Part shown: positions 1 to 64,000 of the stretch, in pieces
Position numbering within the stretch: position 1 is the first letter of the stretch
How the letters are laid out: each line of letters begins with the position of its first letter
Source of the DNA: an uncultured Verrucomicrobiae bacterium
GTDB taxonomy: Bacteria > Verrucomicrobiota > Verrucomicrobiia > Limisphaerales > UBA11358
DNA length: 64,000 nt
Reading direction: 5' to 3'
NCBI GenBank assembly: GCA_963820205.1
Contig: CAWFZJ010000016.1
Span: 4,493 to 68,492, forward strand
The notes under the pieces: generated by a model
Told to the model about the DNA's origin: nothing
Databases searched by the model: none
Seen by the model: only the letters and a program-made list of their open reading frames with translations
Made by a program: the position numbers and the translations under genes

Positions 1-1
1 G

Positions 2-160
2 CTGCATCATCTGGTCCGGCATCTGCGCGAGCGCGGCTTTGCGTTGTTCGACATCCAGATGGTGACGCCCGCCACCAAACCGCTGGGCGCCATCGAAATC
101 CCGCGCCGCGAATACCTGCACCGCCTCTCCGCCGCGGTGAAAATGGAGTGTTCGTTCTGA
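2..160 (+). CDS. aat: leucyl/phenylalanyl-tRNA--protein transferase, C-terminal end (5' part outside window)
   Basis: Frame 2 reads LHHLVRHLRERGFALFDIQMVTPATKPLGAIEIPRREYLHRLSAAVKMECSF*. This is colinear with the C-terminus of E. coli Aat (..[31 protein letters not shown]..). No start codon lies in the window. Confidence 0.7.
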   Translation: MHHLVRHLRERGFALFDIQMVTPATKPLGAIEIPRREYLHRLSAAVKMECSF

Positions 161-247
161 CACATCGGAGCGCCAGCCTCCGGCACGGTTCGTTGCGGTT
201 TATTTCACCATCACTCGGCGTTTTGAATGGAATGAGTGTTTACGCCC

Positions 248-402
248 GCCCTCACCTTTGATCCTCTCCCCCAGGAGAGGAAATGGCTTTCGACTGTTTC
301 CGGTTTTGCGGATGAGCGTCCGGCCAATCCAGTCGCATAAATTATCAAAGGCGCGACGAACGATTCTCCCTCTCCTGGGGGAGAGGGCCGGGGCGAGGGC
401 GG
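248..402. repeat. inverted pair of GC-rich hairpin repeats (core CCTCTCC-TGG-GGGAGAGG followed by G-rich tail)
   Basis: Positions 369-402 read cctctcctgggggagagggccggggcgagggcgg. The reverse complement of 248-280 reads cctctcctgggggagaggatcaaaggtgagggc. A third copy is at 18244-18284. These repeats generate the spurious GEGRGEG-type ORFs in the ORF track. Confidence 0.7.
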
Positions 403-427
403 ATGTAATCCTTTCAACCTGGGCGCG

Positions 428-520
428 ATGATTCTGCGCGGGGAACGGCGGTTGACGCTGGCGCATGTCCGCACGCTGGCAAAACGTTTCCGCGTGTCCG
501 CCGATTTGTTCCTGCCGTAA
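428..520 (+). pseudogene. C-terminal remnant of an XRE/HigA-type helix-turn-helix protein
   Basis: A 30-codon ORF, MILRGERRLTLAHVRTLAKRFRVSADLFLP*, resembles only the last helices of XRE-family HTH antitoxins. The upstream part is replaced by the hairpin repeat. Confidence 0.3.
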
Positions 521-528
521 AAGCAGTT

Positions 529-668
529 GAAACCACGAAATACACCAAAAACACGAAAGGATAAGGCATTGCCAAGCACCGCTGGTTCACCCGCCGGGTG
601 AAGCCTGTCACCGCATAAAATGATTGGTTTCAGTTCATTTTCGTGTGCTTCGTGTGTTTCGTGGTTCA
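529..668. repeat. composite palindromic element with CACGAAA/TTCGTG-type arms
   Basis: The left arm gaaaccacgaaatacaccaaaaacacgaaagg (529-560) pairs with the right arm ttttcgtgtgcttcgtgtgtttcgtggttc (639-668). An inner hairpin, ggttcacccgccgggtgaagcc, lies between them. Confidence 0.6.
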
Positions 669-834
669 TCTCATCTGCCGGTTCCACGGATGGAATCAGG
701 CTGGCGAACACCAGCCACCAAATGTTGGGTGCAATCGGTGTTAGGGCGATTTACTCGACAGCAGTGTCTTCATTGGTTATTCTCACTCCTGTCGCTCATA
801 TGGGGCATTAACGGTCACTATCATTTATCGTGTC

Positions 835-1644
835 ATGTCTGAAACCGGCGATAAACAACAGGCAGCAAAACCAAAAGTTCGTTGGGTGCATACACTCAGC
901 GGGCTATGGAGTATTGAAACCTACGGTATTGTCGAATTTCTACGAGTCCATTCAGTATGTCGTTGGATAGTGGGCACCCTTGGTGTCGCAACTTGTGCCA
1001 TGGCGTTCGCCACTTTGGCGTTTGACGTCAAGATTCTAGGTTTTACTCTTTCATTTCTGCCATTTGTTTTCCTTGGGCCGTTGTTTTTATACCTCGCAAC
1101 CCTTTCTGGTCAACATTTTGAAGTGACGTTTCCACCCATACAAGCGGCGCAGGAGAGAGAGAAGGCGGAAAAGAAATTTGAAGCAACTAAGACGGTAGAG
1201 GATGCACTCAAATTGGACCTATCCAGATTAAACGAATATTACGTCATTAACCAAAGCCAAGCGCGATCCAGCTTTCGCTGGGCCGTTTTCTCCATGCTGC
1301 TCGGTTTTGGAACGATCATCTCAGGGATTTGGCTGTTCTATTTTCGCGGCGGTCAACCTGACACTTTCATGGCATCGCTCTCGACAGTAGCAGGCTGCGT
1401 CGTGAATTTCGTATCGGCGCTTTTTCTCTACTTGCACTCAAAAATACAGACATGTTCCCTGCACTACTACGAGCAGTTGTCTCGATTGCAGAATCTCTCG
1501 ATTGCCATTCGACTTGTTGAGTCGCATGAAGACATAAACGCACGACAGGATGCGCGTAATCTGGTCATTCGTGAACTTGTGTCAGGCGCGCAGCCATCGC
1601 TACAGAACCAAATTGTGAAGCCTCTCGCGACGATAGAGCGTTAA
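835..1644 (+). CDS. four-TM membrane protein, C-terminal half resembling SLATT / TRADD-N-associated 2TM effector domains
   Basis: This is a 269-aa ORF that is visibly AT-richer than its neighbours. It has two N-terminal TM helices, a charged helix, then LNEYYVINQSQARSSFRWAVFSMLLGFGTIISGIWLFYF...VAGCVVNFVSALFLYLHSK...YYEQLSRLQ. The family assignment rests on remembered pattern only. Confidence 0.7.
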   Translation: MSETGDKQQAAKPKVRWVHTLSGLWSIETYGIVEFLRVHSVCRWIVGTLGVATCAMAFATLAFDVKILGFTLSFLPFVFLGPLFLYLATLSGQHFEVTFPPIQAAQEREKAEKKFEATKTVEDALKLDLSRLNEYYVINQSQARSSFRWAVFSMLLGFGTIISGIWLFYFRGGQPDTFMASLSTVAGCVVNFVSALFLYLHSKIQTCSLHYYEQLSRLQNLSIAIRLVESHEDINARQDARNLVIRELVSGAQPSLQNQIVKPLATIER

Positions 1645-1648
1645 GAAT

Positions 1649-4600
1649 CTACTTCGCCATTGCCAGTTCGGCGGCAGGGGCGGTGGTTTCCACCGACGGC
1701 GCGGTTTCGCCGGTCTTGTGGAATTTCACGCTGACGATCTTGCTGATGCCGCGCTCCTCCATCGTCACGCCGTACAGCACGTCGGCCATGCCGATGGTGC
1801 GTTTGTTGTGCGTGATGACGATGAATTGCGAGTTGGTGATGAACCGCTGCAGCACCCGGACGAAACGGTTGATGTTCGATTCGTCGAGCGGCGCGTCCAG
1901 CTCGTCCAGCACGCAGAACGGACTGGGCTTGACCTGGTAAATCGAGAACAACAGCGCCACGGCGGTCATGGTCTGTTCGCCGCCGGACAGCAGCGAGATG
2001 CTTTGCAGTTGTTTGCCCGGGGGCCGCGCCATGATTTCGATGCCGCTCTCCAGCACGTCGTTTTCATCCGACAAAATCAGGTCCGCCTTGCCGCCGCCGA
2101 AGACCTCGGTGAACATCAGGCGGAAGTTTTCCCGGACCTTTTCAAACGTCTCAATGAACATCTGCCGCGTCTGCACGTTGATGCGGTTGATGACTTCCAG
2201 CAGTTGCGCCTTGGCCGAGACCAGGTCGTCGTGCTGCTTGCTGAGGAACTGGTAGCGCTGCTCGGTCTCCTCGTATTCCTCGATGGCCACGAGGTTCACC
2301 GGGCCGATTTCGTCGAGCTTCTGCTGCAACGCCTCGATCTGCTGCCCCACGGCGTTCCAATCCGTGGCCGCGCCGGCGGCGGCCATTTCTTCCGGCGTCA
2401 TCACATGCACCTTGGCCGGGCCTTCGTCGGCAAACGTGATGGTGATGCACTCGCTGCGCACGTCGTCGAGGTTGAGATGATATTTCTGCTGGATGCGCTC
2501 GCGCAGGTTCTGGACGGACATGTTTTTCTGCGCCAGTTCCACGTCCAGGGCGCCGCGCTGTTCCTGCAACTGGGTCAGCCGGCTGCGTTGTCCGCGCAAA
2601 TTTTCCTCGCGCGTGGTCACGTCGGCTTCCTGCGATTGTTTCCGCGCCAGCAATTCGGCGGTTTGCGCGTTCACCTGGTCGCGCTCGTGCTGCAAACGCC
2701 CGATTTGCGCCTGGGAATCCTGGATTTCCGATTCCGCCTGCTCCTTGCGGCTGATGAAGGACGAAACTTCGGCGCGCCGCTGCTCGACCGCCTGGGTCAG
2801 CTCGCGGATGCGTTGTTCCAGCGATTGCTGCTGCTGGCGGAACGACGCCAGCATCTGTTCCTCGGACGCGAGGGCGACCTTGCTCTCGGTGAGGGCGGCA
2901 TGGGCGGCATCGCGCTGCTGGCGCAAATTTTCCAGTTCGGCCGTGAGCGCGGCGACCTGTTCCTGGCCGGCGCGTTCGCGGGTTTCCAGTTCGTTCAACT
3001 GGACCGCCAGCGCGTTGCGTTTCTGCAAACCTTCCTGTTCCTGCGCGGCGAGGCTCTGGACTTCAAAAACGACCGTCTCGATTTTCTGGTGCAGCAGCCG
3101 GTTGGAATTTTGCAGCGCGTTGAACTCGCCTTCGCGCGTGGCGATGGCGACTTCCTGCTCGCGCAATTCCGTCTGCGCCTGCTGCAAGCTGGCCTGCAAC
3201 TCCGTCTGCTCGCCCAACAGCGCGCCGCGTTTGCGGCTCATGTCGGCGACGCGGAGCTGGACTTCCGTCAGCTCGCCGTGCAGTTCGGAGATCTGGTTTT
3301 TGCGGCCGAGAATCGAGGCCGGCCCCTTGGGATTGCCGTTGCCGTTCAGATAACCGCCGGTATAGACACCGTGCCGGCTCAGCAAATCGCCGGTCAACGT
3401 GACGAAATCGCAGCCCGCGTGGCCGTTCTGGACCTGGGCCGTGGCGGTGGCGAGGTCGGACGCGATGAACGTGCGGGCCAGCAACGCCTTCAGAAGTTTT
3501 TCCACCGACGGCTCGGCCTGGACCACGGTCAGGGCGTGGATGATCTGGCCTTTTTGCAGGCCGTTTTGAACCACGTCGAGGCCGCCGCCCGGCGCCATTT
3601 CGCCTTCAAACGCAAGCTGTTTGGAATCGTAGGGCATCGCCAGGGCCGCGACGCTGGCGCGGCCGGATTTGTTCGTGGTGAGGTCGGCGATGATTTCCTG
3701 CGCGGATTCCGGCTCGCTCGGTCAGAACGATCTGCAAATGGTGGCCGAGCGCGTTTTCAATGGCGACGACGTACTGGTCGGGAACGCGGATGCGGTCGGC
3801 GAGCGAGCCGATGACGGTGCGCGACTGGCGCAAGGCGGCCTGGGTGCCCGCGCTGAAACCTTCGTGCGAACCTTCGAGCTGTTCGAGCACGTTCAGGCGC
3901 GAACGTTTCTCGGCCTGCGCCTGCAAAAATTGGTCCTGCTCGGCGGACGATTCCTGCAACTCCACCTGCAGTTCGCGCAACCGGTTTTGCCGCTGCTCGA
4001 CCGAGCCGCGCTTGGTCTGCGCATTCAGCTTTTCCACCTCGACGCTCGCGGTGAATTCGTGCAGGCGCGCCTCCAGCCGGGTGCGTTCCTCCTCCAGTTG
4101 CAATTTTTCGGCGGAAAGCTTTTCGAGCCGGATGCTGTTGCCCTGCTTTTGCAAATCGAGCGCGGTGATTTCGTTGCGGATGCGCGATAGATCCTGCGCC
4201 GCGGTGAACGCATCGGCCTGCGCCTGGCGCAATGACTCCTGCCGCTGGCGCAAATCGTCCTCGACCGTGTTCAACGCCCACTGTTTCTGCTCCAGCGCCA
4301 CGCGATGTTGCAGGAGCGCGCTTTCCGAGGCGGCCAGCCGCTCCGTCACCGCCTGCAATTCGGCGGACGCGGCGTGGCAGCGTTCCTCGGCCTGGGTGAT
4401 GTCCGCCAGCGCCTTGGTGTTTTGCGACGCGAGTTCGCGCAGGCGTTCCTCGTTGAATTGAATCCGGCTTTCGTGCCGGTCGGCTTCGCCCTTCAATTCC
4501 AGGCTGCGCTGCTGCTGGGCGGCCACTTCGTGTTCGAGTTCGGAAAGCCGTTCGCGCAACTGCTTGATTTCGTCCTCGCACCGCAGAACGTTCGGCGGAA

Positions 4601-5390
4601 CCCGTTGCAATTTCATCGCGCAACCGTTCGGCGGTGGCCTGCTTCTCGGTGATCTCGGCCGCAGCACGTCGAATTGATGGCGCGCGAGCTGGGTGTCGAG
4701 GTGCTGGAGTTCCTGGGAAATTTGTTTGTAGCGGCGCGCCTTGCCGGCCTGGCGCTGGAGCGACCCGATCTGCCGCTTCACTTCGCGGATGAGATCGGCG
4801 ATGCGCAAAAGATTCTGGTCGGTGTATTCCAGTTTGCGGAGCGATTCCTTTTTCTGGCTCTTGTATTTCGTGATGCCGGCGGCTTCCTCGAAAATCATCC
4901 GGCGGTCTTCGGGTTTGCTGGAAAGAATCTGCGTGATGTGGCCCTGCGCCAGGATGCTGTAGCTGGTGCGGCCCACGCCCGTGCCCATGAACAGTTGCTG
5001 GATGTCCTTGAGCCGGCACGCGGTGCGGTTGATGAAATACTCGCTGTTGCCGTCGCGGAAAATCCGGCGCGTGATGGTGACCTCGTTGTAAGCCATCTCG
5101 ACGCCCGCCGCGCGCAGGTGGTCCTGGTCCATGTCGCCCAGCGTGAGCGACACCTCGGCCATGCCCATCGGTTTGCGTCCGTCGGTGCCGTTGAAAATGA
5201 CGTCGGCCATTTCGCCGCCGCGCAAAGCCTTGGCGGATTGCTCGCCCAGCACCCAGCGGATGGCATCGGAAACATTGGATTTGCCGCAGCCGTTGGGGCC
5301 GACAATGGCAGTCACGCCGGGCTGAAAATTCAGCGAAGTTTTGTCCGCAAAGGACTTAAACCCCAAAAGCGTTAAATTTTTGAGATACAT
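1649..5390 (-). CDS. smc: chromosome segregation protein SMC, reading frame interrupted (ORFs 3606..5390 and 1649..3637)
   Basis: The N-terminus reads MYLKNLTLLGFKSFADKTSLNFQPGVTAIVGPNGCGKSNVSDAIRWVLGEQSAKALRG (Walker A). The coiled coils, hinge, signature motif LSGGEQTMTAVALLF and Walker B CVLDELDAPLD lie in the second ORF. The frame switches near 3713-3722, and a locally out-of-frame stretch lies at about 4578-4662. Confidence 0.9.
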
Positions 5391-5761
5391 GACTTATGAC
5401 TTTCGTTAAAAAAACCAAAATTGCCGGTTAATGTAAAGCAAAAAACCACAATATAAAGCACACTACGACCCTTGTGGCACAACTAATTGGTGAGGAACCA
5501 TGGTTTGATTTGTGCCAACAACCGCTATTTTTTAAACTGCTAAAACTACCTTGCTCTTATACGACTGGAAGGCGATTTCGTCAACTGGTTTTGCGCAAAA
5601 AATTAGCAGCAGTGTCTGTTTTGCCGGAGCGCGGATTGTCCTCAATCCGCAGCGGCTGGATCGGACGTAAATGCTGCGAGTTGGGACAACTCGCGCTCCA
5701 AAAAATCAGTTGACATGATTTGAGGCTTAGACCAGCTTATCCGCATCCGTTGATACAACGG

Positions 5762-5876
5762 TCTCATGCAGAGTGGCTGAGGGACTGGCCCGATGACGCC
5801 ACGGCAACCGGCCCCGAATTCGTTCGGGGCGACAGGTGCCAAATCCAGCCCCGGCGGGTGTCGGGGGAAAATGAGA
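5762..5876 (+). promoter_or_regulatory. SAM-I (S-box) riboswitch aptamer
   Basis: The sequence is tctcatgcagagtggctgagggactggcccgatgacgccacggcaaccggcccc..ggggcgacaggtgccaaatccagcc..gaaaatgaga. It carries the S-box signatures GAGGGA-UGGCCC-AUGA-GCC-CGGCAACC and GGUGCCAAAUCC, closed by P1 tctcat/atgaga. Confidence 0.9.
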
Positions 5877-5896
5877 AGAGCGCACGAATTTTTTTC

Positions 5897-5929
5897 AGCC
5901 CCTTCTCGTCATGAGTCGGGGCTTTTTGT
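5897..5929 (+). terminator. intrinsic terminator / expression platform of the SAM riboswitch
   Basis: The stem agcccc..(loop)..ggggct is followed by tttttgttt. The loop segment cttctcgtcat can alternatively pair with the 3' P1 strand atgagaag, giving an antiterminator logic. Confidence 0.7.
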
Positions 5930-6041
5930 TTGCATGAACAAATCGTGCCTGCGTCGTGGCGAAGTCCTCGTGCTCGAAATCGAGAAATGAAAAGCCGAGG
6001 ACGAGGCAGGAGCACGCGCCGACCGAATGAATTGAAATTTT

Positions 6042-7298
6042 ATGAGTGAACATCACGGTTTCATGAAGGCGCTCAAGTGCCGCGAGTGCGGGCGGGAATA
6101 TCCGCTCACCGCCACGCACGTGTGCGAGTTCGACTTCGGCCCGCTCGAAGTGGTTTATGATTACGACCGCATCAAGAAGTCGCTGACCCGGGCGGCGATT
6201 CAATCGCGCCCGCATTCCATGTGGCGTTACCGCGAGTTGCTGCCGGTGGCGAACGACCCGACGGTCGGTCTGCAGGTCGGTTTCACGCCGCTCGTGAAGG
6301 CGGACCGGCTCGCCAAAAAACTCGGCATCCGCGAATTGTGGATCAAGAACGACACGGTCAATTATCCCACACTGTCATTCAAGGACCGCGTCGTGAGCGT
6401 GGCGTTGAGCCGGGCGCGCGAACTGGGCTTCGACACCGTCGCCTGCGCCTCGACCGGCAACCTGGCCAATTCCGTCGCCGCCAACGCCGCGTCCGCCGGA
6501 TTGAAATCCTACGTGTTCATCCCGTCGGATTTGGAGCAGGGCAAGATCATCAACTCGCTCGTCTATGGCGCGAACGTCATCGGCATCAAGGGCCATTACG
6601 ACGAGGTGAACCGCCTGTGCGCCGAGATCGCGGGCAAGTTCGGCTGGGCGTTCGTGAACGTGAACATGCGGCCGTATTACGCCGAAGGCTCCAAGAGCAT
6701 GGCGTATGAAATCGCCGAGCAACTCGGCTGGCGGCTGCCGCGGCACACGGTCGTGCCGATGGCGTCCGGCTCGTTGCTGACGAAAATCCAGAAAGGCTAC
6801 CAGGAATTCGTGAAGCTCGGCCTTGTTGCGGAAAGCGAGACGTCCATTCACGGCGCGCAGGCGACGGGTTGCTCGCCCATTTCCACCGCGCAAAAGGCGG
6901 GCCTGGATTTTTTCCGGCCGGTCAAGCCGGACACGATTGCCAAATCGCTCGCCATCGGCACGCCGGCGGATGGTTTCTACGCGCTCAAGGTGATGAAGGA
7001 CACCGGCGCGGCGGCGGACGACGTGACCGACGATGAAATCCGCGACGCCATCAAATTGCTGGCGGAGACGGAGGGCATTTTTGCCGAGACGGCGGGCGGC
7101 GTGACCGTGGGCGTGGCGCAGAAACTCATTGCGTCGGGCAAAATTCCGCGAAATGATTCCGCCGTGCTGTGCGTCACCGGCAACGGCTTGAAGACGCTCG
7201 ACGCCGTGGCCGGCCACGTGGGCAAGCCGCGCGAAATCAAGCCGAGCCTGCGCGAGTTCGAGGCCCTGCTGGCGCATGAGGAAAAAGTGAATGCGTGA
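6042..7298 (+). CDS. thrC: threonine synthase-family PLP enzyme with N-terminal zinc ribbon
   Basis: This is a 418-aa ORF. It has CRECG..C at the N-terminus and the PLP-lysine motif YPTLSFKDRVVSVAL, followed by ACASTGNLANSVAANAASAGL. It is colinear with the ThrC family and sits under SAM-riboswitch control. Confidence 0.9.
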   Translation: MSEHHGFMKALKCRECGREYPLTATHVCEFDFGPLEVVYDYDRIKKSLTRAAIQSRPHSMWRYRELLPVANDPTVGLQVGFTPLVKADRLAKKLGIRELWIKNDTVNYPTLSFKDRVVSVALSRARELGFDTVACASTGNLANSVAANAASAGLKSYVFIPSDLEQGKIINSLVYGANVIGIKGHYDEVNRLCAEIAGKFGWAFVNVNMRPYYAEGSKSMAYEIAEQLGWRLPRHTVVPMASGSLLTKIQKGYQEFVKLGLVAESETSIHGAQATGCSPISTAQKAGLDFFRPVKPDTIAKSLAIGTPADGFYALKVMKDTGAAADDVTDDEIRDAIKLLAETEGIFAETAGGVTVGVAQKLIASGKIPRNDSAVLCVTGNGLKTLDAVAGHVGKPREIKPSLREFEALLAHEEKVNA

Positions 7299-7340
7299 AC
7301 CCGCTTCACATCGCGCTTCGTCTGTGTTAGCGTAAAAATC

Positions 7341-7661
7341 GTGAAGACGATTCCTCAAGGCCTTTTGGAAAAAGCCGTTGAACGGTTGAAAGCCGAGTTT
7401 CAGCCGGAGGAAATATATTTGTTCGGATCTCACGCTTGGGGCACACCGACGGACGACAGCGACGTGGACTTGATGGTTATCGTTCATGACAGCAAAGAGC
7501 GTCCGATTTGCCGGATGCAGCGGGCCCACCGCTGTCTGCGCGGGATGGGGTTTGCCAAAGATGTGCTTGTTCCCACCCGCGCCCAGGTTGACCGCTACAA
7601 ACATCTGCGGGCTTCCTTGTTTCACCAAGTCCTCGCAAAAGGCCGCAAACTTTATGGATGA
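7341..7661 (+). CDS. nucleotidyltransferase-domain protein (MNT-type antitoxin)
   Basis: It starts at GTG. The minimal NTase motif is IYLFGSHAWGTPTDDSDVDLMVIV. It overlaps the following HEPN gene by 8 nt. Confidence 0.85.
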   Translation: MKTIPQGLLEKAVERLKAEFQPEEIYLFGSHAWGTPTDDSDVDLMVIVHDSKERPICRMQRAHRCLRGMGFAKDVLVPTRAQVDRYKHLRASLFHQVLAKGRKLYG

Positions 7662-8067
7662 GGCAGCGACAGAACTCGTGCGCGAATGGCTCAAACGTGC
7701 CGACCACGATTTGCGTTCTGCGCGGTTGCTGTCGTCATCGGAAGACCCGCTGCTGGACACGGCAATTTACCATTGCCAGCAAGCGGCTGAAAAATCTCTT
7801 AAAGCGTGGTTGCAATTCAAAGATGATCCATTCTCCAAAACCCACGACATCGAAGACTTGGTGGAACGGGCTTCGGACCTCAATCCTGATTTTGGAAAAC
7901 TTGCCAAAGCCGCGTCTGTGCTGACGCCCTATGTTTCCGCATTTCGGTATCCCGGTGGCTTTGGTGAATCCATGCCGACGCGCGAAGAATTTGATGCGGC
8001 GTTGCAACACGCTCAGGTCATTTACGATTTTGTGTTGCATCTGCTTCCAAAGGCGGCCAAGCCATGA
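7654..8067 (+). CDS. HEPN-domain protein (toxin partner of MNT)
   Basis: The 137-aa ORF begins at an internal ATG of ORF 7486..8067. The sequence MDEAATELVREWLKRADHDLRSARLL...YHCQQAAEKSLKAWL...AFRYPG is typical of HEPN proteins paired with minimal NTases. Confidence 0.85.
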   Translation: MDEAATELVREWLKRADHDLRSARLLSSSEDPLLDTAIYHCQQAAEKSLKAWLQFKDDPFSKTHDIEDLVERASDLNPDFGKLAKAASVLTPYVSAFRYPGGFGESMPTREEFDAALQHAQVIYDFVLHLLPKAAKP

Positions 8068-8075
8068 ACACATTT

Positions 8076-8174
8076 GACGCCGTGGACGGCCACGTGGGCA
8101 AGCCACACGAAATCAAGCCCAGCCTGCGCGAGTTCGAAGCGCTGCTGGCGCATGAAGAAAAAGTGAATGTGTAA
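8076..8174 (+). pseudogene. duplicated 3' end of the thrC-family gene (99 bp, no 5' part)
   Basis: It is identical at 90 of 99 positions to 7200-7298. It encodes DAVDGHVGKPHEIKPSLREFEALLAHEEKVNV*, against DAVAGHVGKPREIKPSLREFEALLAHEEKVNA* in the intact gene. Confidence 0.9.
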
Positions 8175-8214
8175 AATGTTTGCGTTGTTGCGCCCGTTTT
8201 AAGAAATTGAATTT

Positions 8215-8937
8215 ATGGTCATCAGTCTGGCATGTCCAAGTTGTGGCAAACAAGCCACGGAATACGATGAAAATAAATGGTCATGCCTCCATTGCGGCAA
8301 CAAATTTGTTTTTGTTCCCCCAACTTCACCACAAACCAATAATTATGTGCAGAACACGGTTAATGTAGTTGGGCAACCAACTTATGAACTAGATGTTCAA
8401 CGAGCAAAACCCGCGAAGCCTATAATTAAAACTCAATACGAACACAATCCAGAAGCGTTTTCATATCCTCCAGAACTCTTTTTAGGCGTTGAAGAAATTG
8501 ACATCGGACATCTCGGCTATGGCACACAAAATTTACAAAAAGCAGTTGAGCGAAACCATAACAGCAAAATTATTTGGACTTTTTGGAGTATTTTATTTGG
8601 AATTTTAACTTTTTTCGGACTAACAGCAGGTTCTTGGCTTCTTATTTGTATTTTTCCTGCCGCTATCAGCGTAATTAACTTGTGCATTCGTTTTCGAGAT
8701 ACCAAAAAAATTAATTTGCTGCTTAAAAAAACCGAAATGAAGCGGCAAGGATTTGAACAACAAAAAATAGATTTCGAAGCTAGAAAAAACGAAAAGATTA
8801 CTGTCGGCTATCAACCTATTTGTCCTTTTTGTTCGGCAGAAGTTAATGATATTTCTACAGGATTAACGCATTGTCATAAGTGCGGCAAACAATTTCATTA
8901 TTCAAATGAGCGTTCGTATCCAATCAAGTTAAAATGA
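8215..8937 (+). CDS. hypothetical membrane protein with N- and C-terminal zinc ribbons
   Basis: This 240-aa ORF is conspicuously AT-rich. It has CPSCG..(13)..CLHCG at the N-terminus and two adjacent TM helices (IIWTFWSILFGILTFFGL / WLLICIFPAAISVINLCI). A CPFC..(14)..CHKCG motif lies at the C-terminus. Confidence 0.75.
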   Translation: MVISLACPSCGKQATEYDENKWSCLHCGNKFVFVPPTSPQTNNYVQNTVNVVGQPTYELDVQRAKPAKPIIKTQYEHNPEAFSYPPELFLGVEEIDIGHLGYGTQNLQKAVERNHNSKIIWTFWSILFGILTFFGLTAGSWLLICIFPAAISVINLCIRFRDTKKINLLLKKTEMKRQGFEQQKIDFEARKNEKITVGYQPICPFCSAEVNDISTGLTHCHKCGKQFHYSNERSYPIKLK

Positions 8938-8964
8938 TTGTATAGAAAAATTAAAATTTAATTT

Positions 8965-9054
8965 ATGCCAAAAAAAGTCCGCATCCCCACGCCGCTCCGC
9001 AAGTTGACCAACAACGAGGAGCGAATCGCCGTCAACGCCGCCATTTGCCTTTGA
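8965..9054 (+). pseudogene. duplicated 5' end of the CysO/MoaD-type carrier gene
   Basis: It reads MPKKVRIPTPLRKLTNNEERIAVNAAICL*. Region 8947-9043 matches 10016-10112 at 90 of 97 positions, including the AT-rich leader. Confidence 0.85.
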
Positions 9055-9079
9055 GCCGGATTGCCAGTAGAATTCTCGT

Positions 9080-9343
9080 ATGAAAACATTGACCGTGCAG
9101 GAAGCCAGCCAAAATCTGGGCGAGTTGGTGCATTGCGCCGCCGACGGTGAGGAAATCACCATTCACGATGGAGCCTGCACGGTTTTGCTCCAGCCGGTTG
9201 CCGCTCCGGTCAGCAAACACCTCAAAGGACGCGAAGCCCTGCGGCAATTGCAATCGCAATCGCGGCTCACGACGGCACAGGCTGAAAGTTATTTGCGGGA
9301 AGTTCATGCCGAACGCTTGGCAGACCAGCCTTGTCCGTGTTAA
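9080..9343 (+). CDS. Phd/YefM-type antitoxin-like protein (no adjacent toxin)
   Basis: The N-terminus MKTLTVQEASQNLGELVHCAADGEEITIHDG has the Phd/YefM pattern. It is followed directly by a second antitoxin gene rather than a toxin. Confidence 0.65.
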   Translation: MKTLTVQEASQNLGELVHCAADGEEITIHDGACTVLLQPVAAPVSKHLKGREALRQLQSQSRLTTAQAESYLREVHAERLADQPCPC

Positions 9344-9352
9344 ACTATCAGC

Positions 9353-9592
9353 ATGAAAACGATTTCAACATCGCAGCTTCGTTCGCAGACGCGCTCGTTG
9401 GTGCGCACGCTGGCGGGTGGCAAATCCGTGTCGCTCACCTATCGCGGCCACAAGCTCGCGAACATCTGGCCGTTGAAATCAAAGAATGGCGTTGGCGCTG
9501 ACGACCCGCTTTACCGTTTCCATCGTCTGGCCGACAAGCTCGCAAAGCCGTTGACGGACCGCGAAATAGACCGGCTCGTTTATGGCGGCTGA
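9353..9592 (+). CDS. Phd/YefM-type antitoxin
   Basis: It reads MKTISTSQLRSQTRSLVRTLAGGKSVSLTYRGHKLANIWP. The 3' end overlaps the vapC start by 11 nt. Confidence 0.7.
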   Translation: MKTISTSQLRSQTRSLVRTLAGGKSVSLTYRGHKLANIWPLKSKNGVGADDPLYRFHRLADKLAKPLTDREIDRLVYGG

Positions 9593-10001
9593 ACCGCTCT
9601 TCATTGACAGCGGCGGCTTTTACGCCCTGGTATCGGCAGAAAGCGCGACGCATGCGGACGCGGTCGCCATCATGGAAGAATCCCGACGCGGGCGTCGCCG
9701 GGCGGTGACGACGGATTACGTTTTGGACGAAACCGCCACGCTGTTGCGCGCCCGTGGATTGACAAAGCAGTTGAAGGAGTTTTTATGGCTCACGGAGGCG
9801 TCACAGGCATTAAACATCGAATGGATGACGCCCGACCGTTTTGCAGCGGCCCGGACATTCATGTTGAAGCATCTGGATCAGGAATTTTCGTTCACGGATT
9901 GCGCGAGTTTCATCGTGATGAAGGAACTCCGGCTCATTGACGCGCTGGCGACGGATAAACATTTTCGCATTGCCGGATTTAATCCGTTGTTGTTGGAATG
10001 A
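9582..10001 (+). CDS. vapC: PIN-domain toxin VapC
   Basis: It reads LFIDSGGFYALVSAES...TTDYVLDETATLL...FSFTDCASFIVMKEL...ATDKHF. The acidic PIN residues are in their expected order. Confidence 0.85.
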   Translation: MAAEPLFIDSGGFYALVSAESATHADAVAIMEESRRGRRRAVTTDYVLDETATLLRARGLTKQLKEFLWLTEASQALNIEWMTPDRFAAARTFMLKHLDQEFSFTDCASFIVMKELRLIDALATDKHFRIAGFNPLLLE

Positions 10002-10033
10002 ACCGGTTTTGCACCAAAATTGAAATTTAATTT

Positions 10034-10309
10034 ATGCCAAAAAAAGTCCGAATCCCCACGCCGCTCCGCAAGTTGACCAACAACGAGGAGCTGGTCGAAG
10101 TCAACGCCGCCACCATCGGCGAGGCGATCGTCGAATTGCAGACGCGCTTCCCCGGCATCCAGGAACGGCTCGTGGATGAAAAGGGCGAGGTGCGCCGTTT
10201 CGTGAACGTGTATGTGAACGAGGAGGACATCCGCTTCCTCAAAAACCGCGAGACGCCCTTGAAAGACGGCGATGAAATCAGCATCATCCCGGCGATTGCG
10301 GGCGGCTAG
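10034..10309 (+). CDS. MoaD/ThiS-family sulfur-carrier protein, CysO-like, C-terminal GG
   Basis: The 91-aa product ends in IIPAIAGG. It aligns by eye over its whole length with M. tuberculosis CysO (..SIPTILRPHTGG..RFVNIYVNDEDVRF..GDSVTILPAVAGG). Confidence 0.85.
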   Translation: MPKKVRIPTPLRKLTNNEELVEVNAATIGEAIVELQTRFPGIQERLVDEKGEVRRFVNVYVNEEDIRFLKNRETPLKDGDEISIIPAIAGG

Positions 10310-10348
10310 ACACAATTTTTAATGTTTAGTTCTTAATTTTAAATTCCT

Positions 10349-10636
10349 ATGGCCACAACCAAGAAAAAACTCCCAGTCACCAAATCCACCACGCCCACGC
10401 AGCGCCGCCTGTGGCTGATGTTTCCGCCCAAGCTCATCAAGAAACCGCTCGTCTGGGAAGTCGGCCGGAAATTCAAGGTGGTCACCAACATCCGCCAGGC
10501 CAGCGTGACGGATGAAATCGGGGTCGTCTGCCTCGAACTCGACGGCCCGCGCGACGAAGTGAAGGCCGCCATCGCGTGGCTGGAAAAAATCGGCGTCAGC
10601 GTCGAGCCGGTGGAAATCAGCGTGGTGGAAAGCTGA
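10349..10636 (+). CDS. NIL-domain protein
   Basis: The sequence LWLMFPPKLIKKPLVWEVGRKFKVVTNIRQASVTDEIGVVCLELDGPRDEVKAAIAWLEKIGVSVEPV fits the NIL pattern of the MetN C-terminal domain. Confidence 0.7.
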   Translation: MATTKKKLPVTKSTTPTQRRLWLMFPPKLIKKPLVWEVGRKFKVVTNIRQASVTDEIGVVCLELDGPRDEVKAAIAWLEKIGVSVEPVEISVVES

Positions 10637-10753
10637 CACGGAGCGCGGCTGTCCCAGCCGCTGCAGCCCGGGATACAGAGGAGCTGACCAACCGGTTCCG
10701 TTGCCCGACCGCATTCCAACCTGCTGCGCCTGGGACAGGCGCGCTCCGGCAAA

Positions 10754-10788
10754 GCAAAACGGCGCGGCGATTTGCCGCGCCGTTTTGC
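10754..10788. terminator. perfect hairpin between convergent NIL gene and atpC
   Basis: The hairpin is gcaaaacggcgcggc-gattt-gccgcgccgttttgc. The T-runs are short on both strands. Confidence 0.55.
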
Positions 10789-10800
10789 TTCTACAAAAGT

Positions 10801-11211
10801 TTACTTCCGCCGCCGGCGTTTGACCTTGAGCTGGGTCGCGGCATGCAACAGCGCGGCTTGAATGTGCGCGGCTTCCACGTCGGTGATTTTTTCGGCCAGG
10901 CGCGCTTCGGCCCGCTGGCGGGCTTCCTCGGCCCTGGCTTCGTCAATGTTTTCGGCGCGAATCGCCATGTCGGTAAGAATCGCCACGCGATCGCCGGTCA
11001 CCTGCACAAAGCCGTCGCCGACGGCGAGGAACACCGTGTCCTGTCCCTTTTGCGCGACGATTTCGCCCGCGCACAGTTGCGTCATCAGCGGCACGTGATT
11101 CGGCATGATGCCCATCTCGCCTTCAACGCCGGTCAGCGTGACCATGTCCACGTCGTCGGAGTAAATTTTCGCCTCCGGCGTGACAATTTCCAGTTTGAGC
11201 GTATTGGCCAT
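10801..11211 (-). CDS. atpC: F1 ATP synthase epsilon subunit
   Basis: It reads MANTLKLEIVTPEAKIYSDDVDMVTLTGVEGEMGIMPNHVPLMTQL. The ORF track extends it to a GTG at 11238, and I prefer the ATG at 11211. Confidence 0.85.
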   Translation of the reverse strand: MANTLKLEIVTPEAKIYSDDVDMVTLTGVEGEMGIMPNHVPLMTQLCAGEIVAQKGQDTVFLAVGDGFVQVTGDRVAILTDMAIRAENIDEARAEEARQRAEARLAEKITDVEAAHIQAALLHAATQLKVKRRRRK

Positions 11212-11234
11212 GTTCAGCGCGTTAAATCGCGAAA

Positions 11235-12657
<1,423 letters not shown>

Positions 12658-13540
12658 TTAGCCCACCGCCATTTGCGCGGTGGCGATTTCCAACAATTCC
12701 TTCGTGATGTTCGACTGGCGCAGCTTGTTGTATTGCAGCGTCAGGTCCTTGATCAGCTGTTGCGCGTTGTCGGTGGCGTTCTTCATCGCCACCATGCGCG
12801 CGCTGTGCTCGCTGGCCCGGGCCTCGAGCAAAATCTGGTAAATCTTGAAATTCAAACTGTGCGGCAGCAATTCGCCCAGCACCGTCTCCTCATCCGGCTC
12901 AAACAAATACGGCACGTCGCCGCCCGCCGCCAATTCCTCCGCCGCCGCGTGGCCGTGAATGCCGGCGGTGACCGTCTGGATTTTTCCCACCGGCAAAAAT
13001 GGGACGGTTTCCGGCCGCTGGACCAGGGTCGAAATGAAGTTGGTGAACAAAATGTCCACCGCGTCCGCCTCGCGCTTGATGAACAAGTCCTGCGCGAATT
13101 TGGAAATCGCCCGCGCCTCGCCGAATTGCGGCGTGTCCTTGTAAGTGAACTCCGCCGCCAGCGGCCGTTTCGTGCGCGCGATGAATTGCGACGCCTTGCG
13201 TCCCGCCGTGACGTAAACGGTCGTGTCCCGGTCGAATTTCACCGCTTCGCGGAACAAATTGCTGTTGAGCGCGCCGCACAAACCGCGGTCCGTGCTCACC
13301 AGGATGACCGCCCGCTTTCCGAACTTCGCGGGTTTCCATGAGCGGATGCTTGAAATCCCCCGCGCGCGCCGTCGCCTCGGCCAGCACCTCATTCATCAAC
13401 GCCGCATAAGGCCGGCCGGCCAGCGCGGCCTGCTGGGCCTTGCGCATTTTGGCCGCCGCCACCATCTGCATCGCCTTGGTGATTTGGGCGGTGTTCTTGA
13501 CCGACTTGATGCGCCGGCGAATGTCGCGCGTGGTGGGCAT
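12658..13540 (-). CDS. atpG: F1 ATP synthase gamma subunit, frame interrupted near 13325-13332
   Basis: The N-terminus MPTTRDIRRRIKSVKNTAQITKAMQMVAAAKMRKAQ is in ORF 12899..13540. The remainder (AVILVSTDRGLCGALNSNLF...NITKELLEI) is in ORF 12658..13392. Confidence 0.9.
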
Positions 13541-13545
13541 GACAA

Positions 13546-14118
13546 TTACATTCGCTGACGGGTTTTGATCCGGTAAGGCGGCGCGGTTTCACGGATATGG
13601 AAACCAATTTCCCGCCGGTTCTCTGGCAACGGCGGTTCCACTAATCGGCGGATCGCCTCGAATAAATCCTGGATCGCCGCGTCATGTCCGCCGACGCGCT
13701 GCTCCAAATCGGCCAACTTGCCGGACAATTCTTTATGCGCGACCATTTGTTCGCGCATGAGAATGAAGGCGCGAACCACCCGCACACTGGCTTCAACGGC
13801 AATCGGGCTGTTCAGAATGCTGGCCAACATGAGGGCGCCGTGTTCGGTGAAAACTATCGGAAGATACCGGGGACCACCATGCAAACTTGAGGTCGCAAAT
13901 TGCGACCTCAAGTTTGCAAGCTCTTGATTTGTAAGCTGAAACGCAAAGTCATTGGGAAACCTTTCGACATTTCGCCGGTACTGTTCCTTCAACCTTTTCG
14001 TGGTCACCCCATAAATCCGCGCCAGATCAAAATCCAGCATGACCCGCTGGCCACGGATGAGGTAAATCATATCCTCAATCCCTTTTACCGGGGCAATTTT
14101 TGTTTTGTAATTGACCAT
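13546..14118 (-). CDS. ORF6N (KilA-N-related) DNA-binding domain protein
   Basis: These are the last 190 codons of ORF 13546..15057. The sequence is MVNYKTKIAPVKGIEDMIYLIRGQRVMLDFDLARIYGVTTKRLKEQYRRNVERFPNDFAFQLTNQE..LRSQFATS..GGPRYLPIVFTEHGALMLASILNSPIAV, followed by a coiled-coil tail. It lies 8 nt after the atpA stop and 5 nt before the atpG start. Confidence 0.8.
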   Translation of the reverse strand: MVNYKTKIAPVKGIEDMIYLIRGQRVMLDFDLARIYGVTTKRLKEQYRRNVERFPNDFAFQLTNQELANLRSQFATSSLHGGPRYLPIVFTEHGALMLASILNSPIAVEASVRVVRAFILMREQMVAHKELSGKLADLEQRVGGHDAAIQDLFEAIRRLVEPPLPENRREIGFHIRETAPPYRIKTRQRM

Positions 14119-14126
14119 GAAATTAA

Positions 14127-15659
14127 TCAGCGATACGTCTGCTTGAACTCCGTCACCGCCGTCTTCAAATCGTTCACCGTGGCATCCTTCAATTCTTTGT
14201 CCTTCACGATGCGCGCCAGCAATTCCGCTTTCCGGGTCGTCATGAAATCCGTGAGCTTGAGCTGGAAGTCCTTGGTTTTGGCCACCGGCACATCGTCCAC
14301 AAATCCATTTTGCCCCGCCCACAAAACCACCACCTGCACTTCGACCGGCAGCGGGTTGTATTGAATCTGGTTGAACAACTCGACGATGCGTTTGCCGCGC
14401 TCCAGCTGCGCCTGCGTCTTGGCGTCGAGGTCGGAACCAAACTGGGCGAACGCCGCCAGTTCGCGGAACTGCGCCAGGTCGCCCTTGATGCGGCCGGCAA
14501 CCTGTTTCATCGCCTTGACCTGCGCCGCCGAACCGACGCGCGACACGGACAAGCCCACCGAAATCGCCGGGCGGATGCCCTGATAAAACAAATCCGTTTC
14601 CAGATAAATCTGCCCGTCGGTGATGGAAATCACGTTTGTGGGAATGTAAGCCGAAACGTCGCCCGCCTGGGTTTCGATGATGGGCAGCGCCGTGACCGAG
14701 CCGTTGCCATATTTTTCGGCCACGCGCGCGCTGCGTTCGAGCAAGCGGCTGTGCAGATAAAACACGTCGCCCGGATACGCCTCGCGGCCCGACGGACGCT
14801 TGAGCACGAGCGAAACCTGGCGGTACGCCACCGCGTGCTTGGACAAATCGTCGTAAATAATCAGCGCATCCATGCCGTTGTCCATGAACCATTCGCCCAT
14901 CGCCGCGCCCGCGAACGGCGCGAGATACTGGTTGGTCGCCGAATCCGACGCGGCGGCCACGACGACAATCGTGTAAGGCATGGCGCCGGCTTCCTCCAAA
15001 ACGCCGATGACGCGCGCGACGTTCGACTGCTTCTGGCCGATGGCGACGTAAATGCAATACAGCGGACGATAATTTGTGTCTCCGGCCTGCTGCGCGGCCA
15101 GGTTGAGCCGCGCGTTGTTGATGATGGTGTCAATGCCGATGGTCGTCTTGCCCGTCGAACGGTCGCCGATGATCAATTCGCGCTGGCCGCGGCCAATCGG
15201 AATCATCGCGTCAATGGCCATGATGCCCGTCTGCACCGGCTGGCTGACGGATTTGCGTTTGATGATGCCCGGCGCGATTTTTTCGACCGGATACGCGATG
15301 TCGCTCTTGATCGGGCCTTTGCCGTCCAGCGGCTGGCCGAGGGCATTGACGACGCGGCCCAGCAAGCCCTTGCCGACCGGCACCTGCAGCAGCTTGCCGG
15401 TGGTGCGGACCTCGTCACCTTCCTTGATGCTGGTGTAATCGCCGAGAATGATCGCGCCCACCTCGGTTTCTTCGAGGTTCAACGCCAGGCCGGTGATGCC
15501 GTTGCCGAAGTCGAGCATCTCGTTGAGCATCGCGTCGGTCAGGCCCTCAATCTTGGCCACGCCGTCGCCGATTTCGCGGACAACGCCGACGTTTTGTTTG
15601 GCCGTCGCGGCCTTGGCGCCCGAAATTTGGGCTTCAATTTCTTGCAATAGATTGCTCAT
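14127..15659 (-). CDS. atpA: F1 ATP synthase alpha subunit
   Basis: This is an intact 510-aa ORF. It has the Walker A motif [15 protein letters not shown] and is colinear with AtpA. Confidence 0.95.
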
Positions 15660-15674
15660 AAATTCTTTGTGATT

Positions 15675-15734
15675 CGTGAAACGTGAAACGTGAAAAAGTT
15701 TGAATGTCCGTCACGCATCACGTTTTACGTTTCA
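15675..15734. repeat. hairpin of tandem heptamers (CGTGAAA x3 / inverted arm)
   Basis: CGTGAAA occurs at 15675-81, 15682-88 and 15689-95. The opposing arm is tcacgcatcacgttttacgtttca (15711-15734). The right arm supplies the last codons and the stop codon of atpH. Confidence 0.75.
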
Positions 15735-16132
15735 ATTCCTAAAAACTGGCCGCCAGACTTGTCCAATTTTGCCTTCACACTGCCATCATAAACATCGCTG
15801 CCAACCTTGATGCGCAGGCCGCCGATCAACGCCGGATTCTGGCCGAACGCAATATCCACACTGTCGCCGTAAATTTTTTTGATCCGGCCGGCCACGTCCG
15901 CTTGCAAATCGCCGGGCAGGATCGCCGCGCTTTCGACGCGCGCGGTGCGGCGCTCCACATCCAGCTTCACCAGCCGGAGCAGCCGCGACAAAATTTCGAG
16001 GTAACGCCGCGGCTTTTGCGCGAGCACCAGCGTGACCGCCTGCCGGACGCGGTTTTCGTCCAGCAAGCCGTTCACCTGGCAACTGCGGAACAGTTGCCGG
16101 GCGTCGCGTTGCGCTGATTTGGAAATTTTCAT
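15725..16132 (-). CDS. atpH: F1 ATP synthase delta (OSCP) subunit, short form
   Basis: The 135-aa ORF occupies the operon position between atpF and atpA. The C-terminal motif is IGGLRIKVGSDVYDGSVKAKLD. Confidence 0.8.
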   Translation of the reverse strand: MKISKSAQRDARQLFRSCQVNGLLDENRVRQAVTLVLAQKPRRYLEILSRLLRLVKLDVERRTARVESAAILPGDLQADVAGRIKKIYGDSVDIAFGQNPALIGGLRIKVGSDVYDGSVKAKLDKSGGQFLGIET

Positions 16133-16199
16133 TCCTGTTTTTGGTAGGGCGGTGTGTCCCCACAGCGCCGCGGCGCGCTCGGAGAGCTCGCCCTACCTT

Positions 16200-16754
16200 T
16201 TATGATGCCGTCAATTGCTTCTCCGTTTCCTCGGCCAGCCGCCGTTGATCGTCCGGCGTCAAAATTTTGCCGGTGACCGTCGCGGTGGTCTGCACGACCA
16301 GCCGGCCCACTTCGCGTTTCAAGTCGGCGAGCATCCGCTCATGGTCCCGCATCGCGGCTTCGCGTGCCCGGGCCACGATTTGTTCCGCGGCGGCGATGGC
16401 TTTTTGCGTTTCCTGCTCGCGCACGCGCGTGGCGGCGACTCGCGCTTCCTCAATCAACTGGTTGGCCATGTCGTTGGTCTGATCCAAGATTTTCCGGCGG
16501 GCGGCCTCGGTCCGGGCCAGCTCCGCCTTGATTTTCTCCGCATTCTCCAGCCCTTCCGCAATGCGCTGACGGCGATCTTCGAGCACGGTCAGGATCGGCT
16601 TGTAGGCAAACCGGCGCAGCAGCGCGGCGACAATCAGGAAACTGACGACCTGTGCAAAGAAATGCGGCGCGTCCAGGCCGAATTTCTCCGCCGTGCTCCG
16701 GGCGGTTTCGGCCAGATCACTGCCGATGCTTCCCAACAAAATAAACTGGTTCAT
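16200..16754 (-). CDS. atpF: Fo ATP synthase b subunit
   Basis: It starts at an internal ATG (MNQFILLGS..). It has one TM helix (FFAQVVSFLIVAALL) followed by a long charged helix. The upstream part of ORF 16200..17054 overlaps atpE out of frame. Confidence 0.8.
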   Translation of the reverse strand: MNQFILLGSIGSDLAETARSTAEKFGLDAPHFFAQVVSFLIVAALLRRFAYKPILTVLEDRRQRIAEGLENAEKIKAELARTEAARRKILDQTNDMANQLIEEARVAATRVREQETQKAIAAAEQIVARAREAAMRDHERMLADLKREVGRLVVQTTATVTGKILTPDDQRRLAEETEKQLTAS

Positions 16755-16810
16755 AAATTCGTTGTGGCTGCGTGGCGCGGAACCGATTTGGCTCCGCGCC
16801 ACGGCCTGCT

Positions 16811-17032
16811 TTACGGTGTTGATTTCACCATGAGAAGAGCGTAGAACACGATGGCTTCGGACAGGGCCATGCCGAGCACAGCTAGGGCAAGGATTTTTCC
16901 GAATGCGCCGGGATTGCGTCCCACCGCCTCTGCAGCCTTCATGCCAACCAGTCCCACGCCGATGGCTGAACCGAGACCGGCCAGGCCGACGTGAATACTT
17001 CCGCTCATTTCTGCCAACATTGGCGTTAACAT
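16811..17032 (-). CDS. atpE: Fo ATP synthase c subunit
   Basis: This is a 73-aa hairpin proteolipid. It carries GLGSAIGVGLVG..RNPG..MALSEAIVFYALL, including the carboxylate E. Confidence 0.9.
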   Translation of the reverse strand: MLTPMLAEMSGSIHVGLAGLGSAIGVGLVGMKAAEAVGRNPGAFGKILALAVLGMALSEAIVFYALLMVKSTP

Positions 17033-17093
17033 ATTTTTTCCTTTCGTTGCTCAACGGCTCCCGCGGTGGACCACGGTCAAACCGCTGAAATTC

Positions 17094-18068
17094 TCAAGTT
17101 ATATCGTGGGTGGTTGCATGTTCCTCGTCATGTTCGCAGATCAACATCGTGAACACCGCCGTCAGGAGCATGAATACCATCGCCTGAACGAAGCCAACCA
17201 GTAGCTCCATGAAATAGAATGGCACTGGTAACAGTGAACTGAACACCGCCTTTGCCCAAGCGGGATGCTGAACCATATTCGACATCGCCTCCAGCAGGCT
17301 TTCTCCGGCGAAAATGTTACCATAGAGACGAAACGTCAGCGAAATCGGCCGGAAGGCGATCGACAATAGTTCAATGAAACCAACGGCGAAAAATACCACA
17401 ATCATTACGTACTTGATCGCACCAGTGGTATCGCCTTTGGGGCCAAAGATGTGGAGAAAGACGCCTTTAATCCCATTGGCTTGGAATGCCCAAACCGTCC
17501 AGCAAACCATGAAAATCATGGCCATGGCGAAGGTCATGTTGAGGTCGGCATTGCCGCCGCGCAGCAATGGCCTAGTAACTTCAAACCCGTGTTCCCCTTG
17601 CACGCCCCAGCCAATCGTGCCCACGCCGGGAAGCAGCCCGAACCAGTTCGTCGCCAGAATGAAAATGAAAATCGTCGCAAAAAACCAGAACGTCTTCTTC
17701 ACCAGTCCCGGCCCGATGATGCTTTCGAGAAAACCGTAAAGTCCCTCCACCAGCCATTCCAGGAAGTTCTGCGCGCCCGACGGCACTTCCTGAATTTTCC
17801 GGGTGGCGAACCGGGCGAACAAAATTACGCCCACCGCCACAATCCACGTCACCAGCATGGAATTGGTGACAAAACCGCCTTTATTGCCGAGGGACTGGGC
17901 GCTCTGCGGAATGCCCTGTTCTGCCGGAGCCGCCGGGGTCTCGGCGGATGCCGCCAAAGCGGCGGGCTTGGTTGCCGATGGAGCGGCATCGCCCGTTGCC
18001 GCATTCAGTGCGGCGGGCGGAACACAAACAAGAAAGGCGCACGCGATTATTAGTCTGAGTGGTTGCAT
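17094..18068 (-). CDS. atpB: Fo ATP synthase a subunit with Ala/Pro-rich N-terminal extension
   Basis: It reads ...LSIAFRPISLTFRLYGNIFAGE..., which includes the conserved Arg. It is a multi-TM protein and is first in the atpBEFHAGDC order. Confidence 0.9.
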   Translation of the reverse strand: MQPLRLIIACAFLVCVPPAALNAATGDAAPSATKPAALAASAETPAAPAEQGIPQSAQSLGNKGGFVTNSMLVTWIVAVGVILFARFATRKIQEVPSGAQNFLEWLVEGLYGFLESIIGPGLVKKTFWFFATIFIFILATNWFGLLPGVGTIGWGVQGEHGFEVTRPLLRGGNADLNMTFAMAMIFMVCWTVWAFQANGIKGVFLHIFGPKGDTTGAIKYVMIVVFFAVGFIELLSIAFRPISLTFRLYGNIFAGESLLEAMSNMVQHPAWAKAVFSSLLPVPFYFMELLVGFVQAMVFMLLTAVFTMLICEHDEEHATTHDIT

Positions 18069-18243
18069 CTTACCTCAGCAAATCCATCCGCCGAACTCGA
18101 CCCCTTTGTTCTCACGCAGTTCCGGTCGGAAGCTTAAAGACACTGCCGAAACGCTGGAAAATCACAAGCCATTTTTGGAGAATTTCCACACGAATTTTGC
18201 CCGGCAAATCCCGGCGAACGAATTTTTAAGGGGACGGCGGATG

Positions 18244-18284
18244 ATTCACCCTCTCCTTGGAGGAGAAGGCCGGGGTGAGGACGG
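18244..18284. repeat. third copy of the GC-rich hairpin repeat
   Basis: The sequence attcaccctctccttggaggagaaggccggggtgaggacgg belongs to the same family as 369-402. Confidence 0.7.
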
Positions 18285-18327
18285 TCGTTCAAAATATGTT
18301 GAAGTTTCGCCCAGCTTGGAAACACTG

Positions 18328-19842
18328 ATGCCAACGCAGCCAATGAATTCATCACGCCAGCAATACATTTCCAAATCCACCTATCTGATGGGGCTGCAAT
18401 GTCAGAAGCTGATTTGGTTCCGCTACAATGCCAAAGACCAAATCCCCGCTCCCGATCGAAGCGACACAGGCCGTTTTCGATCAAGGCACGGAAGTCGGCG
18501 AACTGGCGAGACAACTTTTTCCCGGTGGCATCGTGGTTGCGCCCGGCATCATCGCTCCCGACGAAGTCATCGCCGAAACCCAAAAGGCGATTCAAGCCCG
18601 CCGCCCTTTGTATGAAGCCGCGTTCGTTTTTCATGGCGGCTATGCCCGCACGGACATCCTCGTGCCGGTGGCCGGTGATGCGTGGGATTTGATTGAGGTC
18701 AAATCCACCACCAAGCTGAAGGAAGAAGTCCATCTGCCCGACATCGCGTTTCAAGCCTTTGTGCTCGCCGGGGCGGGAATCAAAATCCGCAAATGCTTTC
18801 TCGCCCACATCAACAACGAATTTGTCCGGCACGGCGCGATTGACCCGCAGAAGTTTTTCACGCTTGAAGACGTCACCAGGCAAGTCTCCGGCTTGAGCCG
18901 CGAGGTCGGGGAACAATTGGATGCGCTGCAACGCATCATCGGCGCGAAGGCGCATCCTGAAATCCAAATCGGCCCGCATTGCGACGATCCCTACACCTGC
19001 CCGTTGCACGAACGCTGCTGGTCGTTCCTGCCCGAAGCCAGCGTCTTCACGCTTTATCGCGGCGGCAAGAGAAGTTTCACGCTGCTCAAGCAGGGCATCC
19101 AGCATCTGGAAAAAATTCCCGCCGACTTCGCGCTCACCGACAATCAATCCATCCAGCGCGCCGCCCTGCTCGCGGGCAAACCGCACCTTGACCGCCCCGC
19201 ACTCGCGGCTTTTCTCGGCCAGCTTGAATATCCCGTCAGCTTTCTGGACTTTGAAACCATCGCCACGGCCATCCCGCTGTTTGAGACTCGCGCCCGTTCC
19301 AGCAGATTCCGTTTCAATACTCCCTGCACATTCTCCGCCGGTCGATTGCCACGTCGAGGCTCGACCCGGAACACCACTCGTTTTTGGCGGACGGCACGGC
19401 TGACCCGCGCCCGGAATTCATGCGCCAACTGTGCGCCGCCCTGCCGGAAACCGGCTCGGTGGTGACTTACAACGCCAGCTTTGAAACCGGACGATTGAAG
19501 GAAAATTGCGAACTGCTGCCGGAATTCAAACCGTGGTTCAGGAAAGTGACGCCGCGCATCGTTGACCTGCTGCTGCCGTTCCGTGGCTTCCGCTACTACC
19601 ACCCGCAGCAGCACGGCAGCGCGTCAATGAAAGCCGTGCTGCCCGCCCTGACCGGCAAGGGCTACGAAAATCTGGCGATTCAAGAAGGCGGCGCGGCCAG
19701 CCGCGAATTCCTGCGCGTGACCCACGGCCAAGTGACCGCCGCCGAACGCCGCCGCGTGCGCCAGCATCTGGAAGAATACTGCGGGCTGGATACGTTGGGG
19801 ATGGTTCAAATTGCTGGTGCCTTAACACAATTAACTGCCTAA
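18328..19842 (+). CDS. DUF2779-type PD-(D/E)XK nuclease with C-terminal DEDD-like exonuclease region, two frame interruptions
   Basis: The N-terminus ISKSTYLMGLQCQKLIWFRYNAKDQIPAPD is in the frame of ORF 17803..18615. The next segment, EATQAVFDQGTEVGELAR..DLIEVKSTTK..CDDPYTCPLHERCW..FLDFET, is in ORF 18428..19465. The last segment, RPFQQIPFQYSLHIL...to the end, is in the frame of ORF 19384..19842. The switches lie near 18457 and 19286-19295. Confidence 0.8.
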
Positions 19843-21116
19843 CCCGCGAGTTGATCCTGTTTCCGATTGTCTTTTGGTGGATTCAAATAACAGTCAGGCC
19901 AGCCTTTGCCGCTGGCCGCGCTTGGCCTTTTGAAAAGACAATCACAATCGTTGGTCTTTATTCCTAGATCGTTTGTCGGCTTCTCTCTTAAGATCCAAAT
20001 CATAGCGGCAGAAGCAGCTGTAACAAAAAGTATTGCTTGTTGCAAATATGCAAAACCCGGCTTTTGGTCTGCCCCCGCTGAACCATTTGTTAAATTGCAG
20101 ACTTCATTCCAAAACGAGATGAGCAGGGCTTCTGTCGCGCCAAGAGCATCCAAAGTAAACGTCTTATCACTCTCTTCGGGAGAAAGAAACAACCACCATT
20201 GGGTGTCAGGATTCTCGCGATTTAAATGTCCGCCCAAGCGAACATTGAACTCATCGGATTTTCCAATGTAAAACTTATTGGGCAAACGCAAAAAATAAAC
20301 TCCCCGGCGCTCACCAAACACATCCCCCTTTGGCTTCTCCATTCCAATGAACATCTTTAACCGTGGCATGGCGGGATCGCGCAAGGCTATGGTGTATTCA
20401 ATATGCCCACTATTCTCTTGTTTCATTTCCACGATAATCGGCCTGTTCGATAAACGACGAACAAAAGAATGCGAAGGTAAATTTAACAACCGCCAAGCTT
20501 TCTCCCATTCTTTTTGTGTTGGTTGGAGATACGGAACATCTTTAATCAAAGGTTCCGGTTTTATTCTCATTACTTTATTGTAAAAATCACTAGAAGGTCC
20601 GCGTGAGACAGGGCTGAAACCAAGTTCATTCCGCGCGTCTGTGATCAACTCTCCCGTCACATCTTTGACTTTTAATTGAATCTTTAATTGCTTGACCGGC
20701 CTTGCAACGAATGCTTCCCACGCTAACCGGCGTAGTAAAACAGCTTTGAGAGGGTCGTCATAGGAGAGAGGAATTTTTCGCTTTAGAATTTTCGGCGCGG
20801 ATTTTGGATCGTTTGCCGGAACGCCAACATCATTAGGTTGCTGCACATCGTCGGCAGTATTACTCGGTTGTTTGAACCTAAATACATTGGGAGATATTTG
20901 AACAAATGGGGAACATTCACCGTCCTTTTTGATGGAGGAGTAGATTTGAGAGCCGACTGTTGCCTCTGGCGTATTGCCAGTCACATTCCGCAATCCACGC
21001 TCTTTGATGGCGGCAACAATGTCGGGGGAAGACATGGGTTTGTCGGATGCTTTAAGAACTTCAATAATAGCCCCGCGCCATGAGAGGTTCTTTTTGTTAT
21101 CTTGATTTTGATCCAT
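19839..21116 (-). CDS. HARE-HTH domain / GIY-YIG nuclease domain protein
   Basis: This 425-aa ORF is AT-rich. The N-terminus LSWRGAIIEVLKASDKPMSSPDIVAAIKERGL..TPEATVGSQIYSSIKKDG..F.QISPNVFRF fits HARE-HTH. The later segment RGVYFLRLPNKFYIGKSDEFNVRLGGHL...TEALLISFWNEVCNLTN fits GIY-YIG. Its 3' end overlaps the 3' end of the DUF2779 gene by 4 nt. Confidence 0.8.
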   Translation of the reverse strand: MDQNQDNKKNLSWRGAIIEVLKASDKPMSSPDIVAAIKERGLRNVTGNTPEATVGSQIYSSIKKDGECSPFVQISPNVFRFKQPSNTADDVQQPNDVGVPANDPKSAPKILKRKIPLSYDDPLKAVLLRRLAWEAFVARPVKQLKIQLKVKDVTGELITDARNELGFSPVSRGPSSDFYNKVMRIKPEPLIKDVPYLQPTQKEWEKAWRLLNLPSHSFVRRLSNRPIIVEMKQENSGHIEYTIALRDPAMPRLKMFIGMEKPKGDVFGERRGVYFLRLPNKFYIGKSDEFNVRLGGHLNRENPDTQWWLFLSPEESDKTFTLDALGATEALLISFWNEVCNLTNGSAGADQKPGFAYLQQAILFVTAASAAMIWILREKPTNDLGIKTNDCDCLFKRPSAASGKGWPDCYLNPPKDNRKQDQLAG

Positions 21117-21158
21117 AGTTGTGTGATTGGGATTGTTTTCTCCGGTAAAAAAACAGAC

Positions 21159-21533
21159 TTATGGTTTTGGAACCTGGGTAGAGGCGATTGGATGGATAAA
21201 AATGTTTGTCCTGACGGCCGGCAAAATCTTTATCAAATCTTCAGCACTATAGTTTTGCTCTTTAAACGTTCCATTCGGCGTAACGATTTCAATTTGACAC
21301 TTGTGCGCCTCTTGAAATTTCGCAATCGCTTGTGCGGTTATAGCCACGCTGCCAGCCAGTGCGACAGCGTATGCAAGTCCGCTCTTTTTGCTATTGAGAA
21401 GCAGTTCGGAAAAACGTGCATCCAACCCGTTTTCTTTGGCAAATTCTGTTAGTGCCACGAGCAATTCCTTGTCCCCCCTTAAATCAACTTTAACATTCAT
21501 ATGTGTTCGGCTGTGTGGTTTTAATTTATTCAA
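21159..21533 (-). CDS. hypothetical protein (start possibly MNVKVDL at 21500)
   Basis: This is a 124-aa ORF and the last gene of a four-gene co-oriented string. It has a beta-strand start, a central Gly/Ala-rich hydrophobic helix (GLAYAVALAGSVAITAQAIAKF), then QIEIVTPNGT. Confidence 0.6.
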   Translation of the reverse strand: MNKLKPHSRTHMNVKVDLRGDKELLVALTEFAKENGLDARFSELLLNSKKSGLAYAVALAGSVAITAQAIAKFQEAHKCQIEIVTPNGTFKEQNYSAEDLIKILPAVRTNIFIHPIASTQVPKP

Positions 21534-21535
21534 GC

Positions 21536-21886
21536 TTATTTCCGAGGAGGCTGTCCGAAACCGCCGAGCGCGTCAATCATCGTGTGCCAGACCGAGGCGT
21601 AAGCGTCATGTTTGGCTTGCTGGTCGGGCGTGCGCACGACGGTGTCCTTGAAGTTGGAATAGTCCAGCGAGTCGCCCAGAAACTGCATCACCTTCCACAC
21701 CTCGCCCTTGCCGGTGACGATGCGAAACGCATAGTCCGCCGCCTTGGTGGCGTGGATTTCCGCGCCGGGCAGCGGCACGCGCGCGACGAGGTTTTCCAAA
21801 TCCTGACGCACGCGGGCGCGGACATGAAACTCGCCCGGCAACTTTTGCACGATGGAATAAAATCCGTGTTTGGTCATCAGCCACAT
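21536..21886 (-). CDS. conserved hypothetical protein
   Basis: This is a 116-aa ORF lying 2 nt upstream of the next gene. The motif block is MTKHGFYSIVQK..HVRARVRQDLENL...LDYSNFKD. I have seen this block in unnamed hypothetical proteins of other bacteria. Confidence 0.65.
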   Translation of the reverse strand: MWLMTKHGFYSIVQKLPGEFHVRARVRQDLENLVARVPLPGAEIHATKAADYAFRIVTGKGEVWKVMQFLGDSLDYSNFKDTVVRTPDQQAKHDAYASVWHTMIDALGGFGQPPRK

Positions 21887-21892
21887 AAAATT

Positions 21893-22327
21893 TCAGTTTT
21901 TAGCCGCCACTTCGCGGTCAACTGATTCGCTGCCTGCCGCTTGAATTGTCGGCGACCCGCTTACTTTAATGAAAAATTCCCGGTAAATAAATCCCCAATC
22001 CAAATCCACCGTGACCCAATAGCAGTTTTCCGAAAGGAAATGAATGTGCCAGAGCGGCTGGTCATTGAGCCACGTCGTTTCGACTTCCGAGACCAGCGAA
22101 AATTCATCACAAGCCAGAATCCGAAAGCGGGCGCGCACCTGTTCGCCCCGGTAGGTGTAAAGCACCGAGTCCGGCGTGTAGGAGACAGTCAGGGGAATGA
22201 GCCGTTCCGGCAATGTGAACTCATGGAGTTTCGGATGATCGGGGCGCAAATGCCGCTTGATTTCGACCAGCGTTCTTTCGAGATCGCTTTGCCAGGTTCC
22301 AAGAATGGTTTCAGGTGTAACTTTCAT
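21893..22327 (-). CDS. hypothetical protein
   Basis: The 144-aa ORF overlaps the upstream gene by 4 nt (ATGA-type coupling). I recognise no domain. Confidence 0.65.
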   Translation of the reverse strand: MKVTPETILGTWQSDLERTLVEIKRHLRPDHPKLHEFTLPERLIPLTVSYTPDSVLYTYRGEQVRARFRILACDEFSLVSEVETTWLNDQPLWHIHFLSENCYWVTVDLDWGFIYREFFIKVSGSPTIQAAGSESVDREVAAKN

Positions 22328-22905
22328 GGAAGCTCCATTTCGTCATCGTCATCCGGTTCCGGCTTGTCATCGTCGGGTTCCTGCTCCTTCTCCTTGTAGG
22401 GAATGCCCAAAAGCAAATGCGTGTAGCGGGCGTTGATTTTCTCCATTTCAGCATTTGTCCAATCGTCGGAATGGGGATTTTGCACCAGGGATTTTGCGAG
22501 GTCAAAATTATCATTGATGTAGCAGAGCATCGCGTTGGCGATGGTTTGTTCCGGTGTTTGGCCCTCGAATCCCGGACGATGGAGTTCGCTGGCAATCCAC
22601 CGGTCAATCTGGCCGGGCGAATTCCATGGAATGATCGGCGTAAAGGACGGCGTCTTGCCGAGAAAAATATCCGCCATTCCCAGCGCGTAGCCATGATCGC
22701 AAGCCATTCGTTCTTCCGGGTCCATCTTCGACTTGTAGCTTTCCACGACCATATCGCGGTATTTTCGCAGGAGGTTGCCAACGACATCAGGATCGCCGAG
22801 ATAATTCGGCTTGGATGCCTGATCCAGCGCGGCAATGAAACCCGCTGCCGAAGGAGCTTTTTTCTTTTTCATGCCGGGTTTGGCAGCAGCAGCCTTTTTC
22901 GCCAT
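22324..22905 (-). CDS. hypothetical protein with Lys-rich N-terminus and acidic tail
   Basis: This 193-aa ORF is first in the string. It starts MAKKAAAAKPGMKKKKAP and ends KEQEPDDDKPEPDDDDEMELP. Confidence 0.65.
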   Translation of the reverse strand: MAKKAAAAKPGMKKKKAPSAAGFIAALDQASKPNYLGDPDVVGNLLRKYRDMVVESYKSKMDPEERMACDHGYALGMADIFLGKTPSFTPIIPWNSPGQIDRWIASELHRPGFEGQTPEQTIANAMLCYINDNFDLAKSLVQNPHSDDWTNAEMEKINARYTHLLLGIPYKEKEQEPDDDKPEPDDDDEMELP

Positions 22906-23020
22906 GCATGCAGTTTGCGCGGGAAATTTGGCAGCGTCAATTTCCGTCTATGCTCCCGTCGTCGTTTCACTTTGACGAGGCAAGTCGCTTCGACGCGACA
23001 GGCAGCGATCCCAAGCCACA

Positions 23021-23869
23021 TCAAAACCGGCGCAGTTCTTCCGGTTTTTTTCCCTGCTCACGGAGCGCCCGCAGGCTCAGCGCGTCGTGGCGCTTGGCCA
23101 GCCGCTTCCCTTTTTCGTCCAGCATTAGCGCGCAGTGATAAAACGCCGGCGTCGTCAAACCCAGCGCCCGGTAAAGCAGAATCTGCCGCGCCGTGCTCAA
23201 CAGCAAATCCGCCCCGCGCACGACTTCGGTGATGCCCATCGCCGCGTCGTCCACCACACAGGCAAGTTGATACGCCGGCACGTCGTCATGCCGCCACACG
23301 ACGAAGTCGCCAAAATCTTTTCCGGCCACGAACTTTTGTTCGCCAAAATTTCCATCGGTAAAGGAAATGGTTTCGCCGTCAGGAACACGGAAACGCCACG
23401 CAAATTTTGAGTTTTGAATTTTTAATTTTGAGTTACCCCGGCAAGTGCCGGGATAAATGGGCCCTTCATCGTCGCCGGCGTTGGGCGCGCTGGCGGCATC
23501 GCGGATGTCCTTGCGCGAACAAGTGCAGGGATAAACGAAGCCGCCGGCCCGGAGTTTTTCCAGCGCGGCAGAGTAGAACGTCCGCCGTTCACTTTGCGAA
23601 TACGGTCCAAAAGCCCCGCCGCAATCCGGCCCCTCCTGCCATTCAAAACCGAACCAGCGCAGGTCTTCGATCATTTGCGGGACGAACTCCAGTCTGAAGC
23701 GCGTGGAGTCAATGTCTTCGTTGCGCAAAACCAGCGTGCCGCCGTTCGCCCGCGCCCGTTCTTGCGCCACCCAAAACGTCCGCGCATGACCGAGATGCAG
23801 AAGTCCCGTCGGCGAGGGCGCCAGCCGGCCGCGATATTGCGGATTACAGATTGCAGATTGCGGATTCAC
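23021..23869 (-). CDS. gluQ: glutamyl-Q tRNA(Asp) synthetase
   Basis: It reads RGRLAPSPTGLLHLGHARTFW..LVLRNEDID..YPCTCSR..YQLACVVDDAAMGITEVVRGADL and is colinear with E. coli GluQRS/YadB. It starts at a GTG inside a heptamer repeat. Confidence 0.9.
   Translation of the reverse strand: MNPQSAICNPQYRGRLAPSPTGLLHLGHARTFWVAQERARANGGTLVLRNEDIDSTRFRLEFVPQMIEDLRWFGFEWQEGPDCGGAFGPYSQSERRTFYSAALEKLRAGGFVYPCTCSRKDIRDAASAPNAGDDEGPIYPGTCRGNSKLKIQNSKFAWRFRVPDGETISFTDGNFGEQKFVAGKDFGDFVVWRHDDVPAYQLACVVDDAAMGITEVVRGADLLLSTARQILLYRALGLTTPAFYHCALMLDEKGKRLAKRHDALSLRALREQGKKPEELRRF
23403..23434. repeat. AT-rich tandem heptamers (ARTTTTG x4.5) inside gluQ
   Basis: The repeat reads AATTTTG AGTTTTG AATTTTT AATTTTG AGTT. 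It is read in frame on the minus strand as NSKLKIQNSKF. Confidence 0.8.
23836..23869. repeat. tandem heptamers (ATTGCRG x4.9) forming the 5' end of gluQ
   Basis: The repeat reads ATTGCGG ATTACAG ATTGCAG ATTGCGG ATTCAC. It is read on the minus strand as M-NPQSAICNPQ. Confidence 0.8.
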
Positions 23870-23905
23870 AAAAAAATCATTCGTGCAATTCGTGATATAG
23901 GTATA

Positions 23906-24766
23906 TCAAAAAAACTCACTTGGATTTGCTGCGAGCCATTCGCCCAGGCCGGGCAGCGGCGTGGACAATACCTTCTGGACTTTGGTGATGTTCAACGACG
24001 TGTCCAGCGCTCGCGGCGGACCGGGATAATTTGCCGCCGAGCCCGGCGTGAATTTGGGATTGAGCTGCGGCCAGCGCGCCGCGATGAGCTGGCCGATTTG
24101 CCAGCGCGAAAGTTTTTCCGCGCCCGCGACGTGAAAAAGACCGGAACATCTTTGATTCGCCAATTCCCAAACCGCACGGGCCGTTTCGCCGGCGAAAATC
24201 GGGCTGCGAAATTCGTCTGTAAAAAGGGTCATGCCACGCTTTGTCTGCCACGCCAGCCGCAAGTCCTCGTTAAAACCGCGATTGCCAGCGCGAGACATGC
24301 CGCCATTGAGCGACGTGCGCACAACAGTGTGGCGCGAATTCTTCAAAACGATTTGCTCAGCGGCGGCTTTGGTTTCGCCATAAAAGTGCAGCGGGTTCAC
24401 GGGGTCGGTTTCGGCGTAATTCCCTTTGCGCCCGTCGAAAACCAAATCCGTGGAAAAGAAAACGAACGGAATGTCCGCCGCCAGTTCTGCCAACAAATTC
24501 GTGACTTCGACGTTCACACGTCTTGCCAGAGCGGGATTCTTTTGCGCATCGGCGACAACGGTGATGGCGGCGCAATGAATGACGAGTTGCGGCTGGTCTT
24601 TTTGAAATTCGCGGCGAACGGCGTCGGCATCGAGCAGATCAAGCTGGTCGCGCGTCAACGCGCGCACGCGCCAGCGCGGGGCAAATCGCGGCGCGGCCTG
24701 GACGAGATAATTTCCAATCAGCCCGTTGGCGCCGGTGATCCAAGCCAATTTATTTTCGCGCTCCAT
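23906..24766 (-). CDS. RmlD-like NAD(P)-dependent sugar reductase/epimerase (SDR family)
   Basis: It starts at an internal ATG with MERENKLAWITGANGLIGNYLV (Rossmann GxxGxxG). The active-site region is ..YGETKAAAE.. (YxxxK). It resembles dTDP-4-dehydrorhamnose reductase. Confidence 0.8.
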   Translation of the reverse strand: MERENKLAWITGANGLIGNYLVQAAPRFAPRWRVRALTRDQLDLLDADAVRREFQKDQPQLVIHCAAITVVADAQKNPALARRVNVEVTNLLAELAADIPFVFFSTDLVFDGRKGNYAETDPVNPLHFYGETKAAAEQIVLKNSRHTVVRTSLNGGMSRAGNRGFNEDLRLAWQTKRGMTLFTDEFRSPIFAGETARAVWELANQRCSGLFHVAGAEKLSRWQIGQLIAARWPQLNPKFTPGSAANYPGPPRALDTSLNITKVQKVLSTPLPGLGEWLAANPSEFF

Positions 24767-26246
24767 CGGGCTGTGAATTTGGCTGGGGCGCAGTGCTGGC
24801 CGGGCGCGGCAAACGGCCGATCCACAATTCGGTGGCGGCATAATTCCATTCCAATCCAGGACAATTCGGCGCCCCGCCATGTTTGGCATGAATAAAGAGG
24901 CGATCTTCGGGGCGCATTTTTTTGACCCAGGGTTCGTAGGCGCGCGCGTCGCCATAATTCCATTGCGCCTTGCGAAAGACTTCAAGGTTTTCCGGCAGCA
25001 TCAATCCCGGTTCAAAGCCCAAAACGTAACGCCACGGCGCGGTTGGATTTTTATAAAAAGTCGAATAAAAAACGTCCATGTCGGAATTGTAAATGATGCC
25101 GCCGGGTTCGGGCAGCCAGCCGGCGAGATCGGGATTTTCGGGCGTGAGATATTCGGTCGTCAGGTTCGCCGTCCAGCGGCTGTCGCGGTCGCAGGTGAAT
25201 CCGAGAAAAACTCCGGCGGCGATCCCGAGGGTGACGAACAAACGTCGGGCGGAATCGAAGGCCACGTGTCGTTCGAAATGCTCCTGGAATTCCAGCGCAA
25301 CCCACACCAGGAACGCAGGCACGCCCCAATCCCACCAAAACCGCTGCACCTTGAGTCCGAGCGCCCAGCCTAAAATCATCATCATGAAGGCCGGATTCAG
25401 CACCGCGCGCGGATTCCAGCCGATGGAGGTTGCGCGCCATAACAGCAGGGCGCCAACCGCGAGCACAGCGGAAGTTGCGCCGTCAGATGAATGCCATTCC
25501 GGCTCCAATTGGCGATTGACGGTAAAATGTCCGAAGGCTTCAAATAGGTGGCGCACGGCCTGGAATAAAAATTCCCAGGGATGGCCGGTTAGCGAACAGC
25601 CGAAAAAACTTCCCGCCAGCCAGCAGGCGCCGTAACCGATCGCCGACCGCCAGAATCCCGCGAACAAAATCGCCGCGCCCGGCAGCGCGAGCAAATACCA
25701 CGAACCATGAATCCAGGCCGATGCCGCGACGAGCAAGGCGGTAAAAATGGAAACCAGCAGGCGGGGTTGATCTTTTTCCTGGCGCGACCATAAAAATAAA
25801 ATCGTTATGAGCACCGCGTCGGTAAAAATGTAAGGCCGGCCGCGAGCGATCCGCGTGGTACAGGCCGGAATTATGATGGCCGCCGCAAAAAGCGCCGCCA
25901 GCCAGGCTTCCGGCCTCCGTAACCACGGCAGCGCGCACAACATCACCAAAGACATCAGCGCGACGACGGAAAAAATCACCAAATGTTCAGCGTCACAGCC
26001 GAAACCCTGGTGGACCCGGGCGAGAATGGCCTGCCAGCCGGGACTGGGATCAATTTGAAAATCGCCGCGCATGATCAGGATTTGCTGCCAGGTCTTGCCG
26101 GAAATCGTCTTGGCCGCGTGCCGCATCGCATCGTCGCCGGGCAAAAATCCGTAGCTGTTAATTTTCAGCGGAATGAAAATGAGGGTGGAAACGACAACGA
26201 TCCAAACGGCCAGAGGAATGTAGCGTTTCATGTTCTCCGAAAGCAT
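24750..26246 (-). CDS. polytopic membrane protein of unknown function
   Basis: This 498-aa ORF has ten or more hydrophobic segments followed by a soluble C-terminal domain. An alternative start is MKRYIPL at 26231. Confidence 0.75.
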   Translation of the reverse strand: MLSENMKRYIPLAVWIVVVSTLIFIPLKINSYGFLPGDDAMRHAAKTISGKTWQQILIMRGDFQIDPSPGWQAILARVHQGFGCDAEHLVIFSVVALMSLVMLCALPWLRRPEAWLAALFAAAIIIPACTTRIARGRPYIFTDAVLITILFLWSRQEKDQPRLLVSIFTALLVAASAWIHGSWYLLALPGAAILFAGFWRSAIGYGACWLAGSFFGCSLTGHPWEFLFQAVRHLFEAFGHFTVNRQLEPEWHSSDGATSAVLAVGALLLWRATSIGWNPRAVLNPAFMMMILGWALGLKVQRFWWDWGVPAFLVWVALEFQEHFERHVAFDSARRLFVTLGIAAGVFLGFTCDRDSRWTANLTTEYLTPENPDLAGWLPEPGGIIYNSDMDVFYSTFYKNPTAPWRYVLGFEPGLMLPENLEVFRKAQWNYGDARAYEPWVKKMRPEDRLFIHAKHGGAPNCPGLEWNYAATELWIGRLPRPASTAPQPNSQPDGARK

Positions 26247-26315
26247 GGCGGAGTCTAAAACGACTCCAGCGCGCGCGTCAATGCGCTCCCGTCAGTGTTG
26301 GACAGGTATTGGTCT

Positions 26316-26378
26316 GCCTGGACGGGATAATTTCCCAATCAACCCGTTAGCGCCGGTGATCCAAGCAAGCTCTGACAT
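26316..26378 (-). pseudogene. duplicated 5' end of the RmlD-like gene
   Basis: The minus strand reads MSELAWITGANGLIG.., then goes out of frame. Region 26316-26366 matches 24696-24745 with 3 mismatches and 1 inserted base. Confidence 0.75.
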
Positions 26379-26501
26379 TTTACAAACAATTACCATTGCC
26401 GATTTTCCCGCGTCGTTCCCTGGCAACAGCTCAAGCTTGGTGCAATTCCGCAAAATTCTTCAATGGAAGAAAATCGTCCGATGGCGTTTTCCCGTCCAGA
26501 A

Positions 26502-27110
26502 TCATTTTTCAATGTAGGGTGTGCTCCAGCGCGGATCCTTGCGCAGGGTGCCTTTCTCCATCACTTCGCGCATCATGTCCGACACCTGGTTCCAGTCCAG
26601 TTGAACCGTGGTTTTATCCGGCCATTCCTTTTCCTCCGTCCAAAATTCCAATTGCAGTTGCAACTGGCCGTTCTTTTCCGCCGGGGTCACCATGCTGAAC
26701 TGGTCCAAAGTTTTCGCGTAATCCTTTGCCGCTGCCTTTGACCAGCGCCATAACACTGCATCAGTAATGTCCAGCGGCAGGGCGGGTGACCGCACCGCAA
26801 ACAACCGCGGCTTGGTGCCCCGGGGGTCATCCGGGTCCGGCGACACATAGGCCTTCTCGCCCACAAAGATCGCCACGTCGCCATGGATGACTTCGGCAAC
26901 GCCGTACAAGGCGGGCCAGATGGGGGTGATTTTGCCGTCCGGTGCGCGGTACTGAATGGCAAGCCGCGTGTCGCCGGATTTGCCCGGGTGGCTTTCTTCT
27001 TCATAACCGCCGCTCAATGGCGCAACCGGGTGCGGAGACGAACAACCCGCCAAGCCGAGCCAGAGCATGGCCAGTGAAAAATGGACCATCGGATTTTTTA
27101 TCAGTTTCAT
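26502..27110 (-). CDS. lipoprotein of unknown function
   Basis: It starts MKLIKNPMVHFSLAMLWLGLAGCSS, a lipobox (LAGC). Confidence 0.75.
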   Translation of the reverse strand: MKLIKNPMVHFSLAMLWLGLAGCSSPHPVAPLSGGYEEESHPGKSGDTRLAIQYRAPDGKITPIWPALYGVAEVIHGDVAIFVGEKAYVSPDPDDPRGTKPRLFAVRSPALPLDITDAVLWRWSKAAAKDYAKTLDQFSMVTPAEKNGQLQLQLEFWTEEKEWPDKTTVQLDWNQVSDMMREVMEKGTLRKDPRWSTPYIEK

Positions 27111-27120
27111 AGGTGCCTGG

Positions 27121-27741
27121 TCAGCCTTTCGCCAGTTCAACAAAATTCTTCAGCAATTGCAAACCGACCCGCTGGCTTTTTTCCGGATGGAATTGTGTGG
27201 CAAAAACGTTGTCGCGCCAGACGGACGAGGCAAAGGTGTCGCCATAATCCGTGCGCGTGGCAACAACGGCCGAATCCGCCGGCTGCGGATAAAAGCTATG
27301 GACGAAATAGACGTAACTGCCATTGGCCACACCTCGAAACAGCGGACAATCCGGCTTCACGATTTCAAGCTGGTTCCAGCCAATCTGCGGAATTTTCAGT
27401 CCATGCTTTTCCGAAAAGCGGATGACCTTGCCGTTGAAAATGCCGAGCCCGGCGGCGCAACTGTTGAATTCCTCGCTCTTTTCAAACAACGCCTGATAGC
27501 CGACGCAGATGCCGAGGAATGGTTTGCCGGATTTGATGAACGCGCGAGCCGCTTCGAGCAGTTCCTGTTTGCGCAGGGCGTTGATGCAATCGTCGAACGC
27601 GCCGACGCCGGGCAGGACCATCGCCCGCGCATCGCCGATTTCATCCGGTCGCTGTGCGATGCGCACGTCCGCGCCGGCCTTGAGCAGGGCCTTGTGGACA
27701 CTGCGCAAATTGCCGGAGCCGTAATCAAGCAGGGCGATCAC
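27121..27741 (-). CDS. hisH: imidazole glycerol phosphate synthase, glutamine amidotransferase subunit
   Basis: It reads MIALLDYGSGNLRSVHKAL...LPGVGAF...GKPFLGICVGYQALF...VYFVHSF. It is colinear with HisH, with the catalytic Cys in GICVG. Confidence 0.9.
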   Translation of the reverse strand: MIALLDYGSGNLRSVHKALLKAGADVRIAQRPDEIGDARAMVLPGVGAFDDCINALRKQELLEAARAFIKSGKPFLGICVGYQALFEKSEEFNSCAAGLGIFNGKVIRFSEKHGLKIPQIGWNQLEIVKPDCPLFRGVANGSYVYFVHSFYPQPADSAVVATRTDYGDTFASSVWRDNVFATQFHPEKSQRVGLQLLKNFVELAKG

Positions 27742-27851
27742 ATTGAAATTATACGTGAATGGGTGAATCGTTAAAACGTTAAATCGCAGTCACGATGTTG
27801 GAGTGCAACCTTCAGGTTGCTTCGGTTAAAAGCATGAATTGCCCCGGCAAG

Positions 27852-28979
27852 CTAAAGCTTGGATTCCAACTCACGCTCCGTCTTCAATCGCAACTGGCCG
27901 CACGCGGCGTCAATGTCGCGGCCCTTCTCGCGGCGCAACGTGGCGACGACCTTTTGCTTTTCCAGCGCGGCGAGAAATTTTTCCTGGGCTTCCTCGTCCG
28001 AACGCTTCCACGGCAAACCTTCGACCTGGTTGTATGGAATCAAATTCACCTTGGCAAAAAGTCTGCGCGCAAGAGCGGCCAGCGGCTTCGCCTGCTCAAC
28101 CGAATCGTTCACGCCGGCAATCAGGATGTATTCAAACGTAAGCATCCGGCCCTTTTGCCCCTGATACTCTTCACACGCCGCGACGAGTTCCTTGAGCGGA
28201 TACCTATGGTTTACCGGCATGATTTTGTCGCGCACCTCATCGGTGGCGCCATGCAGCGAAATCGCGAGGCGAAATTGCAACTGCTCGGCAGCGAGCCGGC
28301 GGATCTGCGGCGCGAGGCCGCTGGTCGAAATCGTGATTTTCCGCGCCCCGATGCCGCCGCCCCATGGCGCATTCAAAATGCGCAACGCCTTGAGCAGGTT
28401 GTCGTAATTCGCCAGCGGCTCGCCCATGCCCATGACAACCAGATTGTCCACAGTCCGTAGTCCACAGTCCCCAGTTGGCGGTTGTGCTGCGGACAACTGA
28501 CTGCGGACTGTGGACTGTGGACCAAGTCTTTCGACTGACATGACCTGCTCGACGATTTCGTCCGGTGTGAGATTGCGTTTCCAGCCATCAAGGCCGCTCG
28601 CGCAAAATTTGCAGCCGTAGGCGCAGCCGACCTGGGTGGAAATGCAGAGCGTATGGCGGTCGCTGGCGTCGCCATAAAGTGCGGGATTGGCGGGGATTAA
28701 AACGCTTTCGATGAGTGAATGGTCGTGAAGCCGCCAGAGAAATTTCTGTGTGTGGTCGTGTGCGCCCTGTTTGCGGATGAGTTCGATCGTTTGGAGCGAA
28801 AAGTTTTCCTTCAATTGCTCGCGGAGCGGCTTGGGCAGGTTCGTCATCGCTTCCCAGCTCGTGGCGCGATGGACATAAAGCCATTCGAGCAACTGGGCCA
28901 CGCGATACTTGGGCTGCTTCCAGGCGGCGAACTGCGTTTCCAGTTCCTCGCGCGTCAACGATTTGATGTCTTGCAACAC
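27852..28979 (-). CDS. rlmN: 23S rRNA/tRNA adenine-C2 methyltransferase RlmN (radical SAM) carrying an in-frame repeat insertion
   Basis: It reads CISTQVGCAYGCKFCASG ... VVMGMGEPLANYDN ... INLIPYN. Compared with E. coli and B. subtilis RlmN, about 13-16 extra residues lie before VVMGMGEP. Confidence 0.9.
   Translation of the reverse strand: MLQDIKSLTREELETQFAAWKQPKYRVAQLLEWLYVHRATSWEAMTNLPKPLREQLKENFSLQTIELIRKQGAHDHTQKFLWRLHDHSLIESVLIPANPALYGDASDRHTLCISTQVGCAYGCKFCASGLDGWKRNLTPDEIVEQVMSVERLGPQSTVRSQLSAAQPPTGDCGLRTVDNLVVMGMGEPLANYDNLLKALRILNAPWGGGIGARKITISTSGLAPQIRRLAAEQLQFRLAISLHGATDEVRDKIMPVNHRYPLKELVAACEEYQGQKGRMLTFEYILIAGVNDSVEQAKPLAALARRLFAKVNLIPYNQVEGLPWKRSDEEAQEKFLAALEKQKVVATLRREKGRDIDAACGQLRLKTERELESKL
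28446..28522. repeat. palindromic heptamer-repeat element inside rlmN
   Basis: The left arm is GTCCACA GTCCGTA GTCCACA GTCCCCA (28446-28473). The right arm is CTGCGGA CTGTGGA CTGTGGA C (28501-28522). The arms are mutually complementary. The element is translated as GPQSTVRSQLSAAQPPTGDCGLRTVD. Confidence 0.85.
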
Positions 28980-29204
28980 ATCCGCAACTTAACCGGCGCG
29001 GGACGGGAAACCAAGCGCATCGTCAGGCAACGCCCGGATAAAAGCCCGGCCTCCGCACTCGGGCCATGCTGTAATTCTGCCGGCAGGCCCGAAAGCTTGC
29101 GTGCTTTGCCATGCCTGTTCATCCTAAAAAATGTTGAATAAAATGGATTTATGTGCTTGCCTTATTTTTGTTCATCGGTCAAATGCGTAAAGGGATTTAA
29201 ACGC

Positions 29205-32200
29205 ATGAATTTGTTTCCTATAGCCGGTCGCGATCTATTGATGGTCGCCGTTTTGGGAGGTTTCTTGGCTTCCGTCGAAGTGTCCGGTGCGCAGTCGTCA
29301 GCCGACGGCCGGGCCACGAACGAAATCCGGATTGTGGAACTGCAAGGCACGGCGGAGGTCGCGTCCGCCACCGCCACAACCTGGTCCCCGGCGCAAACCA
29401 ACCAAATCCTGCGCCCGTTCGACCGGTTGCGCACCGGCGCCAACAGCCGGATTGCACTTCTTTGGTCGGATCGGAGTGTGGTGTCTTTTGGCGCCTTGAC
29501 GGAGGTTGAAGTGTTGCCGCCCTATTCATCCGATGCGCAATGCGGACTGCATTTAATCCGGGGCATTTTCTCGTTTTTCCATCGTGACGAGCCGGGACGC
29601 ATCCGGGTCATCACCCGCGGCGCCGTTGCCGGAGTGGAGGGCACGGAATTCGTCCTGGCAGTCGAGCCTGGGAAGGACACGGAGCTGGCGACGATGTCTG
29701 TGATTGACGGCAAAGTCCGGTTTGGCAACGAACAGGCCACGCTCCTGCTGACCAATGGCCAGCAGGCCGTCGTCGAGCCGGGCAAAGCGCCCGTCCGCAC
29801 CGCGGGTTTCATTGCCAACAACGTTCTGCAGTGGTGCTTTTACTATCCAGCGGTGATTGACCCGGCTGATTTGCTGTTCACGCCGGGAGAGCAAAAGATC
29901 CTCGGAGGATCCCTCCGGGCCTATCGCTCGGGCGATTTGCTGGCGGCGCTGGCCAAATATCCGGCCGGGCGACAGCCCGGTTCCGACGCCGAGCGGTTAT
30001 ATTATGCCGGCCTGTTGCTTGGCGTCGGACAGGTTGAACCAGCCGAAACGATGCTGACTTCGCTGTCCGCCACCGATGCCTCCAGCCGTCCGCAACGGGT
30101 TGCCGCGGCCCTGCGCAAACTCATTGCCGCCGTGAAACGACAACCCAATCCCGCGACCGGCCAGCCGCAACTGGCCACCGAATTCCTGGCGGATTCCTAC
30201 TACGAACAATCGCGCGCCCTCCCCGGAACTTCATTGCCGGCCGCGCTGGATTTGGCCCGGCAGGCCGCGACCAACTCCCCGGAGTTCGGTTTTGGCTGGG
30301 AACGGGTGGCGGAACTGGAATTCAGTTTTGGTCACACCAGCCGTGCGCTCGAAGCTCTGGATAAAAGCCTGGCACTCGCGCCGCGCAATGCCCAAGCACT
30401 CGCGTTGAAGGGCTTTCTGATCGCGGCGCAAAATCACGTTGGTGATGCCATTGGCTGGTTCGACCGGGCGCTGGCCGTGGACTCCGCCCTCGGCAACGCG
30501 TGGCTTGGGCGCGGGCTTTGCCGCATTCGCCGGGGCGACGCCAAGGGCGGACGCGAAGACCTGCTGGTGGCTGCCGCGCTTGAGCCACAGCGCGCCGGGC
30601 TGCGAAGTTATCTGGGCAAGGCTTACGCGGGTGCGGGTGATTACCCGCGCGCCGGCAAGGAGCTTCAACTCGCAAAAAAGTTGGATCCCAATGACCCGAC
30701 GGCATGGCTTTATTCCGCCCTGCTCAACCAGGAGAACAACCGGATCAACGACGCGATTCGGGACCTGGAAAAATCGCAGGCCTTGAATGACAACCGGAGC
30801 GTTTATCGCTCACAACTGCTGCTGGACCAGGATCAGGCGGTGCGCAGCGCGAATTTGGCCGCGATGTACCAGGACGCGGGCATGTTCGACGTGGCCGTGC
30901 GCGAGGCTTCACGCGCGGTGAATTACGATTACGCGAATTTCTCGGCGCACCTTTTTTTGGCGAACAGCTATATTGAACTCAGCGACCCAAACGAAATCAA
31001 TCTCCGTTATGAAACCCCCGCCGAAAATGAATATCTGCTGGCGAATTTGCTGGCCCCGGTGAGCGCCGGGATGTTTTCCCCCACCATCTCACAGCAGGAA
31101 TACTCCCCGCTGTTCGAGCACGATCGCCTTGGGGTCGTTTCGAGCACGGAATATCTGAGCCGCGGGGCTTGGACGGAGTCGGGCGCGCAATTCGGCACCT
31201 TTGAAAATTTCAGCTATGACGTGGAGGCATCTTATCGTTCAGACCCGGGCCAGCGGCAAATAATGACATCGAGCAGCGGCAACTTTCTCTGACGGTCAAG
31301 CAACAGATTACGCCACAGGACAGTGTTTATGTGAATGTTCAACAATACGAGGCGGACAGCGGGGATTTAGCCCAGTATTACAATCAAAACCTGGCCAGCC
31401 CGACTTATCGCATGGACGAGCAGCAGGATCCGAACGTAAGTCTTGGCTATCATCATGAATGGAGTCCCGGGGTTCACACCTTGTTTTTTGCGGCCCGGCT
31501 CGACGACACTTATTCGGTCACCAACTCCACGCAGCCTTCCCTGTTTGAAATTTTCCCAGACAATACCACCGGTGTCCCCACTTTCAAGTCTGGCCAGAAC
31601 ATCACAACGCGCGAGCATTATACGGACAAGTTGGATATTTATTCCGGAGAACTGCAGCAGATTTGGGAGGGGCCTGTACACAACACCATTGTCGGCGCGC
31701 GCCTTCAGTATGGTCATTTTGACACCACCACTTTACAGGCCAATCCGTACCCCGTAGCCTATGCTTTCACCAATTCCACAGCCGCGCAACAGGACATCAA
31801 CTCCCTGTTCAAGCGCATCAGTTTTTACGGTTATCATCAATGGCAGATTTTCGAGCCGCTGCAATTGATTGGCGGCGTGACTTACGACCTTATCACCTAC
31901 CCGGAAAATTTTCGGAGCGCGCCGATTTCAGGGAACGAAACGACGACGGATCAAGTTTCTCCCAAAGCCGGCCTGATTTGGACACCGGCGGACAAGACCA
32001 CCGTCCGTTTCGCCTATACCCGTTCGCTGGGCGGCGCAAGTTTGGACCAAAGCTATCAACTGGAACCATCGCAAGTGGCTGGCTTCGTCCAATCGTTCCG
32101 CAGCATCATTCCTGAATCCATCGCCGGGGATAATGCCGGGGCTAAATTTGAAACCTGCGACCTTTCTCTGGAACAAAAATTCAGCACGGGAACTTATCTG

Positions 32201-32779
32201 GGCCTTTCCGGCGAGATATTGAACTCCACCGTTAATCGGGTTGATGGCGCCTTCGACTATTATCCCCTCAAGTTGGTTGAACCCGTTACAGCCGGAGCGC
32301 GCGAAAACCTGAATTACCAGGAAAAATCTCTGCTGTTCACCGCCAACCAGTTGCTGGGCCGGGAATGGTCGCTCGGTGCGCGCTATCGCCTCACTCAAGC
32401 GGTCTTGAACGACAATTACCCCGATGTGCCGGTCACTCCACCAGCTATTAAGAATCCAATAATTCCAGGTCAGCGGTTCGAGGGAGTTTTGCAACAGTTG
32501 AGTTTGTCGGCGATTTACAACCATCGCTGCGGTTTCTTTGCCCAGGGAGAGGCCAATTGGTATGGCCAAAACAATAGCGGCTACACCCCCGGTGAGCCGG
32601 GCGCTGACTTCTGGCAATTTAACGCGTTTGTCGGCTATCGTTTTCCGCGTCGAAAAGCCGAAATCATGCTCGGTTTGCTAAACCTCACCAGCCAAAACTA
32701 CAATCTCAACCCGCTCAACCTTTACAACGAACTGCCGCGCTCGCGCACACTGGACCTGCGTCTGCAGATGAATTTCTAG
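29205..32779 (+). CDS. FecR-domain / TPR-repeat / C-terminal beta-barrel outer-membrane protein, frame interrupted near 31255-31262
   Basis: It has a signal peptide (MNLFPIAGRDLLMVAVLGGFLASVEVSGAQS), a FecR-like region and TPR repeats in ORF 29151..31292. The barrel part, ending ..LDLRLQMNF*, is in ORF 31331..32779. The second frame is open upstream through ..NNDIEQRQLSLTVKQQ. Confidence 0.75.
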
Positions 32780-32784
32780 GTGAA

Positions 32785-32821
32785 AAACCGGGCTGAACTT
32801 CGGTTCAGCCCGGTTTCTTTT
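32785..32821. terminator. bidirectional intrinsic terminator
   Basis: The hairpin is aaaccgggctgaac-ttcg-gttcagcccggttt. It has flanking A and T runs and lies between convergent genes. Confidence 0.8.
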
Positions 32822-32853
32822 AAGGCATGCGTGTTCCCATTTTTCAACTGCAT

Positions 32854-33576
32854 CTAGGGATTAAACCCGGTCAGGACGATGGGATAGTTGGTTGTCGGCA
32901 CATGATTCGGAAAATAGATTGTGAATCTGTAAACGGGGCTGAATGGCGGGTTGGGAATGGTGACCGTTGTTTGATTACAACCGGTATCGCCATATTCTCC
33001 CCCATACATAATTTTTGTATCTGTCCGCCCACCGCCATCAGCCGCCGTGTGGACCGTCCCGGAAGGCACCCAACCCCAGCCTTGAGAAATTGTCTTGGTA
33101 TAATTTACATATCCAGCATAATTGCCCGGACAGGGGTTTTGTGTGCCACCACCAGCTAGAGGTCCGCCGAACACAACGACAGGTTGTCCGAGATTAGGAA
33201 CAACTACATTCAGCGACGCCGCGCGGGTCGGCACTGCATCTCCGCCACTCTGGGAAACATTACATGAGTATGAGCCCGCGTCATTGACCCCGACGTTCTC
33301 AAGGGTCAGACTGCTGTTGGTTTGTCCCTCAATGGCGACTCCGTTGGACAGCCATTGATAACTGTCGGCATTGACCGCCTGCACCGATAATACGGCATTC
33401 GATCCCACAGTAACGGCCTGGTCAACTGGTTGGGCTGTTATCGTTGGAAACTCGGATTGATCAAGAGCATCGGTGGTTTGGGCATGAACACTGTTTCCGG
33501 CAATGACAACCAAGCCTGTGATTGCCGCCAGTGTGATAATGTGATGAATTTTGATATGAGGGATATGTTTGTACAT
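32854..33576 (-). CDS. secreted Ig-like domain protein
   Basis: The signal peptide is MYKHIPHIKIHHIITLAAITGLVVIAGNSVHAQ. The Ig I-set-like pattern is ITAQPVDQAVTVGSNAVLSVQA..YQWLSNGVAIEGQTNSSLTLENVGVNDAGSYSCNV. Confidence 0.75.
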   Translation of the reverse strand: MYKHIPHIKIHHIITLAAITGLVVIAGNSVHAQTTDALDQSEFPTITAQPVDQAVTVGSNAVLSVQAVNADSYQWLSNGVAIEGQTNSSLTLENVGVNDAGSYSCNVSQSGGDAVPTRAASLNVVVPNLGQPVVVFGGPLAGGGTQNPCPGNYAGYVNYTKTISQGWGWVPSGTVHTAADGGGRTDTKIMYGGEYGDTGCNQTTVTIPNPPFSPVYRFTIYFPNHVPTTNYPIVLTGFNP

Positions 33577-33835
33577 AAGGTTTTTTTTGGTTTTTGCCGT
33601 CGTCCTCCTTGCGCCCGACAACACCCTGGAATCTGCACAGCAGTTTTTCTCAACTCTCAGGCTAACATCAAATAATACGCAATAACCGGACCAATCTTTC
33701 AGGCGTTTTGACTGAATTATTATGATGGCAAGACAGAACCGACTGGCTGCCGTGCATCATTCGTTTCCCCTTTTTCAACAAACGACGCAAAAAAACGCTG
33801 ATTTCCCAGCCCCCTTTTTCTAAACTCAGGCAGAG

Positions 33836-35851
33836 GTGAAGGTCAAAGCCATTGGACAACCTGAATTTTCAAAACCCGTGCTGGGCGCGGTGGTGGCGGT
33901 GCTTTGCGGTCTCTTGTTGTGGGGAATGCCGCTGGGCGAGCCTTGGGTGAATGCCAGCTACGATTATTTGTTCCGCTTCGGCACGCACACCGTCACAAAC
34001 CGGGTGACCCTCATCCTGATGGACAATGAGGCATATGATTACTTTCACCAAATACGCGGACAGGTGTGGAACCGCGGATTACACGCCCGGTTGCTGAACC
34101 GGCTGGCGGATGATGGTTGCGCGCTCGTGGTGTTCGACTCCTTCTTCCGGCAACGGCAACCGCGCGATCCAGCACAGGACGAAGCCCTGGCCGAAGCAAT
34201 GCGGCGGCAACGGCAAATCGTGTTGGGGGCCGAACAGGCACAAGTAACATATTCGACGCTGGACGGGGTGCAGCCAACACCGCCATCAGAACCATTTCTC
34301 AGTGCCGCAGGAACCAATTGGGGCGTTGCCTGCCTTGATCGGGACCTTGACTTGATTGTGCGCCGGCATTGGCCGTTTCCATCCCCAGGGCCATATCCGA
34401 GTCTGCCTTGGACCGCCGCGCAACTGGCCGGGGCGTCGTTGAGCGAAAACCCGCAGGAACGGTGGTTGCGTTACTACGGCCGCGATGGCGGGGCAACCAA
34501 ATTGAGTTACCGGTTCGCGTTGGACCGTCCGACGAATTATTTCCGAGGTCAGATTGTGTTCATCGGCATGGCGCCGGAAACATCGGTGCCCGGCAACGAA
34601 AAGGACAAATTTAGCACTCCGTACACGCGCTGGACCAGGGAATCTACTGGTGGCGTGGAAATCCTGCTCACCTCCTTTCTGAACCTGATGAATGGCGACT
34701 GGTTGCGGCGGCCGGCCGGATGGCTGGAGACATTGGTGCTGGTGACCGCCGGATTGCTGCTGGGTGGCGGATTGTGCCGGATGCGACTGCCGGTGGCCTG
34801 TACGGTTGCGGCGGGAGCCGCTTTGGTGGTGGCGTTCGGCGCTATTTCCTGGAGTTACTTCACCAATTATTGGTTTCCCTGGCTGGTAATCGTTGGCGGC
34901 CAGGTGCCCTGCGCCCTGGCTTGGGCGCTGACAATGGAGATACGTTACGCGCTCGAAAAACGGACGGTTTCAGTTTCCTTGTCATTTCCCCGCCCTGCGG
35001 CTGCCGTCGAGGACTTGCCGGATGCTCCGGATTACGAATTGTTCAATCCACCCTTTGGCGAGGGCGCTTATGGAAAAGTCTGGCTGGCGCGAAACAAGAC
35101 CGGACAATGGCGGGCACTGAAGGCGGTTTACCTGGCAAACTTTGACCAAAATACCGATCCCTACGAGCGCGAGTTCAACGGCATCAAAAAATACCAGCCG
35201 GTTTCCGACCAGCACCCCGGCCTGTTGCGCGTCGAATTTGTCAGTGAGAAACTGGCGGGATATTTTTATTATGTGATGGAGTTGGGGGACCCGCTGGAGC
35301 CGGGTTGGGAAAGGGAGCCTTCCACCTACAAACCGCGTGATTTGGTGAGTGAACGCGCCCGTTCCCGTGGCCGGAGGCTGCCGGTGCGGGAATGTGTGCG
35401 GATTGGGCTGGCCCTGAGTGATGCCCTTGATTTTCTCCATCGCCAGGGGCTTACGCATCGCGACATCAAGCCCCAGAACATTATTTTTGTAAACGGCCAG
35501 CCCAAGCTGGCGGATCTGGGACTCATCACTGAAATCCGGCCGCCCGACCAGGAGCGAACGTTGGTGGGCACACCTGGCTATATGCCGCCACCGCCGGAAC
35601 GGCCGGGCACATCACAAGCGGATATTTTCGCCTTGGGCATGGTGCTTTACGTGCTCAGCACCGGCCGCAATACGGCCCATTTTCCGGAGATTGCAACAAC
35701 CCTGGTTGAGGACAGGGATCCGGCGGATTTCTTCCCGTTGAACACCGTCATCCTCAAGGCTTGTCAGCCGGACCCGGCGCAACGTTATGCCTCGGCTGCG
35801 GAAATGCACCGTGCCTTGCAGGCGGCGCAAAAAAAGGTTGAAGCAGTTTGA
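33836..35851 (+). CDS. CHASE2 sensor domain / Ser-Thr protein kinase
   Basis: It starts at GTG. The N-terminal periplasmic CHASE2-like region is followed by TM helices. The kinase region is GEGAYGKVWLARN..ALK..HRDIKPQNIIF..LADLGL..GTPGYMPP. Confidence 0.85.
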   Translation: MKVKAIGQPEFSKPVLGAVVAVLCGLLLWGMPLGEPWVNASYDYLFRFGTHTVTNRVTLILMDNEAYDYFHQIRGQVWNRGLHARLLNRLADDGCALVVFDSFFRQRQPRDPAQDEALAEAMRRQRQIVLGAEQAQVTYSTLDGVQPTPPSEPFLSAAGTNWGVACLDRDLDLIVRRHWPFPSPGPYPSLPWTAAQLAGASLSENPQERWLRYYGRDGGATKLSYRFALDRPTNYFRGQIVFIGMAPETSVPGNEKDKFSTPYTRWTRESTGGVEILLTSFLNLMNGDWLRRPAGWLETLVLVTAGLLLGGGLCRMRLPVACTVAAGAALVVAFGAISWSYFTNYWFPWLVIVGGQVPCALAWALTMEIRYALEKRTVSVSLSFPRPAAAVEDLPDAPDYELFNPPFGEGAYGKVWLARNKTGQWRALKAVYLANFDQNTDPYEREFNGIKKYQPVSDQHPGLLRVEFVSEKLAGYFYYVMELGDPLEPGWEREPSTYKPRDLVSERARSRGRRLPVRECVRIGLALSDALDFLHRQGLTHRDIKPQNIIFVNGQPKLADLGLITEIRPPDQERTLVGTPGYMPPPPERPGTSQADIFALGMVLYVLSTGRNTAHFPEIATTLVEDRDPADFFPLNTVILKACQPDPAQRYASAAEMHRALQAAQKKVEAV

Positions 35852-35924
35852 CCGTCAGTTCCTTGCCCACATGACAAACTTTGTATCCAACCAAACAGAA
35901 CGGTTTGCGATTATTCCGAAAAGT

Positions 35925-36323
35925 TCAATCCCCCAGACGCGGCCGGTCCAGATGGCTCCGCACGATCCCGGCAAGATTCTCCGGTGAAAATGGTTTTTGC
36001 AGAAAATACCCATGGGATTTAATTATTTCCGCCAGATTGAGGATGTCGAGACTGTGGCCGCTCATGAATATCACCTTAAGACCGGGTCGTTCGCGTTTTA
36101 ATCTGTCTGCCAATTGCCTGCCATTAAGGCTGCCAGGCATCGTCATGTCAGCCAGTAATAAATCTATTTGTGACGCCTTGGTCTTCCAGATGTTCAAAGC
36201 TTCCGAGCCATCGGAAGCTTCCCAGATTTGACAACCCGATTCTTCCAAGGCGTCCCGGACAACCGTTCTGACATCAGAATCGTCATCCACCAACAGTATT
36301 TTTTTCGTGCTCATGTGTGTCAT
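35925..36323 (-). CDS. single-domain response regulator (CheY-like receiver)
   Basis: It reads KKILLVDDDSDVR...DLLLADMTMPG...KVIFMSGH. Confidence 0.85.
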   Translation of the reverse strand: MTHMSTKKILLVDDDSDVRTVVRDALEESGCQIWEASDGSEALNIWKTKASQIDLLLADMTMPGSLNGRQLADRLKRERPGLKVIFMSGHSLDILNLAEIIKSHGYFLQKPFSPENLAGIVRSHLDRPRLGD

Positions 36324-36329
36324 TTTTGT

Positions 36330-37880
36330 TCAGGGAATTAATATCTTTGCCACGCCTGAAGCCTGGGCCGGCAGGAAAATTTTGAAGGCGGTTCCCTTCC
36401 CAAGCTGGCTGGATACCACGACCCAGCCATGATGTTGTTTGACGATGCCATAAACAATTGCCAGGCCAAGACCGGCGCCTTTGCCGGCCTCCTTGGTGGT
36501 AAAGAATGGCTCGAAAATCCGCGGCAAATATTCCGGGTAGATGCCCGTCCCGGTATCACTTACCGTCAGGCAGACAAACTCACCGGGCCGTGCTTCGGAA
36601 TGGGTTTCAACGTATGCCGCATCGAGGCTGATTGACTCCGTGGCAATGACAATATGCCCGCCTTGGGGCATGGCATCGCAGGCGTTGACAATCAAATGGA
36701 CGAGAACCTGCTCGATCATGCTGACGTCAGCGTTAACGGTGGGCAAGTCCCTGGCGTAATGGTACTGCAGGACAATCTGCGCGCCGATGAGGCGGTCCAG
36801 CCTTGGGGTGAAATTGCTGATAACCCGGTTCAGATCCGATGGTTGAAATTGAATGGCCTGTTTCCGTCCGAAAGCGAGCAATTGGCGGATTAAATTCGTG
36901 GCGTTGTCCGCGGCAGCGATGACGTGTTTAAGATGCTGGCGGTTCTGCTCGCTGAGTTGACTTTCATCCGTCAGCGCCAATTTGATGTTGTCATGAATGA
37001 CGGCGAGAAGGTTGTTGAAATCATGGGCGATGCTTCCGGCGAATTGACTCATCACTTCCATTTGCTGTGCCTGATGCAATTGTTCCTCAAGCCGCTTGCA
37101 TTTGGTGATGTGATGTATTTGTTCCTCAAGCTGCTTGCGTTTGGTGATGTCTTGTTTAACCGCAATAAAATGGCTGATTTCTCCATTGCTCTCCCGGAGC
37201 GGCGTGATGGACATTTCCTCGTTATAGAAGGTTCCATCTTTGCGCCGGTTGATTAATTCGCCGCGCCAGACCTGGCCGGTCAGGATGGTTTTCCAGAGTT
37301 CCTGGGAAAAATCGGCCTCGTGTTTGTCAGACTCGATAAAACGGGTGGTTTGGCCGAGAATTTCCTCCAAGTCTTGGCCGGTCATCGCGCAAAAAGCCTT
37401 GTTGGCGAAAAGAATCTTCCCCGCCTTGTCCGTCAGTATGATGCCATTGGCAGCGGCTTCCAAAGCGCTGGATTGAACACGCAACTGCTGTTCCACCCGC
37501 TGCCGCTCCATTCGTTCCTGGGGCTTAAGCAACGCGCGTTGCGCTGCCTGTCCCAACTGATGGAGATGGTCTTTGAAAACATAATCTGTAGCGCCTGATT
37601 TCAAGCATTCCACGACCTGTTTTTCTCCGCTGGCTCCAGTGACAAAAACGAATGGCGTATCCGGCTGAAGTTTCTTGCTCGCGGCGAGTGCGGCAAATCC
37701 ACTGTAAGCTGGGAGGGCAAAATCCGAGAGGATCAAATCAAATTGGGTTTGTTTCAATGCCGCCTGAAATTCCTCCTTTGAGCTTGCGTGCGTCACCTGG
37801 CATGCCAGCCCATCGTTTATCAATTTTTTTTCCAGCAGTTGCCGGTCGCCAAGGTCCTCTGCTAGGAGCAAAATGTGCAT
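36330..37880 (-). CDS. hybrid sensor kinase: receiver - PAS - HisKA - HATPase_c
   Basis: It reads MHILLLAEDL..DLILSDFALP (receiver). The PAS region is ILTDKAGKILFANKAFCAMTG..WRGELINRRKDGT. The H-box is SIAHDFNNLL, and the ATPase region carries G-boxes DTGTGI / GLGLAIV. Confidence 0.85.
   Translation of the reverse strand: MHILLLAEDLGDRQLLEKKLINDGLACQVTHASSKEEFQAALKQTQFDLILSDFALPAYSGFAALAASKKLQPDTPFVFVTGASGEKQVVECLKSGATDYVFKDHLHQLGQAAQRALLKPQERMERQRVEQQLRVQSSALEAAANGIILTDKAGKILFANKAFCAMTGQDLEEILGQTTRFIESDKHEADFSQELWKTILTGQVWRGELINRRKDGTFYNEEMSITPLRESNGEISHFIAVKQDITKRKQLEEQIHHITKCKRLEEQLHQAQQMEVMSQFAGSIAHDFNNLLAVIHDNIKLALTDESQLSEQNRQHLKHVIAAADNATNLIRQLLAFGRKQAIQFQPSDLNRVISNFTPRLDRLIGAQIVLQYHYARDLPTVNADVSMIEQVLVHLIVNACDAMPQGGHIVIATESISLDAAYVETHSEARPGEFVCLTVSDTGTGIYPEYLPRIFEPFFTTKEAGKGAGLGLAIVYGIVKQHHGWVVVSSQLGKGTAFKIFLPAQASGVAKILIP
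37080..37157. repeat. 39-bp tandem duplication in the PAS-to-HisKA linker
   Basis: Units 37080-37118 and 37119-37157 differ at 5 of 39 positions. They encode ITKRKQLEEQIHH / ITKCKRLEEQLHQ. Confidence 0.85.
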
Positions 37881-38701
37881 GAGACGTCAGGGTTGTTGCA
37901 TGCAAACAACAAGTTGCATGGGCATAAAATTTTTGTTTTGTCCTCTCTCCGTTGCATGGAATCCCTGTCATTACTTTAATTCTTTATGAATACCAGCTCC
38001 GTCCTTTATTCCCTTAAACCCTAAAACGCCCTAATCCCCCGGAGCGGAGCTGGTACCAAATTGCCGTAGTGCTCCATGGTTGATTCGGATCATTTCCGCG
38101 CCGTGAAACCACCGCAACCGTTCAATCCGACTTCCCCACAATGCAGCTAGTCGCTCTCAAGTACGTCCGGGAATCGGGAATCTTTCAAAATATTTTCAAT
38201 ATTCTGCCAGGGCCGGGAAGTTGGATGTCACGACCTGCTGTTTTGGCCCCGCCGGCTTTTTGGCTCCGGCCTTTTCCATTTGAATAATGAGGCTGATTTG
38301 ATTGGCGTTATATCATGCCGCTCTCGGCAAGCATCGGATCGCCGCTATGCTCCCGTTTGATGCGATGTTTGAGAAGGTAAAAGACCCGACGATTGGAGAA
38401 CGATACGCGAAGGACTCCCTTCTCACTGCCGCTCGCGATTCATCTTGTTCCGCTTCGCGTTGCTTTCGACAAAATACAGGCCCAACAAACCCCGTTCGGT
38501 TTTCAGCTTGGGTTTGGATTTGATGCGGTTGGTGAAAAATTCCACCAGCTTGATGAAGCGGGAAAGCAGTTTGGACATGGCTGGAGAAGTGTGAAGCCGG
38601 CAATATACGGGTCAATCAAAAAGCAGAAATTTCCGCAACCTTGTTTTGCGAGAGCCGCAAACGCGCCCGCGTGACCGCAATGGTCGCGGAATGGAGGCGG
38701 C

Positions 38702-38758
38702 GAAGTTTGGTCACGATCCGGTTTGGGCAAAGAGTAATTTCACCAAAATTGCTTTGAT
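38702..38758. repeat. direct repeat, copy A, upstream of the 38794 gene
   Basis: It is identical at 47 of 57 ungapped positions to 39544-39600. Confidence 0.6.
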
Positions 38759-38793
38759 CGTCCTGGGCACTGGATGTAATCTCGGGTAAACTC

Positions 38794-39525
38794 ATGAAAC
38801 GACCCACAGCGGAGACAGTCCTTGGCATCCTGACGTTATTGCTGGTCAGCCTCAACCCTTTATCGGCGGAAGACATCACCACCCTGGACGGTCAAAAATA
38901 TACCGACGTCCGGGACGTGAGTCTGAAACCCGGCGGCCTGTTTTTCGTCGTCGGCACGGGCGATTCCGTCAAGGGTGTCAACGTCCCTTACACCAATCTG
39001 CTGGACGAGGTGAAGGAGAAGTATCATTACGATCCCTATGAGGTATCCCTGGCCTTTGCCCGGCGGAACCAGCCGATTATTTTGACCAAGAACCTGGCCT
39101 TCTCGATGGATAACCTGGAAGCGGCCAAGAAAAAGGCGAAGGAGGAAAAGAAGCTGATGGGCTTCATCATGGTGTGGGACTACTTTTTCGTGCGCTCCCA
39201 CCCGATGCATTCGAGCAGCAACGGCGCCCTGGCGCATTTTTACGATGTTTTTCATGACAGCCTGGTACTGGTGTTTGTGCGGCATGAGAGCGAGCTGGGC
39301 CTGGTTCCTGGCGCGGTTAGGGCCGGCTTTAGCGGGCCGGACGAAGGCGGTATTGCGCCCAACATGGCGGTGGTGACGGCAGATTGTTCGCAGTTGGTCT
39401 GCGAAATCCCCTGCGGCGGCAAGGAATATAACCCCCGGGTCCGGGAGCAAATCTTCCGCGAGAAGATTGCCGTGATCAATGCCTTCCTGAAGGCGCAGAA
39501 AAAGGAGACCCAGGCCAGCCAATGA
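38794..39525 (+). CDS. secreted hypothetical protein
   Basis: This is a 243-aa ORF. The signal peptide is MKRPTAETVLGILTLLLVSLNPLSAED. Confidence 0.7.
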   Translation: MKRPTAETVLGILTLLLVSLNPLSAEDITTLDGQKYTDVRDVSLKPGGLFFVVGTGDSVKGVNVPYTNLLDEVKEKYHYDPYEVSLAFARRNQPIILTKNLAFSMDNLEAAKKKAKEEKKLMGFIMVWDYFFVRSHPMHSSSNGALAHFYDVFHDSLVLVFVRHESELGLVPGAVRAGFSGPDEGGIAPNMAVVTADCSQLVCEIPCGGKEYNPRVREQIFREKIAVINAFLKAQKKETQASQ

Positions 39526-39543
39526 AATGAAGCGAAAGGATTT

Positions 39544-39600
39544 GAAGTTCGGTCACGACCAGGTTTGGGCCAAGAAAAATCTCTCCCCAATTGCTTTGAT
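39544..39600. repeat. direct repeat, copy B, downstream of the 38794 gene
   Basis: See copy A at 38702-38758. Confidence 0.6.
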
Positions 39601-39685
39601 GTGCGCATCTCAGTTTCTTGCCGGGTGGTGTAAGCTCAGGACATGACAACTACCTGTTTTAAGTCCGTAGCCTCCGGCATGGTGT

Positions 39686-40334
39686 GTGGAGCATCGTGCG
39701 AACCGCTTGCGGTGCTGCCCGGCTCGACCGCAAAACAGTCCCGGCACTCGCCACGATGCCTGCCTTGCGTCGCTGGCTTACGCAGGGCGGGCGTTTCACC
39801 GGCCGGGCGGTGAAGGCGAATGGAAGCTGTTAATCATGCTCGCCTATTTCACCGGGGCGCGGCTTTCCGATTGCTGCCGGATGCAATGGGAAGGCGTGGA
39901 CTTGACCGAAGAAACCCTGACTTACACGCAAGCCAAGACCGGCGCGAAAGTGACCGCCCCGCTTCACCCTGACTTGCTGGCGCGATTGAACAAGCTGGCG
40001 GGGACAGACAAGCCGGAAGTGTTCATCCTGCCGCACATGGCGAATTTGCGGCCCGGCGGAACGCCACGGGCTTTCCGAAACCTTCAAACGCATCATGCGG
40101 AAGGCGGGCGTGGATTCACAGACGGTGAAGGGCGCGGGCAATCAGATGTTTTCCCGCCGTTCATTCCACGCCTTGCGCCACAGCTTCACAAGCGCGCTGG
40201 CCAATCAAAACGTGTCCGCTGAATTGCGGATGAAACTCACCGGCCACAAGACGGAAGGCGAGCATCAAAAATACACGCATCACGAAATGGACAATCTCCG
40301 CGCCGCCGTCCAAAAAATCCCGTCTCTGGGCTGA
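39686..40334 (+). pseudogene. tyrosine recombinase/integrase, 5'-truncated and frameshifted
   Basis: The catalytic-domain motifs are split over two frames. WKLLIMLAYFTGARLSD..VDL..YTQAKTG lies in ORF 39686..40222, and SFHALRHSFTSALAN..LTGHKT..YTH lies in ORF 40095..40334. No N-terminal core-binding domain is present. Confidence 0.75.
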
Positions 40335-40423
40335 ATTTTATTTCAACCGCCAGCTTTCTCGCCTACCGTTGCGCCGCGCCAACGCGAAAGCGCACTTGAC
40401 GCCGGTAACATTTATGCTACTCT

Positions 40424-40750
40424 ATGAACGGCTCTTTTGAGATTCGGGAATTCGTTGAAAACGGACGCTCGCCCTACGCCGAGTGGCACGACACTTTGGA
40501 CAGCGTGACGGCAGAGCGGGTTGACAGATATATGCTGCGGCTGGAACAAGGCAATTTCGGCGCGGTCAAAACATTGCCAGCCGGTGTCTTTGAAGTGCGA
40601 ATGGATTTTGGGCCGGGCTATCGCGTGTATTTTGGACGCGCAGGCCGCGCCATCGTCATTCTGCTTGGCGGCGGCAGCAAACGACGGCAGGACGCCGACA
40701 TTGCCGCCGCCGTGGAACGCTGGAAACGATACAAACAAACGAAACGATAA
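40424..40750 (+). CDS. RelE/ParE-superfamily addiction-module killer protein
   Basis: It reads FVENGRSPYAEWHDTLDSVTAERVDRYMLRLEQGNFGAVKTLPAGVFEVRMDFGPGYRVYFGRAGRAIVILLGGGSKRRQDADI. This is the typical putative addiction-module killer pattern. Confidence 0.8.
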   Translation: MNGSFEIREFVENGRSPYAEWHDTLDSVTAERVDRYMLRLEQGNFGAVKTLPAGVFEVRMDFGPGYRVYFGRAGRAIVILLGGGSKRRQDADIAAAVERWKRYKQTKR

Positions 40751-40751
40751 A

Positions 40752-41072
40752 ATGATTACAACACGGTCTTACCACGAAACAATTGTGGCGCGGATAAAAC
40801 GCGACCGCGAGTTTGCGCGGCTGTTTTACGCCGGCGCGGTGGAAATGATTTTAGAAGGCGAAACCGCCGGGGCGCTTTCCAGACTCCGGGATTTGGTGAA
40901 CGCTCAAATCAGCTTCAAAGAACTGGCGCGGCAGACCGGCCTGGGGGAAAAATCGCTTCACCGGATGCTGGGTCGCAACGGCAATCCCACCGCGCACAAT
41001 CTCGCCGCCATTCTGCGGAGCGTCGCCGAAGATTTGCAGATCAAGCCGCGCGTGGAACTGGCAATGGCGTAA
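40752..41072 (+). CDS. HTH addiction-module antidote protein
   Basis: It starts 2 nt after the toxin stop. The HTH region is ..ISFKELARQTGLGEKSLHRMLGRNGNPTAHNLAAILRSV. Confidence 0.8.
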   Translation: MITTRSYHETIVARIKRDREFARLFYAGAVEMILEGETAGALSRLRDLVNAQISFKELARQTGLGEKSLHRMLGRNGNPTAHNLAAILRSVAEDLQIKPRVELAMA

Positions 41073-42069
41073 ATCAAGCAACCCGTGAAAACGAACCTCA
41101 CGCAACGGCGGATCAAGGCGCGCAAAGCGTCCGCGTGCGGCCTCTGCAAGCCGTGGAAACAAGGCTGAATGAAAACCGCGCGCGACATCCGGCACGCGCA
41201 GCGCGCCCAACAGCAATTCCGCGAAGTCGGATTCTGCAATGCACCGTCGCCTTGCCGCCAATGCCCTTGCCGCCGGGGAAAGCCTTAACAGCTATTGCAC
41301 CAAGACCCTCGTGAAAGCGTGATGCCAGCCGCGCCGACGTGGAAAAAATCCCATCGCTCCACTGAATCCAGTTTGCGGCACGCGGGGGGAATTTCAGTTC
41401 GCGCTTTGCGTCTCGTCGCGCTCAAAACCAACGGGCGCGCAACCATTCACGGTTTTCTCTTGGCGAATGTCACCGCCGGGTTCGCTTGTTCGACATTGGA
41501 ATCTCAATCATCATTAGTTCGCCGCGAAAATAACTGGACGAGCACAACGGTAAAACAAACGAGAAAGCCGATGTTCCAGGCTAAACTACCCTCTTTGGTC
41601 GTATCCACTCCAAGCCACTTCTTTAGCGCAGCCGCTACGCCTATTCCGGTTATAATCAGGCACCAGGCAATTTCTGCACCCCTCAAGGCCGCAATTCTCG
41701 CCATCGTCAATTCGTCAGCCTCCCAGGGTGCGGGCATGGTGCCGCTGGCCGTTGCGTAAGAGGGGCATGACCCCAATTGCCTGGCCGTCCTTCTCTTTTC
41801 CGATCCCACAAGTGGTTTGGAAACCGATTCGAGTTCTGGAAAATGGCACTTTCGTTCGATTCCTCGGTGAACGGAAAAATTTGAATGGGCCACCGGAACA
41901 TTCTCACCGGTCAAATTTTCGACATTGCAAAACCTGTTGACAGCAGGCGCTTTTACCGATGAAAAGCAACGAATGAGAAGGCGTTTATTCTCACTTTTAT
42001 TCTCACTTTCGGTTTTTGAAAAATCCGAAAACGGGAAAAACCATTGGTATCATTGCTCCAAATTGAGGT

Positions 42070-42143
42070 TGGAGCGGGTGAAGGGAATCGAACCCTCATC
42101 TCAGGCTTGGGAAGCCCGCATTCTACCACTGAACCACACCCGC
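42070..42143 (-). tRNA. tRNA-Gly (anticodon CCC)
   Basis: The reverse complement is GCGGGTG TG GTTC AGTGGTA GAAT G CGGGC TTCCCAA GCCTG AGAT GAGGG TTCGATT CCCTT CACCCGC T CCA. It folds as a cloverleaf with encoded CCA and a 7-bp acceptor stem. Confidence 0.9.
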
Positions 42144-42272
42144 CTTCGCTTCGCTTCGGCGCGGCAAGCCCGCCAACACGTTCGACGAATTCACTCATGT
42201 CTGGCCGGCCCGCGTTGTATCTCATTGCTTCTACCAAATCGCCTGCCGTCTGGCAACAGGTTTGCACGGTAA

Positions 42273-45080
42273 TCACGCCACGGCATCCAGCCGGCTGATG
42301 GCTCCGCGCAAATGGCGTTCAATCAAAGCTTGCCGTTCCGGCGCAGTGACCTTGTCTCCGTCAGGTTCGCACACGTAAAAACTGTCAATCGCCGCGCCGC
42401 GTTCGGTGACGATGCGCGCGGCGGAAATATCCAGCGCAAATTCGGCGAACGCACGCGAAATGGTGTAAAGCAGGCCCAAGCGGTCTTCGGTCTCAATTTC
42501 GATGAGCGTGCGCGTGTCGGAAGCCTCATTGTCAAAATAAATCTGCGTCGCAATCCGCTCGCCAGCGTAAGCCTGATAAACCGGCCGCGCAACAATCTGG
42601 CGGGCGATGAGCGCGGGCAGATCCACGGCTTCGTCGTTCAACACTTTGTCGAGCAGGCTGCCGAATTTTTCGTGCTGCTCGCGCGTGGCGAGATTGCCGG
42701 TTTGGGCGTCGTTGACAAAAAATTTGTCGAGCACGATGCCGTCGCCGCGCGTAAAAATCTGCGCGCTGAGAATGTTCAGCCCGACGGCGCTGAACGAGCC
42801 GGCAATTTTGCTGAACAGCCCGGCGCGATCCCAGGTGCAAATCTTGACGAGGTTGTAACCACGGTCAGCTTCATCCTGCCACGCCGTGGCGGGCGACAAC
42901 ACGCGTTCCTCCTCCAAAATCTGCCGGCGCATGAAATGGTGCGTCAGTTCGATATCGTTGAGGATGTCCCTCGCCGTGTGAATTTCAAAATAACGCTGGG
43001 GCAGCGCGGCGAAATGCGCGTTGATTTCCTCGTCACTGATTGGTTTCGACGCCAGCGCGCGGACTTCCTGCAGCAGCGTTTCGCGTTGTTTCTGCGAAAC
43101 GCGGACGAATTCCGTGCCTCCGCCCAGCAACGCCAGGCGCGCTCGTGCAGTTGCCAGAGCAGCAAGTCCTTGAAGCCGTTCCACAGTTTGTCGCTCGTGC
43201 CCTGGGAATCGGCGAACGTCAGCAGCGTGAGCAGATTCAGCACCTCGGGCGTTTGCACCTGCCGGGCGAAAAGGCGGATGACGGCGGGATCATCCAGATC
43301 GCGCCGCTGGGACAAACTGGCCATAAGCAGATGATTTTCGATGAGAAGATGCAGCGTGGCGGATGCCGAGCCGTCCAGCCGCAGCCGTTTCGCTGCGCGC
43401 CGGGCCATCTCCGCGCTGGCTTCGGCGTGGCGGCCCCTTTTATGTAACGCCGATTTGCCGACATCGTGCAGCAACAGCGCCAGGTAAAGCAGGCCGGGCC
43501 GGTCGAGGCTTTGGAACAGGGGCGCGTAATGTTTATAAGGCTCATCCTTTGCCTCCCAGATCCGGTCGAGTTGTTCCAGGCAGACCAGGGTGTGCTCGTC
43601 GGCGGCGTACTGATGATAAAATTCATGCTGCACGAGACAGGTAAGCTTGCCAAATTCGGGGATGTATTTTCCGAGCAGGTTCACCTCGTGCATCGCGCGC
43701 AGAATCGGCGCGACGCTGCCGCGGCGTTCGAGAATGGTCAGAAATGTTTCGCGCACGTGTTCGTCGTTCAAAAAATCGCGGTCCACGAGCGAAAGCTGGT
43801 TGCGGATGAGCTGCGCGAGGTCGGGATGCAATTGCAAATGGCGTTGCTGGGCGTGAAGGAAAACGCGCATCAACCGGCGCGGCGAGTCGCGGAAAACGCG
43901 GTTGGCCGCGGCGCGAATTTCCCCGTCTCCAAACAAGAAACCGTCCACCGGCTCCGCCGGCCGGCTCCGTTTGGGCAGCCAGGCGCGGAGCGAAGTTAGC
44001 CCGGCTCTGCGGCTGCGCGAGCAGGGCCATGCGCTGTTCCAGCGTGCGCGTGACGAGAAAAATGTTCCGCATGTGCGTATAGAGGTCACGCATGAACTTT
44101 TCGATGCGCCGGCTCGGCGACCGCTCACCGTAGCCGAGACCAAGCGCCACGGCGGGTTGCAGATTTTTGCCGAGCACATCCACCGGGCGGTTGACGTGAT
44201 AGTGCAGTTCCGTACGCACTCGCAGCAGAAAGTCGTAGGCGGCTTCGAGCTGCCGGCGCTCGGCATCGGTGACAAACTCGCGTTCCTGCAATTCCCTCAG
44301 CGAGCGGGCGCGATACTTGAAGAACGCCATCCACAGCACATTTTGGAAATCGCGCAAGCCGCCGCAACCGTTTTTGATGTTCGGCTCCTGCATGCAGGCC
44401 GAGTTGCCAAACTTGCCATGCCGCCCCGTCTGGTCTTCGAGCCGCGCGGCGATGTATTTTTCCTCAAAGCCGTCAACACATTTGGCCACGAGCGTCTTTT
44501 GAAATTTTTTGAACAGCGCCTCGTCACCCGCAATCAGCCGCGCCTCGATGAGTGACGTTTTGGACTGCATGTCCGAGTTGGCAACGTTGACGCAATCGCC
44601 CAGGCTCCGCACCGAGTGGCCGACCTTCAACCCCACGTCCCATAGCGGATACAACACGCCGTCAATCAGCTTGGACAAATGCGGCAGCGGTTTGTTGGCC
44701 GCAACCTGTTGTCCGTCGTGCAGAAACATGAAATCAATGTCGCTGTGCGGATTCAATTCCGCGCGGCCGTAGCCGCCGATGGCCACCAGCGCCAGCGGCG
44801 GAAATTCCTTTTGCGCCTGCGCGGACAAACCCGTGCGCGCCGTCTCCCACAGATGCCGCAACAGCGCGTCCAAAATGGCCGCGCGCGCCCGGCAAATTTC
44901 GCGTCCGCCCACGCCGGCCCGATGCTGTAGTTTGAGCCGGTGCGTTTCCACCTTGAGAAAGCCCTTGTAGCGCGCGAGTTTTTCCGCCGGGCTACTGTTC
45001 GGCAGTGACGGCAAACGCGCTTTGGCGTCGGCTTCAATTTTTTTGATCAAATCCTGCACGGGCGCATAAATTGGGAGCAA
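42273..45080 (-). CDS. glnD: [protein-PII] uridylyltransferase/uridylyl-removing enzyme, two frame interruptions
   Basis: The NTase part (LVAIGGYGRAELNPHSDIDFMFL) is in ORF 43623..45080. The HD domain (LLLHDVGK) is in ORF 42944..44275. The two ACT domains are in ORF 42273..43184. The switches lie near 43995-44015 and 43157-43162. Confidence 0.85.
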
Positions 45081-45208
45081 ACAGCGTTCAAAGCAAGCAT
45101 CGGAGGGACGAGTTACACGAGTCCCTGATTTTTGGGACTTGCATGGCTCGTCCCCCCGAAGCAGCGAAACCTTTTCGTGCGGGCGGCGTCTGCTACACTT
45201 TGCCCGCG

Positions 45209-45817
45209 ATGCCAGACCAACCCGACCCGGATGCCGTCCTGATGCTGCGTGTCAAGCGCGGCGACCGCGCGGCATTCGCGGAACTGGTGGAAAAATACAA
45301 GCAGCCGGTGTTGAACTTCATCTACCGCACCCTGCGCGACGAGACCGAGGCCGAGGACCTCGCGCAAAACGTGTTTTTGCAGGTTTACAAATCCCGGAGC
45401 CGCTACCGGCGGACGGCAAAATTTTCCACGTGGCTCTTCACCATCGCGCGCAATCTCTGCCTGAACGAACTCCGCCGCCGCTCGCGCCATCCCGCCGAAT
45501 CCATCGAGGAAACCCACGCCGAAAACGAGGATCAGCCCCAACGGCAATACGAGGACAAATCGCAGATGGCGCCGCCGGAAAAGCTGCTGCACGGCGAGCT
45601 GGCGCAAAAAATCGAGGAGGCGCTGGCCGAACTGCCGGAAAACCAGCGCAGCGCCATTTTGCTCTGCCGGCAGGACGAGTTGAGCTACGAGGAAATCGCC
45701 GAGGTCCTGGACTGCTCGCTTTCGGCCACGAAATCGCTCATCCATCGCGGCCGTGAAACGCTCAAGGAAAAACTCAAACGCTATTTAAGCACCGGCGACT
45801 GGCTTGAGCCGAAGTGA
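45209..45817 (+). CDS. ECF-type RNA polymerase sigma factor
   Basis: It reads VKRGDRAAFAELVEKYKQPVLNFIYRTL.DETEAEDLAQNVFLQVYK (region 2). Region 4 is ..ELPENQRSAILLCRQDELSYEEIAEVLDCSLSATKSLIHRGR. An alternative start lies at 45143. Confidence 0.85.
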   Translation: MPDQPDPDAVLMLRVKRGDRAAFAELVEKYKQPVLNFIYRTLRDETEAEDLAQNVFLQVYKSRSRYRRTAKFSTWLFTIARNLCLNELRRRSRHPAESIEETHAENEDQPQRQYEDKSQMAPPEKLLHGELAQKIEEALAELPENQRSAILLCRQDELSYEEIAEVLDCSLSATKSLIHRGRETLKEKLKRYLSTGDWLEPK

Positions 45818-46135
45818 AAATTCTGCTATTCCGGACATCGGCGTATGGATCATCAACAAGGGCAAGATTCCCGTCGCCGAATGCCGCGCCTACGCCAAAC
45901 AATTCAACCCGACCACTTTCAATGCCGATGCCATTTCGTCAACCATCGTGGTGAAAATCAAAGGCGCGCCGGAGGTTCTGTGAGGCGCAGCCAGCGCGGC
46001 TGGCGAAGAAAGTGATTTGCACGGATGAAATTTAACGAGCGCAGCCATCCCGGCTGCGGTTCGGCGCGCCCTCGTGTCGAACACGAACGCGGTTGTCATG
46101 GCGTCGCTCTGCGACCGCCAAACGACTGGAAGCCT

Positions 46136-46220
46136 TGACGCAAAGATGCAGAGGACGCCGAGAAGCGCGGAGAAAAATTAACTCTGCGAAACTTTGCGTT
46201 CTCCGCGCCTCTGCGTTGAA
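46136..46220. repeat. palindromic intergenic repeat
   Basis: The segment gcagagg..cgcggagaa (left) pairs with ttctccgcgcctctgc (right). It lies in the gap between the sigma-factor gene and the methyltransferase gene. Confidence 0.55.
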
Positions 46221-46261
46221 AGTGTTTGCGCAGGAAAACAAAAGATTGCGCCGGGCAAACG

Positions 46262-47080
46262 TCAGCCGCGCTGGCGGGTCGCTTCGTAAAGGAATATGCC
46301 CGTGGCGACGGCCACGTTCAGCGAATTCATGTGGGATGGCATCGGGATTTCCACCAGGTCGTCGCACGCCGCCAGCACGGCCGCTGTGAGGCCCGGTCCT
46401 TCCGCGCCAAACACCAAGCAGCAGTCGCCCCGCAAATCCACGGCCGTCAGCTTCTTCGCCCCGGGCCGGGGATGCGCCGCCAGACACCGCACGCCGCGCG
46501 CCCGCAGCGACGTCAGTTTTTCCACCAGATTGTCCACGTGTATCAACGGTTGCTCGAAGGTGGTGCCCATGGAACCGGACACCGCGCGGCGCTGGAACGG
46601 ACTGCCGCACGTCTCGCCCACAATCAGAAAATGCGCGCCAAACGCCGCGCAGTTCCGGACCACCGCGCCCAGATTTTCCGCGCTGGCAATGCCCTCCACG
46701 GCGGCCAGCAACAATGGACGCGGTGAATTTTTCAGGAGCGTTTCAAAATCCGGCTGCGGCGGGATTTTGGCCACGGCCAGCGCGCCCTGATGCAACTGGT
46801 AGCCGGTGATGGTTTCCAGCAGCTTCCGTTCGCCGACATAGACGCAGATCTCTGCTTCCGGCCGGGCGCGCAATTGTGGTTCGAGCTGTTCCAGCCACGC
46901 GGGCGTGAGCAGCGCGGAGACGACGGTGTACCGGCTCGCCAGCAACCGTTTGACCACTTTGATATTGGTGGCCACCAGTACCCCTGCCCGCTCATGTTCC
47001 TCGACGCGGCGGAGGGTGCAATACAACGCCAGTTCCGGCGCGTCGAGAGACTGAATGGTTTGGATGCGCAAAATCGCCAC
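46262..47080 (-). CDS. TrmH/SpoU-family RNA 2'-O-methyltransferase
   Basis: It reads ..LLLAAVEGIASAENLGAVVRNCAAFG..LVFGAEGPGL..VEIPM.S.MNSLNVAVATGIFLYE. The start is uncertain. I chose the GTG at 47080, while the ORF track extends to 47284. Confidence 0.8.
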   Translation of the reverse strand: MAILRIQTIQSLDAPELALYCTLRRVEEHERAGVLVATNIKVVKRLLASRYTVVSALLTPAWLEQLEPQLRARPEAEICVYVGERKLLETITGYQLHQGALAVAKIPPQPDFETLLKNSPRPLLLAAVEGIASAENLGAVVRNCAAFGAHFLIVGETCGSPFQRRAVSGSMGTTFEQPLIHVDNLVEKLTSLRARGVRCLAAHPRPGAKKLTAVDLRGDCCLVFGAEGPGLTAAVLAACDDLVEIPMPSHMNSLNVAVATGIFLYEATRQRG

Positions 47081-47267
47081 GCCGGAATTAAAGCGCGTGG
47101 CGGTGGCAATGAAAAGCGCGGAGAAAGATTTCTTCCACCATGGCCAACGAGTTACTTCACCTTTTCCACCACTAGCATCTCGATGGGTTCGCGGCTGGGC
47201 ACCCGTTCGAGCATCAAGCTGCCGCACACTACCTCTTTTAAATTGTTGGAATGAGGATTCAACCGGA

Positions 47268-48440
47268 CTACATGCCGCCGTCAAAGTACCAGTGTTTGGC
47301 AGAGTTGTCGCACCGGATGCACAGTTGCCATTTCCTGATCCCGCCGCCTTTCAGCCGGATTTCGTAGGGCACATAGATACCCGCATATTCTTTATTATTC
47401 CATTCGATTACCCTGCCTTTGAATGGCTTCCCCAGACTGACGATTTTCAGGCCACCATACTGATCTTTGTAGCCCTCTTCCACGGCCCCCCCCGGCGGCC
47501 AGAACCGGGCAACCTCCTCCCAATCCTCGTGTCCAAAAGCTTCCAGTAACGTTCTGGCCGCCTGCTCCGGCGTCATGCCCGTCATGTTCGCATATTTCAC
47601 ATTCTCGCTGCTGGACAACTCCTTCGTTGATGAGAAAATTGAGGCGTTTGTCCGGTAGTGGTGAATGATAACGGGTGTTGTGCCCGCAGCTAAAATCATC
47701 GCTACGCCAACTACGATAGCTGTTTTTGCTTTTGTCCATGCCATAATTTTCAATGCTCCTTGGATGAGGGTTAAAGTCGAACCACTTGCCGCCGCGCCTT
47801 TGGCCACAGCAATGGCCGTCACGGATTTTGCCAGCGCCACCGGTGCGGCTTGAACTGAATTTGCCGAAATCGCCCCGGCAATGATGGCCGTGGTCGAGGA
47901 AACGCCGCGCCGGGCGAAAAAGGCCCGCAACTTTTCCAGCGCCCGGCTCACGCGCTTCTTGGCGGCTTCTTCATTCGCACCCAAAGCCGCGCCCACTTCC
48001 CTCAGGCTTTTGCCGTCGAAAAACCGCAGCACGACGGCGTGGCGGTCGGTTTCATTCAACCCCGCCATCGCCGCGTCCAGCAGCGGGGCGATTTGCATCC
48101 AAGCGTCGGATTCGTTTTCATTCAAAGCGGTTTGCATGCGGACCTCCTGTTCGCGGCGGGCGCGCCGGACTCCGCCGCGGATAAAAGTCACCGCCGTCAG
48201 CCGTGCGGTTTGATACAGCCAGCCGGAAAGAATGACACGCCTGCCCAACTGCCGGGATTTCCTGGCCAGGATGACGAAGACCGCCTGGGTGATTTCCTCG
48301 GCGGAATGCGGATTGCCGGTCAGGCGCAGCGCGACCGAATAGACCTTGTTGACGTGCCGCGTGACGAGCGCGGCAAAGGCCTCCTCGGAATCGCGCTCGA
48401 CGTATTCGCGCAACAGGGCGTTGTCATCCAATTCCTGCAT
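47268..48440 (-). CDS. ECF sigma factor fused to a TM segment and C-terminal domain
   Basis: The N-terminal sigma-70 r2/r4 part is LLREYVERDSEEAFAALVTRHVNKVYSVALR..; LNETDRHAVVLRFFDGKSLREVGAALG. It is followed by Ala-rich TM helices and about 130 aa of an unknown domain. Confidence 0.8.
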   Translation of the reverse strand: MQELDDNALLREYVERDSEEAFAALVTRHVNKVYSVALRLTGNPHSAEEITQAVFVILARKSRQLGRRVILSGWLYQTARLTAVTFIRGGVRRARREQEVRMQTALNENESDAWMQIAPLLDAAMAGLNETDRHAVVLRFFDGKSLREVGAALGANEEAAKKRVSRALEKLRAFFARRGVSSTTAIIAGAISANSVQAAPVALAKSVTAIAVAKGAAASGSTLTLIQGALKIMAWTKAKTAIVVGVAMILAAGTTPVIIHHYRTNASIFSSTKELSSSENVKYANMTGMTPEQAARTLLEAFGHEDWEEVARFWPPGGAVEEGYKDQYGGLKIVSLGKPFKGRVIEWNNKEYAGIYVPYEIRLKGGGIRKWQLCIRCDNSAKHWYFDGGM

Positions 48441-48635
48441 CTACCTGTAAATGCCGCCGATTGGGCAAAAGGGACAATCTTTTTTTGCGGCAGATGGGGT
48501 GTTTGACACGAATTACACTAATTATCACCAATTCAGATGGAACTGATTTGTCATTCCCGGCGCGAGCGTCAGCGTAAAGCTATGCCACGCGGCAGGCTCG
48601 CGTAAAACTTCGCCACGCGGCAGGCTGCGTGAGCA

Positions 48636-49445
48636 TTGGCCATGTCCGGTGTCCAAATGAACATGCAAGTGCCAGAACGCGCGGAGCCGGATGCACCGCA
48701 CCCCGGGTCGAGAGCCTTCACTTTGATCGAGTTGCTTGTGGTCATCGCCATCATTGCCATTCTGGTGGCGTTGCTGCTGCCGGCGCTGTCAGGAGCCAGG
48801 GAGAAGGCTCGAAGCGCCGCGTGCAAGAATCTCCTGAGACAAATCGGCCTCGGACTGCAAATGTATGTTCAGGACAATGGCTGTTATCCGCCAATGGCGG
48901 AGCGGCGCACCAGTACATTGTGCTTTGACCGATTATACCCTTATTATCCAGTAAGCTGGACCAATGCGTCATGGAACTGTCCAACCTACATCGCCAACAA
49001 TGGAATCGTTTCCCGGGACCGAGTCATGACTAATTCTGCGGGCATCAGCTACTCGTATAATTGGATGGGTATTGCCACCGGCTGGTCAGGCTGCCCCAAA
49101 TCCATTTACCAATTACATCTGGGTTTGGGTCACCTGCCGAAGAACAGCAAGAAAGAATCGGGCGTTGGAGCGCCCAGCGAGATGTATGCGGTTGCGGATG
49201 CTCGATCCAGGGCTGCTGGGCCGGGAATTGCCGGGCAGATCAAGATAACGCCCTGGTCTTTGGCGGGTGAAGTAGCTCCGCCGCATGGGCAGGGTTACAA
49301 CATCCTATTCTGCGACGGGCACGTAGTTTTGGTGAAGCGCAGTGACTATTTGTATCCGCCGCGAACCGCATCCAACTGGAATTGTGACAATCAACCACAC
49401 CCGGAGGCGTGGGCACCCGTGAATTTGTGGGCGGTGCAAAATTAG
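48636..49445 (+). CDS. prepilin-type N-terminal domain / DUF1559-like protein
   Basis: It reads [42 protein letters not shown] and ends ..[14 protein letters not shown]. An ATG is also present at 48642. Confidence 0.8.
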
Positions 49446-49483
49446 TATGCGGTTGAAGGACCACGCAGCAGGGCGCGTGAGCA

Positions 49484-50332
49484 TTGGCCATGTCCGTTGT
49501 CCAATTGAACATGCAAGTACCAGGACGCACGGAGCAGGATGCCCGGCAACCCGGATCGGGAGCCTTCACTTTGATCGAGTTGCTCGTGGTGATCGCCATC
49601 ATTGCGATTCTGTCGGGATTGTTGCTGCCGGTGTTGAGCCGCGCCAAGGACCGGGCGCGCGATGCCAATTGCATCTCCAATCTCAAGCAGTGGGGCGTCA
49701 CCTGGCGACTTTATAGCGACGAAAATAATGACTCGTTCATGTCCGGCACCGCCGCCAATTGGGCACGGGGCGTCTGGGTGCTCGCATTCACCAACGGTTA
49801 TTCGCAAAAACCTCCGCTACTCTGTCCCAAGGCGATTGACCGGCGCGGGCCAGGCGACCAGGAAGTTCACACCACACCGGACAACCCGAACGCGTTGGAT
49901 TATGGCGGTCCCACGACTGCGTATGATTTTCCCATCCCCGACCCGGCTAATCCCACGCTGCCATTGACCGCCAGTTATGGTCTCAATTGCTGGGTTTACA
50001 ATCCCGATACCAACAACATTCAGGGGCGTGATGCCAGTTTGCACTGGAGAAAATATGGCGCCGTGACCCAACCCTCGGTCACGCCGATGTTTCTGGACTC
50101 ACAGTGGCGCGGCGGCGGCCCGTATGCCACCGATCCGCCACCTGCTTTCAACGGGCAATGGCAATGGGTCGAGATGGCTTTCTTTGCCATCGCGCGGCAC
50201 GGCAAGGGCGTGAACATCGTTTATTTCGACGGTTCCGTGAACAATGTGCGGGCGAAGGATTTGTGGGGTTTACCGTGGCACAAAAACTACAACGCCGCGC
50301 CGAATCTTGTATTTCCAGACTGGATGAACTGA
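49484..50332 (+). CDS. prepilin-type N-terminal domain / DUF1559-like protein (tandem paralogue)
   Basis: It reads [42 protein letters not shown] and ends ..[14 protein letters not shown]. Its 5' end and about 35 nt upstream are near-identical to the preceding gene. Confidence 0.8.
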
Positions 50333-50366
50333 CCCACTACATTTTGCGCTGAAGATTAACTGCAAA

Positions 50367-51113
50367 ATGACGGGCGTTCGGCTGCGATGTCAAAGTTCCG
50401 TGAATGTTGAAAAATACCGCGCTGCCGCCCGCCGCTGGTGGCGACAGGAAATCCGCCCGCTTTTAATCCTCGCGCTGGTCCTGTTTTCCATCCGGTCGTC
50501 TTTGGCGGATTGGAACGATGTGCCCACCGGCTCAATGAAGCCGACGATTCTCGAAGGCGACCGCGTTTTCGTGAACAAGCTGGCCTACGACCTCAAGGTG
50601 CCGTTCACCACCTGGCACATTGCCCAGTGGAGCAATCCGCAGCGCGGTGATATCGTCGTTTTCTTTTCACCGAAGGATGGCACACGGCTGGTCAAACGCG
50701 TCATCGGCCTGCCCGGCGACACCGTTGAGTTGCAAAATGAACGGCTGGTCATCAACGGCCAGCCCATGGAATACGCGTCACCGGATCCGGAGATGGCGAT
50801 GCAACTTTCCGAGGTTGAACGCGAGCGCGGCATTTTCGCGACGGAAAAACTTCCGGCTTGTCCGCACGCCGTAATGGCCATCAACGGAGTTCCGGCGATG
50901 CGCACCTTCGGGCCGGCGCCGGTTCCGGACGGCCACTATTTCATGATGGGTGACAATCGCGATAACAGCTATGATTCACGTTACTTCGGCACTGTGGCGC
51001 GTGGTCAAATTGTGGGCCGCGCCACGAGCGTGGTTCTTTCCCTCGACAAAAAGAATCACTGGCTGCCGCGCTGGAGTCGCACCTGTTCTTCACTGGAGAG
51101 CAAGGCCAAATAG
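50367..51113 (+). CDS. lepB: signal peptidase I
   Basis: It reads VPTGSMKPTILEGDRVFVNK ... GDIVVF ... LVKRVIGLPGD ... YFMMGDNRDNSYDSRYFG. Confidence 0.9.
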   Translation: MTGVRLRCQSSVNVEKYRAAARRWWRQEIRPLLILALVLFSIRSSLADWNDVPTGSMKPTILEGDRVFVNKLAYDLKVPFTTWHIAQWSNPQRGDIVVFFSPKDGTRLVKRVIGLPGDTVELQNERLVINGQPMEYASPDPEMAMQLSEVERERGIFATEKLPACPHAVMAINGVPAMRTFGPAPVPDGHYFMMGDNRDNSYDSRYFGTVARGQIVGRATSVVLSLDKKNHWLPRWSRTCSSLESKAK

Positions 51114-52212
51114 AAATACCTGCATCATACCGCTTTGAGCATGTAATTGCACTATTCTCGGTTGCGGTAACGTTTGCTTGTTCGACGAGCCAGGGATGAG
51201 AAACCAGCCTCCGCACACATTCTGGATTTTCACACAGCGGACGCAGTTCCTCGCCGATGGATTGCTCTAGGTCGGCAATCGTATCCCACAGCACATTGCC
51301 GATCCGATCTTTCACCACGTCGCCGATGGCTTCCGTCGGATTGAGTTCCGGACTATAGGGCGGCAACGACACCAAATGCACATGCTCCGGCACAACGTGC
51401 AGTTCTGGCTTGGGGTGAAACCCGGCTTGATCCCAGATGACCACATGTTCGGCTTCCGGGTCGCTCGTTGCCAGATGCTTCAAAAACAGGTCGCTCATCT
51501 CCAGGCTCACTTCCGGCAGGCACAAAAACTCCGCCGCATTTTGACCGTCTACTTCCAGCGCCGAGTAGAGGTAGCCCCATTCATATTTGGTTCGATACGG
51601 CACGGTCGGACGCACGCCTCGCAGCGTCCAGCACTTGCGCACTACCGGAATCAAACCGTAACGGTGTTCATCGGCCACCCACAGGCGTACCGGTCTTCCA
51701 CCAGCCACGTTCAAGTTCGCCAACTGTTCGCCAAGCGTTTGTTGGAACTGTTCGGCGGCAGCCGCGTCTTTTTGCGCGTGGGTCTTGCGCGGCACTTTCA
51801 AGACCCCGCCCAATTTTCCCAGCCAGTAATACACCCCGGGTAGTTTCAGGCGAATCGCATGCCGCTCGCGCAACCAGTGCTGAATCTCCTTGGCCCGCTT
51901 CCACCGGCCCGATTGCAACCCGGCCAGCAGTTCCTGGCGGGCATCGCCTTTGATTTGCGGCGCGGCCCCGCCACCGTGCTGTCGCTCCAGCAGTCCGGCC
52001 AAACCACCGGCCTTGAGCGCGTTCATCCAGTCGAAAAATCGACGACGACTGATGTCCAACTGCTCGGCAATCTGCGCCGCAGTCATCTGTCCGCTGGCGG
52101 CCAGTCGCGCGGCGAGCAGGCGCTGCTGGCTTTTCACATCCGTGCAAATCCGCAACTCATCAGCGACAGCCTGCGCCAAATCAGGCCGGTTCAAATGGTA
52201 TCGCTTCGGCAT
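50941..52212 (-). CDS. IS630-family DDE transposase (ORF runs past the IS end)
   Basis: It has an N-terminal HTH and then WVADEHRYGL..VIWDQAGFH..LPPYSPELNPTE. There is no stop codon inside the element, so the frame continues 187 nt into the 3' end of lepB on the opposite strand. Confidence 0.8.
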   Translation of the reverse strand: MPKRYHLNRPDLAQAVADELRICTDVKSQQRLLAARLAASGQMTAAQIAEQLDISRRRFFDWMNALKAGGLAGLLERQHGGGAAPQIKGDARQELLAGLQSGRWKRAKEIQHWLRERHAIRLKLPGVYYWLGKLGGVLKVPRKTHAQKDAAAAEQFQQTLGEQLANLNVAGGRPVRLWVADEHRYGLIPVVRKCWTLRGVRPTVPYRTKYEWGYLYSALEVDGQNAAEFLCLPEVSLEMSDLFLKHLATSDPEAEHVVIWDQAGFHPKPELHVVPEHVHLVSLPPYSPELNPTEAIGDVVKDRIGNVLWDTIADLEQSIGEELRPLCENPECVRRLVSHPWLVEQANVTATENSAITCSKRYDAGISIWPCSPVKNRCDSSAAASDSFCRGKEPRSWRGPQFDHAPQCRSNVNHSCYRDCHPS

Positions 52213-52265
52213 CCCCCTCTTTGCCTGCCTCCCCAGAATAGTGCAATCTCAAACTGAAATTGGTA
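51128..52265. mobile_element. IS630-family insertion sequence flanked by TA
   Basis: The imperfect terminal inverted repeats share ataCC..tttgag..attgcactattct at both ends (51128-51157 and 52233-52265). A TA dinucleotide lies at both borders. One DDE transposase gene lies inside. Confidence 0.65.
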
Positions 52266-52440
52266 TCACCTGCCACGTGACGAAGCTTTACGCGGCTAAG
52301 CGCAGCGAAAGCGGATTCCTTCGTTTCAACCTCTAAGTGAAAGGGTCTTGGAAATATCTTCCCGGCCCGGTTTGAAGGACTCGTTGAGAGATGATCCGCC
52401 TTCGTCACTACGGCGGGACGAAGGGTCAAGGGCGGAAAAA

Positions 52441-52475
52441 ACATCCAACCTTCAACATTCAACACCGAACATCGA
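52441..52475. repeat. tandem heptamers (CANYNAA x5)
   Basis: The repeat reads CATCCAA CCTTCAA CATTCAA CACCGAA CATCGAA. It lies just downstream of the desaturase-like gene. Confidence 0.7.
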
Positions 52476-52483
52476 ATTTTGGG

Positions 52484-54037
52484 TTACGCCGTGGTTGCCG
52501 TGAAGACTTTTTTGTCCCGGGCGCAGATCAGTTGTGTGACATAACGGCCTGAGAGCGCGGATGGGGGCAGTCCGCCGCCCGTTTCCACCCACTGGCCGGC
52601 CATGTAGAAATTTTTCAATCCCGGCAGCGTGTACGGAAGGCGGCGACCCAGAATTTGCGGCGTGGGGAGCCAGCCCTGATAGCTCCCCTGCCAGTTGCCG
52701 GTCCAGTGTTCGTAAGTGGCCGGTGTCGCCAGGTCGGTCTGATCAACGTGCCGCGCCAACCCCGGAAATCTTTGATCCAGAACGCCCACCATCTCGTCAA
52801 TCAGTTCTTTTTTTGCCTTCCGATAATCGGCGGGACGCTCGTTCTTGAGTTTGGTCCAATATTCGTAGTTGCTGGAAAACCTTGCGATCATGACGGTCCG
52901 GCCCGCCGGGCAGTAGCCGTAGTCGGGCCCAAACACCGTCACTTCAAACCGGTCCTGCCGCCTGATGTCACCGGCCTTGAGCGGTTGCGGGAACGGCAGG
53001 CTCACGGCGTGGGGCGCATCGGGGAAAATCTGGTTGATGCCCAAAGACACCTGGATCAGCGGTTGGAAAATGTTCCACTGGCGGTAGGCTTCAAGAATTC
53101 GTTTGTTGACATAACGGCCGCCGAGCATTTCGAAAATCGTCGCGTGACCGTCGGCGCAGGAAACCACCGTGGCCGCCGGAACCACCGTTCCGTCGGCGCA
53201 TCGCACACCCGTGGCCCGCCCGTTCTCAACCGTCACCGCCGTCGCCCGGGTGTTCAATCGCAGGACGCCGCCGAGACGGGCGTAACAGCCGGCCATAGCC
53301 GTCGAAATGCCGCGCGAGCCGCCGGCCACGTAGCCGGCGTTTTTTCCAGACCGCAGGGCCAGCACCATCACCAGCACCAGCGCCGACAGGCATCCATCGC
53401 CGGTGGCGGTCAGCAGCGCTTCGCGGAGGAACGGGCTCCGGTAGCCCGCGAGATAGTCGGCCAGCTTCAGATTTTTCCAGCCAAAGACGACCGGCAGCAT
53501 GGGGAAATAGTGGAAGAGGAGCTTCAGTTTTGCCGGACCCGACATGAGTTCCAGCGGATTCTCCAGTGGCGGATCGATCTGTGTGCAACGGCGCACCGCG
53601 CGGAAAAGTTTGTCTATGCGGCCGGCATCCTCCGGCGAGATTTTTTTGCAGTTCTCCGCGAGCCGGTCCAGGTCCGTTGACAGGGAGAGGATCTGGCCGT
53701 CCCGGCCTTCGACGCGCAAAAATTCGTCGTAATGGATGATCTCCCGGCCGTCGAACACACCCAACTCATTCCATATCTGGTGAAACGTCGAGGAGGGATG
53801 GGTGCCGACCAGCCAGCTCAGGCAGCCGTCGAAGACATACGGTCCGCGGTCCCAAGCCGTGCACAACCCGCCGGGGTCGGGGTTCATTTCCAGAATCTCC
53901 GTCCGGTAACCGTTCATCTGCAGATAGCAACCGCAGGCCAGACCGGCAACACCGCCCCCGATGATGACAATTTTTTCGTCGGCGGTTCCGGGCGCCGCCG
54001 CAGCCGAAGAATGACTGTCTCCGCCCGGAGCGCTCAT
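52484..54037 (-). CDS. phytoene desaturase (CrtI)-family FAD/NAD(P)-dependent oxidoreductase
   Basis: It starts at an ATG overlapping the upstream stop (ATGA). The dinucleotide fold is KIVIIGGGVAGLACGCYL..GYRTEILEMNPDPGGL. The length and C-terminal pattern are typical of CrtI-like enzymes. Confidence 0.8.
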   Translation of the reverse strand: MSAPGGDSHSSAAAAPGTADEKIVIIGGGVAGLACGCYLQMNGYRTEILEMNPDPGGLCTAWDRGPYVFDGCLSWLVGTHPSSTFHQIWNELGVFDGREIIHYDEFLRVEGRDGQILSLSTDLDRLAENCKKISPEDAGRIDKLFRAVRRCTQIDPPLENPLELMSGPAKLKLLFHYFPMLPVVFGWKNLKLADYLAGYRSPFLREALLTATGDGCLSALVLVMVLALRSGKNAGYVAGGSRGISTAMAGCYARLGGVLRLNTRATAVTVENGRATGVRCADGTVVPAATVVSCADGHATIFEMLGGRYVNKRILEAYRQWNIFQPLIQVSLGINQIFPDAPHAVSLPFPQPLKAGDIRRQDRFEVTVFGPDYGYCPAGRTVMIARFSSNYEYWTKLKNERPADYRKAKKELIDEMVGVLDQRFPGLARHVDQTDLATPATYEHWTGNWQGSYQGWLPTPQILGRRLPYTLPGLKNFYMAGQWVETGGGLPPSALSGRYVTQLICARDKKVFTATTA

Positions 54038-55471
54038 CCGTGACGCACCTTTCCACTGGAGGTCAAGGGAATGTCGGCGACCAAATCTATCGAGGATGGC
54101 ACCTTCTGGCTCGAGAGCCGGCGGCGGCAAAATGCAATGATGTCCTCGGTGGTGGCCGTGGCATTGCCGTCGCGCAATTGCACTTCGGCGTGGATGGATT
54201 CGCCCAGTTGCGGGTGTGGCCGGGTGGTCACGCGCGAACGCAGCACCGCCGGGTGCTGGTCCAAAACGGCGGCGACCTCCTCCGGAAACACCTTGTGGCC
54301 GGCCACGTCAATCACGGTCTTCAGCCGTCCATCAATAACAATTCGCCCGGCGTCGTCGCGATGCGCCAGGTCGCCGGTCAGAAACCAGCCGTTGCACAAA
54401 ACTTCTTCGCGCCGTTTTTTGGGATTCAAATAGCCGGCAAACATTCCCGGCCCGCGCAAGCCAAGCTGTCCGGTCTGTCCGGTCGCGAGAGGTTTCATCT
54501 GGTCGTCCAGGATGACCGCATCATAACCCGGCAGCGGACGGCCCACCGCCTCGGGATGTTCCGCGGCGTCCGCCAGATTCATGAGCGGCACGCCCACCTC
54601 GATGATGCCGTAGCCCTGCGACACCGGCACGTGAAACCGCGCCTGGAAATCCCGCGCGATCTGGGGATGCAGCCGGCTGGAGACGGACATGATGCGCCGG
54701 AGCGACGGCGGCAGGGCGCGGCCGGAGCTTTCGGCTTTCAACATGCGCACGTGCATGGGGGTCACGTAAAGAAACGTGGCTTCGTGGATCTGGGCCGCGT
54801 CCAAAATGCTGCCGGCCAGGTAATCGGGGCTGACCACGATGGTGGCCCCGACTTCGAGATACAGGAGGATGGAGGCAAAAAAGTGATACGACATCGGCAG
54901 GACCCAGAGCACTTTGTCGCGGGTGGTGAGAGCCAATCCCTGATTGGCGCCATGCGTCCGCTCCAGCACACTCTGATGCGTCAATATCACACCCTTGGAC
55001 GCGCCGGTCGTGCCGGAAGTGAACCGCAGGAAGGCGGCGCCTTCGACCCAGGGCGCCAGCGGTGCCGGCGGCATGGCCAGCCGCGTTAACCGCATGGATG
55101 TGCCGTCCTGACAATTTCAGATCGCAGCCCTCGCCGGCCGGCGGGGTGGCGCTGCCGTCATCGAGAATCGCGCACAACGGCGCGCGCGCCAGCATCTCCG
55201 ACATTTCGTCCGGTTTGAGCAGGTGATGAATGGGCATGACGACCGCGCCGCTGCCCAGGGCGGCCAGGCAGCCGATGACGAGCGCGCGTCCGTTGCGACC
55301 GCGCACGCCCACGCCCTGGCCGCCGCCCACGCCCAACCGTTCAAGCTGGACGCGGAGGGCTTCAATTTCGCGCCAGAGCGTCTGGTAATCCAGCGGACCG
55401 GCGGCATCAATGATCGCCGTCTGGCTGGGCCATTGGCGCGCGGCTTGGGAAAGGGTTTCGTAAACGTTCAT
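54034..55471 (-). CDS. AMP-dependent synthetase/ligase (acyl-CoA or acyl-ACP ligase), frame interrupted near 55100-55115
   Basis: The N-terminal 120 aa are in ORF 54521..55471. The A3 core LRFTSGTTGASKGV, then GYGIIE, WFLTGDL and a terminal ..SSGKV are in ORF 54034..55095. Confidence 0.8.
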
Positions 55472-55520
55472 GCTTTTTAATCCTAATCTTAATCTTTCTC
55501 GTAATCTTGTTCTACGCCGT

Positions 55521-56801
55521 TCATTGATTCATTTGTTGTCGAATGGTCTCCACCGCCTCGTCGAGCGGACGGCCCAAGGCTTGGAAGGCGGCAACGGTTC
55601 CCGCCGCCCAGCCGGTGGCCAGCACCGTGCCGATGACCCGGGCCGAAGTCATTGCCCCGGCTTCCGCCGAAAGGCAGCGGCCCGCTGCCAGCACGTTATC
55701 CAATCCCGCCGGACGCAGACAGTCCAGGGGAATTTCATAGTAATCGCTCTCGCTGAAAAAAGTCATTTCCGGCCGCGAGCCGTTTCCCCAGCGCTCCATC
55801 GGCCAGGCGCCGCGGGCAATTCCGGCGGGAAACTTGCGGGCGGCCAGTACATCTTCATCGTCCAGCCGTGCGCGTCCCCGAATGCGGCGGCCGGAACGGA
55901 TGCCGATTTGTGGGGCGATGGAGGCAAGGCGCGCGTTCCGGCACGAGGCAATGTTCTTCACCATGAACCGCTGGAGTTGATCCACCAACATGCGGGCCTC
56001 GCGTTCCCAGTCGGTGACCTGCTGCCAGAGCGGGCGGTTTGATTCCGCGACGGCCAGATTGAGTTTGAGGGCCAGATGGCCATTGCGGTCCATTTCTGGA
56101 ACCAGCGCCAGCCGCTCGCAGGCAGCCGGCAAATTTCCCGACTCGACAGCCCGGCGCAATTCGCGGCGAACTTCGAGCAGGCCGCGTTCCACCAGACCGG
56201 GATCAATGTTCTCCATCACAAATACCAGGGACGGCGCCTGGTCGGCGATGCCGCTTTCCACACCAGCGCCCGCGAGGGCGGCGACCGTCGCCTCGCCGCT
56301 GCAATCCACGACGGCGCGGGGGCGTACGACGAGCGCCTGGTTCCACGCCAGGGCGCGGACCTGGAGCAGGCCGGATCCTTCGGCCTGCGCCTCGGCGACC
56401 GTGGCGTGCAACGCCACGGTGACGTTTCCGGACTCGCTGATCACCGCATCGGCCACGCGGGCAAAGGCCGGTATGGGAAACGGCAGTACCCAGAGGCCGG
56501 CCTCCAGCCGCATTGGCCGGCAACCGGCAGCGCGTTGCAGCCGCGAGGCGTATTCCCGCACAAATCCGCCGGCGACCGGCAAGGCTTCCGGGTTCGTCGT
56601 GTCCCGCAGATACAATCCGCAGATGGTTCCCACTTGGGCGGCCGTGGCCAGCCCGCCAAGAAAACCGTATCGCTCCAGCAACAACACCTGCGCGCCGGCC
56701 CGGCCGGCTGCCGCGGCCGCCGCCACGCCCGCCGCGCCGCCGCCGACGACCAGCACATCGCAGGAAACGGCGTCCGGGCCGGTTGGAAGAGAATTAGTCA
56801 T
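55521..56801 (-). CDS. FAD-dependent oxidoreductase
   Basis: It starts at an internal ATG (MTNSLPT). The fold motif is CDVLVVGGGAAGVAAAAAAGRAGAQVLLLERYGFLGG. Confidence 0.75.
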   Translation of the reverse strand: MTNSLPTGPDAVSCDVLVVGGGAAGVAAAAAAGRAGAQVLLLERYGFLGGLATAAQVGTICGLYLRDTTNPEALPVAGGFVREYASRLQRAAGCRPMRLEAGLWVLPFPIPAFARVADAVISESGNVTVALHATVAEAQAEGSGLLQVRALAWNQALVVRPRAVVDCSGEATVAALAGAGVESGIADQAPSLVFVMENIDPGLVERGLLEVRRELRRAVESGNLPAACERLALVPEMDRNGHLALKLNLAVAESNRPLWQQVTDWEREARMLVDQLQRFMVKNIASCRNARLASIAPQIGIRSGRRIRGRARLDDEDVLAARKFPAGIARGAWPMERWGNGSRPEMTFFSESDYYEIPLDCLRPAGLDNVLAAGRCLSAEAGAMTSARVIGTVLATGWAAGTVAAFQALGRPLDEAVETIRQQMNQ

Positions 56802-56808
56802 TTGACTG

Positions 56809-58209
56809 TCATCTTGCGTACTGGCCGTAGTACCGGATGTACTTCCACTGCGGCCGCACATTCAACATCATTGTGATCTTCTGCCCCAAGCGAACCGAGA
56901 ATTTGCGCCAATCCGCCGGTGAAGTCCATTCCGCGCGCCGCCGCGCAATGCGGTCAAGGTTTTCAATGGTGCGGTCGGCCAGCCCGGGTGAGAGATAATA
57001 AGCCGGGTTGAAGAGGTCAAAATCGGGCTTCACCTGCCCTTCCCGCACGGCAATTTCGGCCAGCGGCGTGCCTTCATAAACGCGGATGCCAAAGGTGGCA
57101 AAAACGGCATGGGCCAGCGCGCACCCGTTCAAAAAATTCTGCGTGTCCTCGACGTCCGCCCACGTTTCGCCCGGACCGCCAAACAGCAGGTAAATCACGA
57201 ACGGCAGACCGGCATCGCGCGCGGCCTGTAGAGCAATCCGGGTTTCTTCCTGTCCAAACGGCTTGCGCAATACCTCCAGCATCTTGGCCGAGGCCACATC
57301 CTGTCCGAACTCCACCCCGTCGCAACCGGCCTGTTTCATCGCGTGCGCCAGTTCCGCATCGAAACCCGTGGGATTGCAAAAGGCCGACCAGCGGACCGGC
57401 AGACGGCGGCGGCCCAGCTCACGGCAGACGGCCAGGGCATGCTCGCGCGGGTCGTTAAAGACACTGTCCACGAAAAAGAAATGGCGCACCTTTGATCGGA
57501 CGGCCACGTCTTCAATTTCCCGGACCACCGCTTCCGGCGAACGCAGGCGATAGCGCCGCCCTTCCAGTTGGGGGTAGATGCAATAGATGCACTGGAACGG
57601 ACATCCGCGCTTGGTTTGCACGCCAACAAACCCGCCCCGCCGCTCATACGCCACATAATTGCACAGGTCGTGGGCTGGCGGCGACAGCTCGCCCAACCGC
57701 TCAACCGCACGGGCGGTCAGAACAGTGATGGGCACATCACTTTTGGGCGCGGTAATGACGCCGGCAATTCCCTCGAGAGAGCGTCCGGCCTCCAAACGTG
57801 CGAGCACCTCCGGGAAGGCGCGTTCGCCTTCGCCGATCACGCCGCACTCAGCCTTGAGGCGGCTCATCCAGCCGTGGGGCGAGACCGAAAAGCCGCTGCC
57901 GCCCAGGATCAACGGTCCCTTGAAATGGCTACGCACCGTTTCGGCCAGTTCGCGCACCTCGTCAAAATACAGTTTCGGCGCAAACGCCCAGCAGTTGTCG
58001 AGATTGCGGATGCCAAACGCCACGGCGTGGTATCCGTTCTTTTCCAGCGCCTGGCGGAGCGCTTTTTGCGGCGATGAGGCCAGGCCCAGATCCAAAAAAT
58101 CCACGGCATGGCTGGCGTCGCGGGCGGCGGCGGCCACGCACAAGGTTCCCAGCGGCGCCACCGGGTAGGGAGAACGTTCCCGGTTTGTGGCCACCAGGAG
58201 CACGTTCAT
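56809..58209 (-). CDS. B12-binding-domain / radical SAM protein
   Basis: The N-terminal flavodoxin-like cobalamin domain (MNVLLVATN..LGTLCVAAA..) is followed by GCPFQCIYCIYP (CxxxCxxC). Confidence 0.85.
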   Translation of the reverse strand: MNVLLVATNRERSPYPVAPLGTLCVAAAARDASHAVDFLDLGLASSPQKALRQALEKNGYHAVAFGIRNLDNCWAFAPKLYFDEVRELAETVRSHFKGPLILGGSGFSVSPHGWMSRLKAECGVIGEGERAFPEVLARLEAGRSLEGIAGVITAPKSDVPITVLTARAVERLGELSPPAHDLCNYVAYERRGGFVGVQTKRGCPFQCIYCIYPQLEGRRYRLRSPEAVVREIEDVAVRSKVRHFFFVDSVFNDPREHALAVCRELGRRRLPVRWSAFCNPTGFDAELAHAMKQAGCDGVEFGQDVASAKMLEVLRKPFGQEETRIALQAARDAGLPFVIYLLFGGPGETWADVEDTQNFLNGCALAHAVFATFGIRVYEGTPLAEIAVREGQVKPDFDLFNPAYYLSPGLADRTIENLDRIARRRAEWTSPADWRKFSVRLGQKITMMLNVRPQWKYIRYYGQYAR

Positions 58210-59540
58210 GACACATCCTCCTCCAGCAGGGCGGAGCGCAGTCCCTGTTCCAGCGTGTCCACCTCGGACGCGTTCAGACAGTCATCCACCCACGACAGCA
58301 GAACGGAGAGCCGTCCGCTGAAATTCCAGAACACCACGGTCAACCCCGGCGGCCACCAGGTCGGAACCAGATGCTCAACCGCCCGAATTCGTCCGCCCAG
58401 CATCTCGGTCATCCCGGCGCAGGTCTCGCCCGAATCCGAAAAGCAGAGGGTGGCGAACTTGCCGCGGGTGGGCTGTCCCAAGTGGCGTATGTAATAATTC
58501 AGCGGCAGCGGCTTGAACATCTCCAGCGCCGCCATGCACGACTCCGGAAACCGGGTGCGGATCTGGTCCATCATCTGGCGGGTTAGTTCGCTGATGATGC
58601 TGGTCAGGCTGCCGGCCTGGCCCGGCTCGATGCGGAAGAACAGGATGGAAAGATGGTTTGAGAAAATGGGGCCTTTGGCGTTGCGCCGGCGGGTGTCATG
58701 CGCCACGGGAATCAAATAGGCGCCGTCCCGGTTGCCGCGCCGGGTGGCGACGGTGTGCAGCGCCCGGAGCGTGCCGGCGAGGAGAAAGTGACTGCGCCGG
58801 AAGCCGGCGTTGAGGTGCTCGCAGCGGGCAGCGATACGCGCTGTTTCCTCCGTGCTGAAGGTCACGATGCGGTAGTGGTTGCGATGCGGGCCGGGCGTGC
58901 GTTTTTCCGGCAACAGCGAGAAAAGCGGTTCGCTTCCGGACTTGCGGAGCCATTCCACCGAGCCGCGCGCCAGCTTCACGTTGCGCCACCATTCGGCCAG
59001 GCTACCGCCAAGCTGCTTGGGATGGACCAGGTCCTCGATGGCCGGCGCGCCGTTTCCCCCGTTGCCATCGTTCAGATGCAGCCAGATTAATTCCGCGCCG
59101 CGCGCATCCATCAGCGCATGGTTCCAGGAAAAAACCAGGTGCCGGGTCCCGTCGGCATGCCGCACCAGGTCGAACGCCAGCCCCGGACCCCGGCTGGCAT
59201 GCAGGTCGCGTCCGAGAACCGCCGCCGGCAGCACCCCGGGTTCGTACCCGTTGCCATCCTGATGATTGTGCTCGAAAAAAATCGGGCCGGACCGCGACGA
59301 TGTGCGCCAGAGCGGGGGAAACACCGGCAACGGACGGCTGAGACGCACACGGGCCAGCCAGTCCAGAACCGGCGAAGTTTCCACACGACGGCGCAGCCGG
59401 TCCACATCCAGACCATCTTCCAAGCGGAGGGCCACGCGGCAGATGTAACCCGGCAGCCCAAGCCGCCGCAGCTTGTGGTCCTGGCCGTGCATGTAATAGT
59501 CACCAGCGGCCAATCGAATCTGGCGGGGCGCGTCAGGCAT
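58206..59540 (-). CDS. condensation-domain-like acyltransferase
   Basis: This 444-aa ORF carries WNHALMDARG at the position of the HHxxxDG motif of condensation / PapA5 / WS-DGAT-type acyltransferases. It has a 4-nt overlap with the downstream gene. Confidence 0.6.
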   Translation of the reverse strand: MPDAPRQIRLAAGDYYMHGQDHKLRRLGLPGYICRVALRLEDGLDVDRLRRRVETSPVLDWLARVRLSRPLPVFPPLWRTSSRSGPIFFEHNHQDGNGYEPGVLPAAVLGRDLHASRGPGLAFDLVRHADGTRHLVFSWNHALMDARGAELIWLHLNDGNGGNGAPAIEDLVHPKQLGGSLAEWWRNVKLARGSVEWLRKSGSEPLFSLLPEKRTPGPHRNHYRIVTFSTEETARIAARCEHLNAGFRRSHFLLAGTLRALHTVATRRGNRDGAYLIPVAHDTRRRNAKGPIFSNHLSILFFRIEPGQAGSLTSIISELTRQMMDQIRTRFPESCMAALEMFKPLPLNYYIRHLGQPTRGKFATLCFSDSGETCAGMTEMLGGRIRAVEHLVPTWWPPGLTVVFWNFSGRLSVLLSWVDDCLNASEVDTLEQGLRSALLEEDVS

Positions 59541-59560
59541 GAGCAGTGTCCACCCCGGGC

Positions 59561-59836
59561 TCAGGGTGAAGCGTGGTTGTTGCCGGCCAGTTCGGCGATG
59601 CAGTTGGCCAGCGTGGCCACGGAAGCCAGGTTTTTGCCCGTCAGGTGGGAATCCGGCACGCTGACGCCGAAGGTGCGCTCGCAGTAGAGCAGCAGCTCGA
59701 CCAGCGCAAACGAATCAATGCCGGCCTTGGCCAAGGGGCTGTTTTCATCAAAGTCCGCTCCGTCGGCTACATAGTTCTTCCGGGCAAACTGGCAAAGTTG
59801 CTCGGCAATCGTCTTGGGATCCTTCTGTAAAGTCAT
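59561..59836 (-). CDS. acyl carrier protein
   Basis: This is a 91-aa ORF. The motif AKAGIDSFALVELLL includes the phosphopantetheine Ser in DSF/L. Confidence 0.8.
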   Translation of the reverse strand: MTLQKDPKTIAEQLCQFARKNYVADGADFDENSPLAKAGIDSFALVELLLYCERTFGVSVPDSHLTGKNLASVATLANCIAELAGNNHASP

Positions 59837-59964
59837 ACCTCAGTCCGGACGGTGGCGGAACCGCGGTCTTTCCTGACCGCCGGAGAAAAAATTATTGTCT
59901 CTGCTCATCCCCGAAATTATGACCCGCACCGGGAGACGGCGTCAAGCATGGAAGCTGGGAGAAG

Positions 59965-61290
59965 TCAAAATCCGTCAAAATTATTTTGCAATTGTTCGGC
60001 CCGGGCCATCCGGCGCTGGGAGAAATTGATAACCCACGAGGCGATGCTCGCCTGGGTCAGCGGCAAAGGCAAGCGGGACACCATGGACGGCAGGCTGTAG
60101 AAATCCCGGTACAGCCGGCGAATGTCATTTTCCATGGACCCGGGCGTTCCGTACGGCGGCCGGATGTAACAAATCTGCCCCGGCCAGCGGTCAATTTCCC
60201 GGTCATTCACAATGCGGCCTTCACTTCGCATCCGGTCGTAGAGCGGCGTGCCTTTCACCGGCGTGAGAATGTTGAAGTAGGCCACCGGCGCCTTGTGTTC
60301 CTGGAGGAACTTGAGCGTGTCGTCGAAGGCGTTCCCGGTTTCGCCGTCCCAGCCGAAAATGAAATTCAGGGAATAGCTGATGCCGCGGCGGCGGAGGCCG
60401 GCCAGCATTTCGCCGTACCGGCTGGTTTTGTTAAACGTCTTGTGCATGCTCGCGAGCGTGCCGGCGTTGATGCTTTCCATGCCGATGTTCACGTGCAACA
60501 GTCCGCTCCGCTGGGCCAGGTCCATGAACGGCGCGTCGTTGCAGAGATACGATGACCAGAGCGCCGACCAGCGCAAGCGGAGGGGAATCATCGCCTCCAT
60601 CAATTCCATCGCGTGGCTCCGCTTGCCGCCAAAATTGCTGTCGCCGAAAAAAATGCTGCGCGAGCGGCATTGCCGGATTTCCGCAATGACCTCCGGCACG
60701 GGCCGGCAACGGTAGTGTTCTCCCAGCAGGAACCGTTCGGAGCAGAATTCACAGTGGAACGGGCAGCCCCGCGATGAGGTGACGGCAAAGGTCCGGAACG
60801 GGCGGTAGCGCCGCAGGTCCAGCAGGTCGTAACGCGGCAGCGGCAGGCCGGCCAAGTCCGGCAGCGGATCGGCCCGGTAGAGCTTGTTCAACCGCCCGCC
60901 ACAGGCGTCCTCCAACATGCGCGCCCAGATGGTCTCGCCTTCGCCAACGCCGACCGCGTCGCAGTGCTCCGCCGCTTCGTCCGCGTGGAAAAAGGTGTGG
61001 GGACCGCCTAGGATAACGGGCACGCCGCGCCGGCGAAACTCATCCGCAATGTCGTAGGCGCGGATCGAGTTGAGCGTGGAGGAGCTGATGGCGACGAGGT
61101 CGAAGCGTTTATCAAACGGAACCGCGTCCAGTTGTTCGTCCAGAAGCGTGACGTTCCAATCCGCCGGGGTCAGGGCCGCGAGATAAGGCAGGGTCAACGG
61201 CACCACGCTCCGGGAGCGGGCCTTGAACACGGTGCGATCCGCCTTGGAACGATAGTAGGACGGCTGGATGATGAGAAACTGGTGGCTCAT
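59965..61290 (-). CDS. B12-binding-domain / radical SAM protein
   Basis: It starts at an internal ATG (MSHQFLIIQPSYY). It has a cobalamin-binding-like N-domain followed by GCPFHCEFCSE (CxxxCxxC). Confidence 0.85.
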   Translation of the reverse strand: MSHQFLIIQPSYYRSKADRTVFKARSRSVVPLTLPYLAALTPADWNVTLLDEQLDAVPFDKRFDLVAISSSTLNSIRAYDIADEFRRRGVPVILGGPHTFFHADEAAEHCDAVGVGEGETIWARMLEDACGGRLNKLYRADPLPDLAGLPLPRYDLLDLRRYRPFRTFAVTSSRGCPFHCEFCSERFLLGEHYRCRPVPEVIAEIRQCRSRSIFFGDSNFGGKRSHAMELMEAMIPLRLRWSALWSSYLCNDAPFMDLAQRSGLLHVNIGMESINAGTLASMHKTFNKTSRYGEMLAGLRRRGISYSLNFIFGWDGETGNAFDDTLKFLQEHKAPVAYFNILTPVKGTPLYDRMRSEGRIVNDREIDRWPGQICYIRPPYGTPGSMENDIRRLYRDFYSLPSMVSRLPLPLTQASIASWVINFSQRRMARAEQLQNNFDGF

Positions 61291-61466
61291 GCCGGCTCTG
61301 GCGTCACTCCGGTGCTTGATGTTGTTATCGTTTGCCGGGCTTTGCAAATCCGCAGCCCAGGGCGGGTCCAGATTGGCGCAGGAAAAGAGATGGGGCAAGC
61401 CAGAAACGCCGGGGCAGAATGACTGATGACCAAACCATGCCGCTCCACGGAATGACGAATGACTAA

Positions 61467-62381
61467 GAGCTTATCCCTAAATAACGATTTTACGTATTCA
61501 ACACATTCGCCAGCAAATCAAGGCCGAAGCGCAATGCAACAAGCCCAGATAATTCTCCGCCTTCTTTTCGTACCGCACCAGCAACTTGCGGAAACGGTTC
61601 AACCACGAATGCGTTCGTTCCACCCGCCATCGGCGGGCAGGCTGCTTCCGCCCGCAGATCGGTTTGGTTTCCTGGCCGATTTGCCGCACCTGCGGAATAT
61701 AACCGCGTTTCCGCATGATCGCGGCGGCGGGCTTGCCGCTGTAGCCTTTATCGGCACACAGGTTTTGGCGACACCGACGGGTTGGCTTGGGTCGCCGAAT
61801 CACAATGCCGTCCAGTGTTTCGGCCAGCAGTTTCACATCATGCCGGTTGGCCCCGCTGACGATAAGCGAGAGCGGGACGCCAGTCCCGTCGACCAGCAAA
61901 CTGCGTTTGGTGCCTTTTTTTCCCCCGATCCGTGGGGTTGTTGCCTACCGCTTCCAGCGCCAAGGGAGCTTTGCCCTGAGTGCCGTCAATGCTCTGCCAT
62001 TCCCAGGCAATCCCTTCCAGATCATCGTATTCGGCCAAACCGGCCCGCCACAGTCGGCGGAAGAATCCCGCCGCGCGCCACTGCTGAAAGCGACGGTGAA
62101 CCGCCGTGGCACTGCCAAAACTCTTGGGCAACGCTTTCCATTGACAACCCGTCCGCAACACATACACAATGGCAGCGAACACGGAGCGCGATTTTAACGG
62201 CTTGCGCCCGCCTCCGGGACGCCGCTGGTATTTTTGATCTTTGGCCCGCGCCGCGCGCACTGGAACCAGCGGCTCGACCCGAGTCCAGAGTTCATCGGAC
62301 ACTTCCCAAGAGTAAACTTTGCTCATGCCGACAACGTAACAAAGCCCACACACGGTGTAAAGATTATTTAGGGATAAGCTC
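61467..62381. mobile_element. IS5-family insertion sequence with 18-bp perfect terminal inverted repeats and TAA target duplication
   Basis: IRL is gagcttatccctaaataa (61467-61484). The identical sequence occurs in reverse complement at 62364-62381. TAA lies at 61464-61466 and at 62382-62384. Confidence 0.85.
61498..62326 (-). CDS. IS5-family transposase in two frames joined at an A7 tract
   Basis: orfA reads MSKVYSWEVSDELW..VLRTGCQWKALP..NPTDRGKK. orfB reads (GTKRS)LLVDGTGVPL..CADKGY..RWRVERTHSWLNRFR. The junction is GGGGGAAAAAAAGG at 61913-61926. orfB is +1 relative to orfA, so loss of one A would fuse them. Confidence 0.85.
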
Positions 62382-62631
62382 TAAACCATAATGACGAAAG
62401 AAACTCAAAGTCCGAAGCTCGAACGCGCGGTGAGGTTAACCGGTTTGGTCATTTGGATATTTGAGCATTCTTTAGTCATTATGGTTTAGAGCTTAGGGTT
62501 TTTGCCTGGCCTGCCGCCTGCTAATCTGCTTGCCTCGCGGTGTTTTTCTGGAACAGTTATGCCGCATGGAAACGCCCGAAACAAACCAAACCGCAACCGG
62601 CATTCCGCGCCCGCCGCTGAAGGAAGTGACG

Positions 62632-62928
62632 ATGAAAATCGCCATTCTGGTTTTGTTGGGGGTGCTGCTGGGTTTGGGCCATGGCTGGGCGGCAACCCGG
62701 CTCTACAGCCCCGCGCGGATCGCCGGCTTCCACACCGGCGTGGTGGAAGGGGCCTTGATGCCCGCCGCCATGCCGTCCCTGCTGATGGGCAAGGACCTCC
62801 CGATTTACGCGCCGAACAACACCGGACGGGGCTACAACATCGGCTTTCTTCTGGGCATCAATATGTGCGGCACGGTGTTCTTTGGCATCGCTTTCTGGCG
62901 TCCGCGGAAGCGAGAAGCAAGGGAGTGA
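62632..62928 (+). CDS. small membrane protein
   Basis: It reads MKIAILVLLGVLLGLGHGW.. ..GFLLGINMCGTVFFGIAFW. An alternative start lies further upstream at 62530 or 62566. Confidence 0.55.
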   Translation: MKIAILVLLGVLLGLGHGWAATRLYSPARIAGFHTGVVEGALMPAAMPSLLMGKDLPIYAPNNTGRGYNIGFLLGINMCGTVFFGIAFWRPRKREARE

Positions 62929-62996
62929 TGGGTTGACGAGTTTTGGAGAATTGGGGTTTCCAGCACTCCATCACTCCAATATTCCACCACCCCGTT

Positions 62997-63731
62997 TCAG
63001 TACAGCCCGCCGCGAAACATCTCGACCACTTTCACCCGGCCACCCGCCCAGTAACAGGTCGGCGGAAAGTTAAACCTTCTTGCCGCCCGGTCGTAGATGA
63101 GTTTGACCGGACGCGCCGGCAGGTTCGGATCGTAGGCTTCAAACTGGATTTCTCCCTCCGATTCCGAGAGTCCGAACAACACAATTCCGTGGTTGATGGT
63201 GATGCGGGGGAACCGGAAGAGATGCACGATGGGCGCCGCGCCCTCGCGCACGCGTTGCGCCAGTTGCCCGGCCATACGCTCCTGATGCCAGGCCGGGACC
63301 ATGAACACCATGCGCCAGTGGCTGCGCACAAAATAGGATTGCCACGGGCCGCCGCATTCCGCCTTGAGAAGGGATTCATGAGCCTGGCTGAAGGCGCGCA
63401 GACCGTCGTAGCCGGGGATTAACACCCTGTTCGATTCCGCGCTTGCCCGGCGGGGATTGCTGGAGACGACCTGGCGGATGAGCCGGCGATAAGATTCCGC
63501 GTCCACCGCTGGCCGATCCGGTTCGAAACGGGCGTGATAAAAAAACTGCCGCGCTGACCTGACGATTACGAAACAACGATGGGTATAAACGGGTGGCGGA
63601 TCACAGGGAGAAACACTCATCGCCCCCGTTGCCGGATCGAAGCGATACTGCCAGACCAGTTCGTTGGCAAAAGTAAAGGTGTCCCGCTCGAACCGGAACG
63701 AGCGGGCACAGTGATCTGGCGGCGAACCCAT
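62997..63731 (-). CDS. conserved hypothetical protein
   Basis: This is a 244-aa ORF with coding-like composition. A possible Cys..His..Asp arrangement is present (THRCFV, INHGIVLF, YDPN). Confidence 0.65.
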   Translation of the reverse strand: MGSPPDHCARSFRFERDTFTFANELVWQYRFDPATGAMSVSPCDPPPVYTHRCFVIVRSARQFFYHARFEPDRPAVDAESYRRLIRQVVSSNPRRASAESNRVLIPGYDGLRAFSQAHESLLKAECGGPWQSYFVRSHWRMVFMVPAWHQERMAGQLAQRVREGAAPIVHLFRFPRITINHGIVLFGLSESEGEIQFEAYDPNLPARPVKLIYDRAARRFNFPPTCYWAGGRVKVVEMFRGGLY

Positions 63732-63747
63732 TATGCCGGGCGGGAGA

Positions 63748-64000
63748 CTACTGCACGCCGGCGGTTCGCTCGAAGAAAAAGGCCAGGTCGCGGGCGAGGA
63801 CCCGGATGTCGTTGCGCTGGATATCCTCGCTGCTTATCGCTTCTCCGTACGCCCTGGATTCGAATGACTCGCCGCTGCGCTTGATTTCATAGACGCAAAC
63901 GAGCTTGTCGCCGTCGTAAATCTGGCCGCGCACCTTGATCACGGGCTGGCCGCCTGCGCCGAACGGGCCGCCAAAATGCCGCGCAACGCCGCTGCCCTTG
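63748..64000 (-). CDS. hypothetical protein, 3' part (5' end outside window)
   Basis: The frame is open from the window edge: KGSGVARHFGGPFGAGGQPVIKVRGQIYDGDKLVCVYEIKRSGESFESRAYGEAISSEDIQRNDIRVLARDLAFFFERTAGVQ*. Confidence 0.55.
   Translation of the reverse strand, partial: KGSGVARHFGGPFGAGGQPVIKVRGQIYDGDKLVCVYEIKRSGESFESRAYGEAISSEDIQRNDIRVLARDLAFFFERTAGVQ

Follow-up and report, generated by a model that had tools for sequence, protein, structure and literature searches.

Insertion with long target duplication has been described for restriction–modification gene complexes (Furuta, Abe and Kobayashi 2010; PMC2853133), for which a cycle of repeat-mediated invasion, amplification and release was proposed in that work. 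Homologous recombination is likewise known to swap cassettes between conserved flanks, in the minimal mobile elements of Neisseria (2007), as presented where PMC3787668 cites them. Here we analysed a stretch of 64,000 nucleotides (the window) from a soil Verrucomicrobiota bacterium, in which genes of a methionine-synthesis operon are separated by inserted genes and by partial copies of the neighbouring gene ends. An earlier note on this DNA had known of no described mechanism that gives such a pattern without an integrase; the restriction–modification insertions provide one (PMC2853133). We propose, with a probability of roughly 0.6, that the 4-nt joint between thrC (metM-like) and metO is a hotspot at which cassettes are stacked by homologous recombination, with no integrase needed, a reading drawn from sequence comparison.

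The operon is preceded by a SAM-I riboswitch aptamer at 5761–5877 (80.1 bits with Rfam RF00162, for which the gathering score is 44.4) and a terminator hairpin at about 5890–5921 (terminator-like site at 5904–5921); the riboswitch is kept in relatives with and without inserts at the joint alike. The first gene (6042–7298) encodes a ThrC-family PLP enzyme (PF00291, 3e-68; TIGR00260, 279.7 bits), which is probably a MetM-type homocysteine synthase because it has a SAM riboswitch and a sulfur-carrier neighbour. That neighbour, metO (10034–10309), encodes a MetO/CysO-like sulfur-carrier protein of the ThiS/MoaD family (PF02597, 1.6e-18) with a C terminus that reads AIAGG, ending in GG, and the last operon gene (10349–10636) encodes a NIL-domain protein (PF09383, 2.3e-11). 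A perfect 17-bp inverted repeat at 10752–10790, found by inverted-repeat and terminator searches, forms the terminator that separates the operon from atpC, which converges on it; no terminator was found inside the array. The aptamer, the repeat copies described below and all annotated genes of the locus are on the plus strand, in agreement with the orientation that the earlier note gave for the inserted ORFs. No recombinase gene is present at 5.5–11 kb of the window, and attC-like folding was not found in the repeats (z of −1.3 to −1.7). Integrase fragments lie about 30 kb away in the window, at 39686–40334.

Between thrC and metO, the window has the layout T–MNT-HEPN–T′–ZnR–M′–Phd-Phd-PIN–M. 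T is the 3′ end of intact thrC (7178–7299) and T′ a partial copy of it (8054–8175), together a direct repeat of 122 nt with 86% identity, the cores of which (7200–7298 and 8076–8174) are identical at 90 of 99 positions, with 9 differences. M is the 5′ end of intact metO with its leader (10016–10112) and M′ the partial copy with leader (8947–9043), identical at 90 of 97 positions (97 nt, 93%). Both repeats had been reported in the earlier note and were recovered by our repeat search; the whole 64 kb has just four families of direct repeats that reach 40 nt, and these two are thus not chance matches. The AT-rich leader motif recurs at 6030, 8949 and 10018 as one repeat family and, by reading, at 8199–8214, which accounts for all four of its noted sites (thrC, the gene at 8215 and the truncated and intact carrier genes); outside these sites it is seldom found in the window (5 matches against 0.26 expected). 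T′ encodes a mini-ORF of 36 amino acids (8064–8174), the ATG of which overlaps the HEPN stop (ATGA), and M′ encodes one of 29 amino acids (8965–9054).

The T copies enclose an MNT–HEPN toxin–antitoxin cassette (MNT, 7341–7661, PF18765/PF01909 and the MntA model; HEPN, 7654–8067, PF05168), and the M copies enclose a Phd-Phd-PIN cassette (Phd-like, 9080–9343 and 9353–9592, weak PF02604; PIN/VapC, 9582–10001, PF01850). Three cassettes, each bounded by duplicated ends, had been claimed; this is correct for these two blocks but not for the gene at 8215–8937, which merely lies between T′ and M′ and has no duplicate pair of its own. It encodes a double zinc-ribbon membrane protein with no family above cutoff in Pfam and further profile models, and its GC content is 33–40%, against roughly 60% for the flanks. 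The same array recurs in an ENA contig (L081; 99.4% identity over 7243–12646) and in a contig of the Logan collection (L082, run ERR11523654; 99.88% over 7319–9018); the exact zinc-ribbon protein was found only in these two, and the 36-amino-acid mini-ORF is annotated as a gene in both.

We surveyed 160 related Limisphaerales loci, 126 of which have a complete thrC-to-metO interval. The joint is empty in 35 of these, with the thrC stop separated by 3–12 nt, mostly TTTT, from the ATG of metO, and thrC-stop-TTTT-ATG-metO is the ancestral joint. The remaining 91 carry inserts of 20 bp to 4.6 kb with very diverse content between conserved flanks; relatives therefore do not share one fixed gene order, and the earlier inference that cassettes accumulate at this junction is supported by the comparison. 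Scanning 1.79 Mb for direct repeats (45–250 nt, spaced 0.25–5 kb) placed 54 of 81 in the hotspot. Cargo is co-oriented with the operon throughout and consists of toxin–antitoxin pairs, immunity-type proteins and lipoproteins; Pfam matches in plus-strand ORFs of occupied sites include PIN, PIN_3, NYN, ParE, Gp49/HI1420, DUF4258/DUF2283, MNT/HEPN, Imm32, WapI, SUKH, DUF4279 and DUF4304, among others, with no integrase or transposase, and minus-strand ORFs of these sites have no Pfam matches. The leader before metO is present only in occupied sites. The surveyed loci contain 22 T′ and 24 M′ copies, and T′ is upstream of M′, with no violations, in all six loci that have both. At 45 of the 67 occupied sites, or two thirds, neither T′ nor M′ was detectable; occupancy does not therefore depend on duplication, and such sites may reflect either clean insertion into TTTT or decayed arms.

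Repeat boundaries are constant within a cassette family and different between families, and the repeats span 26 to about 120 nt. An identical HEPN–T′ junction occurs in the window, L018, L070, L087, L099, L109, L118 (twice) and L141; homologous MNT–HEPN units with this junction to T′ were found in nine loci besides the window. The window shares its M′ break point with L057; L124 and L136 have the same M′-Phd-PIN unit, in which M′ ends, by BLAST coordinates, at or near the same point. L136 has the same three-gene Phd-Phd-PIN block after an M′, and Phd2-PIN is also present in L027, L057 and L124. MNT–HEPN lies between T copies in nine loci and between M′ copies in one (L077), and the sequence shared by the two contexts is essentially the coding sequence only. 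All T′ copies include the last 51–61 nt of thrC, most M′ copies include the leader and at least 26 nt of metO, and in several families T′ begins within the same stretch of about 15 nt (blastn query 116–129, 72–85 nt before the thrC stop). The thrC frame is kept open from ATG, GTG or TTG in 17 of the 22 T′ copies; in 16 of these 17 a TGA triplet overlaps the start, and in three junction classes this triplet was confirmed to be the stop codon of the cassette gene before it. The mini-ORF of L035 instead starts two bases past the thrC stop and continues into T′.

We postulate that a foreign gene or gene pair would enter the joint, rarely, by an illegitimate event that duplicates 60–120 nt of the thrC 3′ end (T′) or of the metO 5′ end with its leader (M′). 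Each unit would have arisen once through such insertion with long target duplication, and survivors would be found only where both flanking genes were left intact. A T-cassette-T′ unit would then be flanked by thrC on its left and T′ on its right, and an M′-cassette-M unit by M′ and metO, so that both arms find homology in any related genome. Once such DNA is taken up, the unit could be added by a RecA-type double crossover directly 3′ of thrC or 5′ of metO, whatever lies between, a step that the comparisons support, and arrays would therefore grow from both ends. The duplicated gene end would thus serve as a portable homology arm by which RecA-type recombination stacks or exchanges units, and the T/T′ and M′/M arms would also permit allele swapping, gene conversion and deletion. 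The co-oriented, tightly packed cargo would be read from the operon transcript. Given that insertion breaks the native stop-TTTT-ATG coupling, the T′ mini-ORF that overlaps the preceding stop and the AT-rich leader probably keep downstream genes translated. Efficient RecA recombination is usually said to need a minimum of about 25 nt; the present window arms have runs of perfect identity of only 12–18 nt, which counts against arm recombination.

Three loci appear to show single units added within T or M, as before and after states: L084 (T–WapI–M), L087 (T–MNT-HEPN–T′–WapI–M), whose T′-TAA-WapI junction matches the T-TAA-WapI junction of L084, and L124 (T–WapI–M′–Phd2-PIN–M). TGA followed by accggcttcac closes the first T′ of L118 and is also the left junction of the MNT–HEPN unit that comes next. 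Cassette relationships conflict with host relationships: the window and L087 share 99% identity in ThrC, 59% in MNT and 48% in HEPN, and the corresponding values for the window and L099 are 91%, 92% and 79%. The T′ copies of L035, L041/L140, L141, L154, L157 and L027 are 6–9 points nearer to thrC ends of other lineages than to their own. The earlier suggestion that incoming DNA carries its own copy of the gene end fits these observations, as it does the fixed junctions in many hosts. L081 differs from the window by 3 mismatches over the array (7243–10033) and by 29 in the next 2.6 kb. L082 differs at 2 of 1,700 positions (8138 and 8141), both in T′ and both with the state of T, a probable gene-conversion patch that would show ongoing repeat-to-repeat recombination. 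Recombination is read here from genomes that are 5–20% diverged.

Alternatively, each insertion could be a separate illegitimate event (staggered-break fill-in, microhomology joining or homology-facilitated illegitimate recombination), with the duplicates as passive scars and the common architectures owing to vertical descent with frequent loss rather than arm-mediated spread. Junction microhomologies of 3–4 nt (the HEPN stop TGAA against TTGAAG in thrC, and GTG in the L041 class) and the majority of occupied sites without duplicates would fit this account. We nevertheless consider it unlikely, as identical junctions occur in hosts with thrC sequences that differ by up to about 23% (DNA), cassette and host identities are strongly incongruent, T′ copies are nearest to thrC ends of foreign lineages and the WapI junction is common to the before-and-after trio; the conversion patch in a near-identical strain (L082) and an array ten times less diverged than its flank (L081 against the window) point the same way.

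Gene 3′ ends that are used for integration and regenerated by the incoming element are classic for tyrosine-integrase islands, and the cassettes could by this resemblance be small non-autonomous integrative elements, akin to cis-mobilizable elements or satellites, served by a recombinase encoded elsewhere in the genome. The last approximately 60 nt of thrC and first approximately 45 nt of metO would then be att sites and the duplicates attL and attR; the portions common to all T′ and most M′ copies make a common core possible, nicking or site-specific activity could yield the clustered T′ starts, and the window does hold integrase fragments (39686–40334). However, no integrase lies in or beside the hotspot in any of the 67 occupied complete loci or in the window, repeat extents vary widely between families, and no hairpin or inverted-repeat structure was found in the repeats. 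MNT–HEPN is associated with T in nine loci and with M′ in one, without a shared non-coding att candidate, and two targets 4 nt apart would require two specificities. We regard this origin as quite improbable.

Units might also excise as circles (T × T′ or M′ × M) and enter another genome through one Campbell-type crossover at the matching gene end. This would yield the same architecture, order rule and chimeric repeat copies, and direct repeats with conversion between them are in evidence; it is a sub-variant of arm-mediated stacking, not a true alternative. We give it very little weight, as circular junctions were not seen, one crossover within 60–120 nt of roughly 90% identity should happen less often than a double crossover that has the long thrC or metO arm on one side, and the TGA and spacer that travel to the left of MNT–HEPN fit a long left arm. 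An error of assembly or binning (a chimeric contig, or strain variants collapsed into one), to which the long-read-type single-base indels in atpD (11231 and 11554) and the start of L081 inside T, as assemblers do at repeats, might have pointed, is effectively refuted because two independent assemblies from other data share the array, and analogous arrays occur in dozens of metagenome-assembled genomes and metagenome contigs from many studies.

Stacking by portable homology arms can be set against four known systems. Chromosomal integrons likewise have ordered, co-oriented, mostly promoterless cassettes rich in toxin–antitoxin genes, one upstream promoter and high turnover between relatives; here, however, there is no intI, attI or attC hairpin, what is repeated is part of a housekeeping gene and recombination would be homologous rather than site-specific. 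The orphan toxin and immunity modules 3′ of rhs and cdiA also consist of an intact gene followed by 5′-truncated fragments of its 3′ region with different cassettes, and their common segment allows homologous recombination with the main gene (PMC3967940). In those systems the fragment encodes part of a functional toxin and recombination alters the protein tip, whereas here the protein made from thrC stays the same, the fragment is no more than an arm or a short mini-ORF, and the 5′ end of the next gene has a mirror-image series of its own. Minimal mobile elements, as far as PMC3787668 presents them, likewise vary in gene content among close relatives between two specific conserved genes, lack mobility genes and have their exchange attributed to homologous recombination through the flanks once DNA is taken up, but are replacement alleles without duplicated gene ends; the partial flank copies inside the present array mean that units can be added, not only replaced, and the site is in a riboswitch-controlled operon with all cargo co-oriented. 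Restriction–modification units inserted with long target duplication share addiction-type genes, direct repeats of more than 30 bp of which relatives have a single copy at the empty site, variable repeat length, frequent overlap of the repeats with a gene 3′ end and the lack of a transposase or integrase (PMC2853133). Here the cargo is instead toxin–antitoxin, immunity-type and small secreted proteins, and the same unit with the same junction in many hosts points to the repeat as a reusable homology arm; the events recur at one 4-nt operon joint, in many lineages and on both sides, to give ordered arrays.

A SAM-I riboswitch (RF00162; 5761-5877, + strand; 80.1 bits against a gathering threshold of 44.4) lies upstream of a methionine/SAM gene in the window; it was also detected in 7 relatives. 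Downstream, all on the + strand, are genes for a ThrC-family PLP enzyme (thrC, 6042-7298), MNT (7341-7661) and HEPN (7654-8067) proteins, an AT-rich zinc-ribbon membrane protein with no family assigned (8215-8937), two Phd-like proteins (9080-9343 and 9353-9592), a PIN protein (9582-10001), a ThiS/MoaD-type carrier with the C-terminus ...AIAGG, ending Gly-Gly (metO, 10034-10309) and a NIL protein (10349-10636). MNT with HEPN, and Phd with PIN, form pairs of small genes with toxin and antitoxin domains and are predicted toxin-antitoxin modules of type II/VII. Upstream of the locus lie smc and the riboswitch, and downstream the atp operon; a terminator follows the NIL gene at 10764, and none above chance was detected within the array. 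Because of the riboswitch and the carrier neighbour, thrC probably encodes a MetM-type homocysteine synthase with MetO as its carrier. The pairing of a ThrC homologue with a Gly-Gly-ending ThiS/MoaD-type carrier is that of the MetM/MetO thiocarboxylate route to homocysteine (Hasebe et al. 2024, as summarised in bioRxiv 10.1101/2024.10.14.618325); according to the same summary, MetM, itself homologous to ThrC, often carries the annotation threonine synthase.

The inserted genes are associated with partial copies of the neighbouring gene ends. We refer to the intact 3' end of thrC as T and to its extra copy as T', and to the intact 5' end and leader of metO as M and to its extra copy as M'; the array thus reads T / MNT-HEPN / T' / zinc-ribbon gene / M' / Phd-Phd-PIN / M. 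A repeat search of the window recovered a 122-nt direct repeat for T and T' (7178-7299 and 8054-8175; 86% identity), with mismatches at 9 of 99 positions in its core (7200-7298 and 8076-8174), and a 97-nt direct repeat for M' and M (8947-9043 and 10016-10112; 93% identity). The 64 kb contain just four families of direct repeats of 40 nt or longer, and repeat and motif searches rejected a chance or low-complexity origin. These results recover both duplicated ends described in an earlier note made from the sequence alone (90 of 99 identical positions for T and T'), and its gene calls and its placing of all inserted ORFs in the orientation of the operon hold in Pfam and Rfam profile searches. The gene at 8215 has a GC content of 33-40%, compared with around 60% in its surroundings, and we read it as either the oldest insert or a repeat-less one. 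A separate 199-nt direct repeat (48613-48811 and 49461-49659; 83% identical) falls in the tandem paralogues 48636-49445 and 49484-50332 and is an ordinary tandem gene duplication.

An assembly artefact, which the earlier note had raised as a concern, is rejected, as the array is present in two independent assemblies. The exact zinc-ribbon protein is also encoded on an ENA contig (L081) and on a Logan contig from run ERR11523654 (L082), which match the window at 99.4% over 7243-12646 and at 99.88% over 7319-9018, respectively, so that both repeat pairs and all junctions are reproduced from other data. L081 differs from the window at 3 positions in the 2.8 kb of the array and at 29 in the next 2.6 kb. 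L082 has two differences in 1700 positions, 8138 and 8141, both within T' and both changed to the state of T, a comparison that points to gene conversion. Same-species genomes with other arrays were absent from the collections searched, in which the nearest other genomes have around 92-96% DNA identity. Relative to L081, the window has one extra base at 11231 and another at 11554 that break the frame of atpD (11248-12645, minus strand), and smc is split (1649-3637 and 3606-5390) where locus L002 has a single 1247-aa ORF; both look like long-read homopolymer or indel errors rather than pseudogenes. The segment 12659-14059 is only 93.6% identical to L081 (5454-6850) in strains that are otherwise 98-99.4% identical, which suggests an imported tract. 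Within it lie atpG and, in the gap to atpA, two small ORFs, one of which has an ORF6N domain; such extra small genes within an atp operon are unusual in themselves.

We compared the locus with 160 Limisphaerales loci with ThrC proteins that are 85-99% identical, obtained by scanning species-representative genomes and, separately, metagenome contigs; 126 contain a complete thrC-to-metO interval. At 35 of these the site is empty: the thrC stop codon is followed by 3-12 nt (mostly TTTT) and the metO ATG, with one T and one M each. Intervals of 13-130 nt occur at 24 loci and include palindromic and hairpin elements, 45 loci have intervals of 131-1000 nt and 22 have intervals of more than 1 kb, with a maximum of 4.6 kb. 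The window's insert (2735 nt) is among the largest, and none of its nearest relatives has identical content. The riboswitch is retained at empty as well as occupied loci. Given the variable content and the coexistence of empty and occupied loci among relatives, the thrC-metO junction is a true hypervariable hotspot. The earlier note had proposed looking for cassette variation between conserved flanks, and such variation is what we find, with inserts at the other 91 of the 126 loci. Direct repeats of 45-250 nt spaced 0.25-5 kb are concentrated here (54 of 81 in the 1.79 Mb examined).

Non-coding elements alone occupy some sites (86-95 nt in L003, L005, L014 and L015; 70-220 nt in L004, L013 and L019). 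One type is an imperfect inverted repeat of GGAGT(G/A)ATGGAG units and another consists of GC-rich REP-like palindromes (GGTAGGGACGC...GCCCTACC). At L002, L047, L058, L059, L069, L076 and L078, unrelated housekeeping genes replace metO-NIL downstream of thrC, in some cases after cassettes and a truncated M' (pnp/rpsO in L059; nadB, pyrR, pyrB and guaA in L078), and larger rearrangements may also take place at the hotspot. Over its first 130-290 nt, metO (window 10016-10310 and homologues) is unusually conserved in DNA sequence, at 94-97% identity in relatives with 87-92% identity in thrC, which could reflect frequent recombination or mRNA constraint.

The cargo survey took in ORFs of 50 aa or more from 67 occupied loci, which together hold 64 kb of insert DNA. 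ORFs on the + strand cover 89% of the insert DNA and minus-strand ORFs 48%; all Pfam matches fall on + strand ORFs and none on minus-strand insert ORFs. Between the stop codon of one gene and the start of the next cassette gene lie 0-50 nt (TAAATG in L040 and L042, for example). The matches include toxin-antitoxin genes (PIN, PIN_3, NYN, ParE, Gp49/HigB with an HI1420-type antidote, DUF4258/DUF2283 and MNT/HEPN), immunity-type genes (Imm32, WapI, SMI1/SUKH, DUF4279 and DUF4304) and others (DUF6978, DUF1828/1829, a PDZ lipoprotein, TPR and tautomerase). No integrase, transposase or other recombinase domain was detected on either strand in the window's insert or in the scanned cassette ORFs of other occupied loci. 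One insert (L137, 3874-6065) has 220-aa and 510-aa ORFs without a Pfam match; read by eye, they are possibly a restriction enzyme and an N6-adenine methylase, an identity that, if confirmed, would tie the hotspot directly to published restriction-modification cases.

Across all loci surveyed we found 22 T' copies in 18 loci and 24 M' copies in 21 loci, with up to three extra copies per locus (L070, L077 and L118). T' always extends to the thrC stop codon and begins 51 to around 120 nt before it, so that all copies share at least the last 51 nt of thrC; M' always runs from the metO start region and ends 26-95 nt into the gene. The repeat limit is constant within a cassette family across hosts and differs between families. 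Ten MNT-HEPN units in nine loci have a common junction, in which the HEPN stop (A/G)TGA is followed by three codons and GACGCCGTG..., and the Phd-PIN units of the window and L057 have one M' break point in common; L124 and L136 also carry the Phd-PIN unit, and the end of their M', in BLAST coordinates, falls at or close to this break point. Copies of both kinds occur together at six loci, where the T' copies all precede the M' copies. The MNT-HEPN cassette also occurs between M' copies (L077) and without a T' (L151), and the sequence shared by the contexts compared is essentially coding sequence alone, which leaves no space for a recombination site borne by the element. No significant attC-like or other hairpin fold was found at the boundaries (DNA-fold z -1.3 to -1.7).

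Natural before-and-after states indicate how the arrays grew. L084 reads T/WapI/M and L087 reads T/MNT-HEPN/T'/WapI/M, and the T'-to-WapI junction of L087 matches the T-to-WapI junction of L084 in sequence. L124 reads T/WapI/M'/Phd2-PIN/M; in L118 the first T' ends in TGA followed by accggcttcac, the left junction of the next MNT-HEPN unit. These layouts show single units added inside T or inside M, with the remainder untouched. Cassette and host histories also disagree: the window and L087 are 99% identical in ThrC, 59% in MNT and 48% in HEPN, and the window and L099 are 91%, 92% and 79% identical, respectively. T' often resembles the thrC end of another lineage more than that of its own locus (94% versus 86% in L035, 95% versus 88% in L041 and 91% versus 82% in L157). 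In general T' is not a simple copy of its host's T, which gives the best match for just 1 of the 22 copies; a comparison of both ends with relatives of the thrC body is confounded by the faster decay of T'. Junctions show microhomology of 3-4 nt, such as the HEPN stop TGAA and TTGAAG in thrC.

We propose that each cassette-plus-gene-end unit would have had a single origin, an illegitimate joining event in which part of a flanking gene was duplicated. It would then bear two arms matching any related genome, thrC with T' or M' with metO. A double crossover in which the right arm, T', pairs with the recipient's thrC end would give T/cassette/T'/previous content, and the mirror event through M' would give .../M'/cassette/M. 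Such two-arm homologous exchange would explain the arrays, the strict order of T' before M', the fixed unit junctions in diverged hosts, the chimeric or foreign repeat copies, allele swapping and conversion between copies, all without an integrase; the crossover mechanism, the way in which DNA enters the cell and the initial joining events are inferred. Its weak points are the 45 of 67 occupied sites without a detectable T' or M' and the arms of the present window, which are perfectly identical only over short runs. Fewer of the observations fit the rival readings, which are a site-specific recombinase supplied in trans, separate illegitimate insertions with vertical descent, and Campbell entry by circles. 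The earlier note's inference of a recombination hotspot at the junction is supported; for exchange by homologous recombination in the flanks, the before-and-after loci, the incongruent identities, the foreign-type T' copies and the low-divergence array give indirect support.

The spare ends may also affect translation. Closely spaced or overlapping genes are commonly translationally coupled. At empty sites metO lacks a leader of its own and lies 4 nt past the thrC stop codon, which implies that the two genes are probably translationally coupled there. In 17 of 22 T' copies the thrC frame is open from an ATG, GTG or TTG, and in 16 of these the start of the mini-ORF overlaps a TGA triplet, confirmed in three distinct junction classes as the stop codon of a real upstream cassette gene; the exception, in L035, opens two bases past the thrC stop and continues into T'. 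The window's T' mini-ORF encodes 36 aa (8064-8174) and opens with an ATGA overlap at 8064-8067, its M' forms a 29-aa mini-ORF, and the T' of L087 keeps the frame despite a 9-nt deletion. At occupied sites an AT-rich leader (AAAATTGAAATTTAATTT; 10016-10033 in front of the window's metO) that is absent from empty sites precedes metO and the M' copies. The hotspot, around 5% of the sequence, holds 27 of 95 matches to the leader motif, which is rare elsewhere. A genome-wide translation-start motif is ruled out only partly: the motif is concentrated in the hotspot, yet also precedes a few other genes (for example, atpD in L057). In a lenient test the leader gave a closer alignment to the native thrC end than its shuffled versions, and it may be either a decayed thrC end or a convergent initiation region. 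We hypothesize that T' mini-ORFs and the leader keep downstream genes translated once native coupling is broken. More broadly, and with a probability of about 0.35, the spare ends would be selected adapters rather than scars, serving both as portable homology arms that stack cassettes and as translated mini-ORFs that pass ribosomes on.

Repeats and partial gene copies were also seen at other sites. Upstream of the riboswitch, the 3' end of smc (window 1637-1900) has a partial second copy around 2 kb away in three relatives (L002, 1632-1710 and 3585-3851; L004, 1761-1850 and 3720-3980; L006, 1429-1657 and 3744-3986). These may represent a second gene-end duplication site or a different process, the latter because the L002 copies bracket IS3-type transposase ORFs. 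At the far end of the operon, a partial, diverged NIL copy in L020 (11655-11762; residues 12-47, 58% identical), around 1.1 kb downstream of the intact gene, hints at a similar duplication. The flank repeats of L084 appear, judging from ORF translations, to be intergenic repeat elements. In the window, 57-nt direct repeats (38702-38758 and 39544-39600; 82% identical) enclose a gene for a signal-peptide protein (38794-39525), which adjoins an apparent frameshifted tyrosine-integrase gene (39686-40334), a HigB/HigA-like pair (40424-41072) and a tRNA (42073-42143); we read the region as a degraded integrative island, possibly another repeat-bracketed insertion.

Variable hotspots in bacteria often lack a recognisable mobility gene, and how genes enter them is an open question. 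The anatomy of this one is unusually clear, with a 4-nt target, dozens of natural before-and-after states and two mirror-image series of units, and its junctions mark the mobile unit as a cassette joined to part of the adjacent gene. If that part is a reusable homology arm, toxin-antitoxin and immunity genes could spread between diverged lineages by host recombination alone, and cassettes could accumulate in an essential operon under riboswitch control while leaving it intact. This reasoning also suggests a rule for designing additive, marker-free gene insertions in bacteria without genetic tools. Were the adapter reading true, Limisphaerales would have a widespread, integron-like gene-capture platform without integrase or attC, possibly also at other gene ends such as smc in L002, L004 and L006; downstream methionine genes would stay expressed, and selfish toxin-antitoxin and immunity genes would come under SAM-riboswitch control.

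The hotspot resembles an integron in its co-oriented, toxin-antitoxin-rich, promoter-proximal array, but no intI integrase gene lies beside the array and its boundaries are gene-end copies rather than attC hairpins. A site-specific integrative island at a gene end would be expected to have an integrase in or beside the element, and none was detected at the hotspot loci scanned. The att repeats of such an island would share one crossover core; all T' copies have at least the last 51 nt of thrC in common, and the repeat limits range from 51 to around 120 nt (T') and from 26 to 95 nt into the ORF (M'). The earlier note knew of no described mechanism for such a pattern without an integrase. This is not correct, as insertion with long target duplication (Furuta et al. 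2010, PMC2853133) matches: its repeats exceed 30 bp, are single-copy at the empty site, vary in length and occur without mobility genes. Here, likewise, the flanking repeats (99-122 nt and 97 nt) exceed 30 bp, the repeat is single-copy at 35 empty related loci and an insert of less than 20 kb lacks mobile-element genes. The published cargo is restriction-modification, whereas that of the hotspot comprises toxin-antitoxin, immunity-type and other genes; the literature searched held nothing specific on toxin-antitoxin insertion with gene-end duplication. Neisseria minimal mobile elements, as cited in PMC3787668, also have variable content between two fixed genes without mobility genes, and the array resembles orphan rhs/cdi modules (PMC3967940), in which truncated gene-end copies are each tied to a different cassette. 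What appears to be new is the combination of two-sided additive stacking at one 4-nt operon joint with a homology arm reused across diverged hosts, together with placement in a SAM-riboswitch operon and a possible translational role of the spare ends.

Follow-up and report, generated by a model that had tools for sequence, protein, structure and literature searches.

A 4.8-kb island with an exchangeable nuclease slot between the atp operon and gluQ of an uncultured Verrucomicrobiae bacterium: a candidate phage-defence module

Conflict systems centred on ADP-ribosylglycohydrolase (ARG) were predicted by Iyer, Burroughs, Anantharaman and Aravind in 2022 (PMC9503650, section 3.8). The same source describes 'polyvalent' ADP-ribosyltransferase (ART) modules that are packaged in phage heads and, in the portion covering this subject, presents bacterial detection or countering of phage ADP-ribosylation as almost unexplored. 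HARE-HTH and RAMA domains, found in nucleases of the type IV restriction kind, are proposed readers of DNA modification (PMC11037411). DUF2779 proteins have been described as a solo-Cas4-like PD-(D/E)xK nuclease joined to a predicted RNase-H-like exonuclease (PMC13621843, PMC3985635). Finally, the small protein EACC1 is defined by its pairing with a 3' gene in which an N-terminal caspase-superfamily (or other) peptidase is fused to variable effectors, and has one strongly conserved transmembrane helix, in whose centre small residues form a patch (PMC7159879).

The window, meaning the whole stretch of 64,000 nt that was analysed from an uncultured Verrucomicrobiae bacterium, contains an island of six genes that can be compared with each of these systems. 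An original prediction had singled out four small co-oriented genes (here P1 to P4) upstream of a GIY-YIG gene (P5), and all four minus-strand open reading frames are present where it placed them. A conserved partner that it overlooked is the convergent DUF2779 gene of the same island. The features are as follows.

18204..23020, no strand: the whole inserted island, 4,817 nt (4.8 kb), between the atp operon and gluQ
18204..18291, no strand: island-terminal stretch of 88 nt with an imperfect palindrome, CACCCTCTCCTTGGAGGAGAAGG
18329..19842, plus strand: DUF2779 gene (PF11074, E=3.2e-19), convergent with P5, disrupted
19813..21554, no strand: variable cassette slot, holding P5, P4 and ~6 codons from the 3' end of P3
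19839..21116, minus strand: P5, 425 aa, HARE-HTH plus GIY-YIG-type core, candidate modification-dependent endonuclease
21159..21500, minus strand: P4, 113 aa, rare and cassette-linked; an upstream TTG at 21533 would lengthen the ORF to 124 aa
21536..21886, minus strand: P3, 116 aa, alpha/beta domain, anchor of the module, from a very large unannotated family
21893..22327, minus strand: P2, orphan protein of 144 aa, in the middle place where phage and fusion versions have NUDIX
22324..22905, minus strand: P1, 193 aa, all-helical (short form), with a polybasic disordered N-terminal tail and a polyacidic C-terminal tail

We read this locus, with a probability of roughly 55%, as a mobile conflict islet, probably anti-phage, that combines an ADP-ribose-linked chassis, an exchangeable type IV-like nuclease and DUF2779; it makes a good candidate for a phage-defence system that has yet to be described. 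The idea of a conflict module, put forward in the original prediction, is supported: the region is accessory and of conflict type. A metagenome scan of related loci yielded 65 informative gluQ loci, in 61 of which gluQ and atpB are directly adjacent (atpB lying 155-450 nt 3' of gluQ), and the 4.8-kb insertion is absent from all 61. The island starts directly after the gluQ stop codon: similarity to the empty sites of relatives ends at 23021 and resumes at 18203-18205, a spacer of ~17 nt being replaced by the island. G+C drops from ~0.58 to 0.44-0.49 over window positions 20000-22000. Neither terminal inverted repeats nor a target duplication were found at the island ends, no tRNA gene was found in window positions 8000-34000, Pfam and NCBIfam scans detected no transposase or integrase gene in the island, and an Rfam scan gave no match. 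This lack of mobility genes or terminal repeats to account for movement of the island counts against our reading.

Other loci (designated by L numbers) carry the same frame of P1-P2-P3 and DUF2779 at unrelated chromosomal positions: inside the S10 ribosomal-protein operon, in the rplW/rplB interval (L088), among fucosidase genes (L003), and abutting a BREX system, with BrxL and PglZ adjoining (L090), the last being a further point in favour of a conflict module. At the gluQ-atp junction itself, relatives hold unrelated inserts, namely a PIN toxin pair and an MmeI_N fragment. These inserts favour a different account, which we regard as unlikely, in which the site is a hotspot of unrelated passengers. 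Only P5 would then defend, as a stand-alone type IV-like enzyme, and its neighbours would have arrived via tolerant convergent gene ends, P1-P2-P3 being an unrelated module, for example a phage-derived ART accessory or counter-defence set, and DUF2779 an unrelated repair nuclease. Reader-nuclease fusions of the P5 type do normally act alone (PMC11037411). Against this account, it is the whole frame and not just the cassette that moves between chromosomal sites.

P1 to P4 are real genes because dN/dS is 0.12-0.33 against diverged homologues, indicating purifying selection, and because P3 has thousands of relatives. None has an annotated domain, just as had been predicted: searches of Pfam, NCBIfam, PADLOC and PHROGs at E<=1 returned nothing significant for any of the four, and the absence of a PADLOC model match weighs against our defence reading. 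Spacings of -4 nt (P1 to P2), 6 nt (P2 to P3) and 42 nt (P4 to P5) agree with those first reported, but the 2 nt given between P3 and P4 needs correction. An internal ATG at 21500 is the start in all four P4 homologues; P4 is therefore 113 aa long and the gap between P3 and P4 is 35 nt. No terminator-like site was found between the genes on the coding strand, so co-transcription is possible, and a scan for promoters and terminators gave no excess over the shuffled expectation. The proposal that the five genes form one co-occurring unit did not survive comparison. P1-P2-P3 do recur across loci as a frame, but P4 and the GIY-YIG gene make up a cassette that can be exchanged; the frame genes are found with quite different nucleases or without any, and P3 occurs mostly without P1, P2 or P4. 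No metabolic homologue was found, so the conflict interpretation is not refuted for P1, P2 or P3.

The conserved frame consists of P1-P2-P3 and the convergent DUF2779 gene, with a hypervariable slot between them. DNA identity of 91-95% to other loci breaks off sharply at 19812 and 21555, and among non-redundant frame loci the slot has about ten different fillings and an empty state. The fillings are P4 with HARE::GIY-YIG, HARE::GIY-YIG alone, the C-terminal module alone, HARE joined to a short nuclease, RE_Bsp6I with GIY-YIG, RE_Bsp6I with PDDEXK_4::RAMA, PDDEXK_4::RAMA by itself, a PD-(D/E)xK-like gene with GIY-YIG::DUF4357, and a reversed HARE-HTH gene; the slot is empty in L012 and L027, and the cassette gene lies on the opposite strand in L093-L095. 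Throughout, the P1-P2-P3 order is retained down to 44% P1 identity. This exchange of nuclease genes between near-identical flanks again supports a conflict module. A second copy of the P3 3' end (~90 nt; 96 nt in L009) lies within the cassette in L009 and L015, and a relic of the DUF2779 3' end in that of L093; cassettes appear to be swapped through recombination in the 3' ends of these two genes. In L015 an RE_Bsp6I-like gene interrupts P3, an arrangement that extends across an 'NN' scaffold gap and could be an error of assembly.

In their near-identical flanks, sharp breakpoints, many nuclease cargos and empty state, these loci resemble defence-island hotspots, as they do in adjoining BREX or toxin-antitoxin genes. 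They differ in that the flanks of the slot are not core housekeeping genes and themselves move jointly, as a unit of 4-5 kb, among chromosomal sites that are unrelated. The loci with a missing or reversed cassette cut against our reading, in that chassis and nuclease could be no more than neighbours in a recombination hotspot, and they also favour the account of unrelated passengers given above.

Among free-standing homing endonucleases GIY-YIG is a classic family, and the turnover could in principle be the work of selfish nuclease genes. The cassettes (GIY-YIG and RE-like) would then cut those P3 or DUF2779 alleles in which they are missing and would spread through gene conversion during repair, any defence being incidental; we consider this improbable. 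The character of the GIY-YIG family and the absence of a methyltransferase are compatible with it, as are the breakpoints in the 3' ends of two highly conserved genes and the polymorphism at a fixed P3-DUF2779 site, which may be filled, differently filled or empty. The 96-nt P3 duplicate and the interrupted P3 of L015 also fit, although the latter loses weight with the scaffold gap. However, the reader domains HARE-HTH, RAMA and DUF4357 point to enzymes of the restriction kind and away from homing enzymes (PMC11037411), two different nucleases are present in several of the cassettes, and the linkage of P1, NUDIX or P2, and P3 outside this clade is left unexplained.

On the far side of the slot, the DUF2779 gene also gives weak Cas4 matches (E=3.5e-4 to 3.8e-3). 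Intact copies of ~492-500 aa occur in L003, L009, L012, L027, L088 and L090, and the window gene is 84-95% identical to these (74-84% for L090). Compared with four orthologues it has two frameshifts, an extra C at 18457 and one base missing after 19284, neither in a homopolymer. The gene is disrupted in the window, so the unit may be decaying, which counts against our reading. In our reading, a Cas4-like nuclease/exonuclease would close the frame, and would have been inactivated by the two frameshifts in this genome.

P5 begins with a HARE-HTH domain (residues 12-80, E=3.7e-14) followed by a C-terminal module of ~300 aa, with a GIY-YIG-type catalytic core at residues ~272-344. The Pfam match to GIY-YIG (PF01541) is below threshold, at E=0.14 and 12.9 bits against a cut-off of 22.6, and TIGR01453 matches at E=0.041. 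A profile search of solved structures found no GIY-YIG protein and only a weak match to the HARE-HTH of ASXL1. Both results weigh against our assignment of the nuclease. Nevertheless, Y274, Y283, G285, R293, E329 and N344 do not vary among three homologues (46-48% identity), and the spacing of the catalytic residues, 0/9/19/55/70, follows the canonical GIY-YIG pattern, that of UvrC being 0/10/20/57/69. L088 has the C-terminal module by itself (46% identity), and in L013, L015 and L001 it is another, short nuclease that the HARE-HTH head is joined to. No methyltransferase family match was found among the six island genes with Pfam and NCBIfam. Judged by its sequence, P5 most likely cuts modified or foreign DNA in the manner of a type IV restriction enzyme, because a HARE-HTH reader and a GIY-YIG nuclease are fused in it and no methyltransferase accompanies it. 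It is like the type IV enzymes (PMC11037411) in being a reader-nuclease fusion without a methyltransferase, and its sister cassettes include PDDEXK_4::RAMA and GIY-YIG::DUF4357. Unlike them, it occupies a fixed slot flanked by conserved genes that are not of the restriction kind, and it is accompanied upstream by P4, a small partner that is seldom found; the specificity of the P5 HARE-HTH domain is a prediction only. We propose that P4 and P5 together would form an effector cassette that plugs into the slot, P5 supplying the cut in modified or foreign DNA.

P4 had been compared in the original prediction to effector-associated constant components, and we weighed the corresponding reading, in which a conflict system based on an NTPase or a protease would have P4 as its EACC-like constant component and P5 as its effector. 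The resemblance is superficial: like EACC1 (PMC7159879), P4 has a short N-terminal alpha+beta part, a Gly/Ala-rich helix and a C-terminal extension, and it is a small 5' protein upstream of a variable effector gene. Its central hydrophobic helix, at residues ~51-73 (SGLAYAVALAGSVAITAQAIAKF), is conserved, and its mean Kyte-Doolittle hydropathy of ~1.6 (calculated by hand) is borderline for a membrane helix. However, P4 has no Pfam, NCBIfam or PADLOC match at E<=1, though the Pfam set may lack an EACC1 model; no NTPase or peptidase gene lies in or near the island; and the N-terminus of its partner P5 is HARE-HTH rather than caspase, the C-terminus being of GIY-YIG type. Nor is P4 constant. It is the rarest and most dispensable part of the locus, with only 3 clusters of homologues, and was found in just four other loci (L001, L002, L013 and the 96%-identical P0121 cluster). 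In L001, L002 and L013 it occurs only upstream of HARE-HTH nucleases, and it is absent beside the closest full-length P5 homologue (L014) and from L088 and L090. The phylum also differs from that of the EACC1-caspase systems. P4 as EACC1 was accordingly rejected, having neither a family match nor a peptidase partner, and we consider the whole EACC-like reading highly improbable. Where P4 does occur it is well conserved (mean column identity 83%, dN/dS 0.16-0.22).

The core families recur elsewhere in ADP-ribose-centred conflict contexts, which supports the conflict-module proposal from another side. In ~90-kb phages of Pseudomonas, Escherichia and Morganella, the gene order is giant ADP-ribosyltransferase, P1, NUDIX, P3, with the phage P1 proteins recognised as distant homologues (hhalign 96-97%). 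The giant protein, which ends in a C-terminal ART toxin domain, lies directly upstream of P1-NUDIX-P3 in 4 of 4 phage records, and the module is present in 5 viral contigs; in Mecenats66 it adjoins terminase and portal genes. Reyranella encodes a single P3::NUDIX::P1 fusion protein, and the next gene, which has a 4-nt overlap with the fusion gene, encodes an SNase; three replicons carry P3::NUDIX fusions. On plasmids, P3::NUDIX genes have as neighbours ARG, WYL, DUF262 and SNF2 or, alternatively, ARG and YbjN; altogether, ARG adjoins P3 homologues on two plasmids and at one genome locus. WYL, ARPP-1 or vWA-like neighbours were found in 19 of 71 distant P3 loci, where PTP-SAK, ARG and Macro also occur, and 10 distant loci have a WYL/WCX regulator no more than 4 kb from P3. 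Further nucleases beside P3 or P1 are DUF262 with SNF2 (an Aeromonas plasmid), EEP (L017) and the DUF4942 'RE endonuclease' (phages). The presence of nucleases of unrelated folds (SNase, DUF262 with SNF2, EEP, DUF4942) directly beside P3 or P1 in independent lineages argues against unrelated passengers, whereas the company of the phage modules, ART and head genes instead of a defence locus, argues for them. The island in the window has no ARG, NUDIX, ART or WYL gene in a Pfam scan; its link to ADP-ribose therefore comes from homologues elsewhere, a point against our reading.

As described in section 3.8 of PMC9503650, the ARG-centred systems share with P3 loci the presence of ARG, of WYL and Nudix regulators and of PTP-SAK rhodanese-type phosphatases; of ARPP-1, Macro, vWA, SseB fusions and YbjN; and of variable restriction-type nuclease or helicase effectors. 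The window island shares with them a conserved core and variable nucleases that are swapped among close relatives. It differs in having no ARG, phosphatase, Nudix or WYL gene, and a P1-P2-P3 core with DUF2779 has no counterpart within that section. The phage head-packaged ART modules, as far as they are set out in PMC9503650, are alike in that P1 and P3 homologues flank NUDIX directly downstream of the giant ART protein, and unlike in that the window lacks ART and NUDIX, has P2 in the middle, and holds a chromosomal island with restriction-type nucleases. Because the P1 and P3 families are found elsewhere with NUDIX and by ART, ARG, ARPP-1, WYL and nuclease genes, we infer that the chassis operon P1-P2-P3 may bind or sense an ADP-ribose-type ligand or an ADP-ribosylated target and would be coupled to the nuclease in the slot for a presumed role in defence.

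P2 may replace the NUDIX component in this clade. It lies 7-8 nt upstream of P3 in each of 8 loci, is 94-98% identical in most frame loci and 72% identical in L014, even where P1 identity drops to 44%, has a dN/dS of 0.12-0.16, and forms only 2 clusters in an index of 5.8 billion proteins. Its lack of similarity to NUDIX is a point against our reading. Comparisons of P2 as a divergent NUDIX and as the N-terminal domain of the phage NUDIX proteins both gave hhalign values below 1%, and both identities were ruled out.

P1 has 31 clusters of homologues (44-93% identity), in short and long forms, and a dN/dS of 0.33. Its AlphaFold2 model (pLDDT 81.8) has six helices, and the polybasic head and polyacidic tail that had been noted are both there, disordered, with values below 50. 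A Foldseek search of the PDB found no match for it (best E=0.15). P3, with at least 315 close matches, belongs to a family of 5,936 representative clusters at E<=1e-3 (about 5,900, clustered at 50% identity) from many phyla. It has 14 invariant columns, among them H20, R22, R24, Y51, R54, Y75, N77 and Q88, and its model (pLDDT 87.6) has the topology b-b-b-a-b-b-a-a-a, which is compatible with a permuted TY fold; PMC9503650 describes small 'TY-Chap' chaperone families that lack a Pfam name, and P3 may be one of them. Foldseek gave no match to the PDB (best E=0.13), nor to T3SS-chaperone or YbjN structures; a profile search of solved structures returned noise only, and the BFVD contains two viral homologues, both uncharacterised. 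The many invariant polar residues, however, suggest a site for ligand binding or catalysis more than a chaperone that binds peptides. Besides NUDIX, P3 is fused to TPR+SseB and to DUF6508; these two partners are not decisive alone. Since most P3 genes (~70% of distant loci) have no recognised conflict-type neighbour, P3 may have a general, nuclease-independent role, which weighs against our reading, and its frequent occurrence without nucleases also suits the view of unrelated passengers.

A broader version of our reading, which we offer as tentative, is that P1, NUDIX or P2, and P3 form the sensor or adaptor core of a widespread, as yet unnamed conflict system that is linked to ADP-ribosylation and serves both parties in the arms race. 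In phages the core would accompany an injected giant ADP-ribosyltransferase; in bacteria it would be coupled to interchangeable nucleases, and ADP-ribosylation induced by phage, or a signal derived from ADP-ribose, would license the cutting of DNA. P3 would then represent a new fold that binds ADP-ribose or nucleotides, and for which Pfam has no model. If true, the shared P1-NUDIX-P3 core would join bacterial islands, plasmids and phage-injected ADP-ribosyltransferase modules, and would open to experiment the question of how bacteria sense phage ADP-ribosylation or act against it. The islet itself would be a small defence module that is portable as a whole and accepts different nucleases in a plug-in slot, and would give a first functional context to two unannotated families, P1 and P3, one of them very large and both with confident predicted folds that match no solved structure. 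The natural cassette variants between near-identical flanks are a ready-made series for effector exchange.

We would also like to note the 88-nt stretch at the island end. A 34-nt palindromic element at this edge was considered as a dispersed repeat and rejected, being single-copy in the window. The stretch lies inside the insertion, yet outside the block common to most frame loci, and is 80% identical to positions 2331-2421 of L011 in the opposite relative orientation.

The 4.8-kb island between the atp operon and gluQ (18204-23020) would be a mobile conflict islet, a reading to which we assign a probability of about 0.55. A chassis of three small genes (P1-P2-P3), drawn from ADP-ribose- and NUDIX-linked families, would be combined with an exchangeable effector similar to type IV (modification-dependent) restriction enzymes, which in the window consists of P5 and the rare P4 that accompanies it, and with a DUF2779 nuclease as the third part, decayed in this genome. 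We infer a role in defence, in which the chassis would sense ADP-ribose, P5 would cut in a modification-dependent manner, and chassis and nuclease might be coupled. The genes concerned are as follows.

22324-22905, minus strand: P1, ORF of 193 aa
21893-22327, minus strand: P2, ORF of 144 aa
21536-21886, minus strand: P3, ORF of 116 aa
21159-21533 as first called, minus strand: P4, ORF of 124 aa
19839-21116, minus strand: P5, HARE-HTH/GIY-YIG gene downstream of P4, 425 aa
18329-19842: DUF2779 gene, split by two single-base frameshifts

The four minus-strand ORFs of the original prediction were recovered at the same coordinates, and its view that they lack recognised domains held up, with nothing significant in Pfam, NCBIfam, PADLOC or PHROGs scans at E<=1. 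The 2-nt gap it placed between P3 and P4 is wrong: every P4 homologue starts at an internal ATG at 21500, so P4 is 113 aa long and begins 35 nt after P3. Values of dN/dS of 0.12-0.33 against diverged homologues indicate purifying selection on all four, which are thus real genes. Long ORFs also overlie these genes on the other strand or in a different frame (plus strand 21503-21925, 21102-21452 and 22417-23232; minus strand 22311-22835); these are by-products of composition, and conservation, at dN/dS well below 1, follows the frames of P1-P4. The G+C content drops from ~0.58 to 0.44-0.49 across 20000-22000. A coding-strand scan between the island genes found no terminator-like site, and a promoter scan was uninformative. 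P4 had also been likened to the EACC1 small proteins; that family is defined by a caspase-fused partner (PMC7159879), which is missing here, and we consider the analogy scarcely credible.

Scanning metagenomes with the gluQ protein of the flank as query retrieved 80 loci of relatives at 75-92% identity. Of the 65 loci that extend far enough downstream, 61 have atpB directly after gluQ, usually at a spacing of 155-450 nt, and none carries the island. Aligned to the closest empty sites, the island has its edges at 23020/23021, right behind the gluQ stop codon, and at 18203-18205, with ~17 nt of spacer exchanged for a 4,817-nt segment. The region of P1-P5 and DUF2779 is therefore an insertion. 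Its ends carry neither terminal inverted repeats nor a target duplication, only a 9-nt microhomology, and no tRNA gene, Rfam feature, integrase or transposase was found at the island. Accessory genes seem to have landed repeatedly at the gluQ-atp junction in this lineage. A few relatives have other small inserts there, namely a PIN-domain toxin preceded by a 96-aa gene, a fragment of MmeI_N, and genes without annotation; about 2.66 kb separates gluQ from atpB in L124-L126, and L121, L146, L123, L133 and L177 carry further junction inserts.

In homologous contexts, P1-P2-P3 are tightly spaced in the same orientation with a convergent DUF2779 gene at the other end, an arrangement we call the frame. 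DNA identity between the window and other loci is 91-95% over 18292-19812 (DUF2779) and 21555-22892 (P3-P2-P1), with sharp breakpoints, and the 1.7 kb in between (19813-21554, P5 and P4) is replaced from locus to locus.

Contents of the slot between P3 and the DUF2779 gene, by locus.
Window: P4 and HARE-HTH::GIY-YIG
L014: window-type HARE-HTH::GIY-YIG nuclease at 47% identity, without P4
L088/L089: C-terminal 300-aa module of the P5-type nuclease alone
L013 and L001: P4 and HARE-HTH fused to a different short nuclease
L015: RE_Bsp6I-like gene and HARE-HTH::short nuclease
L003/L004: RE_Bsp6I-like gene and GIY-YIG
L009: RE_Bsp6I-like gene and PDDEXK_4::RAMA
L090-L092: PDDEXK_4::RAMA
L011: PD-(D/E)xK-like gene and GIY-YIG::DUF4357
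L093-L095: HARE-HTH gene on the opposite strand
L012 and L027: empty

The island is thus modular and its cassettes turn over; no cassette of the frame loci contains a methyltransferase. Second copies of the P3 3' end occur in L009 (96 nt, within the cassette) and L015 (87 nt), and L093 holds a remnant of the 3' end of a window-type DUF2779 gene. From these relics, cassettes appear to be exchanged by recombination inside the 3' ends of both flanking genes. In L015 (3859-4489) the RE_Bsp6I-like gene appears to interrupt P3, whose 3' end resumes behind it; an 'NN' scaffold gap lies in the junction, so the interruption may stem from scaffolding instead of being genuine. The whole frame moves too, between unrelated chromosomal sites. 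In L003 fucosidase genes surround it; in L090 its neighbours are BrxL and PglZ from a BREX system; and in L088 (8001-13020, P1-P3-nuclease-DUF2779 with a Y-family DNA polymerase (IMS) gene) it is inserted between rplW (L23) and rplB (L2) of the otherwise universal S10 ribosomal-protein operon. As an alternative reading, the slot would hold homing-type selfish nuclease genes aimed at the P3/DUF2779 junction; we find this quite improbable.

Returning to the conflict islet, its conservation is uneven. P2 is 94-98% identical across the frame loci (72% in L014) and P3 84-91% (71% in L015), while P1 falls as low as 44% and DUF2779 to about 32-39%, so the locus is a mosaic built on a strongly conserved pair, P2-P3. 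In L012 (6875-7926) the place of P1-P2 is taken by what is probably a toxin-antitoxin pair, made up of a 203-aa zeta-toxin-like kinase and a gene for 147 aa, so the upstream side of P3 is exchangeable as well.

For P5, Pfam gives a solid HARE-HTH match (E=3.7e-14) and a marginal GIY-YIG match (E=0.14). We assign the GIY-YIG catalytic domain because Y274, Y283, G285, R293, E329 and N344 are invariant at canonical spacing in three homologues of 46-48% identity. DUF2779 proteins are described as uncharacterised solo-Cas4-like PD-(D/E)xK nucleases with a fused RNase-H-like part that is predicted to be a 3'-5' exonuclease (PMC13621843, PMC3985635). Compared with four intact orthologues, the window copy has one C too many at 18457 and is one base short after 19284. 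Since neither frameshift falls in a homopolymer, it is probably a genuine pseudogene, while its five neighbouring genes stay intact.

P1 and P3 also occur together far from this lineage. Four of four inspected ~90-kb phage records and five viral contigs have the order P1 (hhalign 96-97%), NUDIX, P3, with a giant protein of 1,200-2,250 aa immediately upstream, annotated as an ADP-ribosyltransferase (ART) in Dolphis and carrying a C-terminal ADPrib_exo_Tox match in Touem01 (29 bits, above cut-off). The module adjoins terminase and portal genes in Mecenats66; in Dolphis and Touem01 a gene annotated as restriction endonuclease or methylase lies behind it, with a DUF4942 match in Touem01. A Reyranella MAG encodes a single 556-aa P3::NUDIX::long-form P1 protein (NUDIX E=1e-14; P1 hhalign 99.8%, E=6e-30), overlapped by 4 nt by a staphylococcal-nuclease homologue behind it. 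An Aeromonas plasmid has the order WYL regulator, ADP-ribosylglycohydrolase (ARG), hypothetical gene, P3::NUDIX fusion, DUF262, SNF2, and a Burkholderia plasmid NUDIX, YbjN, DraG ARG, P3::NUDIX. Among 71 distant P3 loci, WYL/WCX regulators (10), ARPP-1 (7) and a vWA-like family (6) recur as neighbours, jointly at 19; others are PTP-SAK rhodanese-type phosphatases, ARG, Macro, NAD synthase, EEP nucleases and Endonuclease_NS, and some P3 proteins carry a TPR+SseB fusion. P1/P3 sets repeatedly adjoin nucleases. The phage order, the Reyranella fusion and these neighbours together mark P1, P3 and a component between them as a set that is functionally linked across phyla. A hotspot gathering unrelated passengers, with P5 acting alone, would suit a recurrent landing site but sits poorly with the repeated nuclease neighbours, and we think it unlikely.

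Iyer et al. (PMC9503650) predicted ARG-centric systems that would counter viral ADP-ribosylation, built on a conserved core with small chaperone-like proteins and with restriction-type nuclease effectors that vary; the P3 neighbourhoods fit this description, and P3 may be one of the 'TY-Chap' families named there without sequences. Known or predicted precedents exist for defence islets whose nuclease cargo varies, for reader-nuclease fusions and for conflict systems centred on ADP-ribose. New are the P1-(NUDIX/P2)-P3 triad, the pairing of this triad with DUF2779 on either side of a nuclease slot, and the triad's presence in both phage ART modules and bacterial islands, a combination for which we found no description in the literature searched.

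The P3 family gave at least 315 matches in a word-indexed search, and 5,936 representative clusters at E<=1e-3 (2,695 at E<=1e-10) in an exhaustive profile search, with members in Verrucomicrobiota, Planctomycetota, Acidobacteriota, Bacteroidota, Proteobacteria, Cyanobacteria, Actinomycetes and Chloroflexi. It has 14 invariant positions, rich in His/Arg/Tyr/Asn/Gln, and a confident AlphaFold2 model (pLDDT 87.6, topology b-b-b-a-b-b-a-a-a) that matched two uncharacterised viral proteins and no solved structure. The P1 model, likewise without a match among solved structures, has a confident six-helix core (pLDDT >90 over most of residues 30-170), and the predicted polybasic head and polyacidic tail are indeed present, disordered in the model. 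Besides this short form, a long form has an extra conserved N-terminal domain of ~120 aa (A3 columns ~30-150; L071 residues 269-380; motifs KWFIFF...HRSWTGY...EANRN), for which Pfam gave no match beyond a weak THAP one (E=0.03). This domain is also within the Reyranella fusion; window P1 has the polybasic tail in its place. P2 is a clade-restricted orphan (two clusters only) and proved unrelated to NUDIX on comparison, though it occupies the NUDIX position. P4 is rarer still (three clusters) and was seen only upstream of HARE-HTH nucleases.

All small genes of the phage module (L225-L227 and L098: Mecenats66, Dolphis, Touem01, ECML-606-1) are annotated as hypothetical; its conserved order is giant ART-domain protein, P1, NUDIX, P3, then DUF4942 ('RE endonuclease') or DUF3268. 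P2-P3 copies ~86-98% identical to the window's lie in L008, L009 and L013, from MAGs labelled Acidobacteriaceae, Bifidobacteriaceae and Baltobacteraceae; these are either very recent cross-phylum transfers or, more likely, mis-binned Verrucomicrobial contigs. At the atp-side island edge, an imperfect palindrome, CACCCTCTCCTTGGAGGAGAAGGCCGGGGTGAGG (18247-18280), occurs once in the window, and its 92-nt surroundings match L011 2331-2421 at 80%, in opposite relative orientation and far from the DUF2779 end of that locus.

Follow-up and report, generated by a model that had tools for sequence, protein, structure and literature searches.

Organization of the locus

The window, which is the whole stretch of 64,000 nt that was analysed, carries seven tightly spaced genes on its minus strand, between positions 52484 and 61290. 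ORF calling and domain scans reproduce the coordinates given in the initial annotation, and domain and motif scans agree with all seven gene identities that it had assigned. The gene at 59965-61290 encodes a cobalamin-binding radical-SAM protein, here called rSAM_A, which matches PF02310 and PF04055 and has the CxxxCxxC motif. It is followed by a stand-alone carrier protein of 91 aa (59561-59836; PF00550, E 3.8e-08), which has its phosphopantetheine serine in a GIDS motif, and by a stand-alone protein of 444 aa with a condensation-domain fold and an NHALMD motif (58206-59540), which is called here the C-like protein and is the marker of the cassette described below. A second cobalamin-binding radical-SAM protein, rSAM_B (56809-58209), has the motif CPFQCIYC and scores 337.9 bits against TIGR04072. 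The last three genes encode a FAD-dependent oxidoreductase of the PF12831 family (55521-56801; E 7.7e-82), an acid ligase of the ANL superfamily (54034-55471; PF00501 and PF13193), which is frameshifted, and a flavoprotein of the CrtI/amine-oxidase family (52484-54037; PF01593, E 5.4e-17).

The C-like gene and the rSAM_B gene overlap by 4 nt, the ATG of the CrtI-like gene overlaps the stop codon of the ligase gene as ATGA, and intergenic gaps within the cluster are of 7-49 nt, with a single gap of 128 nt before the carrier gene. This spacing is operon-like. The start codons chosen in the initial annotation are favoured by the alignments of more distant homologues, which begin at residue 37 of the longest ORF for rSAM_A and at residue 21 for the FAD-dependent oxidoreductase. 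Four other features are found around these genes, all on the minus strand: the gene of an IS630-family transposase (50941-52212; NF033545, 166 bits with a cut-off of 100), an IS5-family insertion sequence (61459-62495), a DUF8321/DUF8322-family gene of 244 aa (62997-63731) and the 3' end of a DUF4410-like gene, which is truncated by the end of the window (63751-64000).

Conservation of the gene cassette

The arrangement of these genes is far beyond chance, since their order is preserved in 10 species-level Verrucomicrobiota genomes, in 80 metagenome contigs and in 7 further contigs, at least three of which come from other phyla. Across about 90 Verrucomicrobiota loci, the conserved core is formed by the carrier, the C-like protein, rSAM_B, the PF12831 flavoprotein and the ligase. 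The functional unit is a cassette of four to five genes, and not the seven genes that had been taken as one unit. The strong co-occurrence across genomes, which the initial annotation had left to be checked, is seen in the following counts. The carrier gene lies upstream of the C-like gene in all 82 Verrucomicrobiota-type loci, rSAM_B is immediately downstream of it in 56/62, and the flavoprotein and the ligase are present in 42/43 and 35/35 loci, respectively; the flavoprotein is also found in loci L096, L097 and L099. Neither tailoring step is obligatory, as six of the 62 loci have no rSAM_B and locus L011 has no flavoprotein.

The remaining two genes, rSAM_A and CrtI-like, are accessory: rSAM_A directly precedes the carrier gene in 16 of 44 loci, and the CrtI-like gene follows the ligase gene in 15 of 30. 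In L042, L052 and L055 the two adjoin each other on the opposite strand, and in L052 a KS/CLF pair lies beside rSAM_A. Outside the Verrucomicrobiota-type loci, the core is found in unchanged order with 29-53% identity in MAGs of Desulfobulbaceae (L097), Sumerlaeia (L098) and Phycisphaerae (L100), in the planctomycete-like contigs L094 and L096, and likewise in L099. At least four bacterial phyla thus share the order of genes in the cassette.

Genes around the cassette in related genomes

In relatives, the Verrucomicrobiota core sits within a larger conserved locus, which in the present sequence would extend beyond base 64000. Its upstream half encodes an MMPL exporter, a Lip_A-type acyltransferase, a LolA protein with weak similarity to the flexirubin LolA2 (LolA2_flexi match), a FabA/ApeI-like dehydratase and a DUF8321/8322-family member. 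The first four are directly upstream in 16-17 of the 27 loci with enough flank, and the last is upstream in 26 of 44 such loci. Downstream, a second ligase is found in 15/30 loci, many of which also have an adjoining GT2 gene.

Two genes of the window correspond to this upstream half. The 62997-63731 gene gives no match in a Pfam scan of its own and is 62% identical to a protein of L012 that carries PF26995/PF26997; in relatives it immediately precedes the cassette. The DUF4410-like fragment (63751-64000) aligns in tblastn to residues 169-251 of a 251-aa protein of L001 with 89% identity; this gene belongs to the conserved upstream half, and its PF14366 match is weak. The statement that the cluster has no ketosynthase or transporter holds within the window but not for the locus of relatives, which has the MMPL exporter and in some cases a KS/CLF pair. 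Relatives thus have genes for an exporter and a set that is a candidate for handling the acceptor, all of them outside or missing from the window.

Carrier protein, ligase and flavoproteins

The best solved relatives of the carrier are the Bmp1 carrier domain (6cxt, 3.5e-08), PltL (2.3e-06) and aminoacyl carrier proteins, which places it nearer to prolyl/aminoacyl carrier proteins than to fatty acid synthase ACPs. Its NCBIfam matches include AsbD and AmcB, and this closeness to type II peptidyl and aryl carrier proteins, together with a C-like protein nearest to NRPS C domains, would fit a pathway of the VibE/VibB/VibH type whose product is a small, water-soluble N-acyl or O-acyl metabolite, with the lipid-export neighbours as a lineage-specific association. 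Minimal cassettes free of lipid genes also exist: L095, L096 and L098 have no LolA, MMPL or acyltransferase among the neighbouring genes, and outer-membrane export is thus not universal to the system. We consider a soluble product improbable, however, because KS, ACP, acyltransferase, LolA or MMPL genes adjoin the cassette in Verrucomicrobiota, Phycisphaerae, a 'Brocadiaceae'-labelled MAG and Desulfobulbaceae, and rSAM_B comes nearest to a curated family defined by a role in lipid biosynthesis.

The ligase is a short ANL enzyme of the ACS/aryl type, with 478 aa when intact. Its best PDB matches are oxalate-, malonyl- and feruloyl-CoA ligases, enzymes of small acids and aryl acids, so a long-chain fatty acid is not indicated. 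At the site that corresponds to FDxS of amino-acid-activating enzymes, it has LPMSYHFFAS, a segment of the ACS type. The pre-formed fatty acid assumed in the initial annotation is not supported, given the aryl/ACS-type ligase, the aminoacyl-like carrier and an rSAM_B close to aromatic methylases.

Among solved structures, the PF12831 flavoprotein has homologues only across the dinucleotide-binding motif. The CrtI-like protein scores 105 bits against TIGR02734, whose cut-off is 238, and matches gamma-carotene desaturase in the PDB (4rep, E 3.4e-14).

Radical-SAM enzymes

rSAM_A is a member of no curated family; its best NCBIfam match is TIGR04072 with only 95 bits (cut-off 360), followed by HpnJ and BchE. 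rSAM_B, with its 337.9 bits, lies slightly below the same cut-off, and orthologues that adjoin C-like genes straddle it with 354 and 370 bits. TIGR04072 ('rSAM_ladder_B12') is a curated family of B12-binding/radical SAM proteins for "ladderane-type" lipid biosynthesis. The next-best NCBIfam matches of rSAM_B are BzaD (179 bits) and the Trp 2-C-methyltransferase family (142 bits), and in the PDB it matches TsrM (6wte, E 5.7e-38). BzaD and TsrM, both methylases of aromatic carbons, are thus the nearest characterised enzymes. Glu273 of TsrM, which in the structure paper reportedly blocks radical chemistry, aligns to a valine in rSAM_B; from this alignment, canonical radical chemistry is proposed for rSAM_B.

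This relation to aromatic-carbon methylases raises the possibility of an aryl or phenolic pigment of the aryl-polyene, flexirubin or alkylresorcinol type. The ligase would load an aromatic or unsaturated acid, rSAM_B would methylate an sp2 carbon, the C-like protein would link the acid on the carrier, as an ester, to a phenol, for example a resorcinol, and LolA and MMPL would anchor and export the product. The ligase is about as similar to feruloyl-, coumarate- and benzoate-CoA ligases as to fatty-acid ligases. Many relatives have an aryl-acid-type second ligase, a flavin halogenase-like gene and an aromatic hydroxylase beside the cassette, L084 has also a DpgA-like type III PKS, and the MMPL, acyltransferase, LolA, ApeI-like dehydratase and GT2 genes mirror the set for export in the clusters of aryl polyenes and flexirubins. 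However, L001-L007, which represent the lineage of the window, have neither a halogenase nor a type III PKS within 10 kb, and most loci have no KS, KR and thioesterase genes as required for a polyene. The similarity of rSAM_B to BzaD and TsrM is also far under the family cut-offs, and the valine in place of the TsrM glutamate argues against a TsrM-like polar methylase. A pigment of this type is a minority reading that we regard as unlikely.

The likeness to ladderane-candidate gene sets, pointed out in the initial annotation, has a concrete basis in the TIGR04072 scores, and the cluster includes a phytoene-desaturase-like gene as well as a dedicated carrier, with a KS/CLF-like pair beside rSAM_A and CrtI in some relatives. 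'Ladderane' calls of antiSMASH are also reported as common in Verrucomicrobia (PMC7298704). A true pathway to concatenated cyclobutane lipids, as proposed for anammox bacteria, is nevertheless extremely improbable here. The published annotation of the anammox clusters has no C-like, PF12831 or such ligase gene (PMC4790861; PMC10139942), the role of the anammox cluster is itself unproven (PMC10139942), and ladderanes are known solely from anammox bacteria (PMC7298704). amxACP is not among the 60 carrier-protein PDB matches listed, the FabZ and FabF homologues of relatives match ordinary FabZ/FabF at least as well as anammox-type entries, and Desulfotalea has a related cluster yet no cyclobutane lipids.

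Fold and putative function of the C-like protein

The C-like protein of the window matches no Pfam or NCBIfam model, and PF00668 is matched by 12 of 42 distant members of its family, which comprises 867 clusters at 50% identity. Its AlphaFold2 model has a pLDDT of 93.5, and the best match of the model in a Foldseek search of the PDB is AzeD (8s6l, E 8e-22, TM 0.70), followed by NRPS C domains, TRI3 and others. H141, D145 and N295 are invariant across 132 sequences. The model thus predicts with confidence a CAT/condensation fold with an invariant His/Asp pair, which bears out the domain type assigned from the sequence.

AzeD is a stand-alone dehydratase of the C family (bioRxiv 10.64898/2026.07.17.738954). 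Since this closest solved structure is a dehydratase, transfer, the role first given to the C-like protein, is not its sole possible chemistry. It could instead be a tailoring dehydratase, epimerase or cyclase that acts on a carrier-bound intermediate, with release left to a different protein, for example the Lip_A-type acyltransferase; an acyltransferase gene is often close by. Like AzeD, the Verrucomicrobiota clade has another residue, here Asn, in place of the first His of HHxxxDG. We hold this role to be quite unlikely, because identity to AzeD is just 16% and canonical C domains score nearly equal, the full HHxxxD is kept by most of the wider family (consensus SWHHxLMDARG), and L095, L096 and L098 have no alternative candidate for the releasing enzyme.

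Proposed pathway

The gene identities, folds, conserved order and co-occurrence are established, and we give a probability of about 50% to a carrier-dependent pathway that tailors and transfers one building block of an envelope lipid, or of a lipid-like pigment, that is exported. Against it we count the prolyl/aminoacyl kinship of the carrier, the small-acid and aryl-acid matches of the ligase and the dehydratase activity of AzeD. The step order, the substrate, the acceptor and all the chemical reactions that follow are those we infer. The ANL ligase would adenylate a carboxylic acid, other than an alpha-amino acid, and load it on the dedicated 91-aa carrier. The TIGR04072-like rSAM_B would then introduce a C-methyl group or another C-C change on the tethered acid by canonical radical chemistry, and the PF12831 flavoprotein would catalyse an oxidation or a desaturation, joined in some lineages, this one included, by rSAM_A and the CrtI-like desaturase. 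The condensation-fold enzyme may off-load the acyl group to a hydroxyl or amine acceptor by its His/Asp site. In Verrucomicrobiota, the Lip_A-type acyltransferase and GT2 could further acylate or glycosylate the product, and genes next to the cassette encode LolA-like and MMPL proteins that could carry it to the outer membrane. No product is assigned to this gene set in the literature searched.

Damage to the copy in this genome

The frame break noted in the ligase gene is real in this sequence. One extra T at about position 55111 (ATTG[T]CAGG), which is not in a homopolymer, causes a +1 frameshift relative to six relatives, each with an intact 478-aa ORF, and splits the gene into the ORFs 54521-55471 and 54034-55095. 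On the downstream side, homology to all relatives ends exactly at the stop codon of the CrtI-like gene (52484), and the second ligase, GT2 and phosphodiesterase-like genes that follow in relatives are found nowhere in the 64,000-nt window. The IS630 transposase gene marks where the conserved locus breaks off, and the downstream half is replaced beyond it.

The IS5-family element lies upstream of rSAM_A, at about 170 nt from the start of that gene. It has two transposase ORFs that overlap each other (61838-62353 and 61498-61899), with the domains PF13340 DUF4096 (E 2.6e-24) and PF01609 (DDE_Tnp_1)/PF13586 (E 1.2e-13), and terminal inverted repeats of 26 nt (61459-61484 and 62364-62389), with an additional solo copy of the repeat at 62468-62495. 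The segment is missing from L001-L007, and relatives have only about 260 nt at that place. Both insertion sequences described as framing the cluster are confirmed; they are recent insertions specific to one genome, and not boundaries of the cluster. Together with the frameshift, they suggest decay of this copy. With its ligase frameshifted, an insertion sequence ahead of rSAM_A and the downstream half replaced after IS630, the pathway of this genome probably works poorly or is no longer active.

Gene content of the cluster and proposed pathway

The cluster is formed by seven genes on the minus strand, which encode, in the direction of transcription, a protein with B12-binding and radical SAM domains (rSAM_A, 59965-61290), a carrier protein that matches PF00550 and has its serine in a GIDS motif (59561-59836), a stand-alone condensation-domain-like protein of 444 aa with an NHALMD motif and no Pfam or NCBIfam match (C-like protein, 58206-59540), a second protein with B12-binding and radical SAM domains (rSAM_B, 56809-58209), a flavoprotein that matches PF12831 with an E-value of 7.7e-82 (55521-56801), an ANL ligase with PF00501 and PF13193 domains (54034-55471) and a flavoprotein of the amine-oxidase/CrtI family (CrtI-like, 52484-54037). 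The ORF listing and profile scans bear out the initial annotation, which had described seven minus-strand genes at these coordinates, and the start codons it had chosen are backed by more distant homologues. Gene spacing is operon-like, and the sole sizeable gap, of 128 nt, precedes the carrier gene. A sigma-70-like match lies within this gap, at 59916-59945 on the minus strand (TTGACG, an 18-nt spacer and CATAAT, 10/12), and its site would be compatible with a promoter of the core cassette's own, in a scan that is overall at chance level: promoter and terminator matches in the window are no better than in shuffled sequence.

This is a genuine and strongly conserved set of genes, still uncharacterised, within the known class of carrier-protein-based lipid/pigment clusters. 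Its best-supported reading, which we hold with a probability of roughly one half, is a pathway that loads a substrate, tailors it while tethered, off-loads it and then exports it to the outer membrane. All of the chemistry is what we infer from the observed gene content, folds and linkage. The ligase would load a carboxylic acid onto the carrier, and the tethered acid would be modified by rSAM_B and the PF12831 flavoprotein, probably with the participation of rSAM_A and the CrtI-like protein in this lineage. The C-like enzyme would off-load the acid to a hydroxyl or amine acceptor and, in Verrucomicrobiota, the product would enter a route of acyltransferase, GT2, LolA and MMPL proteins to the outer membrane.

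Conservation of the core cassette in Verrucomicrobiota

Homologues of the C-like protein at 60-95% identity number in the hundreds, and all the named ones come from Verrucomicrobiota MAGs (Verrucomicrobiae, Limisphaerales), several of them from peat or bog samples. The mapping of the window proteins covered 10 genomes at species level and 80 contigs from metagenomes, and neighbours were counted only on contigs with enough flank; as these loci are mutually related, the counts do not represent independent events. The carrier gene is immediately upstream of the C-like gene in 82/82 loci and rSAM_B immediately downstream in 56 of 62, while the PF12831 flavoprotein and the ligase are found in 42/43 and 35/35 of the loci, respectively. 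A CrtI-like gene follows the ligase in 15 of 30 loci, and rSAM_A precedes the carrier in 16 of 44. Core and accessory genes are clearly distinguished despite the relatedness of the loci. The initial annotation had treated the seven genes as one set that should recur in other genomes; the core five (carrier, C-like, rSAM_B, PF12831 flavoprotein and ligase) do so, with their order kept across phyla, whereas rSAM_A and the CrtI-like gene are accessory.

Both accessory genes also occur in other arrangements. rSAM_A and a CrtI-like gene of the window's type are together on the opposite strand in three distant loci (L042, L052 and L055), and in L052 (3229-9137) they form, with KS and CLF-like KS genes, an opposite-strand block divergent from the cassette, which recalls in gene content the anammox set of FabF2/FabF, phytoene-dehydrogenase-like (PD-like) protein and B12-rSAM. 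There are two CrtI-like types. Close relatives with ligases 91-94% identical to that of the window have CrtI-like proteins with either 87% (L001, L004) or about 60% identity (L002, L003, L006, L007), whereas L042, L052 and L055, with C-like proteins only 64-65% identical, have CrtI-like proteins 89-92% identical to the window's. Since these identities are out of step with those of the ligase and the C-like protein, replacement or exchange of the CrtI-like gene is suggested.

The wider locus and its similarity to aryl-polyene clusters

Upstream of the cassette, genes for an MMPL protein, a Lip_A-type acyltransferase, LolA and a FabA/ApeI-like dehydratase form a set in 16-17 of the 27 loci with enough flank, and a DUF8321/8322-family protein comes next in 26 of 44 loci. 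The window counterpart of the latter is a 244-aa ORF (62997-63731, 62% identity), the next conserved gene upstream is the partial one at 63751-64000, and the remainder of the locus lies beyond base 64000. Downstream, and convergent with the cassette, many relatives carry a second aryl-acid-type ligase and a GT2 gene, often together with flavin halogenase-like and aromatic-hydroxylase genes. Beside the cassette in L084 (16904-19739) and L012 (15639-20406), two relatives' loci, the genes seen include a DpgA-like type III PKS (in L084), a flavin halogenase-like protein, an aromatic hydroxylase and a possible methyltransferase. These PKS, halogenase and hydroxylase neighbours hint at a resorcinol or phenolic partner molecule.

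The wider locus of the relatives resembles the aryl-polyene, flexirubin and xanthomonadin (Ape) clusters in its MMPL/RND-like exporter, LolA-like protein, lysophospholipid/Lip_A-type acyltransferase, ApeI-like dehydratase, GT2, aryl-acid-type ligase and small carrier, and in some loci also in a flavin halogenase-like protein. The Ape export and anchoring set (MMPL-type, LolA-like, LPLAT-type acyltransferase and GT2) stands beside the cassette in relatives, and its part in the window is beyond base 64000 or lost. This likeness favours a pathway to an aryl or phenolic pigment, of the aryl-polyene/flexirubin kind, which is nevertheless unlikely. KS/CLF, ketoreductase and thioesterase are absent from most loci, and the window and its close relatives L001-L007 have none of these, nor the dehydratase pair of a polyene pathway; KS and CLF-like genes are confirmed in L052, and KS genes adjoin the cassette in the distant L094, L097 and L100. 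To our knowledge, the C-like protein, the B12 rSAM and the PF12831 flavoprotein are not part of the described Ape or flexirubin pathways.

The cassette in other phyla

In the seven distant contigs read (L094-L100), all of which have a carrier gene directly before the C-like gene, identities to the window proteins are 29-35% for the C-like protein, 43-53% for rSAM_B, 38-39% for the flavoprotein, 43-49% for the ligase and 37-47% for the carrier. That the gene order is kept at such divergence is the main evidence that the cassette genes act together. A Desulfobulbaceae MAG (L097) has carrier, C-like, B12-rSAM, PF12831 and ligase genes, and its divergent neighbour operon (KS, PD-like, KS, ACP, acyltransferase, PaaK-like ligase and rSAM/SPASM) resembles in gene content the Desulfotalea cluster of Rattray et al. 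(Rattray 2009). A second B12-rSAM accompanies the carrier, C-like, B12-rSAM and ligase genes of a Sumerlaeia MAG (L098), as well as the carrier, C-like, B12-rSAM, PF12831 and ligase genes of contig L099. The order is ACP, KS, CLF, LolA, an unknown gene, MMPL, carrier, C-like and B12-rSAM in a Phycisphaerae MAG (L100), and carrier, C-like, PF12831 and ligase in a planctomycete-like contig (L096). A MAG labelled Brocadiaceae (L094) carries KS, ACP, acyltransferase, rSAM/SPASM with a carrier domain, C-like, B12-rSAM and ligase genes, followed by an HpnR-like B12-rSAM, a thioesterase and KS genes.

In L094 the carrier domain is fused to the C-terminus of the rSAM/SPASM protein (8607-10004; Pfam Radical_SAM, SPASM and PP-binding), directly upstream of the C-like gene, and the window carrier aligns to positions 9726-9965 at 46% identity. 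Contig L095 has the order GCV_H-like, carrier, C-like, B12-rSAM and unknown gene; the first of these, directly before the carrier gene (9323-9718), encodes a glycine-cleavage-H-like protein with a lipoyl-carrier fold, and a 403-aa protein without family match takes the ligase/flavoprotein position. A metagenome scan with a C-like alignment (A3) returned only loci of Verrucomicrobiota type with at least 59% identity, and among the matches listed in a profile search with another (A4) there was only the dense Verrucomicrobiota clade, with no new names. A plasmid search with the C-like protein gave no match.

Fold and possible function of the C-like protein

A first structural model of the C-like protein, built with 23 close sequences (pLDDT 57), was replaced by an AlphaFold2 model built with 132 sequences (pLDDT 93.5, pTM 0.93), in which a two-lobed CAT-like fold is predicted. 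A Foldseek search of the PDB gives 303 matches with E <= 0.001, and the best 50 are nearly all C, E and Cy domains or other CAT-fold acyltransferases with TM values of 0.6-0.7. The best match is AzeD (PDB 8s6l; E 8e-22, TM 0.70), followed by SrfA-C, LgrA, CDA-C1, TRI3 and others. The gene had been called condensation-like from its sequence, and the confident model supports this by placing the predicted structure in the condensation/CAT superfamily. The second His and the Asp of the HHxxxDG motif are present in the window protein (NHALMDARG). Across the 132 sequences, H141, D145 and N295 do not vary, and the conservation of G148 is at least 90%. The consensus of the wider family, SWHHxLMDARG, keeps HHxxxD, while the Verrucomicrobiota clade has N-H instead. 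PF00668 is matched by 12 of 42 distant family members (best E 5.8e-10), whereas the window protein has no Pfam match at E <= 0.01, and the family profile matches the C domain of bacitracin synthetase with an E-value of 0.016. With 867 clusters at 50% identity, these stand-alone condensation-fold proteins make up a large undescribed family that is covered by neither Pfam nor NCBIfam models, and each locus examined pairs them with a carrier protein.

AzeD is the founding member of a 'C-standalone' dehydratase clade with 35 reported homologues, and its substrate is a free bicyclic carbamate in an NRPS pathway (bioRxiv 10.64898/2026.07.17.738954). Both AzeD and the C-like protein are stand-alone, have about 435-445 aa and show a replacement of the first His of HHxxxDG, a likeness in favour of the C-like protein being a tailoring dehydratase and not a transferase. 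This function is rather improbable. The two proteins share 16% identity. They also differ in the size of their families, with 35 homologues of AzeD and 867 clusters of the C-like family, and the C-like protein is encoded directly after a carrier gene in every locus with enough upstream flank.

The off-loading role in the preferred pathway has parallels in VibE/VibB/VibH, SgcC1/SgcC2/SgcC5 and PapA5 with FadD/Pks, in which a discrete carrier is loaded by an ANL ligase and the acyl group then goes, through a free-standing condensation-fold enzyme with a His/Asp site, to a nucleophile that is not tethered. Structural matches include SgcC5 for the first model, which was of low confidence, and high-ranking NRPS C domains for the confident one. 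This shared logic would also suit a soluble conjugate of the VibH type as the product, an outcome to which we attach little probability. The identity of the C-like protein to VibH/SgcC5/PapA5-type enzymes is only 11-17%, the window protein does not match the PF00668 model, and none of these systems has radical SAM or PF12831 tailoring partners.

Carrier, ligase and flavoproteins

The carrier is nearer to prolyl, aminoacyl and aryl carrier proteins than to FAS ACPs, with Bmp1-CP, PltL and aminoacyl carriers at the top of its PDB matches (60 listed of 62, E <= 1). The ligase is a short enzyme of the ACS type, and it matches best to oxalate-, malonate-, feruloyl- and fatty-acid-CoA ligases. Because the intact orthologue, of 478 aa, aligns end to end with oxalate, malonate and feruloyl CoA ligases of 490-520 aa, there would be little room for a FAAL-specific insertion. 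The segment LPMSYHFFAS is at the position that, as we presume in comparing the two motifs, corresponds to the FDxS of amino-acid activators. The PF12831 flavoprotein has no solved relative beyond the FAD-binding motif. The CrtI-like protein scores 105.2 bits against TIGR02734, below the cut-off of 238, and has PDB relatives at E-values of 3.4e-14 and 6e-09; the analogous PD-like proteins of anammox bacteria lack CrtI activity (PMC4790861). A conversion of proline to pyrrole by PltF/L/E/A-like enzymes, a reading prompted by the best matches of the carrier and the halogenase-like neighbours, was ruled out because the ligase lacks the amino-acid-binding Asp motif and the flavoprotein is not of the acyl-CoA-dehydrogenase type.

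Radical SAM enzymes and the anammox ladderane-candidate cluster

rSAM_B scores 337.9 bits against TIGR04072 ('rSAM_ladder_B12', lipid biosynthesis B12-binding/radical SAM protein), below the cut-off of 360, and has the domains of this family, PF02310 (E 2.9e-10) and PF04055 (E 2.9e-23), with CPFQCIYC present. Its orthologues adjoining C-like genes score 327.8 (L094), 354 (L011) and 370.1 bits (L095, which passes), so the clade straddles the cut-off. The anammox enzymes Kuste3608 and Kuste2803 are also placed in this family; among the nearest 120 matches listed in the searches there were no anammox names. rSAM_A reaches only 95.4 bits against the same cut-off of 360 and cannot be assigned to any curated family. 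Among characterised enzymes, those nearest to rSAM_B are TsrM (6wte, E 5.7e-38) and BzaD (179 bits), which share with it an N-terminal B12 domain and the CxxxCxxC core of class B cobalamin radical SAM enzymes, but it scores far under both the TsrM and BzaD family cut-offs (450 and 500 bits). In the alignment to 6wte, a Val of rSAM_B takes the position of TsrM Glu273, which we take to be a fourth cluster ligand that prevents radical chemistry, so ordinary radical initiation would be expected in rSAM_B. No paper that assigns a product came up in literature searches on TIGR04072 and on genes of these types in combination.

The anammox cluster Kuste3603-3608, which is still a candidate for ladderane synthesis (PMC10139942), contains amxACP, amxFabZ, FabF2/FabF, PD-like and B12 radical SAM genes, and has related clusters in Desulfotalea and Geobacter (Rattray 2009). 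Common to both systems are a dedicated carrier, a TIGR04072-type cobalamin rSAM and a CrtI/PD-like flavoprotein in one lipid-type cluster; in the window, the CrtI-like gene (52484-54037) occurs with two B12-rSAM genes. True ladderane synthesis is, even so, hardly credible. The window has no KS, FabZ, FabF or CLF, unlike the anammox cluster with its amxFabZ and its KS/CLF-like FabF2/FabF pair. Its carrier is not amxACP-like: apo-amxACP structures are published (PMC10139942), and no anammox ACP is among the 60 PDB matches listed of 62. Conversely, anammox clusters have, by published annotation, no C-like gene, PF12831 flavoprotein or ACS-type ligase (PMC4790861). The hosts differ as well, being aerobic or peat Verrucomicrobiota in one case and anammox bacteria in the other. 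The KS and CLF-like genes of L052 and the upstream FabA-like genes of relatives match ordinary FabF/FabZ at least as well as the anammox entries.

Specific kinship to anammox proteins was rejected after PDB searches with carrier, FabF and FabZ sequences, which showed no preference over ordinary homologues. Kuste3335-3340 was likewise discarded as an instance of the same cassette, its published table giving kuste3339 as FabZ, 3341 as FabG, 3338 as a SAM methylase and 3335 as a GT (PMC4790861). Calls of 'ladderane' by antiSMASH are reported to be frequent in soil Verrucomicrobia (PMC7298704), and the cassette may be the gene set behind some of these vague BGC calls.

Modification of fatty-acid-type (ketoacyl) lipids by rSAM enzymes is almost unexplored, and a 2026 review names no proposed cases other than ladderanes and the Jaw5 product (PMC13459092). 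The anammox B12-rSAM has resisted expression, and no genetic system is available for its hosts (PMC10139942). The cassette places a near-TIGR04072 enzyme in a compact unit of four to five genes with its own carrier and predicted loading and off-loading enzymes and, since this unit is found in many non-anammox lineages, heterologous expression and mass spectrometry of the carrier protein would bring TIGR04072 chemistry within reach. This tractable entry, together with the large unmodelled stand-alone condensation-fold family, is the main value of the cassette. A more specific and distinctly speculative idea is that the cassette is a self-contained machine for an unprecedented radical C-C change on an aliphatic chain bound to the carrier (a mid-chain methyl branch, ring closure or cross-linking), and that the chain is then transferred to an envelope lipid. 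If true, peat Verrucomicrobiota, Planctomycetota and Desulfobulbaceae would contain modified lipids of a new class and, as the rSAM of the cassette would belong with the 'ladderane' rSAM family of anammox bacteria, solving the cassette would reveal the chemistry of the TIGR04072 family.

Damage to the window copy and mobile elements

The frame break suspected in the ligase gene at 55100-55115 is real in this sequence and corresponds to one extra T at about 55111, in the context ATTG[T]CAGG with no homopolymer, which splits the ligase into two ORFs; in six close relatives, the 478-aa ligase gene is uninterrupted. Other assemblies also have frame breaks in the cassette, at the 3' end of the ligase gene in L004 (about 15469) and in L099, where an rSAM gene (2944-4348) is called as two genes, so some of these frameshifts may be assembly errors and not biology.

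An IS5-family element of about 1 kb (61459-62495) contains two transposase ORFs with DUF4096 and DDE_Tnp_1 domains, 26-nt terminal inverted repeats (61459-61484 and 62364-62389) and an extra solo repeat (62468-62495). In relatives, the upstream conserved gene and rSAM_A are separated at this site by only about 260 nt. On the other side, homology to every relative ends exactly at the CrtI stop codon (52484), where an IS630 transposase gene follows, and none of the relatives' downstream genes (phosphodiesterase-like, second ligase and GT2) is found in the 64-kb window. The two IS elements proposed to frame the cluster are both present but, given the missing element in relatives and the stop of homology at 52484, they are lineage-specific insertions and not its natural borders. 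The pathway copy in this genome is probably impaired, whatever the chemistry, and its degraded state tempers the value of the finding.

Over about 170 nt (50941-51113), the 423-aa IS630 transposase ORF runs into the 3' end of a signal peptidase I gene encoded on the plus strand (50367-51113), and the long C-terminal tail of the transposase ORF is probably read-through past the true end of the IS. An ECF-type sigma factor gene is located at 47268-48440, and two neighbouring genes at 48636-50332 encode proteins with a prepilin-type N-terminal methylation motif and DUF1559. DUF1559 genes of this kind are typical of Planctomycetes and Verrucomicrobia, which is consistent with the taxonomic assignment.
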